From Lama glama (lineage: Eukaryota): DNA of 64,000 nt. Location: contig CM052838.1 of the NCBI GenBank assembly GCA_028534125.1, positions 17,608,001 through 17,672,000 on the forward strand. Direction: 5' to 3'. Made by a program: the position numbers and the translations under genes. Numbering within the stretch: position 1 is the first letter of the stretch; every line of letters begins with the position of its first letter. The notes below the pieces were generated by a model that saw only the letters and a list, made by a program, of their open reading frames with translations, ran no database searches and was not told where the DNA came from. Below are positions 1 to 64,000 of the stretch, piece by piece.

Positions 1-1369
1 CTATGAGTGTATACTGTGAGGTGAGGCCGGGCTTCCCACACAGGGCCCAGCAGTGCACAGGGCCCAGGGTTGGTACAGTGCAGCTGGGGAGCATCAGTGG
101 TCTCTGAAGAGGATGACTGAGTAAAGATAACTGAGAGCCTCTGTGTGCTCCCCTGTGGCAGGCAAGAGCCAGGGAGCCAAGAGCGGTCTCGGCGCAAGGC
201 TGACGTCAGGCTCATGACCCGGAATTCTGCCTTTTCTGTGACTGCCTCCGTGGGTGCCCGCAGCCCCGAGGCGGGGCCGACAGATGCATCCCTAGCCTAG
301 CCAGCAGGGACACTGGGAGTTTGAGCACAGAAGGGGCTGAGAGGGCCCAGAAGTCGTGTGGAGGGCTGTGCATGGGAGTGAGGCCCACAGGCTGAGGCCC
401 CTGCCCTCACCCCCAGAAACATCCAGGGCCTTGAGAACTGCCATCCTTCAGTGGCCTCTCCCTGAGCTGGTACCCACCTGGAGGAGGTCCGGATTTGACC
501 CAGGCTCCTGGGTGTTGGAGGAAGTCCCTGATCTCTCTCCCCTCTCAGACCCAGGATCCCTCCATCAGTGGCCAAGCCACCTTCTAGCCCGAGTAAGGGT
601 GGGTGCTGAGGGGAAGCACACAGACCTTCAAGGAACTCAGGGTCTTTGGGCTCTAAGACCACTGGCAGCCCAAGTTGAAGGCACAGTTCTGACACGGGGT
701 GCAGCCAACCTGAGAAGAGGCAGGCGAGCAGAGCGCTGGGAGATGCTCAGGAAAGGGCCCTGTCCAGATGAGGGATCCAGGTGGGCCCCCTGAGGAGTGT
801 GCACCTGGCCATAATCCTGGGTCTCTGTGTCTTCCTCAGGTGAACTAAATCCTCACCCAGGTACCCATACAGGCCATTTGTTGCCAGCTCGCTTTCTGAG
901 TGCTCGCTGAAGGCCCTGTGACACCCCCTCCAAGAAGTCCTCCCTCTCTGACCTCACACTGAGTTCCATACACCCCACTGAGCATCAGTCCCTTGTGGTT
1001 TCCTGCTAAAACCTTATCTTTCCTGCTAAAGTCTCGGTTCCTGGAGGACAGGAGGCTGGGTTTGCTTCCCTCAATATTCCCGGATCCTATGGCTGAGCAG
1101 GCTGGGCAGCCCAATAGGCAGCGTTCCTCCCGACCAAGCCTAAGAAACACGCTGACCGCTTTCCAATCACTTCTCCGACATGCACGGCCTTTAGATCTTT
1201 ACAGGGTTTTGTCTCATTTCTCATTCTTGGGTGTGAGATGCCCTCATGTGGGTGTGAGGAATGTGGACCCAATGTCACCCAGCTAGCATCTGCACCAAGA
1301 TAAAAGAGAACCCTGACGGTGGCTTTGCTTGCTAAGTTAGTGCCCACCCGTGTCGGCCCAGGGCCATGT

Positions 1370-1555
1370 GCTTCATCTACATCCCTTCATTCAAGACTCC
1401 CAACAGCCCCAGGGGGTGGGTTGGATTGTCATTGCCTTTTGAAAAAGAAAAAACAGAGACTCAAGGAAGTGATGTGACTTGCTCAGGGTCTTCCAGCTGG
1501 GAAATGGCAGAGCTGATCTTAAACTCAGGAGCACCTGACTCCTAAGACTCTGCAT
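1370..1555 (-). mobile_element. MIR SINE fragment
   Basis: aaacagagactcaaggaagtgatgtgacttgctcagggtcttccagctgggaaatggcagagctg matches the reverse of the MIR core (gaaactgaggctcagagaggttaagtgacttgcccaaggtcacacagct). Confidence 0.75.
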
Positions 1556-1625
1556 TTTGGTCCAGGTTTCCTAAAGGTCAATCCATGCCTTTTTCAAGGT
1601 ACTGCCCACAGCACCTGGGTCTTCA

Positions 1626-1940
<315 letters not shown>

Positions 1941-2729
1941 NNNNNNNNNNNNNNNNNNNNNNNNNNNNNNNNNNNNNNNNNNNNNNNNNNNNNNNNNNNN
2001 NNNNNNNNNNNNNNNNNNNNNNNNNNNNNNNNNNNNAGTGGGGGTTGGGGGTCCGGGGGACTCTTTCCTGTGCGGCTGCAGCTGGTCCCAAAGGACCACT
2101 GGCCTCCTGGGCTCACTGTTGCCCTCTGCAGGCCGCACAGGAAAGATGCAGCCTGAGGGGTGTTAACGGGGGTGGGGTGCAGTCACTCCAATGCACAGGC
2201 AGCATTTCCAGGGAGGCAGGCAGGGAACGGGGAAGAGGGTGCAGGGGAGACACATGGGAGAATGGAGGCAGATGAGGATGGAGGCAGGACCCCCTTTCCT
2301 GGAAGCCCTGGCTCCACAGAGACACACCCTCCATCAACAAAGTCTGAAGAGGCCTCAGCTCCCACCCCTCTGCCCACCTGCCCTGCTGTCCCCATCCTGC
2401 AATCCCCTCCTCCATGCCTGGCCTGCACTTCTGCAAGGGAGGGGGTACCCCTCTCCCACATCCCACCCCATCCTTCTGAAGGTCAGGGGAGCAGAGCTGG
2501 GACCTGGGCAGAATCTACAGATGGGATGACTAGGAGGGCACCAGTCCTCAGAGGCCACCGGGGGGACAGAATGATAGAGCCCACTCTTTGGTGAGTAGGG
2601 CCCAGAGAGCAAGAGGGAACCTCTTTCCCCAGAGGCAGACACACATGAGCCACCACCCCACGCAGAACCAACACAAGCACCCAAACAACCTCCCACCCCA
2701 TCCAGCAGCACTGACATGCCTGCATCCTA

Positions 2730-3206
<477 letters not shown>

Positions 3207-3824
3207 TCATAGAGGGGGGAGGTCTTAACTGAGAGCCCAGAGGGGACAGCGCTCAGTCCTGGGAGCTGGGGAGGGCTGAGGCCACGAGGCAGTCTTGGAC
3301 AGAGCAGGGTGGCAAGAGGGGGAATGGGACATCTCTGTGCCACCCCTAGATCCCCGGAGCCCCTTCCTGGGATTCCAGGCCCTCTCCCTCCCTTACTCTT
3401 GAGCCAAGGACTCCCAGCCCCGACACAGTTCTGCTTCCACAACCAGCAGGGCAGAGCTGAACCTCCTGCACCCCATCTAGAGCTGCTTTCCTGAGCCAGG
3501 TCTCTCGGTGTCTTCCAACTTATAAAGATGTGACAGAGAGGGGTCATCGTGAGGAACACAAAGGTAGTCCTTTGAGCCCCACGGGCTTGATGGCCACCAG
3601 AGCACCATCCAGCTGTGCAGCGTCTGATCCGCAGGCCAGCTCCCAGAATGGGGGATTACTATGCCCTGCAGGCAGATGGGAAAACTGAGGGGCCAGGGCT
3701 CCCCACACTTCCCAGTCCAGGAAGCACACGCTGGGATTTACATCTGACCCTACTGTCTGGGTGGAGGGCAGGCAGGGCCGACACGCCCCTTCTGAAGGCT
3801 GCCGCCCCGGGCCGGCCCTGCTCA

Positions 3825-4187
<363 letters not shown>

Positions 4188-4682
4188 TTAATTTCATCTG
4201 GGCATTAACTGTTGGCATAATACACAAGTGATTATAAGTGGGTAACCCCACCTGAAAACAGGCAGCAGAGATGAGAACTTCAGCCTGTGATGGAACGAGG
4301 TGGGCCTGGTCCCGCACCAGGTGGCAGGTGGGAGAGCATCGGACTTCTCAGCCCTCCCACCCCACAGAGTGGCCTGAATGCCCAAAGGTCAGGCCACACA
4401 GAGGCCCTGGGCTGCTGCTCTGTGAGGGCAAAGAGAAGCCCAACCCGCTAGCTCTGGAGGGCGGCAGGATCCCAGTTGTGGGGCTCCCTGGGGCCCGAGA
4501 CCACAGGTAAGTGTAATGGTTCCCTCCAGGGTGGCAAGCAGCCCCGAGCCCTTCACGTGGCTTCGGCAGAGGCTGGAGTGGAGGAAAAGGGCAGGAGTGA
4601 GAGTGGGAGACAGGCCTGACTAGGGGTGTGGAGTTTAAGGCTCAAGCTTTTGCTGAAATCTAACCCAGGCTACCCAGGGTCA

Positions 4683-5177
<495 letters not shown>

Positions 5178-8100
5178 TCAGAGGCTGCAGACATAGGCTC
5201 AGACGAGGCGTACCCCATCGCCCACCGCCATACTTTGTAGCTCCCAGCCAAACCCAGGTGACCCCATTCTCCATCAGTTCTGGGTCTCCTGGGCCTGGCA
5301 CGGTGTCCAGTGCAGAACAAGTGCACCTTGAATGGGGACAGACTGAAAGTGACCACCTCTGCTCCCATCACTGCAGAGGTGGCTGTCTGCCTCCCCTTAG
5401 GCCAAGTCCACAGGCCTGGCTACAGAGGAAGAGAGACCTGTAGGCTCAGTCTAAGCTCTGCCTTCAACCAGGCTCTGACTGTAGGTGGCTTTCCAGAAAG
5501 AGCTCTGGTTCCCCTGTACAAGGTCCCCAGCAAAACTTCCTGATTCCTTCTCAGAAAAGGTCGGAAGGGCCTCAGTCCGAGTCTTGGCTCTTTCTCCTTC
5601 ACCCCAACCCCTCACGATGAGCTGGTCACCCCACCCAGCGGACTTGGCCTTTGGAACGAGCTTCCTCATGTCACTTCTTCTTCCCAGATCACAGGTACCT
5701 GTCTACCTGCTGTACTTCCACCCCAATCTGCACATCCCTGCCAAGCAAATCTCCCTGAAACACCTAAGCCACTCAGCACAACTAAAGACCTTATTCAATG
5801 GCATCTAGTGTTTACAAGGCAAGTCCAAATTCATGCTGCAGGATGATTTACCCCATTGGCTAATCCCACCCTCCACCCTATCCAGCTTCCCATCCTGGCT
5901 CCCGCCCCTCTGGGAGCCCCACCCCAGCGGTTCCCCCATCTCCCCAGTCTTCTTTCTAGTTCCAACAGTACCTACCTTCTTTGATAACATCTCCTGAGGA
6001 GCCCCCAAACATCAGAAGCAAAGCCCGATGCCTCGCCCTGCACACCACAACTGCTCAATAATGGCTTCCTGTTGGTCGCCATGGTACAGATGGAGAGTGA
6101 GAGGGGCAGGGACACAAGCTTAAGGAACCTACCAGGGGTCTCAGCCCCCAGGAGTGCTGAGCTGAGGCTACCTCTCCCCTAGAGCGGGTCCTACATTGGC
6201 TCTCTGGAACCTCTTACTGAGAGAAAATCCCAGACACGGCCCCAGGAAGAGCAGGAAAGCAAAGCGCCCACATCTGTGTACCACCTCTGTCCACAGCATC
6301 CCCACAGGGGCGAAGCCCACAAGGCAGCGCTGCTGGGTACCTGGGGAGCAGGGATAGGTGGGGGGAAGGGGGTCTGGAGGAGGGTGGCTTGGTAGGAAAG
6401 CACCTCACGCCTCTGACTTTTGCCTTCATCACAGGAAATCAGCAGAAGGCAAAAGCTCTCATTTATGCCTAGAGAACTGTTCCCTAGCCGGGCAGCCAGC
6501 CCAGGCCCTGGAGGCCGGGGCGACTAGGGGCAGAAGTGCTGGGAGCCAGCCCAGAGCTCCGACTTCCAGGAGGGAGGCACAGTCCTGCATGACAGCTGGG
6601 CAGAGTGGAGCCGGGGGTCTGAGTCTTGTGCCCTGCTCCTTGCTGGGGGGCAGTCGGTAGTGTTGGTCAAGTCAGGCCAGGAGGGCAGGACCACATCACT
6701 GACTGCTCCTGCTGGCTGTCCCCTTGCCTGGACACCCTCTCTGCTTGGCCAGCCCTTGACTTCCTTCTTGTCTCTGCTCAGGATGGGTCTGCCCTGACCC
6801 GCAGAAGAGCAACCCCATGCCTACTCCCTTTTCCTCTTACTCTGGCTTTTGTTTTGGTCCCCTGGGTACAAGTTCTGACCTCTCCCTCCCTGGGTCAGGG
6901 CCCTGGTACAAGCTCCTGAGCCTGTCTGCACTCAGTCTCCCCCTCTGTCAAATGGGCATAAGAACAGCACACACCCCACCACCACTCTACTCTCAGTGTC
7001 TTCCAACTGCAGGTCATGACACATGAGTGGGTCGTGACACTGAACTAGCATGAGGGGGAAAAAGAGGGGATAAAAAAAGAAAGTAATCAAGTGTGAGCAC
7101 AGTGTAAGGATGCATATCATCCCTTGAACAGACTTCTTGATTTTATATACGAGCATGTGTATGCCCTGGGTCATGGGGTAACGTGCGCATTTAATGAGGG
7201 TCTCAGGCAGGTAAGTCTGAACAACATGGGCCTTGGTAGCCTAAGTCTGATGGGGCTTAAAGAGGAGACTGCAGACAAAAAGGCTTTCTTAAGTGGGAAG
7301 TGACACAGGCTTTAGCATTACTCATGATTTCTGGTCGGGGGGCAGGGGGTGGGGAACAGGAGGCCTAGAAATAGGGGGAGAGGAGCTGTCCTTAGGGAAC
7401 CAGCCCTCCTGCCCACCCCCCGCCTCTGCTGCCTCTGCAGGCCAGATGTGATGTGGGCCAGCGGAAAGGGGGCGAGGCCCAGATGTAATTCACCCAGGCC
7501 AAAGGTGACCGACAGCTCACACTCTCTGCATCTGGGGAGGCTGCCGGGGGACCTAGGAGCCCAGAGAGCCCGGGCGGGTGGGGCAGAGGAGCTCAGGAAA
7601 ACAAGCAGCGCCTGCTCTCCCAGGAGGTCACTGGGGACCAGGGGGCACCACGTGGTCCCAGGGCTGGAACACCAGAGTCTTACAGGGAGGCCCTGCAGGC
7701 TAGGGTTTTAAACAACGAAGAGGAGACCCTGGCCACCTGCTGTCTTGCGGGGCTCTCACCACAGGTGGACCTTGATTGAGTACAGGACCCCAGCGACTGA
7801 GCAGAGCACGGGCCTCTCTCCCCAGAACTCCTGCCCCACAGGCTCCCACCAACCCTTCACGATGAGGTCTGGCTCTGACCGAGGTTCATGTCCTTTCAGA
7901 ACACGCTGGGCTGGCTCAGGAAGTGAACCACCCCCGGGAGCCCCCGGAGCCTGCCGGGGCCCCGCAGCTGCTGCTTCACCACCTCAGGCGGGGAGGCCCC
8001 GGCTCACCGGGATCCAGGCCCGCCAGCAAGCTCCCAACTGCCCTGCAGCTCGTGGGTGGGCCTTGTGGGCGGAAACCGGCTCCTTCCTGTTTTGTCCCCT

Positions 8101-8999
8101 CCACCCCAAGCTCAGTGAGAAGCAAACTCAACCAAGGTTCCCAAACTGGGCATCCCGCCGTCTGGCTGGAAGGTTCACCCCAGAGCCCAGATGTACACCC
8201 GGCGTGCACGCGTGTAGGTGGGGGACATGTATGTGTGCATGCACATGGGCCCTGCTGGCATGGTGCTGTGCACACGCGGGGGAGGAGACAGGCACACGCA
8301 TGGAGGGGTGGTCTCGGGGACGTGCTCGCCCCCACTCGCACCTGCTGCAGAAGCAGAAGTGGCAGCCGTACCGACATGGCTGTGACTCATCTCCTGGGGA
8401 GATGGCTCCTGCTGGCGCAGCGAAGGCGCTCGCCCCCACAGGCCCACGGTGGCAGTCAGCCCTGCCAACGCCTCTGCCCAGACTCAGACACTGCCACTGG
8501 CGGGGGAGTGGGGGAGGCTGCCTGACTCCCAGTGCCCAAGGATCAAGGACGAGCCAGGATCCTGGGTCCTACGAGGGTGGGAAGGGGCCCAGGGTGATGA
8601 AGAGAAGACCTAGGAGGCCTTGGGGGAGCCCTGAGGCTGTGTCCCTCCTCTACAAGTGCTATTTAACCAGCAGACATGCTCAGCCAGGTCAGAGGTCCTT
8701 GGGCTGAGGAATTTCAGGGTCTCCCACTGGGAGCCACTTCCCTCCTGTCCATACAGTCGCAGTTCAGAGGGAGGCCAGCTCCCCTGGGATCTGAGAATTC
8801 CACCTTTAGTAGTTCTGCCCAGCTCTGCACACCCCCAATCCAGCATGGCCTGGTCTTACGCAACAAGCCACCCCCAGCCACAGACCTATCCAGCCAACCC
8901 TGCCCTAAGAATCCTGCTCCACCTACAGAGGCACCAGTGCCAGAGGCCACTTGGAATCTCAGCAATGTTCTACCGGCCAAGCGACTCCTAACACAGCAG

Positions 9000-9450
9000 C
9001 AGCTGCTTCCCTGCCTCTGTGCCTCTTCTCAGCCTGGACGCTTTGTCCCCACCCTGAAAAACACCACTCATCCTTTCCAGGCTCCTCCTCCAAAGGCCAC
9101 CTCTTCCAGGAAGCCCCTGTCACGTCCACGGGCCTGATCTCCACTTGCTCCTGGGGGCGAGTCGGGGCCTGAGTGAGAGTCCTTCTGCCTTGGGAGCCCC
9201 GAGTTTTCAGGCTACCTGTGCCTGGCGTGATGTCTTCACACACCTGCAGGGCTCAGGAAGCCTCTGCTAACCAAAGTGCTGGAAAGAAACACCACCTCTC
9301 TGGGCTGGCACAGTCAGAGGGGCACCTGAGAAAGAATGAATGAATGAATGCATTCATTCATTAAGCCTGATTACTGATCACCTACAGTGTGCTTGTGACC
9401 TCATGGGCACTGACACCCAGGAAGTGAAAGGTCCTGCCCTCCAGGGAGGG
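9000..9450. mobile_element. Two degraded L2 LINE 3' ends in tail-to-tail orientation
   Basis: cacctcttccaggaagcc...ggcacag...gaatgaatgaatg (plus-strand L2 end) abutting cattcattcatt...cacctac..tgtgc (minus-strand L2 end). Confidence 0.55.
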
Positions 9451-10159
9451 GACAGAGGAAAGCTAATGAGGGAGCTACTCACTCTCACTATGCCTCAGTG
9501 TCCCTGAGACCATCCCTCGCCCCACACAGGGATGATGACAGCCCCTCTTAGAAGGTGGTCATAAGGATTAAGTGAGCTCACATGAGCAGGGCAAGATGAC
9601 CATGCCAGCACACTCCGGGCGCCCTAAAACTGCTGGCTACTGTGATTCGCATGATTTATCGAGTGGCTTCTGTATTGGAAGAAACTACATGTAATTCACC
9701 CAAGAACTCATGTGATCCTTTGAAGTGGGCTGAACAGACACATCTCTTAAGATCCGAGGTTCCCAGGCTCTCAGAACTAGTCAAGGGCAAGGTTGCCAGG
9801 TGGACCTGACCACATCTCACTGCCTTGGGGAGCTCAAGATCTGGTAAGGTGGCATTTCCTTGTACAAAGATGACGACACACAAGGGAGCACACGTTACAA
9901 AGGTGATCTACAAGTGCATGAGAATTCCAAGAAGGGGCATAGCTCTCCAAGGGCTCTTGGGAAATCGCCTTTGGGAAGCCACCCAACATGGAGATGTAAC
10001 GTTTGGCTTCAAAGACTGGCTGCAGACGAAACTCATATAGTGTCCCACATTATACATCAAATCACTAGCTTTGGCCTGGGACTGAGTATGCTGGCAAATA
10101 TTCAAGGACTCTGACTAAACGTTCTTTTAGCTAATATTCAAATGGCAGAAGGAGTCCTT

Positions 10160-10465
10160 GCAGCACAGTGGTTAGCTATCTGGGCTGTGAATTTAAGATT
10201 CTTTAGGGTCAAACCTTGGCTCTGGTCGGCCTCTGCTGGTTTCTATGACCTGAGACGTGTTATTGAAGTCAGCCTCAACGTTCACACTGTAAAGTGGGAC
10301 CTTAATACTCTCTCAACATATTGATCACCCACTTTGGATCAGGCGCCACGGGGAAACACAACTGTCACCCAGATTTGGGTGACATGCTGATCAACGTGTT
10401 AGGATGAAACATAAAAATACAGATGAAGTTTAGCACAGTGCCTGGCAAATAGTCCCTGCTCAACT
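10160..10465 (+). mobile_element. MIR SINE (degraded, interrupted)
   Basis: cagcacagtggttag...ctgtaaagtgggac...tagcacagtgcctggcaaatagt...gctcaa resembles MIR 5' end, core and 3' end. Confidence 0.65.
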
Positions 10466-11659
10466 GTACCTGTATTTTTTTCCTCCATTTCTCCAGCTCA
10501 ACTCGGGTGAAGGTACCCATATTTACTTGATGATATAGTGATGGTGCTTAGAAATTCTGCAGATAGGCCATCAACAGGAGGAGGTGTTACTATCATTCTT
10601 GCTGGTTAAATGGATTTTCCAAGCCTCCGAGGCTTTCCTCAGTGTTCCTCTGCCTTCCTTTCTCTAGCTAGTAAACTCCTATCTATACTTCAAAGCCCAG
10701 CCTGGATGTTCCCTTTTGCAACTCTCCCTAGAAGAACCAAGGGCATTTTTCTCTGTTCCCTCACCACTTTTTTCCATATATTTTATAAAGAGCTCTTCAT
10801 ACTGCAGTTATAGTAGATAGTTTACATGTCTGTTTGCCGGCCCCATGGGACTGACTGACGTTTGCTAAATATGAGGACAGGAGTAAAGAGGGAGCGATGA
10901 TTCCTGGTTCCTGGGACACCTCCTGTGAAACTGTCTACACACACATTTATGGAGGGAAGAGGAGGGGAGGGCTGAGTTATTTCTTCCCTTGCACTTCTAA
11001 CAGCCACTTTATTTGGGAGAAATAACAAATTCTTATTAAGGGTATTGTCAGACCCTAATTAATTTCCCTGATCTGGCTATATTGGTCCTGTCTCCATGCA
11101 AGGCTGTAGCATTACCACTAATGAAACACCAAGCCAGTGAGGAGCTGCAGCTCCCACCCTTTTTAATTTAGGGGGACCATTAACAGCGCTCTCCATCATT
11201 ACAATTACTGGGGACCGCTTCCTTCCCTCCCTGCGGTGAAACTCAGAGAGAAACTTGTACAGCTAACTGCATATTAGAGGGTTTTAAATTTTTTCAATAG
11301 GAAAGAGGAAAGGAAAAGATCTTTGCATCCTGGCAATCTGGAACTCATGGAGCAGGATTTATAGATCCCTCAATCTCCCTTTCATTGCTTTTTTTTCCTG
11401 GGGCAAGAAGAGGGGTCTATTACAAACTGAGCATTTGGTTTGGCTGTGCAAAAAAGAGCTAAAAATGAAAGCAGGGAAGATGGTGTGATGGGACCATGGA
11501 AAGAAGAAGATCGGGGGTCAGTTGTGCTTGATCCCTTCTTTGCTGGCTGACCGTTAACAAGCACATCAGAGTCTGATGGCACAAGGCTGAAGGTTTGGAG
11601 AATAATGACTGGTCCATGGGGCTCCCTGTGTGCCAGGCCTGGCACCAAAAGTCCTGCAC

Positions 11660-11790
11660 TGCTGTTATTTCACCTCCCCACATGAGGAAACTGAGGCACA
11701 GAGGGGTTAAAGAACTGCCTAAAGTTACCCAGCTAGAAGATGGCAGAGCTGAAACTCAATGGCCGGCAGCTCTAAAGTCCAGAGCCTGTA
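11660..11790 (-). mobile_element. MIR SINE fragment
   Basis: atgaggaaactgaggcacagaggggttaaagaactgcctaaagttacccagctagaagatggcagagctg. Confidence 0.8.
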
Positions 11791-14700
11791 CCTCTGCCTG
11801 CTGCATAGAGGGGAGCCCCAGAGCCCTGCCCAGGATGGGAGGGGAGATCCATGACCCTGCCCAGGATGGGAGGGGAGCCCCAGGGCCCCACAGGATTCAA
11901 ATAGAGCATAGGGCTCCACCCAGAACCTCTCCTCTGGGGGCTGCAAATCCTTCACCTGGAAGAGGAAGGGAGGGAAGCTTCCCAGCTCTAGCCGACTATG
12001 ATTATAATCAAATTAAGAGTGTAAACAAGATTTATTAGGCTTTCAATTACCTTTGTGGCACTGATTTGCATACAGACAATGTACTAACCACAAATGGCTT
12101 TTTTAGCCACTCATTAAAAATCCGGGAGGAGGCAGAAATGTTTGTTGGCATCAAGTTTGGGTCACTGCAGGGACAATGAAGGGGTCCTGCTGCCTGGGTG
12201 CAGGCCCCAGTCCCCTTCCTACCCTGGGGTGGCCTCTTCCAGCCTCCGTTCTCCAGCATAGTGCTCTGCGGGCCTCTGTAAAGTGGGGAGGTCAGGACCA
12301 GACAGGGAGCGAGCCCACATGCTGCTCCACGAACCACAGAGCTCTAGCCAAACATGCAAGTACCCAGGGCTACTCCTGACCACCAGCACCCTCAGAAACT
12401 GGCTCAAGGGGTCACGAGCTTCTCCTCACAGACTGATGCTGTGGTCCTGACCTCCACGGCCTGAAACAGACATGACCTCAACGCCTTAATTACAGAAACA
12501 TGACAGTCACAGGGAGACAGCCTGGGGCTTCAAGCATCCAGGCTCCCTCACTCTCTCTTGTTTGCTTGTCCTCAGAGCCTCAGACAAGGACCCCAGAGTC
12601 TTCGATCAGTGCATACCTCTGAGCACCCAATCCTGAACACGCAGGGTCCCTAGGCTTACCCATTGCCCAAGGTCTCCTTAATGAAAAGGCAAGAGGACTG
12701 TCCTTCCTCCAAGTCATTCACAGCACAGCTGTGGAGGAGGGTGGGCAGAAGCGTTTCCTGTCTGTGACATTACTTGGCTTTCTCCTCCACTGTCCTTCCT
12801 TCTTGTTCGGGAAATTACATAGGGACTTAAAAGGCGATACACCTCACTAGTTTCTCTGGAAATGAGGGGGCTTTGGGAAATTCAGGAAGTTACGGGTAGA
12901 GAGCAGCTGATCTCGAATCTCAGGCCACAGTGTGCCCTGGGAACAGCCCTGGGCTGAAGGGACATGGGTTGGGCCTTGTTCAACAGATGACACTTTCCAG
13001 TCTCAACTGCCCACCTATAAATCAGGAAATGGGGTGAGGTGTGGATCAGAATCGGGTTAACGACCAGATACCACGTCACTGGTCCTGAATGGCCAGTGGC
13101 AGGGTGAAGGGGAGACACAGTGTGTTTTAGTGCCCCGCCCCTTCCTGGCTGTGTGTTCTTGGGCAAGTCACTGTCCCACTCGGGGCGTTTCCCTTCCAGT
13201 TCTGCCATCTGGGTGTAGGGTATTGTTCAGAATGCCTGCCACCTCGCTGTGCTCTGTGAGGAGGCTGAGTTCCATGGAACCGATGGGTCACTTGTCAATA
13301 CTTAGTGAGTCTTCCAGAACATACAGCCCTCCCTTCTCTGAGAAGCTGCCTGCTTTGCACTCTCCAGCACTCCACGGTAGTGTACAGGGGCTGAACCAGG
13401 GGTAGTGGCAGGGCACTGTGTACCAGCTGGTGGCTCTTCAGCCCATAGCATTTCTTGCGAAAGCCAGTTTAAACTCATAGACTGCCACCTGCCCAATTCC
13501 CAGCCCAAGTCCTTTAAGGTCAAGACCCACATCCTCTGGCTCAGAAGCCTTTTGACTGTTTCAGCCTGGCCATCTTCCTCCTAATGAATCCCAAAGCCAA
13601 CCTGCCTGTCGCCTAAACCTGCCTCAGTCTGCCTGCTCCCACCTTTGCCTCACTGAGTCTTATCTCCTCAGCCAGTGAGAGTCGGCTCCTGGAGCAGAGA
13701 TGCCGTTTATCTGTTTCACCCCAGGGCTCGACAGTCTCATGCCTTCAGTTCAACTCAGCAAAGACCTGGCCAAGGGTTGGCTGTGGTCATGGCCAAGCAG
13801 GTCTGGGGCAGGTCTCTGGAGGGTGCTGGCCTGCCATCAGCAACAGCTTTACTGAAATGACTTGGAGGAGGGGTGGCTGGGAAGGACATGAGATGGGGGA
13901 TGACGAGAGGCAGGATGATTCTCGCAGGATGGAGGGTTAAGGAGGTAAAAGGTGACATGGGTAAACGCACAGTATGTAGCTTGGGTTGCAGTCAGCCGCA
14001 GCCTGTGCTCAGCGGCTGGGCAGCAGTTCAGCTGGAGAAGACCTGTGGCTTTCAGCAGAGCCAGGGACAAGGTGGGGAAGGTGGACGGAGGAGAACTTTG
14101 CCTTTCTAGAGTAGTGGTTCCTAACCGCAGGTGACACTTCCGATAAATGTGTGAGAGTCCTTTAGCAATGCCAGGGGTCACTAGAAGAATTGAGTGGTCA
14201 GAAACCAAGACATGACTTGCCCTGCAAAGCCCTGCACCATAAAAAAACTACCCTGGCCCAAAAGCCAGCATTACTCCACCCAGAAACACCCACAGAAGGG
14301 GTTTGTTCTAAGCGTCAGAGCTGTCATAGTCCTGACGGAGGGCGTAACGAGGCAGTGACCCTGAGGAGTGGCAGGGGGCTTGCTGTGGTGCAAAGTGTGG
14401 TGCTTCTGACCCAGGCAGGGAATCAACCACATGTCGGGGGCCATCCTGCCTGGGCAGGTACTGGATCCAAGGAACTCTAAGTTCCCTTCTGGCTCCAAAA
14501 ATCAACTGCCTCTAATTCAATTTCTAAAGCCTAGCCAGCAACTGACTTCCTGCGCCTCGATGGTGTGACCCAGGTCTCCTGCAGTGTGCTCTGGGTCAGG
14601 CTGGGTAATGGGAGTGGAGCTGTGACTGTAAATGCCCCTCCCAGTCATCCGTGGAGACGCACAGGGAGAGCAGACAGCATGACAGGCCCTGCTGTTCCAG

Positions 14701-15384
14701 GGTCGGCCTGCAGAGCCCTGGGAGAGGGCATCCTCAGCTCAGCAAGGGACCTGCGGGATAATTAACTGGGACACTTGCTGGTCCTGACCACGTGCTCCTT
14801 CTGAGGCTGGTGCAGGGCAGACCGGACAGCTCCTCAGTGCCTGGTGACTTCTGGCAAGCCTGTCCCTCCTGCAATGCTGGACCTCTGGTGGCCCATCCCT
14901 GTGCTGGCGGCCCAGCCTCCCTCAACTCCTGCCTCGATGGCCTGGGATGGCTCTGTCCCCGTCCAAGGGTGGGATCACCAGCCCTGTGACTTTTCTGAGC
15001 TCCTTCCAAACCCTGGGTGTCTCTGGGTTTGCCTAACCCCTGCTTAGCAAAGAGGGAAGGCTCTGGGAACACATTTAGGAACACTCACTTTCCACCAGAA
15101 GTCTGGAACATGAAGAAGAGACAGCCCTCCACGGAAGGGACAAAGCAGCCAGGCTGGGTAAGACCAGAGCTTTCAGCCTCAGGTTTGATGGGGGAGGAAC
15201 AACACTTATCCATGGGGATTTAAGACATGACAGTTACAGTTTTAGAAATGGTACCATCCTCCCGGCTGCTCAGGGGTCCCCACTCCAGGTCTTCCACCTG
15301 AGGGGTGTTTCCAAGGAGACCTGGGGGCCTAAGGGGTGGCTGTCCAGTGCCCACCCAAGCAGGCCCTTGTACCACCCCTGATAG

Positions 15385-15516
15385 NNNNNNNNNNNNNNNN
15401 NNNNNNNNNNNNNNNNNNNNNNNNNNNNNNNNNNNNNNNNNNNNNNNNNNNNNNNNNNNNNNNNNNNNNNNNNNNNNNNNNNNNNNNNNNNNNNNNNNNN
15501 NNNNNNNNNNNNNNNN
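15385..15516. other. Assembly gap (N run) covering most of a ZMIZ1 exon and its donor
   Basis: Run of N. Confidence 0.99.
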
Positions 15517-15544
15517 AGCTCCTCGCACCAGGAGGACAGCAGGG
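15400..15544 (-). CDS. ZMIZ1: ZMIZ1 coding exon; its 3' end lies in the N gap, so the boundary at 15400 is inferred from the ~145-nt human exon
   Basis: Acceptor tccttccttgcag|CC at 15545/15544; visible part translates (A)LLSSWCEEL, matching ZMIZ1 [21 protein letters not shown]; phase 1 in. Confidence 0.9.
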
Positions 15545-18500
15545 CTGCAAGGAAGGACAGGATGGTCAGCGGGCTCCTCGGCCACCTCACCCTCTCAGAC
15601 TGGGTGCCTCTGACGCTGGTTTTGCCCCCACCTTGGTGAGACACCAGGAGAGTCACTAAGCCTCCTTAGGAGGCCTCAGTGTTCTCACCTGCACAATGGG
15701 ACTAACACCCCCGAAGAAAGGAGGCCTGAAAAGCCTCTGTTGCTGTAGGAGTAGATTACAGACGGGTCAGTTGTAACAGCAGAAAGGAGTGAGTCAAGAC
15801 CACGGAGCAGACGGCAGACCGGAGAGGGAGGGAGGGGGCCAAACACAGACCTTGTGTGGGCCGAGGCTGGGAACTGCTGGCCACCCCCAGACATCTCAGT
15901 GAAGTCCACCCCCTCGGACTCTGAATAATTGGCTCAACATAGCTTCTCTCCGTGAGTGGGGCCCCAAATCACAAGGTTTAAAAAAATCTGGATTCTTCCT
16001 GGAACCTGTTGACAACCGCAGGAGTCCCTGCAGGGTTCTCCCTGAAATTCCTCCCCGCAAAGTGCCTCTTTGCTGAGCATGGGTGCACCCACTTCTTGTC
16101 AGACCCATGACTGGTCCCTGCACCACTAGGCACAGATGCTTGAAAGGACAAACGATTCTGAGGGCAGAGAGTGGCCTGGGGGTGGGGTGGGGGAACGAGC
16201 TAGAATCTGCCAGGGGCCCCAAAGGCAGGAGCACGTGAGGGCTTAGCAAGGCCTCAGACACCAAGAGAAAAGCAACCAGAATGAACTGGGTGCTGGAGGA
16301 AGAATGCAACTTTCTTTCACCCTTAACTGTCCCAGTGTGGCCACCAGGGCCAAAAGCACCCCAAGGTCAGTGTTTCTGGCTAGTCCCTCCAAAGTGCATG
16401 TCGAGCTAAGATTTGGGGACGGAGTCAGGAGCTAGGAAGCCTGGACTGTCACCATCCTGCTGTGTGACCCTAAGGAGCTCACAGACCCTCTCTGGGCCTC
16501 AGTTTGATGACAGGGAAAGAGAAGTAGGGACCCTTGCCCTGCCTTCCTCCAGGGCTGTGGTCAGGGGCGGCAGAGAAACTGCTGAGACTGTGGAAGCAAA
16601 GAGGTGGATCACACCCCAGCTAGGGTCCCACTCCTGGCGTGAGTACTTCAGCCAGACTGATCTGGTAGTTCTGGAAGGAGTCGACCGGGTGGGGTGGTCA
16701 GGAGCCTTTTGAACCAGGACTGTCTGGCCATCTGGAGGGAGCCCACTCCCTCATTCCCAGGATCTCCCATCTGGACACTGTACAACATGATTCTGTGTCC
16801 TTTTCTCGAATCCACCCTGTGTGATCCAGGGTATCAGCTGTTATCTCCATTCTACAGAGAGCAGGCTGAAGCTTGGGCAGGTGAAGCTACTTGCCCACAG
16901 TAACCACAGCCAGAGAGGGGCAAAGACACAGACGGCGCCCCTGCTGTAGGCCCCGATGCTGGAGCCCAGGGCTGGACCAGGGTGTGGGAGAGAAGGTGGT
17001 ACCCTTCAGAAGGCAAAAACGAACCGGCCATGGTCTCCAGCTCCTCTGATTCAACGAGGAACCCTTTCAGCCTTGTTTGAATCACACCCTTTCCTGCACG
17101 TAGCAGTCACCCGGGGATGAGGTCCAGACACACGAGGCTCCGGACTGGCTGCACAGGGCTGCTGCTTCGGGTCACCCAGATCCTGCAGAGGCTCCCCCAT
17201 CAGCGCCAGGCCCTGCGAGGCAGGGCTGGGGACCCTCTGAGACAGACCCTGCCAGGCTCTGCCCCCTGCCCATGGGCCAGGCAAGCTCTGTAAGGAGTGT
17301 GGAATGAGTAGGGCCCGGCATCTTGGAGAGCAGTGGGTTCCTTCCTGCCCCTCACCAGGCAGGCAGGGGCCAGGAGGCAGCTTTGAGGATCAGCAGGAGA
17401 ACCCTGTCCATCCAGTCCTGCTGCGAGCTGGCCGGGAGGGAGGTGTCCACAATCTCAGGGGCCTGCTGGGGTCCGAAGGGCAAAGGAAGGACAGTGGCTC
17501 TTGTGGGAACAGGGTGGGGTGTTGAGGGGCCCCGCCCGCACTGCTGGGTGCGTCTGCCCGGCCTGTGTAGTGTGTGAAGATGCTCAGCCAAGGAGGCAGT
17601 GAGGCTGAGATTCAGCCTGGGCTCCCCTCGAGACGGCACCTGTTTCTCCCTCCAGGAGGGGGTGCCAATGGGTGAGCTGTGTCTTAAAAGCTGAGTCCTG
17701 TCCCTCTCTGTGGGCCACCCATGCCACCACCTGCACAGGGAGGAGGGTGCCAGAGAGGAGAGGCCCCACCCTGGCGTGTGTCTGCCCAGAAACCGTGGCA
17801 CAACGCCCCTAACGCGGGCGCCCAGCACACATCTGCTGCAGCTGGAGGGGGAGGCAGCCTATTCAGAGAGGCTGAAACAAACAGAAATGAATTTCCAGAT
17901 TGCTCCATTCTTCTCCAGGCCCCTAGTTACTGCTTCTTGTGCGGGGGGGCACCGGGCATCTGGAAACTCATTTGCACGCCAAGCACGAGGCCCGGCGGAT
18001 CACAGCCATGGAAGGATTGCTTGGCTGCCAGCACAAAGGAAGGCCGCAGATGGTGCCGCCTGCTGCCCGCCCTGCCCACGGCCGCCCCTCTCAGCCCACG
18101 CTCCTCCGAAGGGCCCCCACGCCATGGGAGGGGTTGGGGGCACCACGGGGGCATTTGGAGCTTTCCTCCAATGTCACAAGCCACCCTCCTACTTGGTCAA
18201 GGATGGCCCTTGTCTTCCTACTGCTAGTGGAGTGGTTTTCCGTAAAGAGAATAAAGGGAGGCTGGTGGTGTAGTGTGGCCTGGCTGAGTAGGGACTGGGA
18301 TGCTGTGAGCAGATGTGATTAGGCAGCCAGGACACGGCACAGATGCCAGGGCAGCCACGTTCCTACCACTGAGAGGGAAAGGACAAGAAGTGAGGGAGGC
18401 ACCACCCATCACCCCCTTGGCCTGAGCTGCTGGCTGTCTAGCACAGAGGCCACGCTGGCAGACACGTGGTGGACGGACACAGTGCAGGCTCTCCTCACGG

Positions 18501-19139
18501 TGTAAACCAACACAAGCCGTTCCCGTGCCAAGGCAAATGCTGGTTAATGGTAACACGCAGAATTTGCAACCAAAAAAATCAGAGACCCAGGAGGACCCAC
18601 AGGCAAACGCAGGTGGGGTGGGTGTCCAGGTGTGCACCTGTGTGTGCCTGGGTCTGAGCTGTGTGTGCACGGGTGAGCCAAGCGTGCCTCTCTGATGAGG
18701 CAGCACTAGTGCCTACACCACCCGGGGGAGGGGAAGAGAGGGGACAATGGCGGGCAGGCTGTGGGAAGCAGGCACTAAGGGCCCTGGCTCTAGAGTTCCA
18801 CAGATGGGGCTTGAATCGTGCCCTAACACTCCCTAGCTGGGAGATTTCACACAGGCTGCTCCACCACTTGGAGCTCAGTTTCCCCATCTGTGAAAAGGGC
18901 TTAACAGAAGCTGCCCACATCAGAGTGGAGGTGAGCTGTAAATTAGCGCTCTCAATCAACCGCATGGGAATCCAAGCAGAAGCTAAAAGGGAGGGAGGGT
19001 GGGCGGGGGACCAAAGGACCCTGCAACTCAAAGTAGCCCCAGAAGAGCAAGCCCTCAATCACACACCTACCACTGCATCACATGGCCCCCGCAGAGCTGG
19101 TGAGGCACGGACTCCACAAGCCACCCCAGCTCGGTCTCC

Positions 19140-19335
19140 ACCAACCATGTGACACCTGGAGCAAGGCACCTAAACTCTCGTGCCTCAGTTTCCTCATCCC
19201 TAAAGTGGGGTGATGGTAATTCTACTCCCCATTTCACAGAGCAGCTGTAAGGATGTGCTGAATTACCACCATGACGTACAGGAACAGCATCAGGCACGTA
19301 GTAGGTGCTATACATGGGTTCGCTACAATGACAGT
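19140..19335 (+). mobile_element. MIR SINE
   Basis: tgtgacacctggagcaaggcacctaaactctcgtgcctcagtttcctcatccctaaagtggggtgat...ggcacgtagtaggtgct. Confidence 0.75.
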
Positions 19336-22300
19336 ATTATTGCCCTTGGTTGGTAGATGCGTGACCAACAGGATGGCCTTGGTGTCTGTCCACTTCTGAC
19401 CACACCATAGCAGCCCTGAGGGGTCGGTGGAAGGGAAAGAGGATTCCAGCCGGGAGAAGACATGACTGGCTGACCTCTCGTGTTCCCATTGCAAGCACAT
19501 GTCTTTGTAGCTTATCCAGGAAGCTGCAAGGAGACACTGGGGTTCCATGGACTTAAGCAACTAAATCCTCTGTCGGCAGCACGTGTCTTACCGTTGAGGC
19601 CATACCGCGGTGTGATTGGTGGTGTGTTCTTCCTTCCCAGCGGTACATAACATAGTGGTGTGTGTGACAATGGGGAGCACCTTCTGTTGACGGGATCCAG
19701 TTGACAAGGGGCCCCCGCCTCAGAGGATGCTACGATAAGGCAGCACGAACGGGGCGGCTGAGAATCAGGAGGGTCAAAGGATTCAGGTCTGAGGGAGGGC
19801 ACCGAGGGAGAGCCGAGTTCCCGAATTTGCTCCCCAAGATCTCTCTGGCCGGTCCCCCTGCAGCTGGCCGCTACCACCAGTGTCCTTTAGGGACAAGAAA
19901 AAGGAAACCAGATGCAGGAATGAGGGCAGGTCTGGACTGGAGCCCTGGGAGCATCCTGGTTGTGGCTTGTCCCAGATGTGCCTTCCCTAGGAACAGTGAC
20001 AGGCCCTGCATTTGCCTCTACCTGCAGCTCCTGGCAGAAGGGATGCCCAGGACGGGCTGACCAGATGAACTAGTGTGGGGCTGCTAGTCTGACCTGAGAG
20101 AGGTGGCGGAAGGAAGAGGCTGCACTGCTGGGTTTGGGAACTGCCTGGGCTCCAGGTAGGGAGGGCGGAGCTGCATTCTCCAGGCCAGGCGAGTAACCAG
20201 TGGACAATGAGCCAGTTGGGGGTAAAGGGGAAGCAGAGGCTGGGGTCTGGGAGTTGGAGCATCAAAGGGACAGACAAGCTCACCCGGGCACATGTGAAAA
20301 GCGGCCCCTTGCCAGGTTGGACTTGGGCTTGAAAAAGAGCCAAAAACCAGAGGCAGCCATGTGCCCCCCACCCCCGCAAAAATAAAAGGCGTTCATTCCT
20401 TTTGGAGGCAAGCAAAGGGAGATTCAGACAGCAAAAGGCCGGGATATTCATTCCTGGTAAGATCTGGGAATCAGGAAGGGTTGGGAGCAGCTGTGGGAGG
20501 GTCGAGGAGGATGAAAAGCTGTCTGGGGAGGAGGGTACAGAGACCTGGATGTAAGGGCCAAGCAGCAGAATTATCAAATGCGCTGCAGCCTGGGGAAGCT
20601 ACACGCAAAATGAAACAAAGGCATATTAAGTATCAAAGAGCATCTTAGCAGCTGAAAGGCTGTGGAAGAACAGAGGCATGTGTGAGAGCATGAGTGTGTG
20701 TGTGTGTGTGAGGGGGGAGGGAGGGGGTAGAGCTCTGAGATCCAGTGATGGGGCAGGACTCAGGGGTACCCAGCAGGCGAGTCTGCGAGGCAGCAGCCTC
20801 TCAAACCATGCCCTGGGGGAGAGGGGAGGAAGATTCAGGCAGAGCAAGGCAGAAAGAGCTTCCAGGAGCACACAAATGGGGTTCGCTGTTCAATGAAATA
20901 TACTAACGACGCATTTTCAAATGCTTTCATATCATCAGTTTACTACATCCACACAAGACCTCTGAAGTGGTCCCCTTCCCCATCACAGGCGAGTCAGGGC
21001 AGAAGAACCAGTCTTCCACACTGGGCACCCCCTTCCCCTCTGTTCCCTCCCGACACATCTGAGTTCCTATTCTCATACCCATGAGAATCCCCAGGAGCAC
21101 CTCAAGCCACCTTGGGAAGATGGGCACTGCCTGTTCCCCCCTGCCCCACCCATGGGTCATCGCAGCCTGATTATCTTTGCAGCCTGTCCCCTCTGCTTCT
21201 TACCGGTTCCAATCACCTTCTGCAGCCTTGTCCTTTCTCTCCTGAATTATGATGCGCCCCATCATTTATCTCAGTCACCAATCTCGCCTCCTGCCAACCT
21301 GCACTCCACAAGGCGGCCAGAGGAATTTTTCCACAAATGGATTCTGTTCACCTCTTTCCAATGTGTCCCCAGAGGCTGCCCAGGACCTGGTAGACAGGAG
21401 ATGCTCAAAGGATGCTGAAATGAGTGAGAGAGCTGGGCTACCCAGGGGAAAGCCAAGATGTTCTAGAGCGAGAGCATGAACCCTGAGGGCCATGATGAGA
21501 TTTGAGGGGCTCACTTCTGCAACTCTGGCACCAGCACAGGCTACGCAGCCAACACAACTAACGGACTGAAATGAATCACAGCTACATAAGCTGACGGGAA
21601 GGAGACGGGAGAGATGGACAGACACTGCGCACGCTGCATCTGAAACCCAGACGACCAGGGAAATACCTGTGACCTGGCACCCTGTGGCTTTTAAACCTGC
21701 CAGCAGCTCCCCACTCCTCGGGGGTGGAGCCCTGGCCCCAGGAGCATTACCCCAAATGGACTCCTATCACTATGTGTCTAGGATGGTGCTGTCATCAAAT
21801 AAAATCTATAACCCACACAAGTGACACCTGTTTTGTGACATGCACACCCAGTGGTGGGTCACTCCAAAATGGGGAATGAAAGGTAAGCAGTTTACAGAAA
21901 GAATATCTATTCGTATAACTTGGAAGGCCAGCTGTGGCCTTCCTCTGCTGGTGGGTTAGCACTGGTCGTGTCGCTGTGTCCGCCGTGTGGGGGCTGGCAG
22001 AGGAGGGCCTCCCCAGGGCATCTCACCCAGCGCTCTCTGCAGACGCTGCTGCCTGTCCTCCTGCCTCGCAGACCAGGCCACACCCTCCTACCCTCTGACT
22101 TTCCTCTTTCATCTCCCCAAACACGGGGTCCTGCCTGGGACCATTTCTCAGGGAAGTGTGGGGTTCAGAGACAGTGAAGACTCCTGCCTGCGCTTGAGGA
22201 CCAGGGTTCCACTCCTCAGATCCGTGCAGAGAAAGGGAGGAGTGATGAGTACTAGGGACGGAAGGGCAAAGGGGTTGTTGAGATGACCTGGCTGGTTGAG

Positions 22301-22509
22301 AGGCCTGGGCTGGTCTCTCCATCTCATCTGTAAAGTGGGGAGACAATAAGAGGAACCTCTGCTCACAGACCTGGCATGAGGAGCTCAAAGATGAAGAAAG
22401 AGCCCAAGTTTTAAATCACAGAGATGATGAGAGATGGCAAGTCTTGTGTGAGTCTCAGCTGGAAACTCAGGAGTTACAAAATGCCCACTATCTCCTGCCT
22501 CTGGAAGGC

Positions 22510-22800
22510 AGAGTGGCCAAGAGCATAGATTCCAGCCAGACCACCTGAGTTCAAGTCCCAGCTCAGCCACTTAGCAGCTGTGTGACCTTGGATAACTCAC
22601 TTAACCTCTCTGTGCTCTGGTTTTCCCTTTGGCAAAATGGGATACAAATAATATAATAATACTATAAAAATATAAATGATAAATATTACCTACCTCCTAA
22701 GTTGTCATGAGGACTAAACAAGCTGATAGACATAAAATGCCAGTACAACGCCTGGCATATAGGAAGGGCTGTAAGAATAAACTGTTACTGTTTCTATTGT
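22510..22800 (+). mobile_element. MIR SINE, near full length
   Basis: ccagaccacctgagttcaagtcccagctcagccacttagcagctgtgtgaccttggataactcacttaacctctctgtgctc...acctacctc...gcctggcatatagga. Confidence 0.88.
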
Positions 22801-25800
22801 TATCGATTATGAGGCTTCTGCGTCCTCATCTACATACTGTTGCTCAAATAAAATACAGTTTCCTTCACCCGTCTCCAAGAGGCTCACAAAAATGCTTGTA
22901 TGCCTTGGGCCCAGCCTTATACCACCTCCTTCACACTGGGCGCTCTTTGGGTGGGCAGTGTTGCTCCCCAGCAGTCCAGCAGTGCCCTGACCCAGTGTTT
23001 TCTCTTGCCAGACACCCTGGATTGGGCACACCCAGGCCCCCATGAAACTGAGCCCCAGCAGCTGCTCACTTTGACTCAGCTCAGGTGGCCAGTCTGGGCA
23101 GACCCCTCCTTCCTCAAGAGTGCCTGGGTGGCAGGCAGACCCTTGGCCCCTCCTCAGTCTCCACGCCCTCATGTGTCCAGCAGGAGGTGGGACAAGGGCC
23201 AAGGTCAGGAATCTTGCTCTGAGCCGTGACCCGCGAGAACAGAGCTACCCATGGATTATCATCTGCCCATCCTCCTCTGTGGGCCCACCACTGCTTGGTG
23301 CCCCAGAAATAGACAAAAGGGCCCCCTCCCTGCCTGTACCTTCAGGTCATCTCCTCCCAGGAAACAGCACAGAAGGCACGTGACTGTGAAGGGTCAGAGC
23401 CAGGGGCAAAGAATCAGAGCCTGTGGGCTGGGGCAGTGGCTGCTTGGCCTCAGATCAGGTATCTGCCCTGTGTGGCCACTGACCCAGTGAGGCAGCCTGT
23501 GCCATGTGTGCATCTGTGCAATGGGGTGACAGCACCCTGCTATGCACAGAGAGGACCTAATGGGGTCATGGGGGTGGACAGACAGGCCTTTAGTTTTCCC
23601 AACAGCCTGGCACCCTCTGCCTCACTGGAGTCTCACAACCCCCAGCGAGGGGCTGGCCAAGGATGAGGCTGTTTTATGAATCAGAAATGGAGGCCCAAGA
23701 GGAGATGATTCAACCAGTCACACCACAGGACAGCGGCTGTGCAGCTGGTCTGGGATGGTTTCCCTTCCCCCCAACAAGTCAGTGATCTCACCCATCTGAG
23801 AGCAAGCACATCCCAGGAGATGGCTCCGTGCCTCCCACCCACCCCCTCTCCCACAATCCACCACCACCCCAGCTCACTGTCCCTGGTCTGCTACCAACTT
23901 CCTGTGTGACCTCGGGCAACTTCCTTCCCTCTCCGGGCTGTATGTAAAAGAGGGGCGAGCATTTGTACTTTCTGAAGTCGGTGGCCCCAGGAGTCAGCCC
24001 TGGTCTCACATCAAGGTCTCGTCTCTTGGGGCTGAGGCCCACCCTGACCCCCTCGCAATCCCGCAGGTGCTGTGGGTGAAATGAGCTGTCCATCCTCATG
24101 CCTGGACCCTCCCCCTCCTCACCAGGGTGGGCTACAGGTGGAAGTGACTCCAGAGCTTTCACCTTGCCCAGGTGCCCTGTTTACTAAGGCCTCGAGCCGA
24201 GCTGGGAGTGGATCTGCTGAGGTCTGACAGCCGATGTGAGCAGGACCCAGGTGTGATGGGGCCCCGCGGGTGGGCAGGAGGGGAGGACTCTGCACCCTGA
24301 GCTTCTGGGGCCACAGAGGGGTTAGAACGACAGGAAACACTGTCCCTGGGGGGTCGCAGGATGGACTTTAGTGGCCTTGATGGCTGACCCCTGGAACAGA
24401 AAGCCAGAGATGTTCTCCCTGGGGGGAAATCTTGTCCTGCTGCAAAACAGTCATATCATTGCACTCCCAGCAGCAGCAGCAGCACACGGTCCTGAGTTTC
24501 AGTTACTTCCGGCTTTTCTAGATCATTCGCACTTTGCCCCCTGCTCTGTCATCTCTCATCACCGTGGCTAAGAAAGTCAAAGCAAGGAGGGATCGCCTGC
24601 TGGCCCTTTGGCCGCAAGTGACCCCGTCTCTCTCCATCTCCACCCACTCCCCTTATCCCCGCTCCCTCAGTCCCCACGTGCAGGTGGCTGACCCAGTGAG
24701 TGGCGTGCAGTCCCATCCCATCCCAAGACTCGCAGGGAGGCTCACGGCCTGCCCCACTCAGCCCTACCTGCTTCCCCGCGCTGGGCAGATCCTGCCATCT
24801 CAGGTCCTGCTGTTCAGCCTGGCAGGAGAGGGCCTCTGGGCCGTTCCTTCCTCCAGTGTTCCCACCCCTTCTCCCCAAGGGCTGTCCGGGTTGGCAGGAG
24901 CTGAGTGTCTCCAGGCCTGTGAACTCACCCTGGGAACTGAACTCTAGGGAACCTTGAGGCCGGCAGGGCTGATTCCCAAACCAGTTTGGCTGTCCCTCAA
25001 CCTTGTGGAGCAGGATGTTTGGACCCAAGAGGAGACGTCAGACAGGTTGAGCCTGTCTATGGACTTAAGGAAAATCCCAGCCTGGAAAATTCTCTCTCCA
25101 CCTCACACTACCCTCTAGGCCTTCCTGGATAACTCAAATTCAAATGAAAAGACACTCAAAACAAGCTCAAGGGCTGCTTTCATCAGAAAGAGAATGCCCC
25201 TTTCTTCTTGGGGCTGTCACTCAGTCCTGCTAGTCTGAGGGATGGGCCTGGACAGAGGCACCCACCAAAGAACGGCCCTGTGTACTACACCCCCATGAGG
25301 GGCCGCTAACGCACCCCTGGCCCCCTGGCTCTCAGAAGCCACCTGGTGGCAGTGAAGTCACAGCCCCCATCTTAGAGATGAGGGGCAAGCACAGAGAAGC
25401 TAGGACACACCAGAGCTTGCAGCAGGCCAGAACCAAAGCAGGACATCTCCTGCCTGAGATGTTTGCTGGCAGTGGGGCAGGCATGCGGAGCTAGACCACC
25501 TAAGCTGAAATTATGCAGCAGTAGTAGCCAGGCAAGTGTTCTGGAGAGGGGAGGGGCCCTGAACCACTCACAGCAGATTGAGGCCTCTGTGCACCCGAAC
25601 CCCATATTCCTGGGTTCCAACAGGACAGACTTCTTTGGCTACCCATGGATGGACCAGAATTATCACGGCAGGGAGTCTCCCTACCTCCATCTCGCTCAAG
25701 GCAGCACTGGAGCAGGATGGAGATCTGCAGGCCCAGGGTGGTGAGGATGATCCCCTCTGCCACCACGGGCCTTGGGATGACACTCCCAGTGCACCTGCAA

Positions 25801-27143
25801 GACAAGACCTGCTCCACACCTGCCCGCCTGCAGGCCCCAGAGCCATGCCCCCAGGAACCTGAGCTCATGCTCCTCATTCCAACAGGCCACCTGGCCAGTC
25901 GGTTCTCTTCTACACAGACAGCTTGCCCAGGGGTTAAACACCACTGCTGTTGCTCACTCTCAGGAAGCCCGAGGGGTAAGGAGGGGTTACGGGAATCAAT
26001 TTCTTCCCTGCGTAATTTACTTTTCTGAGGCTTCCCAGCTGGGTACTCACAGTTTGGCTGTGTCCTCCTGCTCCCAGCAAAAGAAGGAGAGGTCGGCGCG
26101 AGGCCGGGCCCCTCCCAAGGTCAAGCAGACCCCCGAGACCAAACACACAACTGTCCACCTTTGTGGACAGCAAGAGGGCTGTGAGTCTGAGCGCTAGGAG
26201 CCCTTGCTGAGCACTCCCTCCATCCGCTCCAGCCACTATGTCTGCGATTCCTTCTCCCCACTCCAGGCTTGTCAGGCCTGAGCACCAGGCAAGTGGCTGA
26301 GAGGTGGAGGCAGGGCTCCGAGCCAGCTCAAGTCACTCTGCAAATTAGGTAGGTCTTTTAGCTCAGGGGCACAAGACCTGGACCCATGGGTGGCACTTGG
26401 TGGCAGATTCAGATGCTCCTTCCTGACCCCGTATGGTGGGAGATGACAACCTTCTAGTGGGTTCCTTACCCAAAATTGTGTTGCAGGGTTTTCTCTCTTA
26501 TCTGTTTATCCAGCAAAAATCACCCGATTGCCCGCACATTTCACATTTCTATTCTATTAGCCTCCTAATTGGTCACTCCACTCCTTTTCAGGGAAACCCG
26601 GAGTGTGGACGTTCGATGGAGCCCTGGAAACCCCCCACGCCTGGCTGTCACGACCCCTCCAGGTGCCCAGCAGGGGATGACCTGGCTGCCCTGGACGCCA
26701 GATTGGCCTTCATTTCTCCCACCGGGCTCTCCTTCTAAACTGCAGGGGCCCTGGATGCGTCTTAAGAGTCTATTTTTCATTCTTTTAGCACACGATCTAT
26801 ACTTGTTTTATTTATGTATTGGTAGACACCATTTGAAGAAAACCTGACATAGAGACTGAATTTATAGAATACTTCGAGGGGGAGGGGGCAGGAAATGAGA
26901 GAGTTTTTTTTCTCTTTGCAGAAGCTCCTTTACATGATGAAATGATTCTGTGAGGTTTCTTTAAATATCCAGCTGCCTTGTTGCAATGAAAGTAAGAATC
27001 ATTTATAAGAATTCCATTTACATCTAGTGCTTCCTTGGCTGCACCTGTTACTCAAGAGTGTAACACACCTGGGTGATGTCTGGGTGACTGTGGCCCGGGT
27101 GGTGAGGTCCCAGGGCAAGAATGAAGCACCTGGGTTTCCAGGC

Positions 27144-27331
27144 CAGGGCTTTCTCAATCTTGTCTGTGCATTAGAAGCATCTGGAAAGCTTGTTCAAATC
27201 CAGAGTGCTGGGCCTCACTCCCAGTGGGGTTTCTGATTCGGTGGGTCTGGGGTGGAGCTGAAAGAATTTGCATTTCTAACCAGTTCCCAGGTGATGCTGC
27301 TGGTCTGGGGACCCCAGTTTGAGAACCACTT
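27144..27331. mobile_element. MER5A-like hAT-Charlie MITE
   Basis: Terminal inverted repeats cagggctttctcaa / ttgagaaccact, with internal gcattagaagcatctgg and atttgcatttctaaccagttcccaggtgatgctg typical of MER5A. Confidence 0.85.
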
Positions 27332-29109
27332 CTCTAGACTGAGGGGTGAAGCTCAGCTGCCATTTGCTGCATGAAAGGAGGGGGAGGGCACCACTCCTCC
27401 CTCTCCCCTTCATGCAAGCTCTCAGGCCAGAAGTCCTGTGTGCCTGGCAGATGGTCTCCGACACTGCTGCTAACTTCCCCGGATCTTTATGTTCAAGGCT
27501 CTGGAGGTTTGACCCCCTGACTGTTCCTGGCAGTGGTCCAGGGGAAAGAACACTGGGCAGGGAGTCAGAAGTGGGTGAGCCCGGGTTTGATCTACTGTGG
27601 GAACCATGCAATCTTGAGCAAGACCCTGGTAGCTATGTGCACCTCAGTTTCTTCACCTGCATGTAAACCTGCCTCACCCACCTGCTCTAAAGGTGTAATG
27701 AGGCAAACTTGGCAGTGGCTCCTGCAGACAGAGAACTTGATTTAGGCCAGGCACTGTTCTGAACACTTTGCATGCACCATCTCATTCAGGCCAACACTCT
27801 AGGAGGTAACTTCTACTGCCTCCTCATAACCATTTCCGGCTCCACCACTCACCACTGTGTGAGCTGTGTGGCCCTGAGCCCTCTCTGCCTTGAGGCCTGC
27901 CTCACAGTGGCTGTAAAAACTGAGCTGGATCCTGCAGGGCTCAGCATCCCTGTGGCTCTCAGGAAGCAGCCCCAGGGCAGCTCCAAGTAGGCAGGCGGGG
28001 ACAGACAGAGGCCTGGGCCATCTGCAGTTCAGGCTGGCTCCCTGTTTCTCTCCCAGAGCAGCTGGGGGAGGGAGCCGTCATTTGTTTAGGCCTCTGCAGT
28101 GTTTAATCACCAGGCAGCCCTCCCTCCCTCCCTCCCTCCTCCTGCTCCAGTGCCTGCTCTCTCCCTGCAGGAAAGAGCTCTCTGCCTTCTGCCTCTGAGG
28201 GAGGCCATGAAAAATTAACACAGCACCCAGAGAGAAGGAGACACCGAGGCAGGGAGGGGCGACAGAGCCAGGTGACCAGCTGGGGAGGACCAGCCGAGCA
28301 GGCACTAGTTGGGCAAGCTGGATCCCGAGGGGGCTCTGGAGGGCCCATGGGTCAAACAACTAACCACCCAGCAGGCCACAGGGTCTTGGATGGCCGTCAG
28401 CCTGGGGGTCCAGAGCAAATCCACCTGCCTCTCAGGGAGCTAGAATGCAGGGTCTGGGACTTCCTGGGGTCCTGAGCCCTTGGAGAATCTGAGGACAGTG
28501 ACAGATTCTCTGCCTCTGGTCTGCGGTGGGCCGGGTCATGCAGGGACATGCCCAGGGGAAGGTCAAGTGAGGCCAGGCAGAAACTGGACACACTCCTTTT
28601 CTCTGTTCATTTTCCTGACAGTCCTGGTATGGCAGGATCACTACCCCAATCTTCCAGGAGGAAACTGCCTCTCAGAGAGGTTAAGGAACCTGCCCAACAA
28701 CAACCAGCCAAAACAATCAACAGAATGGGACCGACTTATTTTTAATTAATAAAACAACTTTTATTTACCTAAGTAATGTGCAAATAGCTCCTTTAGAAAG
28801 CTAACATTTCAGCTAGAGACCAGAAGTGGGATGAGGGCCCACATTTGCCAGCCTCCAAACCCGTAGTTTTTCTATTTTATCTGACGATTCCACCTCACTG
28901 TTACATTTCGCCACCCTCCCTTCTTGACTTTTCAACAGTGACTTTTGAAGAAGTAATGTGTGCGTGTGATTAAAAATACACAGAAGTAGAAAAAAGGTAT
29001 GTCTTCAAGAATGTGGTCTCCCCTTCCCAAGTCTTATGGCTCAGTCCCTCCCACCAGGGTAATCACACTAGTGGCTTTGGTTTTCCTTCCAGAGTGATTC
29101 CCTCACTTT

Positions 29110-29470
29110 CACACATCACAGTCTTTGCAACATCTGCCTGGAAGGTTTCTGCCCTGGATATTCCCGTGCTTCAGTTCTCTCCATCTAGTCCTTATTCCTT
29201 ACTCAGAGAGGGCTTCCCTGACCTTTCCAGTGTGTAGATGGCAACACCGCCCCTGCCACCCAACTCCCTCTATTACCCTGCCCTGCTGGATCCTTCTCCC
29301 TGGCATGTGTTACCTTCTACCTGTTATCTTATTTATCATCCGATGCCCCACTCTCTGCACTGGAGCAAAAGCTCTTCCAGTGCAGGGGATTCTGTGTGCT
29401 GCATTCACTGCCATGTCCTCGGTACCCAGAACAATGCCTGACACATGGGTGACAATATCAGCATAAGCAC
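29110..29470 (+). mobile_element. L2 LINE 3' fragment
   Basis: tttgcaacatctgcctggaa...ctcagagagggcttccctgacc...cattcactgccatgtcctcggtacccagaacaatgcctgacacat. Confidence 0.75.
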
Positions 29471-29670
29471 AGCTTGTTCGGGCAGATCCCACCCTGACAC
29501 AAATGATGGCATGTTGTACATGCTGGGCTCAGCCTCCTTTTTAGGAAGACAAGTCTCAGTTCAAACTGACTGTCACTCCTAGAGGACAGAACTGTGTCTC
29601 TTCTACCTCCTTTCTCCCAAGGACCCAGCCTGGTCCAGAGCACATAGCGGATGGTCAGAATGACCATACT

Positions 29671-29862
29671 GGAAACTTGATCCCTACCTCACACCACAGA
29701 CCAGAAAAAAAAAAAAAAAAGCAAAATAACAGACTTTCTAGAAGATAATATAGGAGGAATATCTCCATGACTTTGGGATTGAGGATTTTCAAAGAGGACA
29801 CAACAGCCACTAACCATAAGGGAAAGTTGAGAATTTTCCAACATTGAAGTGAAGAACTTCTG
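29671..29862 (+). mobile_element. Old L1 (L1M) ORF2 3' fragment with an internal deletion/poly-A
   Basis: aaacttgatccctacctcacacca...ttctagaagataatataggag...atctccatgactttggg...gaacttctg resembles the L1 ORF2 C-terminal region. Confidence 0.7.
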
Positions 29863-30780
29863 GTATACTCCTTGAAGAGTGCGAAAAGGCTGGCCCAGGA
29901 AAGAGGAGAGTCTGAACAAGACAGGAGCCACACAGTGCATGGCAAGGCCAATGCTCAAGGGCCCCGGAGAATCAGGCTCCCCAAGACTGTCTGCAGTCAC
30001 CCAGGAAGGCTTCCCAGAAGAGGTGGAAGGTGACTCCATCTCACTCCTCCCCCAGCTCCGGCCTTTTCCCTCTCCTCCAGGAAAAATCAGAGACTTAAGA
30101 CAGACAGAATAGCCCCAGCCCCGCCTTCCCTGCCCCACGCAGAGATAACCAAGCAAGAAGAAACAAATGAGGGAGCCCAGGAGCCTGGCAGTGCCTTGAA
30201 AAGCTGGGCTTGACAGGGCAACAGCATTTAACACAGCTCACATCATCCATCACTGGGGCCCAGTCATTTAGATACTGGGCATTTGATTAAACTAATATGG
30301 GCGGCTGGGGCGAGGCATGGCTGGGCGCTTCCTACCCTCGCCTACAAATGAGACCGTCACACACAATCCGATTACCTTGACTGCCACATTTATCTCGGGA
30401 GAGGGGCCATCCATCACTCCTCAGCAGCTGGCTCTGCACATCCTCCCGCAGGAGGGGAGAGAAGTGGGCCCCCAAGTTTCAGCAGGCGGTGCTCACTCAG
30501 TCATTCATTCCATCACTTTCTCAGCAAATACCGGCCCAAATGCTGACCCGGGGGGCAGGTCTTGGGTGGGGCACTGGCCTGTAGAGCAAACACAGTCCTT
30601 GCCCTTGAGGGGCCCATGGAGGAGGTACGGGAGCTGGCAACAAAAGGCGAGCTCAGCATGCCACACTGCCAAGTGGCCCCGGCGTGAGTCCCAGCCCCCT
30701 CTCCTCCAGCTGGGACTCTGAGTGTGCCATGTCACTGATCTGGTCCTCAACCTCACACTCGTGAAAGGGGATGATTAACA

Positions 30781-30997
30781 CAGGGCAGCCAGTTCAAAAT
30801 AACTCCTGCAGCGATGGAAATGTTGTCTATCTGTGCTGTTCAAATGGGAGCCACAGGCCACGTGTGGCTATTGAGCACTTTGTAACATGGCTACTGTGAC
30901 CAAAAAGCTGAGTTTTAAATTGTATTTAATGTTACTTCATTAAATTTAAGTGTGACTGGCCACATGGGGCCCTGGCTTCCATGTTGGACATCACTGA
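30781..30997 (+). mobile_element. MER3 hAT-Charlie element
   Basis: gatggaaatgttgtctatctgtgctgttcaaatgggagccacaggccacgtgtggctattgagcactt...ttggacatcactg matches the MER3 consensus. Confidence 0.85.
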
Positions 30998-33453
30998 TAG
31001 AGTGGTTGCTGCCTTTTCAAGATTGTGCTGAAGGGCCAACCAGGCAGCCTCAAAATACCCTGTGCGAAGTTCTGCACATAACAAATGGCCCCTGAAGGCT
31101 GGGCCCCCTCCTTCTCGAAGGGAGGGCCAGATTCTGAGGCCCAGGAGAACAGCAGCTGTTATCTGATAACACGGTCACCTCTACTGGCTCGTCATCCAGC
31201 AGGGTGAGCAGACTCCCATTTTAAATAAAAAGAAGTGGGACTCAGAGATAAGGATGGTACAAACCCTGAAGTGGCAGACACAGGACTTGAGTCCAGGTGT
31301 TTGTGGCTTTGAACCCACCTCCATCTTCCCACTGGACACCTGACTACCCAGGGGACTCACAACAGGAGGAAAGACCCAGGATGGGGCAGGCCGGCTGGGC
31401 AGGCAGGGGGCAGCAACCTCTCCTCTGACCACCAGGTGTGTGGATGCCACGTTGGCCAGCGTCTTCTATGACTGGTTGCCCTTCAACGCCAGTGCTGAGG
31501 AGGTGGGTGGTAGGCACACAGGTGCAGCCGCACCCTGCCCGGCTCACCTCAGCCCCTCAGGCCAACCCTAAGGTGGCAGTGAGGCCCCTTCCAGTGCAGG
31601 GCAAAGCTGGGGCAGCTGACAGACTTTAGGTTCTAAATACTTCAGGCTTCCTCTGCTTTATAGGATGCCAGTTAGCACAGTCTGGAAAGGGGCAGACACG
31701 GGCTCAAACCAGCTTCTGTACTAGGAACCTGAGCTCTGAGTGAGTCAAGTCCCCTCAACGGGGACCTGACCATCCCTTACAGGGCTGGAGTGGGGATGAA
31801 AGGCACTAATGAGTGTGCAAGCAGAACTCGGCACCTGCAAGTGTTTGCTCACTGGGACCTGTTAAAATCATTAGTACTTTCCGAGCTCTCAGGGCAGGTC
31901 AGAGACCAGGTGAGACCCCCAGCCGGTGCCCTGCAGGTCTGGGAAGGCTGGAGAAATGGCGTCTAGAAACAAGCATTCCAGTAGGGGTCTGAAGACCCTA
32001 CCCCTCATTGGTGGGCTGTGCGACCCGGCGCCAGCTGAGTCACTCGTCTAGCAAAAACGAGAATAAAATCAGCATGTGCTAATCCTTCTGTGAGGATCAG
32101 ATGGAACATGCAAAAGCACTTCTAACCTGGATTTGGACAAATCTGGTAGAATCTACATGTGCCAGTGGGCAGGCTCTCCCGGTGACTTCAGAACAGCCTA
32201 ACCCTGGAGAGAAATCACCTCCCCAAGTGAAGACAAGCGCCCTGCAGAAACAGCTGGTGCTCAGGAGTCCAGTATCCAGACATTTAAGAGGTGGCCTGCT
32301 GGCAGAGGACTTCTGATAAAAACAGAGGCTGCAAAGGGGCAGGCCCAGGTCAAGGGAAGCCTGTTTGTGAGCCCCTCTCAGGAACTTGCTGCAGGGGTGG
32401 CTGGCAGGCTCCCAGGAGTGGGCTGACCTGGCTCTGGGGCTTCAAGCTGGACCAGGCGGCTGCGGAGGATACCGGGGACACGCTGCAGCTGTAGGAAGGA
32501 GCAGGCTGCCCTGGCTGGAATACAGGAGGTTGCTGGCAGGGGACCACCACCAGGCTGGGAGATGGGGAGGGATGGCTGCAGGGTGGGGGCCAGGCCAGGA
32601 GAAGAGCCTAGAGGGGAGAAGTGACCTGAAAGAGGCAGAGATGAGACGGGACTGGGGAGAGGGGATATCAGGGGAGCTGAGGAGGCCTCCCAGGAACACC
32701 CCCTCCCCCTAGACTCACCCCTCTCCACTGTCCCAGTCAAATGTACACTTAGCCACTCACACACTAGTATAAATGAATTTATAACAAAGGTGCCAAGATG
32801 GGCAAGGAGCAATAATTGAAGGAAAAAAGATGAGGTGGGGGAAGGTGGCAAGCAGCTCTCCCTAGCAAGCCACCAGTGAGTGGGGACCTTCTGTTGCCAG
32901 TACCACCAGCATCCCCCCCCCACAAAAATGCCAACACTCTTTTGTTGCCACTTAAACCAATTTGGGGGTAATTCTGCAGGCAATTGTCTTCCTATTTACA
33001 ATGCAGCTCAGTGATTGCATCGAGGCTGATGGTTCAGGCTGTAATTGTATGGTAATCACTTCTGTTTATGATCGATGCGGAAATCACTATTGTTTTCCAG
33101 CAGGCTTGTTAAATCAAAAAAGTGCTGGGGTGGGGAAGGAGGGTTTATTTCTGTGAGTTGGAACCCGGGGAAAATGAAATTAGGCAGAGCAACCCAATGT
33201 CGGGGGAGGTGGATCTGATGGCAAAGGCACCCTCATCAGCTCAGAACTGAGATAGGCAGCGACAGAGATGCAGTGACAGCAAGAGAGACATGGAAGGTAC
33301 AGGCAGAGAGGCACAGAGACACAGGTGGGTAGAGACACAAGGTTGTGGGCAGGGATGCCTAGGGAATGACCAGGCTCGGGACAGAGATGATCAGATAAGC
33401 AGATACACACAGAGGTGCCAGACAGACCCTGCTGCTCATACATCCAGAGATGC

Positions 33454-33481
33454 TGAGAGAGAGAGAGAGAGAAAGAGAGAG
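33454..33481 (+). repeat. (GA)n microsatellite
   Basis: gagagagagagagagagaaagagagag. Confidence 0.9.
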
Positions 33482-36229
33482 GGAGGAGGACCCCCTTATA
33501 GACACCCACACTTTACCAGACCTGCTCTCAACCATTCCTAGGGAGATGGGGACAATGCAGGTGCCAGGTAGCGGGCCCAGCACTACCTGCCCTGTGGGGC
33601 TGGAGCCCCGTACCTGCCCCATCTGGGATCTTCCTGCCTTCTCCTTGCCCGGGCCCCAAGGCCGCCTACCTGCTGCCTGGAAACAGGGTGGCAGATGGCA
33701 CCTGGGGGGGTCAGGTGGCAGGAGCAGGGCAGTGTTGAGAGCTGAGCTGCTGCTGCAGAGAAAGGGGGTGGGGGCTGCCCACCTGGCGGGCAGAAACCTG
33801 AACCTCCCAGAAGCTGCAGGGAACAGGCCTGGGGTGGGTGAGGGGCAGCGCCTCCCAGGGCAGCCACGGGCCCTCCACGGCTCCACAAGACTGAGCCAGT
33901 CCAGGCTGGAGGCCAAGGCCCAACAGGGAGCGAGCAGGCACCAGCTGTGCGTGCAGCTCTGACAAACCCCTAGGCTGCAGGCTGAGCTTGGCTGCAGGCA
34001 TGTGTTTATTTTCAACTACATGCCTTTCTCTCCCAGCAAAAGTACAGGGAGACCATCAGGCAACATACTGAAGATCATGACCAAGGACAAAAATATTAGG
34101 TGTTTGGTTTCCAAAGCCTGCAGGCCCGATGCCCCTGACCTCTCCTCACATTGCCTGCCCCTCTCTACCATCTGAACCGCCCTCCGTATTTCACGGTTCT
34201 GCCTCACCTCTCCAGGGAAGCCTTTCCCCATCCGGCTGGACTCTCCTCCCCTGAGCCCTACGGTACTGAGTGTCACATTGCCTCTGACGCAGGACCGTGG
34301 CGGCCCACAGACCTGGCTCTAATCACCTCAGAGAATCCACAGTGAACTGGTGACAGGCAGGCCGGGCCCTATCACAGATGACCTCAAAGTGGCTGGAGCA
34401 AGAACAGCACTCAGCAGTCTTGTCACCAGCTTCAGTGGGAGCATGAGGCCACCCGGACCTGATGAGGCGGCTTCCCTCAAACCCAGGGTACCCCAACTCT
34501 GCTGATATGCACTGCGTGTTGTCCTCCAAGGCGGCCAAGGCCCTGGGATGGAGGGCAGGAAGCTCAGCCCCCTTGGATGGAGGAGAGGACCATCCCACAA
34601 CCCTTGCATCCCCCATCCCTTGGCCTGGGTTCAGGCCCCGAACTTGCCCTGGCCTGGCCCTCAAACAGACTGGGCCCTGAACTGGGGCGCCCTGGCTGCC
34701 TAATTAGGGGCTCAGCAGGGCATGCCAGGCAGCCTCTGGAAAACCTTAGAAGTGGAACAATTGCTCCTAATTGGACTTCCAGGATTCGGCTTAAGAAAAC
34801 AGACTGCTTCTCCCCCGGGACTTCGCTTCTGAAGTATATACAAACAAGTGATGGTTGTTCAACATTAAAAACAAAGTTGGCGAAAATGAGAATTTAAGCT
34901 ACAATGAAGTTGTCTAAATGGAGAGGACCCCCAAGGGCGGGGAGCATATGTGCGTGTGCATGTGCAGGTCTGCACATCCACACAGGGCATACAGGGCACT
35001 TGGCAGGCGGACACCTTTTAGGATTACGGTCTCAAGCCAGGAGCCCCTAACCAAACCCCAAATCTTGCGGTCTGGACCCCGCATAACCTCAGGGAAGTGG
35101 GGACAAGGGCCACTGGAGGGCACCAAAGACTCGCACTCTGAAGGCGGAAGACCAGAGTTGGAGCCTCAACTCTGTCCTGGCAACCCCTGCCCGCCTTTAG
35201 CCCCTCTGGCTGCCCAGTGTTGGCAGTGACTGAACCCCCATCCCCTGGGGAGAGATGGTACCATACAGGTGGAAGCACCTTTCTGGACCCCGAAATGCTC
35301 TAAAAACATCAGCTATTTTTACTCCCTGCTCCAACGTGTAACCTCAGAGACAAGCTCCAACCCCTGTTTACTTAGCACTCGGGAGTCAGGACCCAGGGTA
35401 GGGAGGGTAAGGCAAGGCCACCTGGCCGGGGTGTTCTCCCTCCCCACACAGCCCACTAAGGGGAAGAGCGCTCCGGGTGAGCTCGCAGAGCTGGTTACCA
35501 GAGACTGAGGCTCAGGGGCAAGAGGTCAGAGCCAGCTAGAGAGGGAGCAGGGCCAACCAAGCGGGACGCTCCCTGCTCAGGTGTTGTGCCTGGGAGACAG
35601 GGCGGTGAGGGCTCAGAGACCCAGGCAGCCCTGGCTCAGTAAATGCTGGTGCCAAGGAGGACAGGAATCAACAGCCCCATTTTTCCGGTGGGGAAAGTAG
35701 GGGCCCCTAGAGGCGAGTGACTTCTCATGAGAAGTGAAACGCCGGTGGTCTTCCGACTCTGTGGTGCTCTGATACATCGAACATCTGACAGTCTCTCTCT
35801 GCAGGCACCTCTGAGACTATTCGCAGACTTCTGCCATCCCTGAGACAGGCAGAAAGGAAGCTGTGGGTAGCCAGGGCTGATTTCCCAGGAAGCCACGAAA
35901 CGCTTTTTTCCTAAAGGTCTGGGAGGGTCCAGAGTCATCTTCCCGAGGACCGGAAGGACCTTCTGGGGTCAGCTCCAGCGAGCCTAGCCTTCCCAGGCCC
36001 CTCCCCCAGTCCCTGGAGAGCTGCAGCACAGAGGGCTGCGGGGACAGATGCCCTTGGCCCTCTCTTGGGAGGAAGGACATCCCTAGAGCCTTGGGGTGAG
36101 CCCCCTCTCAGAGCTGCATGTCTGCTCTCTGGCTTGAGTGACTTAAGGATGCGCCTGCACTGGAGAAGGGGCAGGACAGGGCCAGGGCTCCCAGGCCAGT
36201 TGGGGGACCATCCCTCCTACTCTAGGATG

Positions 36230-36420
36230 ATGATATCAACTAACATTTATGAACTGCATCCAGGCGCACAGACTCAGCGGGTCCTCACAGCCATCTCGAG
36301 GTCACTGCTATTACCATTCCTGTTTCTGCGGAGGCTGAGACGTCTCAGAGCTTCAGTAACTTGCCCAAGGTCACACAACTGCTAAGTGGAGGGGCTGGCT
36401 GTAAACACCCAGGCTCTACA
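36230..36420 (-). mobile_element. MIR SINE
   Basis: actaacatttatgaactgc...ctcagagcttcagtaacttgcccaaggtcacacaactgctaagtgg. Confidence 0.75.
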
Positions 36421-38769
36421 TCTCTCTGACATAGCCCAGCATGGTAGGGAGGGATGATGCGGGCGCCTGCATGCCCCAAAGAGATCAGGACACTTTAATT
36501 CTTATACATACATGCCATTTGGCTGCCAAGGTGCCCCTCCCACATTACAGACACTCTCAACACCCCGTGTTTGCAAATCTACACAACCCTATGAGAACAC
36601 TGTCATATACACTCATTCAATAATCAGTCAACCTGTGTCTCTCGCATGCCCGCATGGGGTCACACATGTCCAACCACATGGGTACACCATATACGTAAGC
36701 AGACGTAAAACCCACGTAACATTTTCCGATGTCCCATCTTATGCTTTTCTGCAACACACATCCCCTGCAACAGGCACACTCCCACTTTACGTATGGCCCT
36801 TCCAGCTTTGCCATCTTCGTTTGGGGACTTCAAGCTCCCAGAGGACAGGGACCCTGTCTTTTTTCACATTCCCCACAGTGCCCCACCCAGAGCCAGCTCT
36901 TCATTTGTTTATTTACTCATTCAAAATGTATTAGTGTGTACTTTTTGCCCATTTGGATGTGGAACATACCAACTCAAATGAGCTCCAGCCATGAACTTGA
37001 AGAAATAGAATATTCCCGTACAAACCAAGGGCTGTTAACTTGGGCACAGTGAACCCAGGGGGACACAGGCGTGTGTATGAGTGAGCAGACACGCATGGAG
37101 GGCGTGTGTGCAGGGATTTCCACTGTTACAACAGGACTACCGGGGAGAGGTGCCCCTACTTTACAGAGAGGCAATTCAAGTGGCAGAGGGGAGTCTCAAG
37201 CTCCAGGTCACTGGGGTGGGGGTGCCAGCAAGGCTTAAGTAACAGGTGTCTAAGACCAGGGAGGCATCCAGGGAACCCAGTCTTTGGGTGGCCAGGCCTG
37301 TCCAGAGCTGGGATCTATCTGGGCAAGAGCCCTCAGGGCACCACGGAGAGCACCCCACACTCCTGGGAGAGGAGGGGGCAATGAGGAAGCCACAAGCGGG
37401 GAGGAAATCTCCATTTGTAATCTGAGGACAGAGATCTTATCCAGGTCATCAAACGTATCCTGGAGAAGGTACAACACCGTGCAAAGCCCTGAGAGGATTA
37501 TCGGCCCCTGACAGGCCTGATGCGGGGAGGCTTCATTCCAGGTGGGTGGGCTGTGGGGGCTCCACTCACGAGGGGCAGAGGTGGTGCTGGGGCAGGGGGG
37601 TGGCCGGGTGGTGATGATCCTTCTCCCCCAGCAAAAGCCTGCCCACCAGGCCCGTCTGCTGCTCACTGCGCCTTGGGGCAGGGGCATGGAGACAGCGAGG
37701 ACCTATTCCTGTTTCAAAGTGGCCCGGACAGGATGAGCCAGGTTGTGCTCACAACAGGGAGCGACTGCTTGGCCCTTGGCCCTTTTCTTGTCCTGATGCT
37801 GACCTCTGGCTGCTCCCCTCAGTGGGCTGCGCTGCCTCACTGGAGTGGGGAGAGGACATCCAGAAGTCATTAGAGACCCCATGGTAAAGCTGCCCTGGGT
37901 TCAGTAAGGGTAGTGGGAGGGGAGGCTTCCTCTGCTTTGGGTGCCACTGCCCTGAGCCCCCAAGACGGTGGCATCTGTCCTCCTTCCAGGGCCTCCCCAG
38001 GAGCTTTGGGGGACTGCTGTTGGCAAATGAAAAGCAGACAAACCTGAGGGTTAAAGCCACAAGCTTCTCTCAGCAAACAGTGAGGGGGCCCTGAGCCCGT
38101 GGCCAAAAACTCTCAGGGGCCCAGGGGAGGTGGGCGGCTGTTGGCTCCAGGGTTTCTCAGGCTGGGTGGGGAGGGAGGTGGGCATTCTGTATGTTGGCTA
38201 GTTCAGGGCTGGTGCTGGAGGAAAGGCCCCCTGTGCAGGCGCAGGAGGGGGTGAAATGGGGGAGCATTTGGATACACTTAGGCTGTGATGGAGGATTATG
38301 AGGCAGGGAAGCAGGAGGATGTGTCCCCAGAGGAATGGGCCTTACACAAACACGAGGAGACCGATGACAGAGCAGCAAGGACGGCTGACGCTTACTCACG
38401 GCTGAGGTTCTTGGGCAAGTCAGCCAGAGAGCTTCAGGAGTCCAAGGTGTAGACTTAAGCTCCTTCCTCAAGAGGGAAATGAAAGTGGATGCGTGTGATG
38501 GCCCCTACGCCCTTCCTCCAGGGCTAGGCCACCAGACGGCCGCCAGCAGCAGACACCACGCAGGAGGTGGGCCCTCCGCACTGCACGGCCAGGTCTCTGG
38601 TCACAACACACAGTACGAGGAGCACCTTACAGACGAGGAAACAGGCCCAATGTGTGGCCGGGACAAGAAAGAACCCAGGTGCTAGGGCTGAGGAACTCAA
38701 GAGAAACCGAAAGCCCAGCTGGTTTGGGAGCTGGTCATATGCCGTGAGGGTAGTAAGTCAACCTGATAG

Positions 38770-38975
38770 TAACAAGAGCTGCCACTTACTGAGCCATTAC
38801 TATGTGCCAGACACTGAGTGCTTGCGCAGCCCCCTCTCATTTACTCCCCGCTGCAACTCCGCCAGGCAGAGGCAGGTACAGGCAGCTCTGTTTTATTCAT
38901 TAGGAGACAGGGGCTTGGAGGAGTTAAGTGACTTGCCCAAAGTTACCCAGTAAATGACAGATGTGGGTTTCATAA
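38770..38975 (-). mobile_element. MIR SINE
   Basis: cacttactgagccattactatgtgccagacactg...gaggagttaagtgacttgcccaaagttacccag. Confidence 0.78.
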
Positions 38976-39232
38976 TTACTCCCCAACGCTGTCTTGGGAA
39001 GGGCGCTGGGTGGCTTCATTTTAAGAGCCCAGGCTGGGTGGGGATGGGTAGGGTGAAGCAGGGAAGTCCTGCGGGGCCCTGTGCTTCACAGAAAGGACAG
39101 CAGGGGAAGTCCAGGGCCCTGTGCACAGAGGAGTGGGTGGGAGCTGCTAACAGGGAGGCAGGCAGAGGCCCCGGGACCCTGCCTCCCTACAGATCCATGA
39201 TGACAGATTTATGAGGCCCCTTAGAGACCCTC

Positions 39233-39395
39233 CAGGACTGTCCAATATGGTAGCCACTAGCCCCATGGGGCTACTGAGAACCTGCAGTTGTGGCTAGTGT
39301 GATTGAGGGACTGAAATTTTCATTTCATTTCATTTCATCTAATACACACTAAAACAGCCACATGCAGCTAGTGGCCTTTCTAGTGGACAGCACAG
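39233..39395 (+). mobile_element. MER3-like element
   Basis: ctgtccaatatggtagccactagccccatggggctactgag...agccacatgcagctagtggc...tggacagcacag. Confidence 0.85.
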
Positions 39396-42300
39396 TATAT
39401 CTAGTGATTCTTCCTACAGGTGGGGTCCCCAAGAAGGACGAGGGCTCGGCATTGTCACATGGTCAACTTGGGAAGCCAGAGCTGGGCCAAGAGCTCGGAC
39501 CTCTGTTTCTTCCTAGGTGACTGCCTTTGCTGTGACCCATCTATGTCCAGGCTGGTCACTTAAGCCACATATACTGAGTACCCAGCATTGATACAGGTCA
39601 TGGTTGTCCTGTCCAGCAACTTACAACCTAGTGGGGCTGACACCTGGTGGGCAAATGACCACATAAAATAGGCTGATGTAAGGTTGTGGGTCCTGGATAT
39701 ACAAAAGAATGAAAGGACGGTTAGGAGACAGGGTCCTGTGTCTGTGCGTTTGCTTGGGGCAGGGGGCCAGGGAAGGCCTCCTGGCTGGTGGCATTCAGGC
39801 TGATCTTGGAAGCGGCAGGGTGGAGGGGAGGTTTCCCTCACCTCTGAAACATGGCCCCCCATTTTTCACCGCTCTCCCTCCCACATGTAGGGTCTGAACC
39901 AGATGCTGTTAAATCTTCTGTGCACACTGTGAATCTGCCAACCAGATCGCACTCTTGGGAGGTGGAGAGGGTGCCTATAAATCACCAGCCGCCTCGGGAT
40001 CTGACTGAGGAGGCACTGAGAGGGTGTGAGGCCAAACTGCTGCCAGTCCATAGGCTGTCCCCCTGTCACCTGTCCCCTCCAGCCCCAGGGAACCGCCTAC
40101 ATTGATTGAAACCCTCCTAGGAAGTGGCTGCAACCCCTGAGGGACTGGGGGCAAATTCCACAAACCAGGCTCTCTTTTTTTCCCAGGAGAGAGCAGAGGG
40201 GAGGCCTGGACAAGTTCCACCAAGTTCCCGGAGCTCCTCAGAAGAAGAGCTAGCTGCCCTCACCCCCCCACCATGGGCAACCACAGAACAGGAACCCTGC
40301 AACCAGACGAGGCTTTCCACTGCGTCAGCAGAGGCAGGGACATTCCCACAGCAGAGCTCTGACCTCGCAGGGCTCCCCGACTTCCCTGAATGGAGTCCTG
40401 CCTCAACCCAGCAGCATCCCTGCTCCCGGAAGCCCTTAGAGTCCCAGGGGTCTCCCTGGCTTTCTCTGGCCCTGGGGATGAGATCTGTGCTCCTGGAATA
40501 GGATCTGTCTCAGCAATGGCTCCGCCTCCCGTGCTCACCTCTGCTGTTTCACCTGGAGCGACAACCTCCCTAGGCACCGCTGACATTCATTCCCCTTCTC
40601 CCCCAAGACCCAAATCCTAGCCATTTCCAAACTCAAGGGCCACCTGGGAAGAGTTTCAGGCTACCCCAGCCCGAAAGTCACCACTTCCCCTCCTCCTTCG
40701 ACAGCTCTTAGGGTGTGGGACATAAGCCTCTGTTCATTCAGTTCTCCTCACCCTGCTGTGCCTTAATGCTGGCGGTAGCACCCAAAGGCAGGGCCAAGCC
40801 TTCTTCCGTCTCCTGCCTCCTCACCTCACACACACGCACACCCTCTAACATAAGACTCCAGTAGCTGCAACTCTTGGAGTGGAGTCTACCTTTCAGAGAT
40901 GAGACAGAGCAGCGCTCTCAGTACAGAGATGAGAACAGAGGCCCCCAGAGGGGAAGTGACTTGCCAAAGGTCACACACTAATTTGGCACCAGATCACAGA
41001 TGCTATCACTTGAGCGCTAGGCCCAGAGAGCCATGCTGCCATGAACAGTATCAGAATTATCTGAGGGGGCTTCACAAGACCAAAGGAAAATCACAGAGGC
41101 TGGGCCACACCCCAGAACCACATCTCCGGGGTGACTCTGGGGAGCCATGGCCTCAGGGGATGTGGGTGTCCTGGCCAAAGTTCTGTCCTTCATTCACCAA
41201 ACATGCACAAAGTACCCACTACTGCCCAGGGCCGAGCACTCATGAGGCCTGGACCCAAGGGTAGGTGGGGGCAGTTGGAGAACCCAGCAGGGTCACAGGG
41301 GTTTCAAGCAGGCATCTGTGTCATGGCTGGGGCAACTGAGAGGAGGCGGGCAGGAGGGCAGCAGACTGCCTGGCAGGCCCAGCCTAAGGCTCTGGGCCCG
41401 GCTCTGTCAGTCAGTTTTGAAGGGCACACAGCACAGCAGGCTCTGGGAATCACGAGCACTGTGAGGGTCCCCAGGGGCCCCTGGGAAAGGCCCAGGAAGC
41501 AGGGGCCTTGAACACCACCCCTGCCTCACTCAAGGGGACTGGGAACTGGGATTGTCCCCAAAGATCCTCTCATCCCTCAAGCTCCCCTGCATGGGCCTTG
41601 AAGACCCCTTCTCAGAGGTACTGGGATCCCTGACCGAGAGACAGCCCCTATTTAGACCTCAGGTTCCAGTCAGCTCAGGGCCAAGGGAAGCCGGAGGCTG
41701 CAGTGAGGCCTGCTGCTTGGGGGAGGTGGGCACCTCAGGACGCGGGGACAAGGCCAGAGACAAAGTGACCTCACTTCAGGGCTGGAGCAGGAAAGTGAAG
41801 CAAGGCATAATTAAATCTTTTATAAAGCTCAAGTTCAAAGCGGCAGACTGGGATTTGCAGTGGACCATGAGAGGACATTAGCTCCATTCCAGGCCCTCCC
41901 TCCCGTGTGACCTTGGGCAGGAAGTCCCTTCACCCCTCTGGCCAGGAGCTCCCGGAGAGGCTGGAGGTGCTTCGAGGGTAGGGGTGCTGTTTTTCCCTGA
42001 ACAGGCTCCCTCGTGAGGCTGCTGCCTCTCTGCCAGGCCCTGGGAGAGTTTCCTCCTGCAGCTGAGGCTTCAGGGAAAGCAAGGGCGAGCGTGGCACCGC
42101 GAATGCCCCGTGACATGAGGGGCAGCAGGCCTAGGCAGGGGGAGAGCGAAGGGAACCCTGTGCTAGCCAAATGTCCCCCAACTCTTCTCCCCCTTGGGCT
42201 GGGGCCTGCATGCCTCCCTCCAGGGTGGTGCTAATGAACCTGGCCATGGGCCCCTTGATGGGGTCCTCCCCTGTGGAGAGGAGTCAGCCTCTCCCTTGGG

Positions 42301-42810
42301 ATCAAAGCCGCACTGATCAAGGTAAACACCTCCTCTCCCGGAGAGCCTCTCTGCCTCTCCCAGCTCTGCCAGCACAGAACTCTCTGTTCCTGGGGACTCA
42401 AGGCTGAGCTGGCTCTCCTGCCCGATCGATGGATGACTTCACTAAGGCTGACGCCTACTGGGCACCAAGACAGTCCCCCGGGAGGTCTGAGGCTGCTCCT
42501 GGGACCTCTGCCCACCCTTACCCCTGGCTGACCTCTGCCAGGTGGCAGAGCACTGTCGGGGGAGTTGGAGACATGGGGCTCATGCCACTCGCTGGGTGAC
42601 CTTGGGCAAAACTGAATCTCAGCTTTCTCCTGTACTAAGTGGGAGCACCTGGCTGACCTGTACTCGCCTTGCTGGGAGGTGGCCAGAAATGCAGCACTAA
42701 GAAAACGGAAGGTCCCTGTATCAAATGGACTCAGCCGGCACTGTCACACATGTGGGCTCTGATCTGACATTCTCACCTCACTTCTTTCCCAAATCTCCAT
42801 CCTTCTGGGC

Positions 42811-43006
42811 CAGAGCTGTCCAATGGAACTTTCTGCCACAGTGGAAATGTTCTTTGATCTGAGCTGCCCAATCTGGTAGCCATTAGCCACATGTGGCTGT
42901 TGATCATCTGAACTGTGGCTGGTGCAAATGAGAAACTGAACTTTTAATTAATTTAAATGTATAAACACCCACATGTGGTTAGTAGCTATCATACTGAACA
43001 CTCCTG
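42811..43006 (+). mobile_element. MER3 element
   Basis: cagagctgtccaatggaactttctgccacagtggaaatgttct...ggtagccattagccacatgtggctgttga...cacatgtggttagtagcta. Confidence 0.88.
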
Positions 43007-44799
43007 TTCTACGATCCTTACTCTCTGGGGTGTGACCCAGAAAGAGCCGTCAGGAAGCTCCCAGGTAGGACTCTGGTTGAACATCTGTGGGAGCACCTCT
43101 CTCAGTCTGACTGGCTGCCATCAGACTGGGAGCTCATCTTGGAGTTCCCAGGGACTGAGCACGGCCTGGTTGTTTAGTATTCAGCCAACACTGACTTCCA
43201 TCCAGAAGCATTCTTTCAGCCTCTCCATCACCTCCCCACTCCAACAGGGAAAGCAGCTTGCAACCAGCTTTCTGTTCATGCAGTCACTCAGCAGTCACTG
43301 AGCATCTACCACCTGCCAGGCATGGTGGCTGATACTGGGGTACACTGTGATGAGTAACATATGGCCCCTGCCTTCAGGGAGCTCACAGTCAAGGCCATGC
43401 TCCAGTCGGAGCCATGATTGGCTTCCTCTGTCCCCTGACTGGGTGGTCTCAAGCACACCAGTTGGTTTTCCCATCTGAAACAGGGCTCCCAAATCCCTGA
43501 GCACACTGTGGTAAGAACCAGGAGGAGCGGTGGAGGAGGGAGGCAAAGGGGCTCTGGTCGATAGGGAGGCTGTGCAGAGGAGCGGAGACAGCACTGTGAA
43601 GCAAGTCTCAAACTCTGTACAGTCTGCTGCTTCCGGTATAGACCCAGATTCTCACTGAAGCATCGCTGTTTGGTGGTTTCTCACTAAGGAAGTTCAGGGT
43701 AAAAATAGCTCAGGAGGGGACTTGAATCCTAGTTGGGGGGTAGTCACTGCCCAGCTAATACACAAAAAAGGGGAAGAGGCTTACTAGTAGCCACGTGGAC
43801 TCCCAGACTCACCCCCTCAACCCCCCTGCCGTGGGTCAGGGCCTTCTGCTCTGTAGTGGATGGGAGATGAGCTTCCAGCCCAGAGCCCCGGAACTGGAGG
43901 GGGTCTGAGTTCCTATACACCATCTGGGGACACCCTGGTTTCAGGGTGCATCACCTTGCCTGCTCTAACTCATTCCCTAATCGGGTTTCTGGCCCACTCT
44001 CAAGGAAGGGCCATTAAGAAGCTCTCTGGCACCAACTCCTTGCCAGTTGCCTCACAAGACCATCCTGCTGGAGGAGCTACCAGCCATGCCTAGCACCCAT
44101 CTGCCAATCCAGCCTGATGGTCAAGAGCAGGGGACCCAGGCACCCATCCTGAGAGTGATGGTCTCCTGAAGCCCATCCATGGAAGCACCACCTCCCTTAA
44201 CTGGTGCAAAGCGTGAGGGCAGGGAGACATCCCTGACCTCTTCTACTCCCACCCAAGCTGGCTTCCAGGTGAACTCAAGAATTGGGACGTATCTAGTGCC
44301 TCAGGCACCAAAGCTTGTAAGACCCCTAGACCAAAACCACATGCTCCTGACTACCAAAACAGACATTCAGCCCAGGCAGTCCTCTGAGAAACGCTCTCTC
44401 CAAGGTCTTAAACAAGATCCTGACAGTCTAGTGTCAGGTACCCCTAGAAAGGCCCCTTCCTGCCCTCAAGAGCGAACCCATCTCTCCTCCTCCTCCAGCC
44501 AGCCTCCCAGCAAACACTTGTCAGAAGTCTGTTCTGCACGCACCACCTTTCCGAAGGGCGCCCCGTCGCAATGGTGGCATCACCAGAGCCCACGGGGTCT
44601 CTGGAAGCTTTCAGCATTAGGGCAGCATCCTGACAAAGGAGCAGCTTGAAGTTAAGGACCCTCGGCTGCTTCCTCCGCGCAAGGTTTCCTGGCTGATTCT
44701 TATTTTTGCAACAGAAGCCGATTCAGGACGGAGCCTTGTAAAATGTCTGCTGGAGAGCCAACACTTCACCTTCTTGGGGGGGTGGAGGAGCACCCTGGT

Positions 44800-46550
44800 C
44801 CCGGACCCTGAGGAGAAGGACGGCCCCCTCTGTAGGCGCANNNNNNNNNNNNNNNNNNNNNNNNNNNNNNNNNNNNNNNNNNNNNNNNNNNNNNNNNNNN
44901 NNNNNNNNNNNNNNNNNNNNNNNNNNNNNNNNNNNNNNNNNNNNNNNNNNNNNNNNNNNNNNNNNNNNNNNNNNNNNNNNGAGCTGGGGCCCGGCCCGCG
45001 GGCGCCCTGCCGCCGACCCCTCCGGCCCCGCACTTACCTGGAACTTGCACCGGCCGCGGTCCCGCCCTGGCGCCCGCGGGGGTCTGGGTCCGGCCGGGGG
45101 TGGCCGCGGCAAGCGACTCCGGCAGGGTTCAGCCGGCGCCGAACAAAGGCTGCGCGCAGGCAGCGGGCGCCGCCTGCATCCCCGCTCCGCGCCGGGGCGG
45201 CGGCGGCGGCGGCGCGGGGGCCCGGGCGGCTCCGGCGCCCGCTCGCTCCGTGCTGCCCGCTCCGNNNNNNNNNNNNNNNNNNNNNNNNNNNNNNNNNNNN
45301 NNNNNNNNNNNNNNNNNNNNNNNNNNNNNNNNNNNNNNNNNNNNNNNNNNNNNNNNNNNNNNNNNNNNNNNNNNNNNNNNNNNNNNNNNNNNNNNNNNNN
45401 NNNNNNNNNNNNNNNNNNNNNNNNNNNNNNNNNNNNNNNNNNNNNNNNNNNNNNNNNNNNNNNNNNNNNNNNNNNNNNNNNNNNNNNNNNNNNNNNNNNN
45501 NNNNNNNNNNNNNNNNNNNNNNNNNNNNNNNNNNNNNNNNNNNACGGCCCGCACCCTGCGCCGCGTGCCGGGACCCCGATGGCACGACCACCCGCTCTGC
45601 GTGCGCCCGCGTGGGGCTGGGGGCTCGAGGGAGGCCGGGCGCGCCGCGGCGGGGGGAGGGGAGGGAGGAGGAGGAGCGCGGGAGGAAGATGAAAGGCTAG
45701 CAGACCTGCCTCGTCGTCTCCAGGGAGCCTTGGCTCGCGCGCGCCCTCCCCGCCCCGCGATCCTCGCCGTCCGCACCCCCGCCTCCCAGCCCGCCGCCAG
45801 CACTCACTCGCGCGCGCAGATCGTGGGCCCAGCCACTTTGCTGCGAGGGAACGCGAGCGAGTATGAATCGGAGGCAGCTCACATTTCAAACTTGCACGCA
45901 GGGGTGGTGCTGGTGCACGCCACCGCCGAGCGAACTCACGACCCGACGAGCGGCGCTATAGCCTCCGGGCGGGGGCGGCGACCAGGTCCCCTTTCCTCCC
46001 CCGCCCAGGCAATTAATTGGAAGCAACACTTGTGCGAGTGGGTCTCCCGGAACGCTGCCGCCCGAGGGGGCCGCCGGGAAGGCGCTGGCGGTGGATGACT
46101 TCGGGTGTCTCCCGCCCCCCAGAGATTCCTCCCAAGTGGTCATGCTAATGAGGGTCCAAGGCGGGGTGGGGGCGGAGAAGGGAGCTGGCCTGGAGGCGGC
46201 CTCGGCCCGGGGGAGGGAAGGGGGCGGGGCGGGACTGGGGCATCCGGATTGTGACCTCGTTTTAAAGGATTTTCGGAACGGGTTAGAGGGGCAGAGAAGG
46301 CGGGCGGCCTGGCATCTTTCCTGGCACAGAGGCCCCTGCCACCCCTGGGATTCCCCCAGACAGGGTGAGCGGGCGAACGTACGCTCGAGCTCCCCGACTT
46401 GGGGGAGTTCCTGTGCCCTAGAACCAGAGGCTGTAGGGAAGCCGGGGGCGACTGCTGCGCGCGGCCCTGCCCCGCCCCGGGAGCTGCTGCCTTCCTGACA
46501 CTGCATCCTGTGGTGGCCGCGGCCTCTTCCTTCCAGCCTGTCTGTCGCAA
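44800..46550. promoter_or_regulatory. Intragenic CpG island; probable alternative ZMIZ1 promoter
   Basis: Very high GC and dense unmutated CpG against CpG-depleted flanks; GC boxes (ggggcggggcggg at ~46220-46233, ggggcgg at ~46170); (GGC)n at ~45197-45213; two N gaps typical of GC-rich regions in short-read assemblies. Confidence 0.88.
45038..45264 (-). other. ZMIZ1: Putative alternative first exon of ZMIZ1 (5' end lies in or beyond the gap)
   Basis: Perfect donor TTCCAG|GTAAGT at 45038/45037 in the gene's orientation, at the downstream edge of the CpG island. Confidence 0.65.
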
Positions 46551-46647
46551 GGTCTCCTGGCGCTGAGCTAAGCAGACACCCCTGGAAGCCCACCCGCCTC
46601 CCTACCACCCCAAAAGGTTCTTCGCTCCTCCCTCTTTCGTAAGCATT

Positions 46648-46701
46648 TCCATCACCACGACCCTCTTGGGAGACTCCATCACCACGACCCTCTTGGGAGA
46701 C
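46648..46701. repeat. Perfect 27-bp tandem duplication
   Basis: tccatcaccacgaccctcttgggagac x2 (46648-46674, 46675-46701). Confidence 0.97.
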
Positions 46702-49700
46702 GCTTTAGTTTATAGCCACCTCCCCCAGACCCCACATACCTGCAGTGAAAATTTCTTGAGCGGTGACCTAACTGCCCAATTAGGAAGGTAAGTGGGGCCC
46801 CATCATTCACCCTAAAGAAAGGTAGCCAGAATTGTCTTTAAAATCTCTTCTATATGAGACTGCCATGCACTGCTCTCCTTGCCATAATGGGGAATTGACC
46901 AGGTCTATTAGCCTTTGATGTTGCTTTACCCGCCTTCATTTCTGATTACCACCCCCTGGCCCCCCCACCCTTTTCAGTCTGAGCTCTGGCTGGTCCCTAA
47001 ACCTTCCTGTCTGTCCTACTGCCAGCCCCGGAATTGGCTGAGACAAATCACTTATCTAGAAATTATGTTCTTGCTCCTTGTTTGACATAAATCGTTAGCA
47101 GGCTCTAATCCCACCCACTGCCACTTGAAATATCACTTTCAGGGATGGCATTTGGAAATGCAGTTGTCATGGGCTTTCCCTCTGAGGAGCTGGTTAAATG
47201 GATTAATTCATACTTCATAACTTGCTGCCTTTTGGACAAGAACTCGCTCCCTGCAAGAGAGATTAATTGGCATTGCCTTCCTGCAGGGCCAACCCTGGGA
47301 CAGCTGGGGAAGGGCTTTTCTGCTCTGCCCAAATTCCAGACTCTGCTCAGTCTCACCTCCTCTGAGGAGCCTTTCCTCATCTTGGGTTATGATGGCTTCT
47401 TTAGGGATAGTGATTTATTCACTGAGACATGCACTGGGGCCCTGCCCTCCCAAGCAGCCCCACAGGGGTTTGAGATCCCAGGACGGAAGAGGCTAGTGAA
47501 GACCTCCCATCTTTCTCTCTTTCCTTGGCCCTGTCCCCGCTGCAGATCCCGTGGACCACAAACTCCAAAGCCCAGTGCTGAGTGACACTCAGAAACAGAG
47601 GAGACATGACAATTTGGCCTCCTTTTCAGAAGAAAACACTGAGATGGATGTCCCTAAGATGTGGTTTCTAACATTAATCTGGTTTTAACACAATGTTAAG
47701 GTGCAGACCTCAATTATACAGAATTCAAGCAGCCAAAGACCTCAAATAACCAGAACACAGGTGTCCTGGATCCTCCCCTCCCAGAAGTTCTGTGCAATGA
47801 TAGTTCACAATAGTCATCTGATCATTAGTGTCTTCTAAGCCACCAAAGAGCCAAACGTTTGGAACATCCAGGTTCATTCTTGAAATATCCTGTATGTGTT
47901 GGTACCATGTGGCCCCAGTCACTGAATTCAGAAATACCACTCCTGTAGGTTGAACTAGAATTTGGACTGGAATTGAGCAGAGTTTTACAACAGAGGGACA
48001 CCGACCTGGTGGCACTGCCTGGGAGATGAATGACAGCCCCACCACTCCCCCTCCCCCACCTCCCAGGGAACTACTCTGGAAGGAGCCCAGGGGTAGGGTG
48101 AGGGAATAGCTTTGACATGCTTATTCAAAGCTTCACAGGCCTGGGACCAACTGACTTTCCCAGGTGAATTTTAAAAAAGTGGGAGGGGGTCCTCTCCACA
48201 AGCAGATTTATGTAATTAGGAAAACAAATTATTTTCAAGAATCCATTCACCAGCCAGCACAGAAGGCCTCCCGGCCAAAGCTAGGGTTTTCACATGCTAA
48301 TTTCAAGGCCAGCTCAGTCCTATTCAAACCCCTCCCCAGCCCACTGGGTTACACACTGGGAGTCTAGAGAAATACAGCTACTCCAACCAGTTCCTGCTTC
48401 AGAAGGGCTTCTCCCCATTTACTCCACGTTCCAACTCCACTTCTCCAACTTCCAAAGATTTGCTCAAAGGCCTGGGGCCCAAAGTGGCCCGCTCCACCCC
48501 CTGGGCGCCTGCCTTGATAAGGATCTACAGGAAAGAGGCTGCAGACAAAGGCGCTCTCCACCTCTGCACGCAGTCACTCAGCGAGCTCTCTGAGTGACCT
48601 CGGCGAGGGGGGGCACAGCCCAGGGGGATGACTTGGGAGGCAGAAGAAAGGAAGAAGAAAGGGAGAGCTGCGGCCTGGCGCCGTGGCTCCTTGATGAATG
48701 CCCGCGAGCGCTCGGGAAGCCTGATTCGGGGATCAATAGCTGGTGGCTTTTCTTGCGGGTGTTTGAACTCCTCCTGCCGTGGGCCCTGGTGGGGAGGAGC
48801 TGCCAATAAATCACAGCACTGCAGCCGGGAAGGCAGCCGTGCCATGCACTGGAGGGCGCGGGAGGGAGGATGCTTCACCCAGCTGGGGGGCCTGTCGGGT
48901 GGAACCCATGTCTGCAGGACCAACCGGGCCATGGGGGGGAAGGGACCGCTAGGGTGGAGTCGGGTGCAAGAGGAGCCTCCTCCAGGACACCCCAGCTCAC
49001 ATCCAGAGGGATGGGTCTTCTGGATTCTGCCCCAGCCCAGGCCAGTAAGGAGAAAAGAGCAAAGGATGTAGGTCCCCCAGGGGTGGAAAGTGGTTTCCAG
49101 GCTCAGGACTGGGTCATCTCCTATGTAAGGCTTTGGGGGGGGGTGCATACAAAACCCTAGCTCCCTTCAGTTGAGATGGAGGCAGAACAATGCACCCAAG
49201 AGCCACAGAGCCAAATCTTTCTCAAGCTGGGCTTGCTGATTCAGCAGGTCTCGACAAGGACCCTAGTGACTCAGAGATGTCACCCTTTTGGGCTCCAGCA
49301 CTTGGAGGGAGAAGGAAGTAGACCGGGAGGCCCCAGGTGGTGCCCGCAGGAGTGTGGCAGGCATGAGCTCAGGCCTTGGGACCTGCTTGGTCATCTGTCT
49401 CCACACAACTGGTCCTTCTCAGTCAGGACACATGAAAGGGCGTGCGGGGCACAGAGTAGGTTCAATAAAGGCACGCAGTCACACCGGGGTAACTAACTGG
49501 CCGTGGAGCATCTGTCTCACTGCCGGCTGGGCTACCCCAGGAAGCACTCAAGCAGCTGCACTGGGCGCGAGTTGATTCAGGGACTCTGCCTTCAAGGACC
49601 TTTCTCTGGGGCTTCTGCCCACCTCTGAGGGGTCAGGACACAAACTGCAGTGTCTTTTGATAACACTGTTCCCTTGCCCCTTTCCCTTCCTCCTTCACCC

Positions 49701-49914
49701 AGGTCAGCCTCCTTAATTCTACATGTACAGTCTTGAAGAAAGAAAGCACAGCTGAGGTTCAGCTCGCAGCCAATGCTGGTGTCTCTGCCAGGCCTCAGGA
49801 CCCCCCAGCCCCACCCCGACACACATGTACAGGGACAGCAGGAGGGCACACTGCCACTGGGGACACAGAGCTGGAAGCCCCAAGCTGGATCCAGGTGTCT
49901 CCTCTATCCATAGT

Positions 49915-50140
49915 AATACAGACCTCATGGTACTGAGTGCCTGCTGGCTGCCAGGTACAGTTCTAGGCACTTTCCAAGTATCAACAAACCATCCTCGCTG
50001 ACAGCCCTCTCTGATAAGGTGTGATTATTATTTCCACTCTACAGAGATAACAACGAGGCACAGAGAGTTTTAGACACCTTGCAGAAGGATTTAAACTACC
50101 CAGCCATCTGGCCCTAAAGTCTGCACTGGTAACCATCATA
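49915..50140 (-). mobile_element. MIR SINE
   Basis: tactgagtgcctgc...tgccaggtacagttctaggcacttt...ctacagagataacaacgaggcacagagag. Confidence 0.75.
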
Positions 50141-51094
50141 CTGTATTCCCAAGATGGGACTTCAGGATCCAGAGGAGACTGAGCATCAAAGTCACAAAGT
50201 GAGATGTGATGAGAGTCATGTCCCCCAACTCTTGTTTCATGTTCTTTCCAGCACATCATATTACACGTATGGAAATGTTTTGTTTCTTTTTGTTTCTTTT
50301 TCCTGTTTAGCCTCTGTGTGATTTAGGCATCTACCTGACATTCTGGGTTGGCCAGGGCCTCCACCTGAGCGGGGATGGGGTTCATAGTGGAGAATAAGAC
50401 CTCCCTGGCTCAGAACATCCTGTCACTGCACCCTACTCCCTTCCTGGATTTATCCCCCAGCAGGGCCCTCATCCCACACTCAGGCTACATTCCCAGAAGT
50501 CTGCATTTGGCACTGACCCAAATCTTATGATCATTTCATTAAGAAAACAAAACCAACCCCTGCCCTACTCCTCCAGCGGCACCTCCGAGAAACCCTACAA
50601 TTGCTTGAGAGGTTAGTGGGGATCCAGGAAAGCCTCCTGCCAGGCTGAAGGAGAGAGGATGGGGGGGGTGGAACCCAGGAACCAAGCATGAAATGGTATC
50701 TCAGGTGGCTTCTGTCTTTAAGAACTGCCTGCCCTTCCACTCACTCAGCTGGGAAGGCAGCCACACCCCAGGCAGTCTGCCCTTGCCACTGGGATGCCCC
50801 CGCAGGCCTCTCAGCTATGCGGACAGGGCCCGAGGGGTTGGAGAGGAGACAGGAAGGAACTGGCCATGCCCTCACCGGCTGAGGAGCTGTGGAGAGAGGC
50901 GATGTGTCTGGATTTGGAGGCTGAGGCTCAGGAACTAGTACTGACGAGCTGGTGGCCCTGGACAAGTCACGTAGGCTTCCTTGGGTCCCCACCTCCTCCT
51001 TAGTATAATAGGAGTGAGGTCAGCTAATCCCAGGTGCTAAGGAGGACCAAAGGAGATCACAAGCCATCATTCTCAAGAGGCTGAGCAGCCGTGG

Positions 51095-51529
51095 TGTTGT
51101 GGGTCTGTGTCCCCACCGCCACCGTCCCTGCCCCCAAAGGTGCTGAGGTGCTAACCTCCAGTACCTGTGAACTTTTTTGTACACAGGGTTGCAGATGATC
51201 AAGTTAAAATGAGGTCATTAGGGTGGGCCCTAATCTTAGATGAGTGGTGTCCTTATACAAAGTAGAAATTTAGATACAGAGACATGCAAACAGGGAGAGT
51301 GCAGTGTGAAGACTGCACTTCTGCCGTCGTGAGCCGGGGAACTGCTGGAAGCTAGGAGAGGTGCTTGGAATAGGTCCTTGACTGGTGCCTTCAGAGCAAG
51401 CACGTCCCTGCCACCAGGACAACTCAATCTTGGACTTCTGGCCTCTAGAACCACGAGACAACACAATCGTGCTGTCCAGGTCACCCTGTCTGTGGCACTT
51501 TGTTATGGCTTTTCTAGCAAACTAATACG
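51095..51529 (+). mobile_element. MaLR solo LTR, MLT1B-like
   Basis: Starts tgttgtggg; contains ttgcagatgatcaagttaaaatgaggtcattagggtgggccctaatc and tggacttctggcctctagaac; ends ttgttatggc...gcaaactaatac; 5-bp flanks cgtgg/cacgg. Confidence 0.88.
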
Positions 51530-51534
51530 CACGG

Positions 51535-52075
51535 TGACCCTGCTAAAACCTAAGTCACGGCTCATCATTCCTCTGCTTAAACCCCTCCCCCCGTGGCTCC
51601 AGCTCAATCCGTGTAAAAACCCACATCTTTATTACAACCCACAAGACCCCACGTAACTCGGGCCCTGTCACCTCCCTTGACCTCACTGTCTTCCAGTCTC
51701 CCTCTGCTTTACTCTGCTCCAGCCTCGCTGCCTTCAGGCTGCAAATGCCCCCACGCTCTTCTCTAGGTGGCTGGACTCACTTCCCACCTCCTGCAGGCTT
51801 CCACTCAGGTGACACCTCCCCTGGGAAGCCTTCCTCACCTGCACTGCCCAAAGCTGCAGCCCCTCCTGACACTTCCTACCGCTCTTTTCCTGACTCAGGT
51901 TTTCCTTAGCCTTTATGACTGACGCATTTCAATTCCTTCTCTTGCTAACATGGTCTCCCTTGCTAGAAGTCAAGCTTATGTCAATAGTGACTTTTGTCTG
52001 TTTTGAACACCTTATATTGAGAGGATCTAAAATATGCCAGGCAGATGCGTGGTATTTGCTGTATGAATGAAGCAT
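51535..52075 (+). mobile_element. L2 LINE 3' region
   Basis: aaaacctaagtca...cattcctctgcttaaacccctcc...cacctcccctgggaagccttcc...tatttgctgtatgaatgaa. Confidence 0.75.
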
Positions 52076-54138
52076 GGGCCAGCTACCTGATGGAATAAGT
52101 GAATCAAGGAACAAACGAGTGAATAGTTGGGACTGTGGTGCCCTGTTCCCGCTGCCTGCCTGCCCGAAGCCGAGGTCCCCAAGCTGCAGTCTGGGAGAAC
52201 GTGGGTTATTTCTCAGCGGAGGCAGCCTGTTCAGACAGGAAGCTTGGGCCAGCTAACAAAGGGGCTGCCAGAGGTGGTGGGGAGCTCGCCACCCAGGCCC
52301 CTAATGAATCTCTTCCCATTGATTTCTGGAGTCGCCTTTGAAGGGAAGGGAGGCCTAAGGCAGCTCGAATGTCCGTGCCTCAGCAGTCCTGGGTTTTTTT
52401 TTCCTGTTCCCCGGACACAGCTTTGACAGGGGGCTTCCGGACAGCCCCCAGTTCGACTGACATAAGCTCCCTGCAGTTGTAAAAGCAATTTTCCTTCCTG
52501 CTGAAACTGTCAGTCTTTCTGCCTGCCTGGCTGGGCAGCACACCTCCCTGTCTGGGCTCGGGCAGCCAAATTTCACTCCTGATGCTCCCCAGACAAAGGC
52601 TCTCACAGGCACCAGGAGGAGGCCGTCCTCCGCTCTGCAGAGGAAGAAATGGAGCTCAGATGAGGGAAGGATTTCAGGCCGTACACACTCTCTGACTCAT
52701 GGCTGGGGGCACCAGCAACGCTGAATGCAGGCTGCCCCAACTACCACCTGACCCCAGTGTACCCCACAACCTGCACAGCCTATGACATCAGCCCTTTTTT
52801 CCTACAGGGACTCTACTTGCCTATCTGGAAACATCAACTCCTTGAGCATCGAAGTAAAGACAGCCTAGTCAATTTTCAGCTGAGGAAACAGACTGAGGCT
52901 CAGAGAGGGACCAGGGCTTCCTCCAGTCACATAGCAAATTAGTGACAGAGTCAGGACTAGATCCAGGACATCTGGATTGTTCCAGAGCCCCAAGCCATCC
53001 CTCCCAGTGTTTTCACCAACTGCAATGTCAAGGGTCAGCTCTCCAAACTGTAAAGTGCTAGACACATTTACTATTCTAAATGGCTCTTGCCCATCAACTG
53101 CTTCTTTCTATGAGCTAGGATTCAGATGGGGAGTGTCTGCCCTACTCTGTTCTTCCCCCCTCTTCACAGGGAGGTTGGGAGCCAGACTCTGGAACTTTCA
53201 GTCCCTTCCTCATCTACAGTGGGGGTCACATGCATCAGGAAGATGGGTGGTGGCATGAAAAGAAGATGGGTTTGGACTCAAAAGAAGGAAGCAGCTCCTG
53301 ACAGTCAGGGCTGCCCAGGGTGGTAGCAGGCACCTTTGTCACCCGAGGTGTGTAAGCTGAGGATGGGGAGCTGTGGAAAGGATCCCACGCTGGTAGGCTT
53401 ACGGTTCCTGAGGCCCTTTCTGTTTTGGGGTGCTGTGATAGGGAGGAGGAGAGGAAGGGTGGTTGAGAAGCATGCCCAAGCACCTCAGTGCAGCCTGGGC
53501 AGCAGTGCAGTAATTTTACAAGCTTCCTGAGCCCATCAAAGCTTGCCAGCAACCCTTCGTCACCTGGTGCACTCCCCGCCCTCCTCTCCTGACAGTCTTC
53601 CAGGTGCCTGCTCCCTTCCAGCCCCTTGCTCCCAGCCCATGGCAGCCCAGGGGATCTGGTGACTTCCTTCACTCCCCCAGCATGGTCCCAGGTGCCCCCC
53701 CAACCCCGGGGGCTCAGGACGTGAACAGACAGGCCACGTAGGAATGTCTGTCTGGGGAAAATCCAACGTGGCCGCCAGGGCAGGGCAAGGAGTGGGAGGC
53801 CTGGTGTTGAAATCAGGACCTGCAGAGCTAAGCTCAGCAGGTGGGAACAGCACACTCCTCAGCCCAGAGGCCAAGGCCCCAGGGGAGGGAGATGCTGCCT
53901 GTGAGAAGGACTTGGGAGCTTACTGTGTGACCAAGGGCAGGTCACTGTCCCTCTCTGGGCCACAGCTTCCCCACCCACTGAAGACATCTAGTGTAGATGC
54001 AGGAACCTCTCTTTGCTGCTGGGGGCACCTGTCTCCCCAAGTTTGGCTGGGAAGACCCCAAGAAGTGTCACTATTGAGCTGACCCCCACTGATTTCCTGT
54101 AAAGGCCAGAGTAGACCAAGCAAGATTCCTATACTATA

Positions 54139-54473
54139 CAGTTGGCCTTCTGTATCTGTGGACCCTGCACNNNNNNNNNNNNNNNNNNNNNNNNNNNNNN
54201 NNNNNNNNNNNNNNNNNNNNNNNNNNNNNNNNNNNNNNNNNNNNNNNNNNNNNNNNNNNNNNNNNNNNNNNNNNNNNNNNNNNNNNNNNNNNNNNNNNNN
54301 NNNNNNNNNNNNNNNNNNNNNNNNNNNNNNNNNNNNNNNNNNNNNNNNNNNNNNNNNNNNNNNNNNNNNNNNNNNNNNNNNNTTTATATACAAGAGACTT
54401 GAGCATTTGTGGATTTTGGTATCTGTGGGGGGGTCCTGGAACCAACCCCCTATGGATACTGAGGGGGTGTCTG
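54139..54473. mobile_element. MER2-like TcMar-Tigger MITE spanning an N gap (54171-54382)
   Basis: TA|cagttggccttctgtatctgtgg ... gacttgagcatttgtggattttggtatc...ctatggatactgagggggtgtctg|TA: terminal inverted repeats and TA target-site duplication. Confidence 0.85.
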
Positions 54474-54579
54474 TACATAATCCTGTTAAGACAAAGAAGC
54501 CAGTTGCAAAGCAGCAGGCCCACTATGGTCTCATTTTTGGATATTTATTTGCAGCCTATCTATACGCACATCATTTTTC

Positions 54580-54695
54580 GTAGACTGTGAGCTCCATGAG
54601 GGCAGAGATTTTTATCTGTTTTGATCAATACTGTATCCCTGGCAACGCTACACTTGGCATACGGTAGGTGTTCAACAAATGTTTGTTGAATAATG
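54580..54695 (+). mobile_element. L2 3' end
   Basis: tagactgtgagctccatgagggcagagatttt...tgtatccc...ttggcatacggtaggtgttcaacaaatgtttgttgaat. Confidence 0.82.
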
Positions 54696-55989
54696 GTTAT
54701 TCACCAAGTTATTATCCCATGGGAGTGAGAGCTCAGTTATTCTTTAATTTCTTTGTCATGTTCTGTGTGCCTTAACTGTTCTGCAAGGAGTATGTGCTAT
54801 GTTTGTGATTAGAAATAAACACCCCATAAAACCACTTTCATTTTAGAATTGAATGAATTCAAAGTTGAGACTTTCCCCATCCTGAAAAGCGCTACACGTC
54901 ATCGTCAGAACTGATAACTCGAGAAGCAAGCATAAAACAGCTCCAAGTCACCAACCGAGCGTCTGAGGCTTGGACTGCAGGTGACCTGGGGCAGGACGTG
55001 GGCAACAGGAGTCACCGTCTATTCCTTTCTTTCTACACCCGGCTCAGTTCCACCCCAGCGGTCTCTTGTCTTGGGGGACAGCCTCCAAACTGTTTTTTCT
55101 GCCTCTGGTGTAGGTCCCTCCTCTACCTGAGGTTTTCTAAAAAGCAAATCTGACCATGTCACTTCCTTGTCTAAAACCTCCTCTGGCTCCCCAGTGCTGT
55201 CAGGATCAAGTTCAAGTTCAAACTCTTTAGACTGGTATTCAAGGCCCTGGAAGTCTCATGCTTTGGTCTCGAAGAGAGTCTTTATGCTAGCCTCCACCTG
55301 GGTTGCTCCTGTCTGGATGCCTCCAGAAAATGGCTTAAAGGCTTTTATAAACCCTGGTTCACCCAACTTTACTGGGTGTATGCTTTCCCCCCAAATTTAC
55401 ACACCAAAGTGTTGAATAGTGGCTGGGTACCAGTCTGCAGCTGGGAGGAGAAACTACCACAAATCCAAGGGTGGCAGGGAAGCTAAATCCTGCTCTCCCA
55501 CCAACTGAGGATTTGTCCATAGGGACTGGAGCCAGGCCCCCCATGATGAATTTGAAAGGTGGGACAAGACATGGGCCAGCAGCTTAGATAGGGGATGTCA
55601 AGGAGGGAAAAAAATCAGCCCTGGGGATCTCAGCCCTGAGGATGCTGTGGTTGGGGGCCAAGCAGCTTTGCCTCTTCTCTGACTCAGTTTCCTCATCTGG
55701 GATGCAGGCAGCATTTTGGGATGTGTGGTAGGAAGTCACAGCTCTGGGAGCAGCACTCCTGCGGCTCCCCCCAGCAAAGGGAGCCCACTCCCCCCCTTGG
55801 GCCCCAGACAGAACTGGCATTGTGGTATGTAATTGAATTTGGCCTAATTACCTAATTGTGCTGAGGAACAACCAGTACCAACAGAAGCTTCAAGTGTCGG
55901 GGGTGGTTGGAAGCCAGGAGCCAAGAGGCAGCCTCCAGATTCCCTAGGCATCCAAGGGAAGCAGTGCCAGCACCAGCACCCTTATATCC

Positions 55990-56470
55990 CTTAACCTCTC
56001 AGTTGCTTGGAACCCTGGGAGGCAGGTGGCAACTGTTCCCATTCTACAGGTGAGGAAACTGAGGCTCAGAGAGAAGCATCTTGCCCAGGGATACCAAGTA
56101 AGAAGAAGTAGAGAGAAAATTTGAACTCACATTTCCTCTGCATTTGGGGCCTTTGCACATGCTGTTTCCTCTGCCCAGAATGCTTTTCCCTGTCCTCTTT
56201 GGGCAGATTTTCTCCTTGGAGCCTTCCTGCAAGGGTCGTTTCCTTGAGAAAGCTTTCTCTCAGCTCCCAGGCCCATGGCCCTCCTCCACTCAACCTTTGC
56301 AGAGCCGGTCACAAGATTACATCATCGTCGGAAGGCATTTATTCCAAGTCGGTCCTCTCCATCAAGCCCTGAGCTTCTGGAGGGTAAGGACCACATCCTC
56401 CTCACTCACACTATGCAGGCATCTAGCACAGGATGCTGTGGTGCTCAGTAAATGTATGCTGAATGAAAGG
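55990..56470. mobile_element. MIR (minus strand) followed by L2 3' fragment (plus strand)
   Basis: cccattctacaggtgaggaaactgaggctcagagag; then ggcctttgcacatgctgtttcctctgcccagaatgct...gtgctcagtaaatgtatgctgaatgaa. Confidence 0.78.
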
Positions 56471-57039
56471 AGGAATAACCTCTAAATTCTTGGATTCTTC
56501 CAGACGTAGTCTGTTGGTTTCCTGCCATCACTGGGGGTGGGGGCCTCATCTGCAAGGAGTAATGCACCTGGGACTATGACAAGGGTCCCCCAGAGTCATA
56601 GGGGAAGGATAGGAAGGCCACTCTGTGAGGCCCTGATCTGGGAGCTACAGAGATGAGATCCCACTGTTGGGAAGTGAAGGGACAGGAACAGGGTCACCCA
56701 GCTTGCAAGGAGCCAGGACTGGAAGACAGGACTGCCTGGGTCTGGGACCTGGCCTCACCACCCTTACCATGCTATTATCAAGAGACAGAATGAATGAACA
56801 AGGCTAATGACAGAGGGACACATAACTTAATCCAAAGAAAATTAGGTGAAGAGTGGAATTTCAGGTCTTGTGAAACAAGGCAGGAGAGATATGATTAGAT
56901 CCCTCCACAAAGGCAGCTGCCCCCTGGGCTGGTTCACAAGGCAGCCCGGCCCCTGGGACGCATCCAGGGCTCCACTCATCCAGTCACCGGGATGTCAAGC
57001 CTCCTTCTTTCTTCTGGGAGGTAGTCTGACCTGGTACCC

Positions 57040-57230
57040 AAGTGTGCAGGAGCAGGACTGCCTGGGTCTAATTCTAGCCCAGCCACTTGCTAATTGTGTG
57101 GCCTTGAGCAAGTAATTAACCTTTCTGAGTCTCAGCTTCTCAATATTTTTATAAAGATGAAAGGAGAGGAAGTCTGTGCAGTATTTTGCCCAGCGTCTGG
57201 AACATGGTCAGAACTTCATAAAAGTTCACT
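57040..57230 (+). mobile_element. MIR SINE
   Basis: gactgcctgggtctaattctagcccagccacttgctaattgtgtggccttgagcaagtaattaacctttctgagtctcagcttc. Confidence 0.8.
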
Positions 57231-58281
57231 CCTTAATTGATTCATAGTAGTAGTAAAATAAATGTAGTATTGGAAGCGATAGGCTAGCATGAGTAATAGC
57301 AGGAGCAGTCACAGTAGCTGTCATGGGAGTAACGGTCCTGCCAGTAGCAATGGGAAGAGTATTAGTGGTAAGCACCGTATCAGGTTGGCCCTCCCCCTGG
57401 CGCAAGGAGGGATGCTGGGAAGATTGCTCCCTCTTTCTGTGCTGATCTCCCCTCAGATAAAAAAAGAGGGTTGGGCCAGGTGATCCCCAAAGGCCCTCTG
57501 CACACTGACATTCACATCAGAGTAACAGCAGCAATGAAAACAAAACTACTGCAGATACTTACTACTGAGACTTACATACCCCTTGCACTCCAAAAGGGCA
57601 CTGTGCTCCCGCTTCCTCTGTCCTCTCCAGCGCACAGTATTCTCTTCCTCAACCCAGCCTATTATTCCTCTCACAGCTAATTTTTGGGGAGAGGGTACTC
57701 TCCACCCACCTGTTTTGCCTGTTACCAGGATGTGGCAAGTGGATCCCGAGTTCTCACGCCACGCAGGGCACAGCTCCCTCCACGTCGTTGATCTAATCCT
57801 CAGTACCTCTGGGAGGGAGGTATGGTTATCATCATCTGTTTCCTGATGCCACTGCTAAGGCTCAGAGAGGTTGTGCCATTTACCTGAAGTCACACAGCTC
57901 GAAAGCAGGGAGCAGAATGCAAACCCAGGGTGGCCCACCTCCATGGCTGGACATGCCATGTGGGTGATTTCTACACTTCAAAGACTCCTGTGCCACCCCC
58001 GCTTCCACTCCATTCAGGTGCTCCTCACTACCAACCCTCCCCTGCTCACATGGCATGAGGCCTCTTTCCATATTCACTGAAGATAACACAGTCGGCATGT
58101 ACTCCACAGACGTACCCTTCTTCCTCCCATCAGTCATGAGACCATCTGTCCCTGCTTAGTCCTCAATGGTTTAAGTCCCGTTCCTCCACTGGCCACCTGA
58201 GAGCCAGCCCTCAGGGACAGCTGGACTGTCCAGTACTGAGTCTTAAATACGAGGTGATCGACAACATTAAAAACTTCAGGA

Positions 58282-58390
58282 GGGGAGTGGAGGGTATAGC
58301 TCACTGGTAGAGCACGTGCTTGGTGTGCATGAGGTCCGGGGTTCAATCCCCAGTGCCTCTGTTAAGGTGCAGGGGGGAACCTAAAAAAAA
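58282..58390 (+). mobile_element. tRNA-Ala-derived SINE (camelid vic-1-like)
   Basis: ggagggtatagctcactggtagagcacgtgcttggtgtgcatgaggtccggggttcaatccccagtgcctct with A box (TAGCTCACTGG) and B box (GGTTCAATCC), A-rich tail, and imperfect TSD aaaaacttcagga / aaaaatcctcagga. Confidence 0.85.
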
Positions 58391-59013
58391 TCCTCAGGAT
58401 ACTTCTTGCAGAATTGGAAGCCCTGGCGGTTCTGGGCACATGTCTCACATGGCCTCAGGAGGCCCCCTGCGCAGTGGCTGCCCCGTTGGGGGTTCTGGGC
58501 TCTCTGATCCCCCAGACTCACCCCGTGTTTTCCCCCTGGATGCCACTGCTCTTTGTGTCACCTCCTGGCTGGGTGGATATGTGGGTCTGTGACACCAAAC
58601 TGAGGAAGCCCTTTCCACCTGGTGCCCGGACCCTGAAGTTTAGCCTCGGCCAGCCAGGGGCACTGGTCTTCCGAGGGAACAGACCCCACTGATGGGCTGC
58701 CTCCGTGCTCCCTGTCCTCTCTCTTTAGAGGGGCAGTGCCTTCCTCCTCTGCTGTTTTCTCCTCACACTGTTCTCTCTTCGTTTGGGGTGGGAGGAGAAG
58801 AACCAGATGCAGAAGCCCGGTCCCCAGGAGGCAGACACACCAATCTCTCCCCGGAGAGACTGGGAGTGGCTCACACTCATCACACTTGCCAGCGCCCGGC
58901 CTCCCGGCCTCCCGACGGAGCGCGATGGCACACCAATCTCCCGCCGTCTGTGCCTGGGGAAGGCGAGCTCCTGTTTTCTCTCTTCCCAGCCCCGTTTGCA
59001 CAGACGTGGGCCC

Positions 59014-59015
<2 letters not shown>

Positions 59016-59056
<41 letters not shown>
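59016..59056 (+). repeat. (CA)n microsatellite, ~20 units
   Basis: Uninterrupted CA run. Confidence 0.97.
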
Positions 59057-59058
<2 letters not shown>

Positions 59059-59388
59059 GCCCCGTGCCTCCCGGCCTCCCAGCAGACGCTTAATTGGGAG
59101 GCAGCGATTCTAAACATCTGGGCCGCACATCTGAGAGTGGGCTCGGGACCACACGGAGCCTGGAGGAAAGGGAAGACATGCAATTATGTCACTTCCTCGG
59201 CTGACAGTACTCAGGAGGGGACAGCGCCAAACAGCAGCAGGCACTTCTGGGGATGTAGCCCAGGGCTGGACTGGGGCTGCCCCGGGCAGTGAGCCTGGGG
59301 CCCAGAGTAAGAGGCTGCAGGTGACGACGCCTGGGAAGAGCTGAGCTGCAGCCAGCAGGACCGGTGGTGCATGGAGCTGCGGTCCCAA

Positions 59389-59585
59389 GGGGAAAGGAAG
59401 AGACAAAGGAAATGAAGGAGAGAGGAAAGGAGAGGGGAGGAGGACAGCGAGGGAGAAAGAAGAAAAGAGAGGGAGGGAAGGAGAGAGGGAGAAGGACTGA
59501 GGGAAGGGGAGGGAGGAGAGACATGGGCAGAGGGAGAGAGGGGAAGAGAAGGAGCGAGCCAGGAGGACAGAGTGGGGAGGGGAGA
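59389..59585 (+). repeat. GA-rich low-complexity tract
   Basis: ~200 bp of almost exclusively purines on the plus strand. Confidence 0.85.
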
Positions 59586-59709
59586 CTATTTTATTTTGTT
59601 CAGCATGGAGAGAGGCCTGACCCTTCCAGGCAATGGAGCTGCCCCTGGCAGCCCACAGGGAGAGCAGCAGCCTCCGACAGGGTGCGTGGTGGACACAGAC
59701 GACCCAGTT

Positions 59710-59860
59710 CTGATCTCAGCCCAACTCAGCCACTCCCCAGCTGTGTGATCCTGGGCACGGACTTCACTTTTCTGAGCCTCAGTTTCCCCATCTGCAAAAG
59801 GGGATAGAACTCTCCTTCGTGGGTCATTGTAAGAGTCAAGGTGCTCACCTGTGTCAAGTG
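59710..59860 (+). mobile_element. MIR SINE
   Basis: agctgtgtgatcctgggcacggacttcacttttctgagcctcagtttccccatctgcaaaagggata. Confidence 0.8.
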
Positions 59861-61454
59861 ATGGCAGAGTCCGGACTATCCCTGAACTGTCCCTGGTTTT
59901 TCCAGCCCCTCTGAGTTGGGAGCTTCCTGCTGGAAGTGGCTGGCCCCAGAGGGTTCTGCACGCCCCACCCCCACCCGCCTTCAGCTTCTCCCTTTGCCGA
60001 TGTGGGTCTGTTGACATTGTGTTTTTCCTAACCTGTCCAGGTCTGTGAGCTCTTGGCGGATACAGAAGATCTCTAGGGTTACCTAAGTGCCAATCACAAA
60101 GTCGGCATATAATAGGTGCCCTTGCACGTTTGTCTAAGGGGTGAATTAGTTTATCCTTGCACTAAGTTTCTGCTGTCATTATAATTATGTGCCTGTTTCA
60201 AAGGCAGGCTCCTACTCCCCCCCCACCCCTCTTCAGTAATTCTTGCTTCCTGCCAGAGACAATAGTGGCTCTTCATCCCAAACAGGTGAGACTAGGTCCT
60301 TTGGAATTCCCTACAAGAGTCCAGCCCCAGGCAACGTTTCCCACCTGACCAGCCTCAACAAGCCAGAAAATGTGCCTAGGAATATAATGAAGCATCTGTT
60401 AATAGCTCTTCAAGGGAAGTCATTGGCTAGAGCTCCCAAGCTCTGGAGTCTGTTTCTCTCTGGACCCAGGAACAGCAAGGGCAGGCACGGCCAGCCAAGG
60501 AGGCGATGATTCCTTTCAGCCACCTGCCAGGCCACCACCCTGCCCCCAGAGAGGGGAATTACCACCTTGCAGAGCTTCCACTGCAAAACACAAACACCTG
60601 GTTGCCTGGGCAGCACCTTGCCTGGGTGACGTGCTCCAGATGGTCCCTTGAGAGGCAGCTGGGTTGCCACGGAAACGGAATTGCTGTTGCTTCAGCCAGG
60701 AGACTTGGATTCCAGATCCTCTGGACCCCAGGCTTAGAGAGGTGAAGAGATTTGCGTAAAGTCACACAGCAAGTAGGTTTCAGAGCCTGCACTGCAAGGC
60801 AGGACTTACTAACAGAACGATTATGTAGCCCTTCTGAGATGCCAGCTTGAGTTAAGTACTTTGCACTCATTATTTTGTGAGAGGCTGGAGACGTGGCTGA
60901 GGACGCACTTGGCATGGATGTGATGGAGCTGAGCTGAGCCCAGTTCAGCCTGATCCTGAAAGCCCGAGCTTGGACCCCTATCTCATGCTGCCGTCTCTTT
61001 GGTTTCTAGGTTTTGGCTCTGCATGCCCTGAGACCAGCCCTATCCCAGCAGCTCACTGGACCCGACTCAAGGGCCACTGAAAGCGTGGGGGCCAGGAGGG
61101 CTGGGGGCCTGCAGGTTGGGACCAGCACTTCCAGGGCCTGGTCCCTCCTAAGCCCTCGCTGTGCTCTGCACACTGATGACGGGTAGCTTATGAGGGACAA
61201 GAGGATGAGGGTCTGTTGGCCAGATGGGCCCTGGGGACAAGGCTGAGCAGGACACTCACATTTGAGCCTGATCCCTGAGAGAGAAGGTACAACCCCGGGC
61301 GAAAAGGAGAGAGGACTTGGAGTTAGAGCAGCCTGGTTCACACCCTCCCCCTACTCCCTTGCTTCTTTCCATCCTCTCTTTAGTCTCAACTGTCCACACA
61401 TCTGTCCCATCAGAGGGTCTGTCCACTCACCCCTCACCTTGTTACACAAAGGAT

Positions 61455-61620
61455 CTGAGTTACTTTGGGCAAGTGTTCTTTTACTTGGGCAAGTTGTTCA
61501 TCAGTTTTCCAATCTACAAAATGGGTTGGTTCATCATGAGGATCAGGGCTGATGTTCATAAAATACTTAGTACAAAGCCTGGCATGAAGTAGGAGCTCAA
61601 GAAATGGTACTTTAAATGTT
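61455..61620 (+). mobile_element. MIR SINE fragment
   Basis: cttgggcaagttg...tcagttttccaatctacaaaatggg...aaaatacttagtacaaagcctggcatgaagtaggagctcaagaaatg. Confidence 0.75.
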
Positions 61621-62124
61621 ACTTTCTCTCTTGAAAGAATTTTGGGAAGGGTTGCTGGGAGACTTGGAGAGACAGAGACCCTCAAACTTCCCCAGGCCAA
61701 GGCACAGACAGGGTGTCACTGGCCCTGTCTAGCCTGCCTCAGCCGGCTCTCTGACTCTGTACTCCTGCAGGCCGCCTGCCTCCCCGACTGGGGTCAGCCT
61801 CCTTTTTGGAGGGGAAGATGGGGTGGGGGTGCAGGGAGGGCTAGGGGAGGAAGATGTGCTGTTAACCCCATGTGAACCTCTGCTGTCTTAGAGAAACCTG
61901 TAGGCATCCAGCCCTCAAGAAGGGGCCATTCCCTGGCCTGAGTTAACAGGACCCCACTCTACCTACTCACTTGGAGGTGGGTGTTGTTGGCACTTATCTT
62001 GGACCTACTTATTCCATATTTTTTCAGACCCCAAACCAAGACACAGGTCAGGCAGAGGGTTCTGACCTATCTCCAGGTATGAGAGGCATCCTAAGAAAGT
62101 CTGAATGCCAGCATGTTGGAATAA

Positions 62125-62365
62125 GATTGCTAACACGTATACAGCACCTAGTATATGCTAGGCCTTGTTCTAAGCACCGTACATACATTAACTTACTTAA
62201 GACCCGTGATGTAGGCATTATTACAATCCCCTTTTATCACTTAAGGCAAGCTTGGCACAGAGAGGGTAAGTGACTTTTCCAAGGTCACACAGCTGGTGAG
62301 TGGAGGGTTGGGTGGTTTTCATACCCAGACATGCTGTTGCCGCGTCCAGGCTTTTAAGCACTACT
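62125..62365 (-). mobile_element. MIR SINE, near full length
   Basis: gctaacacgtatacagcacctagtatatgctaggccttgttctaagcac...ggcacagagagggtaagtgacttttccaaggtcacacagctggtgagtgg. Confidence 0.85.
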
Positions 62366-64000
62366 CCTCTCTCTGAAATAGCTGAATGGTTTCTGGAAAA
62401 AAAAATATTTGAAATTGGGGTTGACCAGAAATTGTGATAAGAAAGCTGACATGTACTGAATGTTTACTATGCGCCAGGCTCTCTGCTCCTCACCATCCCT
62501 GGGACCGTGAGGATTGAATGAGCGCAAAGATGCGAGGGCGTTTAACCTCCCAACAAGGACAAATCACTGTCAAATACTTAATATCTCTACCTGCAAGCAA
62601 TTCAGGTGATCCTGACAAGCTCTCTTCAGTCCTTAACACGTCTTTTTCAGCATTTCATCTCAACCTGTACATAGAGAGTAGGGGGCAGCTTACAGCTTCA
62701 GGGTTAGAGATTCTTGTTTGAATCACAATCTTGGCTGTTTTTAACCAAGTGGCCTTGGTTAAATCACTCACTCTTCCTAAAGCCCAGTCTCCTCACCTCT
62801 AAAATGGGGCAGACTTGGGTCTGGGATCAACATGGATGTTTTACACAGTGTCTGGGACCATGAGAAACACTGACCAAATATTTGCTATCATCACGATTGA
62901 AAGGGACGGTAAATTAGATTTTTCTGTCCTAATCTAGATGCCCTGCCCTGGCTCTGTAAGTCTAAACAGGCAAGGCTGATGATACCTGCACCATCGTTAA
63001 TTTCTGTCTGCCTGTCTAACCCAGGGGGTATTTACAAGGCTGTGGCTTGCAACACTTGCTTTAAAAGTTCCATAACCACCTTGCCCACTTTCTGCCAAGT
63101 CTCTGCTCCATTTCACTCTCACACCCTTGAATCCCCTGAAATCCCTCCTCTGGGGGTGAGAAAGCTAAGCTCTGTCTTAAAACCAAAGCTCTGGCTTCCT
63201 TAATCCTCTTACCTGACTCTTTCCTCTGCAGAATTAATTGGTGCCCATGGCTTTATGAACTTCTCTAGCGGCCACGGCATCTTCAGGGCACCCTGGGGTG
63301 GTGGGGAATGTTTTGGCCAGACCTCTGTCCCGGATGCACCTTTGGGCTGGGTTGTGGAAGGCAGCACTGTGGCTGCAAGGTGACAACAAGCTTGGTGCCT
63401 GGAGGGTGATAACCCTGTGGCCCTGCATCGACCCAGAGGCCATGCATTTCTTTGGGGACACCTGCAGAGAAGCAGGGATGGCCTGAGATCTGGTCCCACT
63501 TCCGCAATCACTGAGGCCATCTCCCCACCTTTCAGAACCTTAGTCTTTTCCTCTTTCAAGGGGAATAAGCCCGCTTTGGGGATCTCAACGGGCTGGACAA
63601 GGAAGGCCATGTAAAGGGCCTGTGTCTGTGTGGGATTACTGTCATTTCTCATGCACAGAATGGGAGCATTCATTGACTTCAAACCCCGGGAGCAGGGACT
63701 GTGTGTGGTGCATTTATATGTGTTTGTAGCCCCCGTGCTTGGCACGGAGTGGGTCTGGCAAAAGATGCTTATCATTCCTTGCCCTGAAAATTCCTGTTTA
63801 GTACTTTTTATTCTGGGAGGCATTCTCAAGCCCATGACCTCATCATTCTCCCTGTAGCCATGAAGATGGAGAAATGGTGCAGATGCACTGGACTGTGGAA
63901 GAAATGGATGCTGGGTGAGGGGATCGGCCTGACTGGGGGAGGTGAAGGTGGAGGGTGGCACTCAGGCCTCCGTGGCCTCATCCGGGGCTGTCCTCTGACT

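What the first reader, a model, noticed from the sequence alone, without database searches (positions are those of the whole stretch)
44800..46550. Internal CpG-island promoter predicted to make a TPR-less, ZMIZ2-like ZMIZ1 isoform
Seen: a CpG island ~29.5 kb upstream of the 15544 exon, with a perfect sense-strand donor CAG|GTAAGT at 45038. Known: the ZMIZ1 N-terminal ~120 aa form the TPR domain that binds NOTCH1, and the exons for aa 1-93 lie outside this window, upstream. The paralogue ZMIZ2 begins at a position equivalent to ZMIZ1's MSSMKP...DGSF segment. Inference: transcripts from this island skip most of the TPR and could start at the Met residues inside the 15400-15544 exon (hidden in the gap here). 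The product would be a Notch-uncoupled, ZMIZ2-like co-activator, making promoter choice a switch on ZMIZ1 function.
Basis: partly seen in the sequence, partly recalled or inferred. Interest (0 to 1): 0.7.

Follow-up and report, generated by a model that had tools for sequence, protein, structure and literature searches.

The report
Second ZMIZ1 promoter drops Notch-binding domain
A CpG-rich stretch inside the mammalian gene ZMIZ1 matches a start site already mapped in human cells and likely makes a shorter protein without the Notch-binding front end; the short form is largely known, but it may be an ancient animal feature that the sister gene ZMIZ2 kept permanently.

Summary
Observation confirmed: the window's only large CpG island (44881-46717) lies mid-way in the 57-kb ZMIZ1 intron between the aa 59-94 and aa 94-142 exons, with a consensus sense donor at 45038. 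Human capture probes match it by eye, so it is the orthologue of FANTOM5 promoters p3/p5/p13/p14/p19@ZMIZ1 (hg19 chr10:81,003,044-240), expressed in human neuronal cells. Splicing 45038 to 15544 was not shown here. If it occurs, the first in-frame Met of relatives is M125, so the whole solved TPR (aa 1-120) is lost. M125-start ZMIZ1 isoforms are already in RefSeq (mouse to fish), and truncated or 'short' ZMIZ1 isoforms are in print. ZMIZ2 starts at the equivalent of residue 129 and had no TPR in any hit examined. Notch uncoupling of the endogenous short form is inferred, not shown. Verdict: real, mostly known, with a modest untested evolutionary twist.

The parts
44881..46717 (.). Intragenic CpG island in the 57,045-nt ZMIZ1 intron between the aa 59-94 and aa 94-142 exons
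   Evidence: GC 0.71, CpG o/e 0.85; intron length and 27,552 nt from upstream exon
45291..45487 (-). Projected main start-site cluster (human p13, p3, p19, p5@ZMIZ1); falls inside an N run, so placed by colinearity only
   Evidence: hg19 peak coordinates; anchor window 45175 = hg19 81,003,356 read by eye from probe; projection
45038..45354 (-). Predicted alternative first exon (5' end taken at the p3 peak; 254-450 nt depending on start)
   Evidence: splicing not shown
45129..45179 (-). 16-codon upstream ORF, G at -3, ends 183 nt (spliced) before M125; the only ATG in the visible part of the exon
   Evidence: 46 of 47 nt up to the stop identical to human probe by eye; human ATG lies just outside the probe and was not seen
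45032..45040 (-). Consensus 5' splice site CAG|GTAAGT
44935..44964 (+). Projected antisense CAGE peak just inside the intron (human p@chr10:81003567..81003596,-); inside an N run
24768..24798 (-). Second candidate alternative exon in the same intron: ATG, 10 codons, phase-1 donor; like the N-terminus of a dolphin RefSeq isoform
   Evidence: P0161, XP_059982944.1
15400..15544 (-). ZMIZ1 exon for aa 94-142: last TPR helix, then inferred M125/M132/M135; mostly N; 3' end predicted from codon count; human p7/p9@ZMIZ1 probes flank it
5037..5151 (-). ZMIZ1 exon for aa 142-180 (segment shared with the ZMIZ2 N-terminus)
3826..4043 (-). ZMIZ1 exon for aa 181-253, holds M186, start of the published Delta1-185 form

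Best explanation
The island is the orthologue of a CAGE-mapped internal ZMIZ1 promoter and likely starts a transcript whose non-coding first exon is predicted to splice from 45038 to the aa 94-142 exon, so that translation would begin at M125 (or M132/M135) and give a roughly 943-residue ZMIZ1 lacking the whole Notch-binding TPR, with the same domain layout as ZMIZ2. Shown: island, donor, exon positions, match to human sense CAGE peaks, ZMIZ2 start register. Inferred: the junction, the start codon, damping by the 16-codon upstream ORF (leaky scanning or re-initiation), loss of NOTCH1 binding, and greater stability or activity of the short form by analogy with Delta1-185.
For: Island and donor. 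Two human probes assigned to p3/p5/p13/p14/p19@ZMIZ1 match the island by eye and are colinear (1345 vs 1363 nt apart); four of these peaks are sense-strand and up-regulated in differentiating LUHMES cells (PMC11893885). 20 of 176 ZMIZ1-related proteins fetched begin at the M125 equivalent, including mouse XP_030103723/4; the mouse form has no PF18028 but keeps the GBD-like and MIZ domains. TPR structure 5aiz spans aa 1-120. The TPR is the NOTCH1 contact according to review PMC13687641. Endogenous truncated transcript uc001kag.2 and an intragenic-methylation-controlled truncated transcript are reported there; a 'short isoform promoter' in PMC8647835. ZMIZ2 in this genome starts at the residue-129 equivalent behind an in-frame stop, with a phase-2 intron at the same place.
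Against: No junction read was obtained here. None of the 454 proteins scanned for an alternative N-terminus at the aa 94 junction carries one from this exon's frame, as expected for a non-coding exon but giving no link between this promoter and the M125 isoforms. At least two other starts could yield TPR-less forms: the p7/p9 cluster at the aa 94-142 exon and the 24798 exon. The upstream ORF could suppress or degrade the message. The primary papers (Rogers 2013, Mathios 2019, Pinnell 2015, Wang 2018) were not held, so I could not check that their short isoform starts at this island. Functional data concern Delta1-185, not Delta1-124.
Confidence: 0.62

Rival explanations
1. The island is an active promoter but mainly regulatory: its RNA is short, bidirectional or held down by the upstream ORF, and little protein is made.
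For: About 11 unnamed sense peaks and one antisense peak are spread over 1.7 kb of the human island; the only visible ATG in the exon opens a 16-codon ORF with a fair context that looks more conserved than the rest of the exon.
Against: Consensus sense donor; peaks carry the gene's name and p3 is high in rank (FANTOM5 naming rule recalled, not from a call); short ORFs 183 nt before the main start usually allow re-initiation (general knowledge); M125 isoforms annotated in many vertebrates.
Confidence: 0.2
2. The island makes a TPR-less protein, but the working start is M186 (the published Delta1-185 form) or a short new N-terminus from another intronic exon, not M125; the product then lacks the ZMIZ2-like N-terminal segment too or keeps the last TPR helix.
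For: Delta1-185 is described as similar to uc001kag.2; 3 of 176 proteins start at the M186 equivalent; candidate coding exon at 24798-24768 and dog and dolphin isoforms with their own N-termini; p7/p9 CAGE cluster.
Against: M125-type starts outnumber M186-type 20 to 3; the aa 94-142 exon has the nearest coding acceptor downstream; its Met residues are conserved.
Confidence: 0.13
3. The island drives a separate gene nested in the intron, like mouse Israa, rather than a ZMIZ1 isoform.
For: Mouse Israa is a sense transcript 22 kb after exon 6 and 30 kb before exon 7 of Zmiz1 (PMC4762778), by distances the same intron and about the same place (equivalence inferred from exon numbering).
Against: That paper found no orthologue outside mouse and no regular donor; the human peaks are assigned to ZMIZ1; Israa may itself be unspliced read-through from this promoter. 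I did not compare the Israa sequence.
Confidence: 0.05

Closest known systems
Human FANTOM5 promoters p3, p5, p13, p14, p19@ZMIZ1 (hg19 chr10:81,003,044-81,003,240)
   Same: Orthologous sequence, same strand, same place in the gene
   Different: Mapped as peaks only; the passages seen do not treat protein outcome; activity in this species untested
Endogenous truncated ZMIZ1 transcripts: uc001kag.2 (Rogers 2013), intragenic-hypomethylation transcript (Mathios 2019), 'short isoform' (PMC8647835)
   Same: Internal start, N-terminally shortened product, control by intragenic methylation
   Different: Seen only through a review and passages; start coordinates not verified against this island; framed as tumour or immune events, not as a Notch switch; the review calls the truncated species absent from normal tissue
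Sleeping Beauty Zmiz1 Delta1-185 oncoprotein
   Same: Lacks the TPR; more stable and transforming
   Different: Transposon-driven, starts 61 residues later, lacks the segment shared with the ZMIZ2 N-terminus
ZMIZ2 (Zimp7)
   Same: Starts at the ZMIZ1 residue-129 equivalent, same intron phase there, no TPR, same GBD-like and SP-RING domains
   Different: Separate gene (G000:C7), 63% identical, own well-supported clade
Internal-promoter Delta-N isoforms of transcription regulators such as DeltaNp63/DeltaNp73 (recalled)
   Same: Second promoter in a long intron removes an N-terminal module
   Different: There the transactivation domain is lost; here a partner-binding and possibly inhibitory domain is lost while the C-terminal activation domain stays

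Membership tests
CpG island (Takai-Jones thresholds, recalled) | Length over 500 bp, GC at least 55%, CpG o/e at least 0.65 | tested here: met
   1837 bp, 0.71, 0.85, with 379 N left out
Intragenic alternative promoter of ZMIZ1 | Sense-strand capped 5' ends at the site | tested here: met
   At the human orthologue only; anchor read by eye; not shown for this species
Intragenic alternative promoter of ZMIZ1 | First exon with a sense 5' splice site | tested here: met
   Consensus donor at 45038
Intragenic alternative promoter of ZMIZ1 | Splicing into downstream coding exons | tested here: inconclusive
   No reads could be laid; only indirect support from annotated isoforms
Intragenic alternative promoter of ZMIZ1 | H3K4me3 and low methylation | not testable with these tools
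   Review reports methylation control of an intragenic region, coordinates not seen
ZMIZ2-like architecture (works like) | No Zmiz1_N TPR; GBD-like plus SP-RING kept | tested here: met
   Mouse M125-start isoform P0150 and six ZMIZ2 proteins; 0 of 120 listed ZMIZ2 hits with PF18028
ZMIZ2-like architecture (works like) | N-terminus in the same register | tested here: met
   M-K-P/S at residue 7 in 93 and at residue 4 in 8 of 120 hits; ZMIZ2 exon in G000
ZMIZ2 (membership) | Product of the ZMIZ2 locus and clade | tested here: not met
   Window encodes ZMIZ1; ZMIZ2 is on C7 and a separate clade, 100/100
Notch-uncoupled ZMIZ1 | Short protein fails to bind or co-activate NOTCH1 | not testable with these tools
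   Inferred from the TPR requirement stated in PMC13687641

The most novel reading that the evidence does not exclude
ZMIZ genes have carried a two-start design since early bilaterians: an upstream promoter makes the TPR-bearing, Notch-coupled form and an internal promoter makes a TPR-less form. ZMIZ2 is that short form frozen after gene duplication, while ZMIZ1 keeps the switch, with output of the short form gated by a conserved upstream ORF. The 'tumour-specific' truncated ZMIZ1 would then be a normal, ancient isoform.
Probability: 0.3. Interest if true: 0.6.

Novelty: already known. Interest (0 to 1): 0.35.

Why it matters
ZMIZ1 is a NOTCH1 cofactor in T-cell leukaemia, a neurodevelopmental-disorder gene and an autoimmune risk locus. 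If a conserved promoter makes a TPR-less form in normal cells, then knockouts, siRNAs, antibodies and patient variants upstream of aa 94 hit only one form, eQTL and methylation signals may shift form rather than amount, and the proposal to target truncated ZMIZ1 as absent from normal tissue (review PMC13687641) needs checking. The promoter and the short isoform are catalogued already; the untested parts are the Notch switch, the upstream ORF and the origin of ZMIZ2.

Tried and rejected
Sequencing runs: no RNA holder listed (18 of 24 rows held half or more of the words, none on record as RNA); not used as evidence. No reads or contigs were laid, so the junction stays open. A non-AUG in-frame start (CTG at 45125, open to the donor) was rejected as a conserved start: by eye the human probe differs at that codon and has two 1-nt gaps before the donor. 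The 985-987-aa mammalian isoforms first looked like a conserved new N-terminus but keep the full TPR. Bacterial promoter scan is not relevant. Rfam on 45544-64000 gave only a tRNA-like hit at 58290-58361. Five papers were not held. Supplements of PMC8647835 did not give the short-isoform promoter's coordinates (2 of 22 files unreadable). Nine paper searches answered plus one search listed no paper that, in the listings or passages I saw, ties this promoter to Notch uncoupling or to the origin of ZMIZ2; most subscription papers, including the Lomeli 2022 review, are outside the library, so this is not proof of absence. No earlier scan finding covers this locus. Weak PF18028 hit on C29 (E 5.9) not followed. 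The tree did not resolve ZMIZ1 as a clade (29/28); a first tree script failed. No fold or complex job was run: the TPR is solved and the question is one of expression.

Full report
Observation. The window holds part of ZMIZ1 on the minus strand; tblastn with a primate ZMIZ1 (P0005) places aa 93-103 at 15548-15516, aa 142-181 at 5153-5034, aa 180-252 at 4046-3828 and further exons below. The exons for aa 21-58 and 59-94 lie 8-16 kb beyond the window's end. The intron between the aa 59-94 and aa 94-142 exons is 57,045 nt. A CpG island at 44881-46717 (GC 0.71, o/e 0.85; 379 N) is the only one over 500 bp among 9 CpG-rich patches. The 9-mer CAG|GTAAGT at its 3' edge is unique on the sense strand and lies 29,493 nt before the acceptor at 15544.

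Is it a promoter? Supplements of PMC11893885 (seen: passages, and rows of Datasets EV2 and EV5) list FANTOM5 sense peaks p5, p19, p3 and p13@ZMIZ1 at hg19 chr10:81,003,044-81,003,240, 4 of the 7 ZMIZ1 promoters differentially expressed in LUHMES neuronal differentiation, all in the cluster that rises from day 3. Two capture probes assigned to this cluster (which also names p14, 11 unnamed sense peaks and one antisense peak) match the window by eye: hg19 81,003,356 corresponds to window 45175, and the probe ending at 81,001,993 to about 46520, 1363 versus 1345 nt apart. Projected, the named peaks fall at 45291-45487, inside an N run, 250-450 nt before the donor. So the island is the orthologue of a catalogued human ZMIZ1 promoter. 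Two more probes, for p7/p9@ZMIZ1, match near window 15895 and 15030 and flank the aa 94-142 exon: a further start region. No RNA evidence for this species was obtained.

What would it make? In the visible part of the exon (45264-45038) the only ATG is at 45179; it is in the ZMIZ1 frame but stops after 16 codons; the N part of the exon cannot be read. By eye, 46 of the 47 probe bases up to that stop are identical in human (one silent change), against about 11-12 differences, two of them 1-nt gaps, in the next 73; the human ATG itself lies just outside the probe. A conserved upstream ORF is thus likely but unproven. After the junction the first Met in relatives is M125, then M132, M135 and M186, the first three under the N run. 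The solved TPR, 5aiz, covers aa 1-120 and PF18028 aa 8-106, so an M125 start removes the whole domain. Of 176 ZMIZ1-related proteins (fragments included), 20 start at the M125 equivalent, 2 at M135 and 3 at M186; the 20 include mouse, African rats, lynx, birds, a lizard, frogs, caecilians and fishes. These are database models and do not say which promoter is used.

ZMIZ2. In this genome ZMIZ2 lies on C7. Its first coding exon has an in-frame stop before the ATG, 50 coding nt and a phase-2 donor, matching the end of the ZMIZ1 aa 94-142 exon; its start equals ZMIZ1 residue 129. None of 120 listed ZMIZ2 hits (of 147; all named ones mammalian) carries PF18028; among 14 hits longer than 980 aa, the 7 ZMIZ2-like ones (loris, turtle, three birds, opah, a fused bichir model) lack it (six rescanned at E up to 0.1).

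Deeper history. From 150 representatives I picked 10 divergent ones for naming, a choice biased to long or TPR-bearing proteins. Among 26 listed members from five invertebrate groups (one 113-aa fragment left out), 16 have the full TPR and 10 lack it or keep only the last helix. Abalone (three species), horseshoe crab, the crinoid Antedon and a spider have both kinds from one gene; Ciona showed only long forms. Short forms start at a Met just after the TPR (positions 127, 131) or right at the aa 94 junction equivalent (97); two abalone and the spider short forms have their own N-termini. A tree of 21 X-SPRING regions gives ZMIZ2 as one clade (100/100) but leaves ZMIZ1 and the root unresolved. 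TPR loss in ZMIZ2 is the simplest reading; that the two-start design is ancestral is a hypothesis, since 5'-incomplete gene models could mimic it.

Literature. Review PMC13687641 (passages and section 6.1) states that the TPR is unique to ZMIZ1 among MIZ proteins and is the NOTCH1 contact, that Delta1-185 resembles endogenous uc001kag.2, and that intragenic hypomethylation raises a truncated, more stable transcript in glioblastoma; it also calls these species absent from normal tissue. PMC8389471 (passages) shows Delta1-185 more abundant and transforming, and notes that the N-terminus is thought to inhibit the activation domain. PMC8647835 (passages, supplement search) refers to a short-isoform promoter contacted by an MS-risk region, without coordinates in what I saw. 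PMC4762778 (two sections) puts mouse Israa at about this place. PMC9706891, PMC11057416, PMC12646675 and bioRxiv 2021.05.14.444216 were seen as passages and added little. The primary papers were not held.

Mechanism and verdict. Most likely an unmethylated internal CpG-island promoter fires at about 45300-45490, splices at 45038 to 15544, and ribosomes that pass or re-initiate after the short ORF start at M125-M135, giving a TPR-less, ZMIZ2-shaped co-activator. Rough odds by step: promoter 0.93, junction 0.8, protein at useful level 0.65-0.7, loss of Notch binding 0.8 once the protein exists; I give the core statement 0.62. The element and the short isoform are already catalogued, so novelty is low; the Notch switch, the upstream ORF and the 'ZMIZ2 as frozen short form' idea are testable additions. 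Interest 0.35.

Noticed in passing
window 24768-24798 (-): ATG plus 10 codons and a phase-1 donor resembling the N-terminus of dolphin RefSeq isoform XP_059982944.1; a second candidate alternative exon in the same intron.
   Followed up: partly
window 17135-17200 (-): Matches (59%) the N-terminus of a river-dolphin gene model P0008; probably a prediction artefact.
   Followed up: partly
L007 (G000:C34:52085-55183): Processed ZMIZ2 pseudogene: exons joined, frame disrupted.
   Followed up: partly
window 58290-58361 (+): tRNA-like element with an anticodon unusual for eukaryotes and an A-rich tail; likely a tRNA-derived SINE.
   Followed up: partly
window about 50700-51300: Projected place of the human FANTOM5 enhancer chr10:80997251-80997825 that loops to ZMIZ1 p7/p9; a small CpG-rich patch lies at 51528-51727. 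Projection over 6 kb is rough.
   Followed up: no
window 44935-44964 (+): Projected human antisense CAGE peak just inside the intron, pointing back over the first exon.
   Followed up: no
relatives: Many mammals have 985-987-aa ZMIZ1 isoforms that keep the TPR and are shortened further downstream.
   Followed up: no
L004 (G000:C29:10540431-10540562): Weak PF18028 match, E 5.9, with a stop; probably chance.
   Followed up: no
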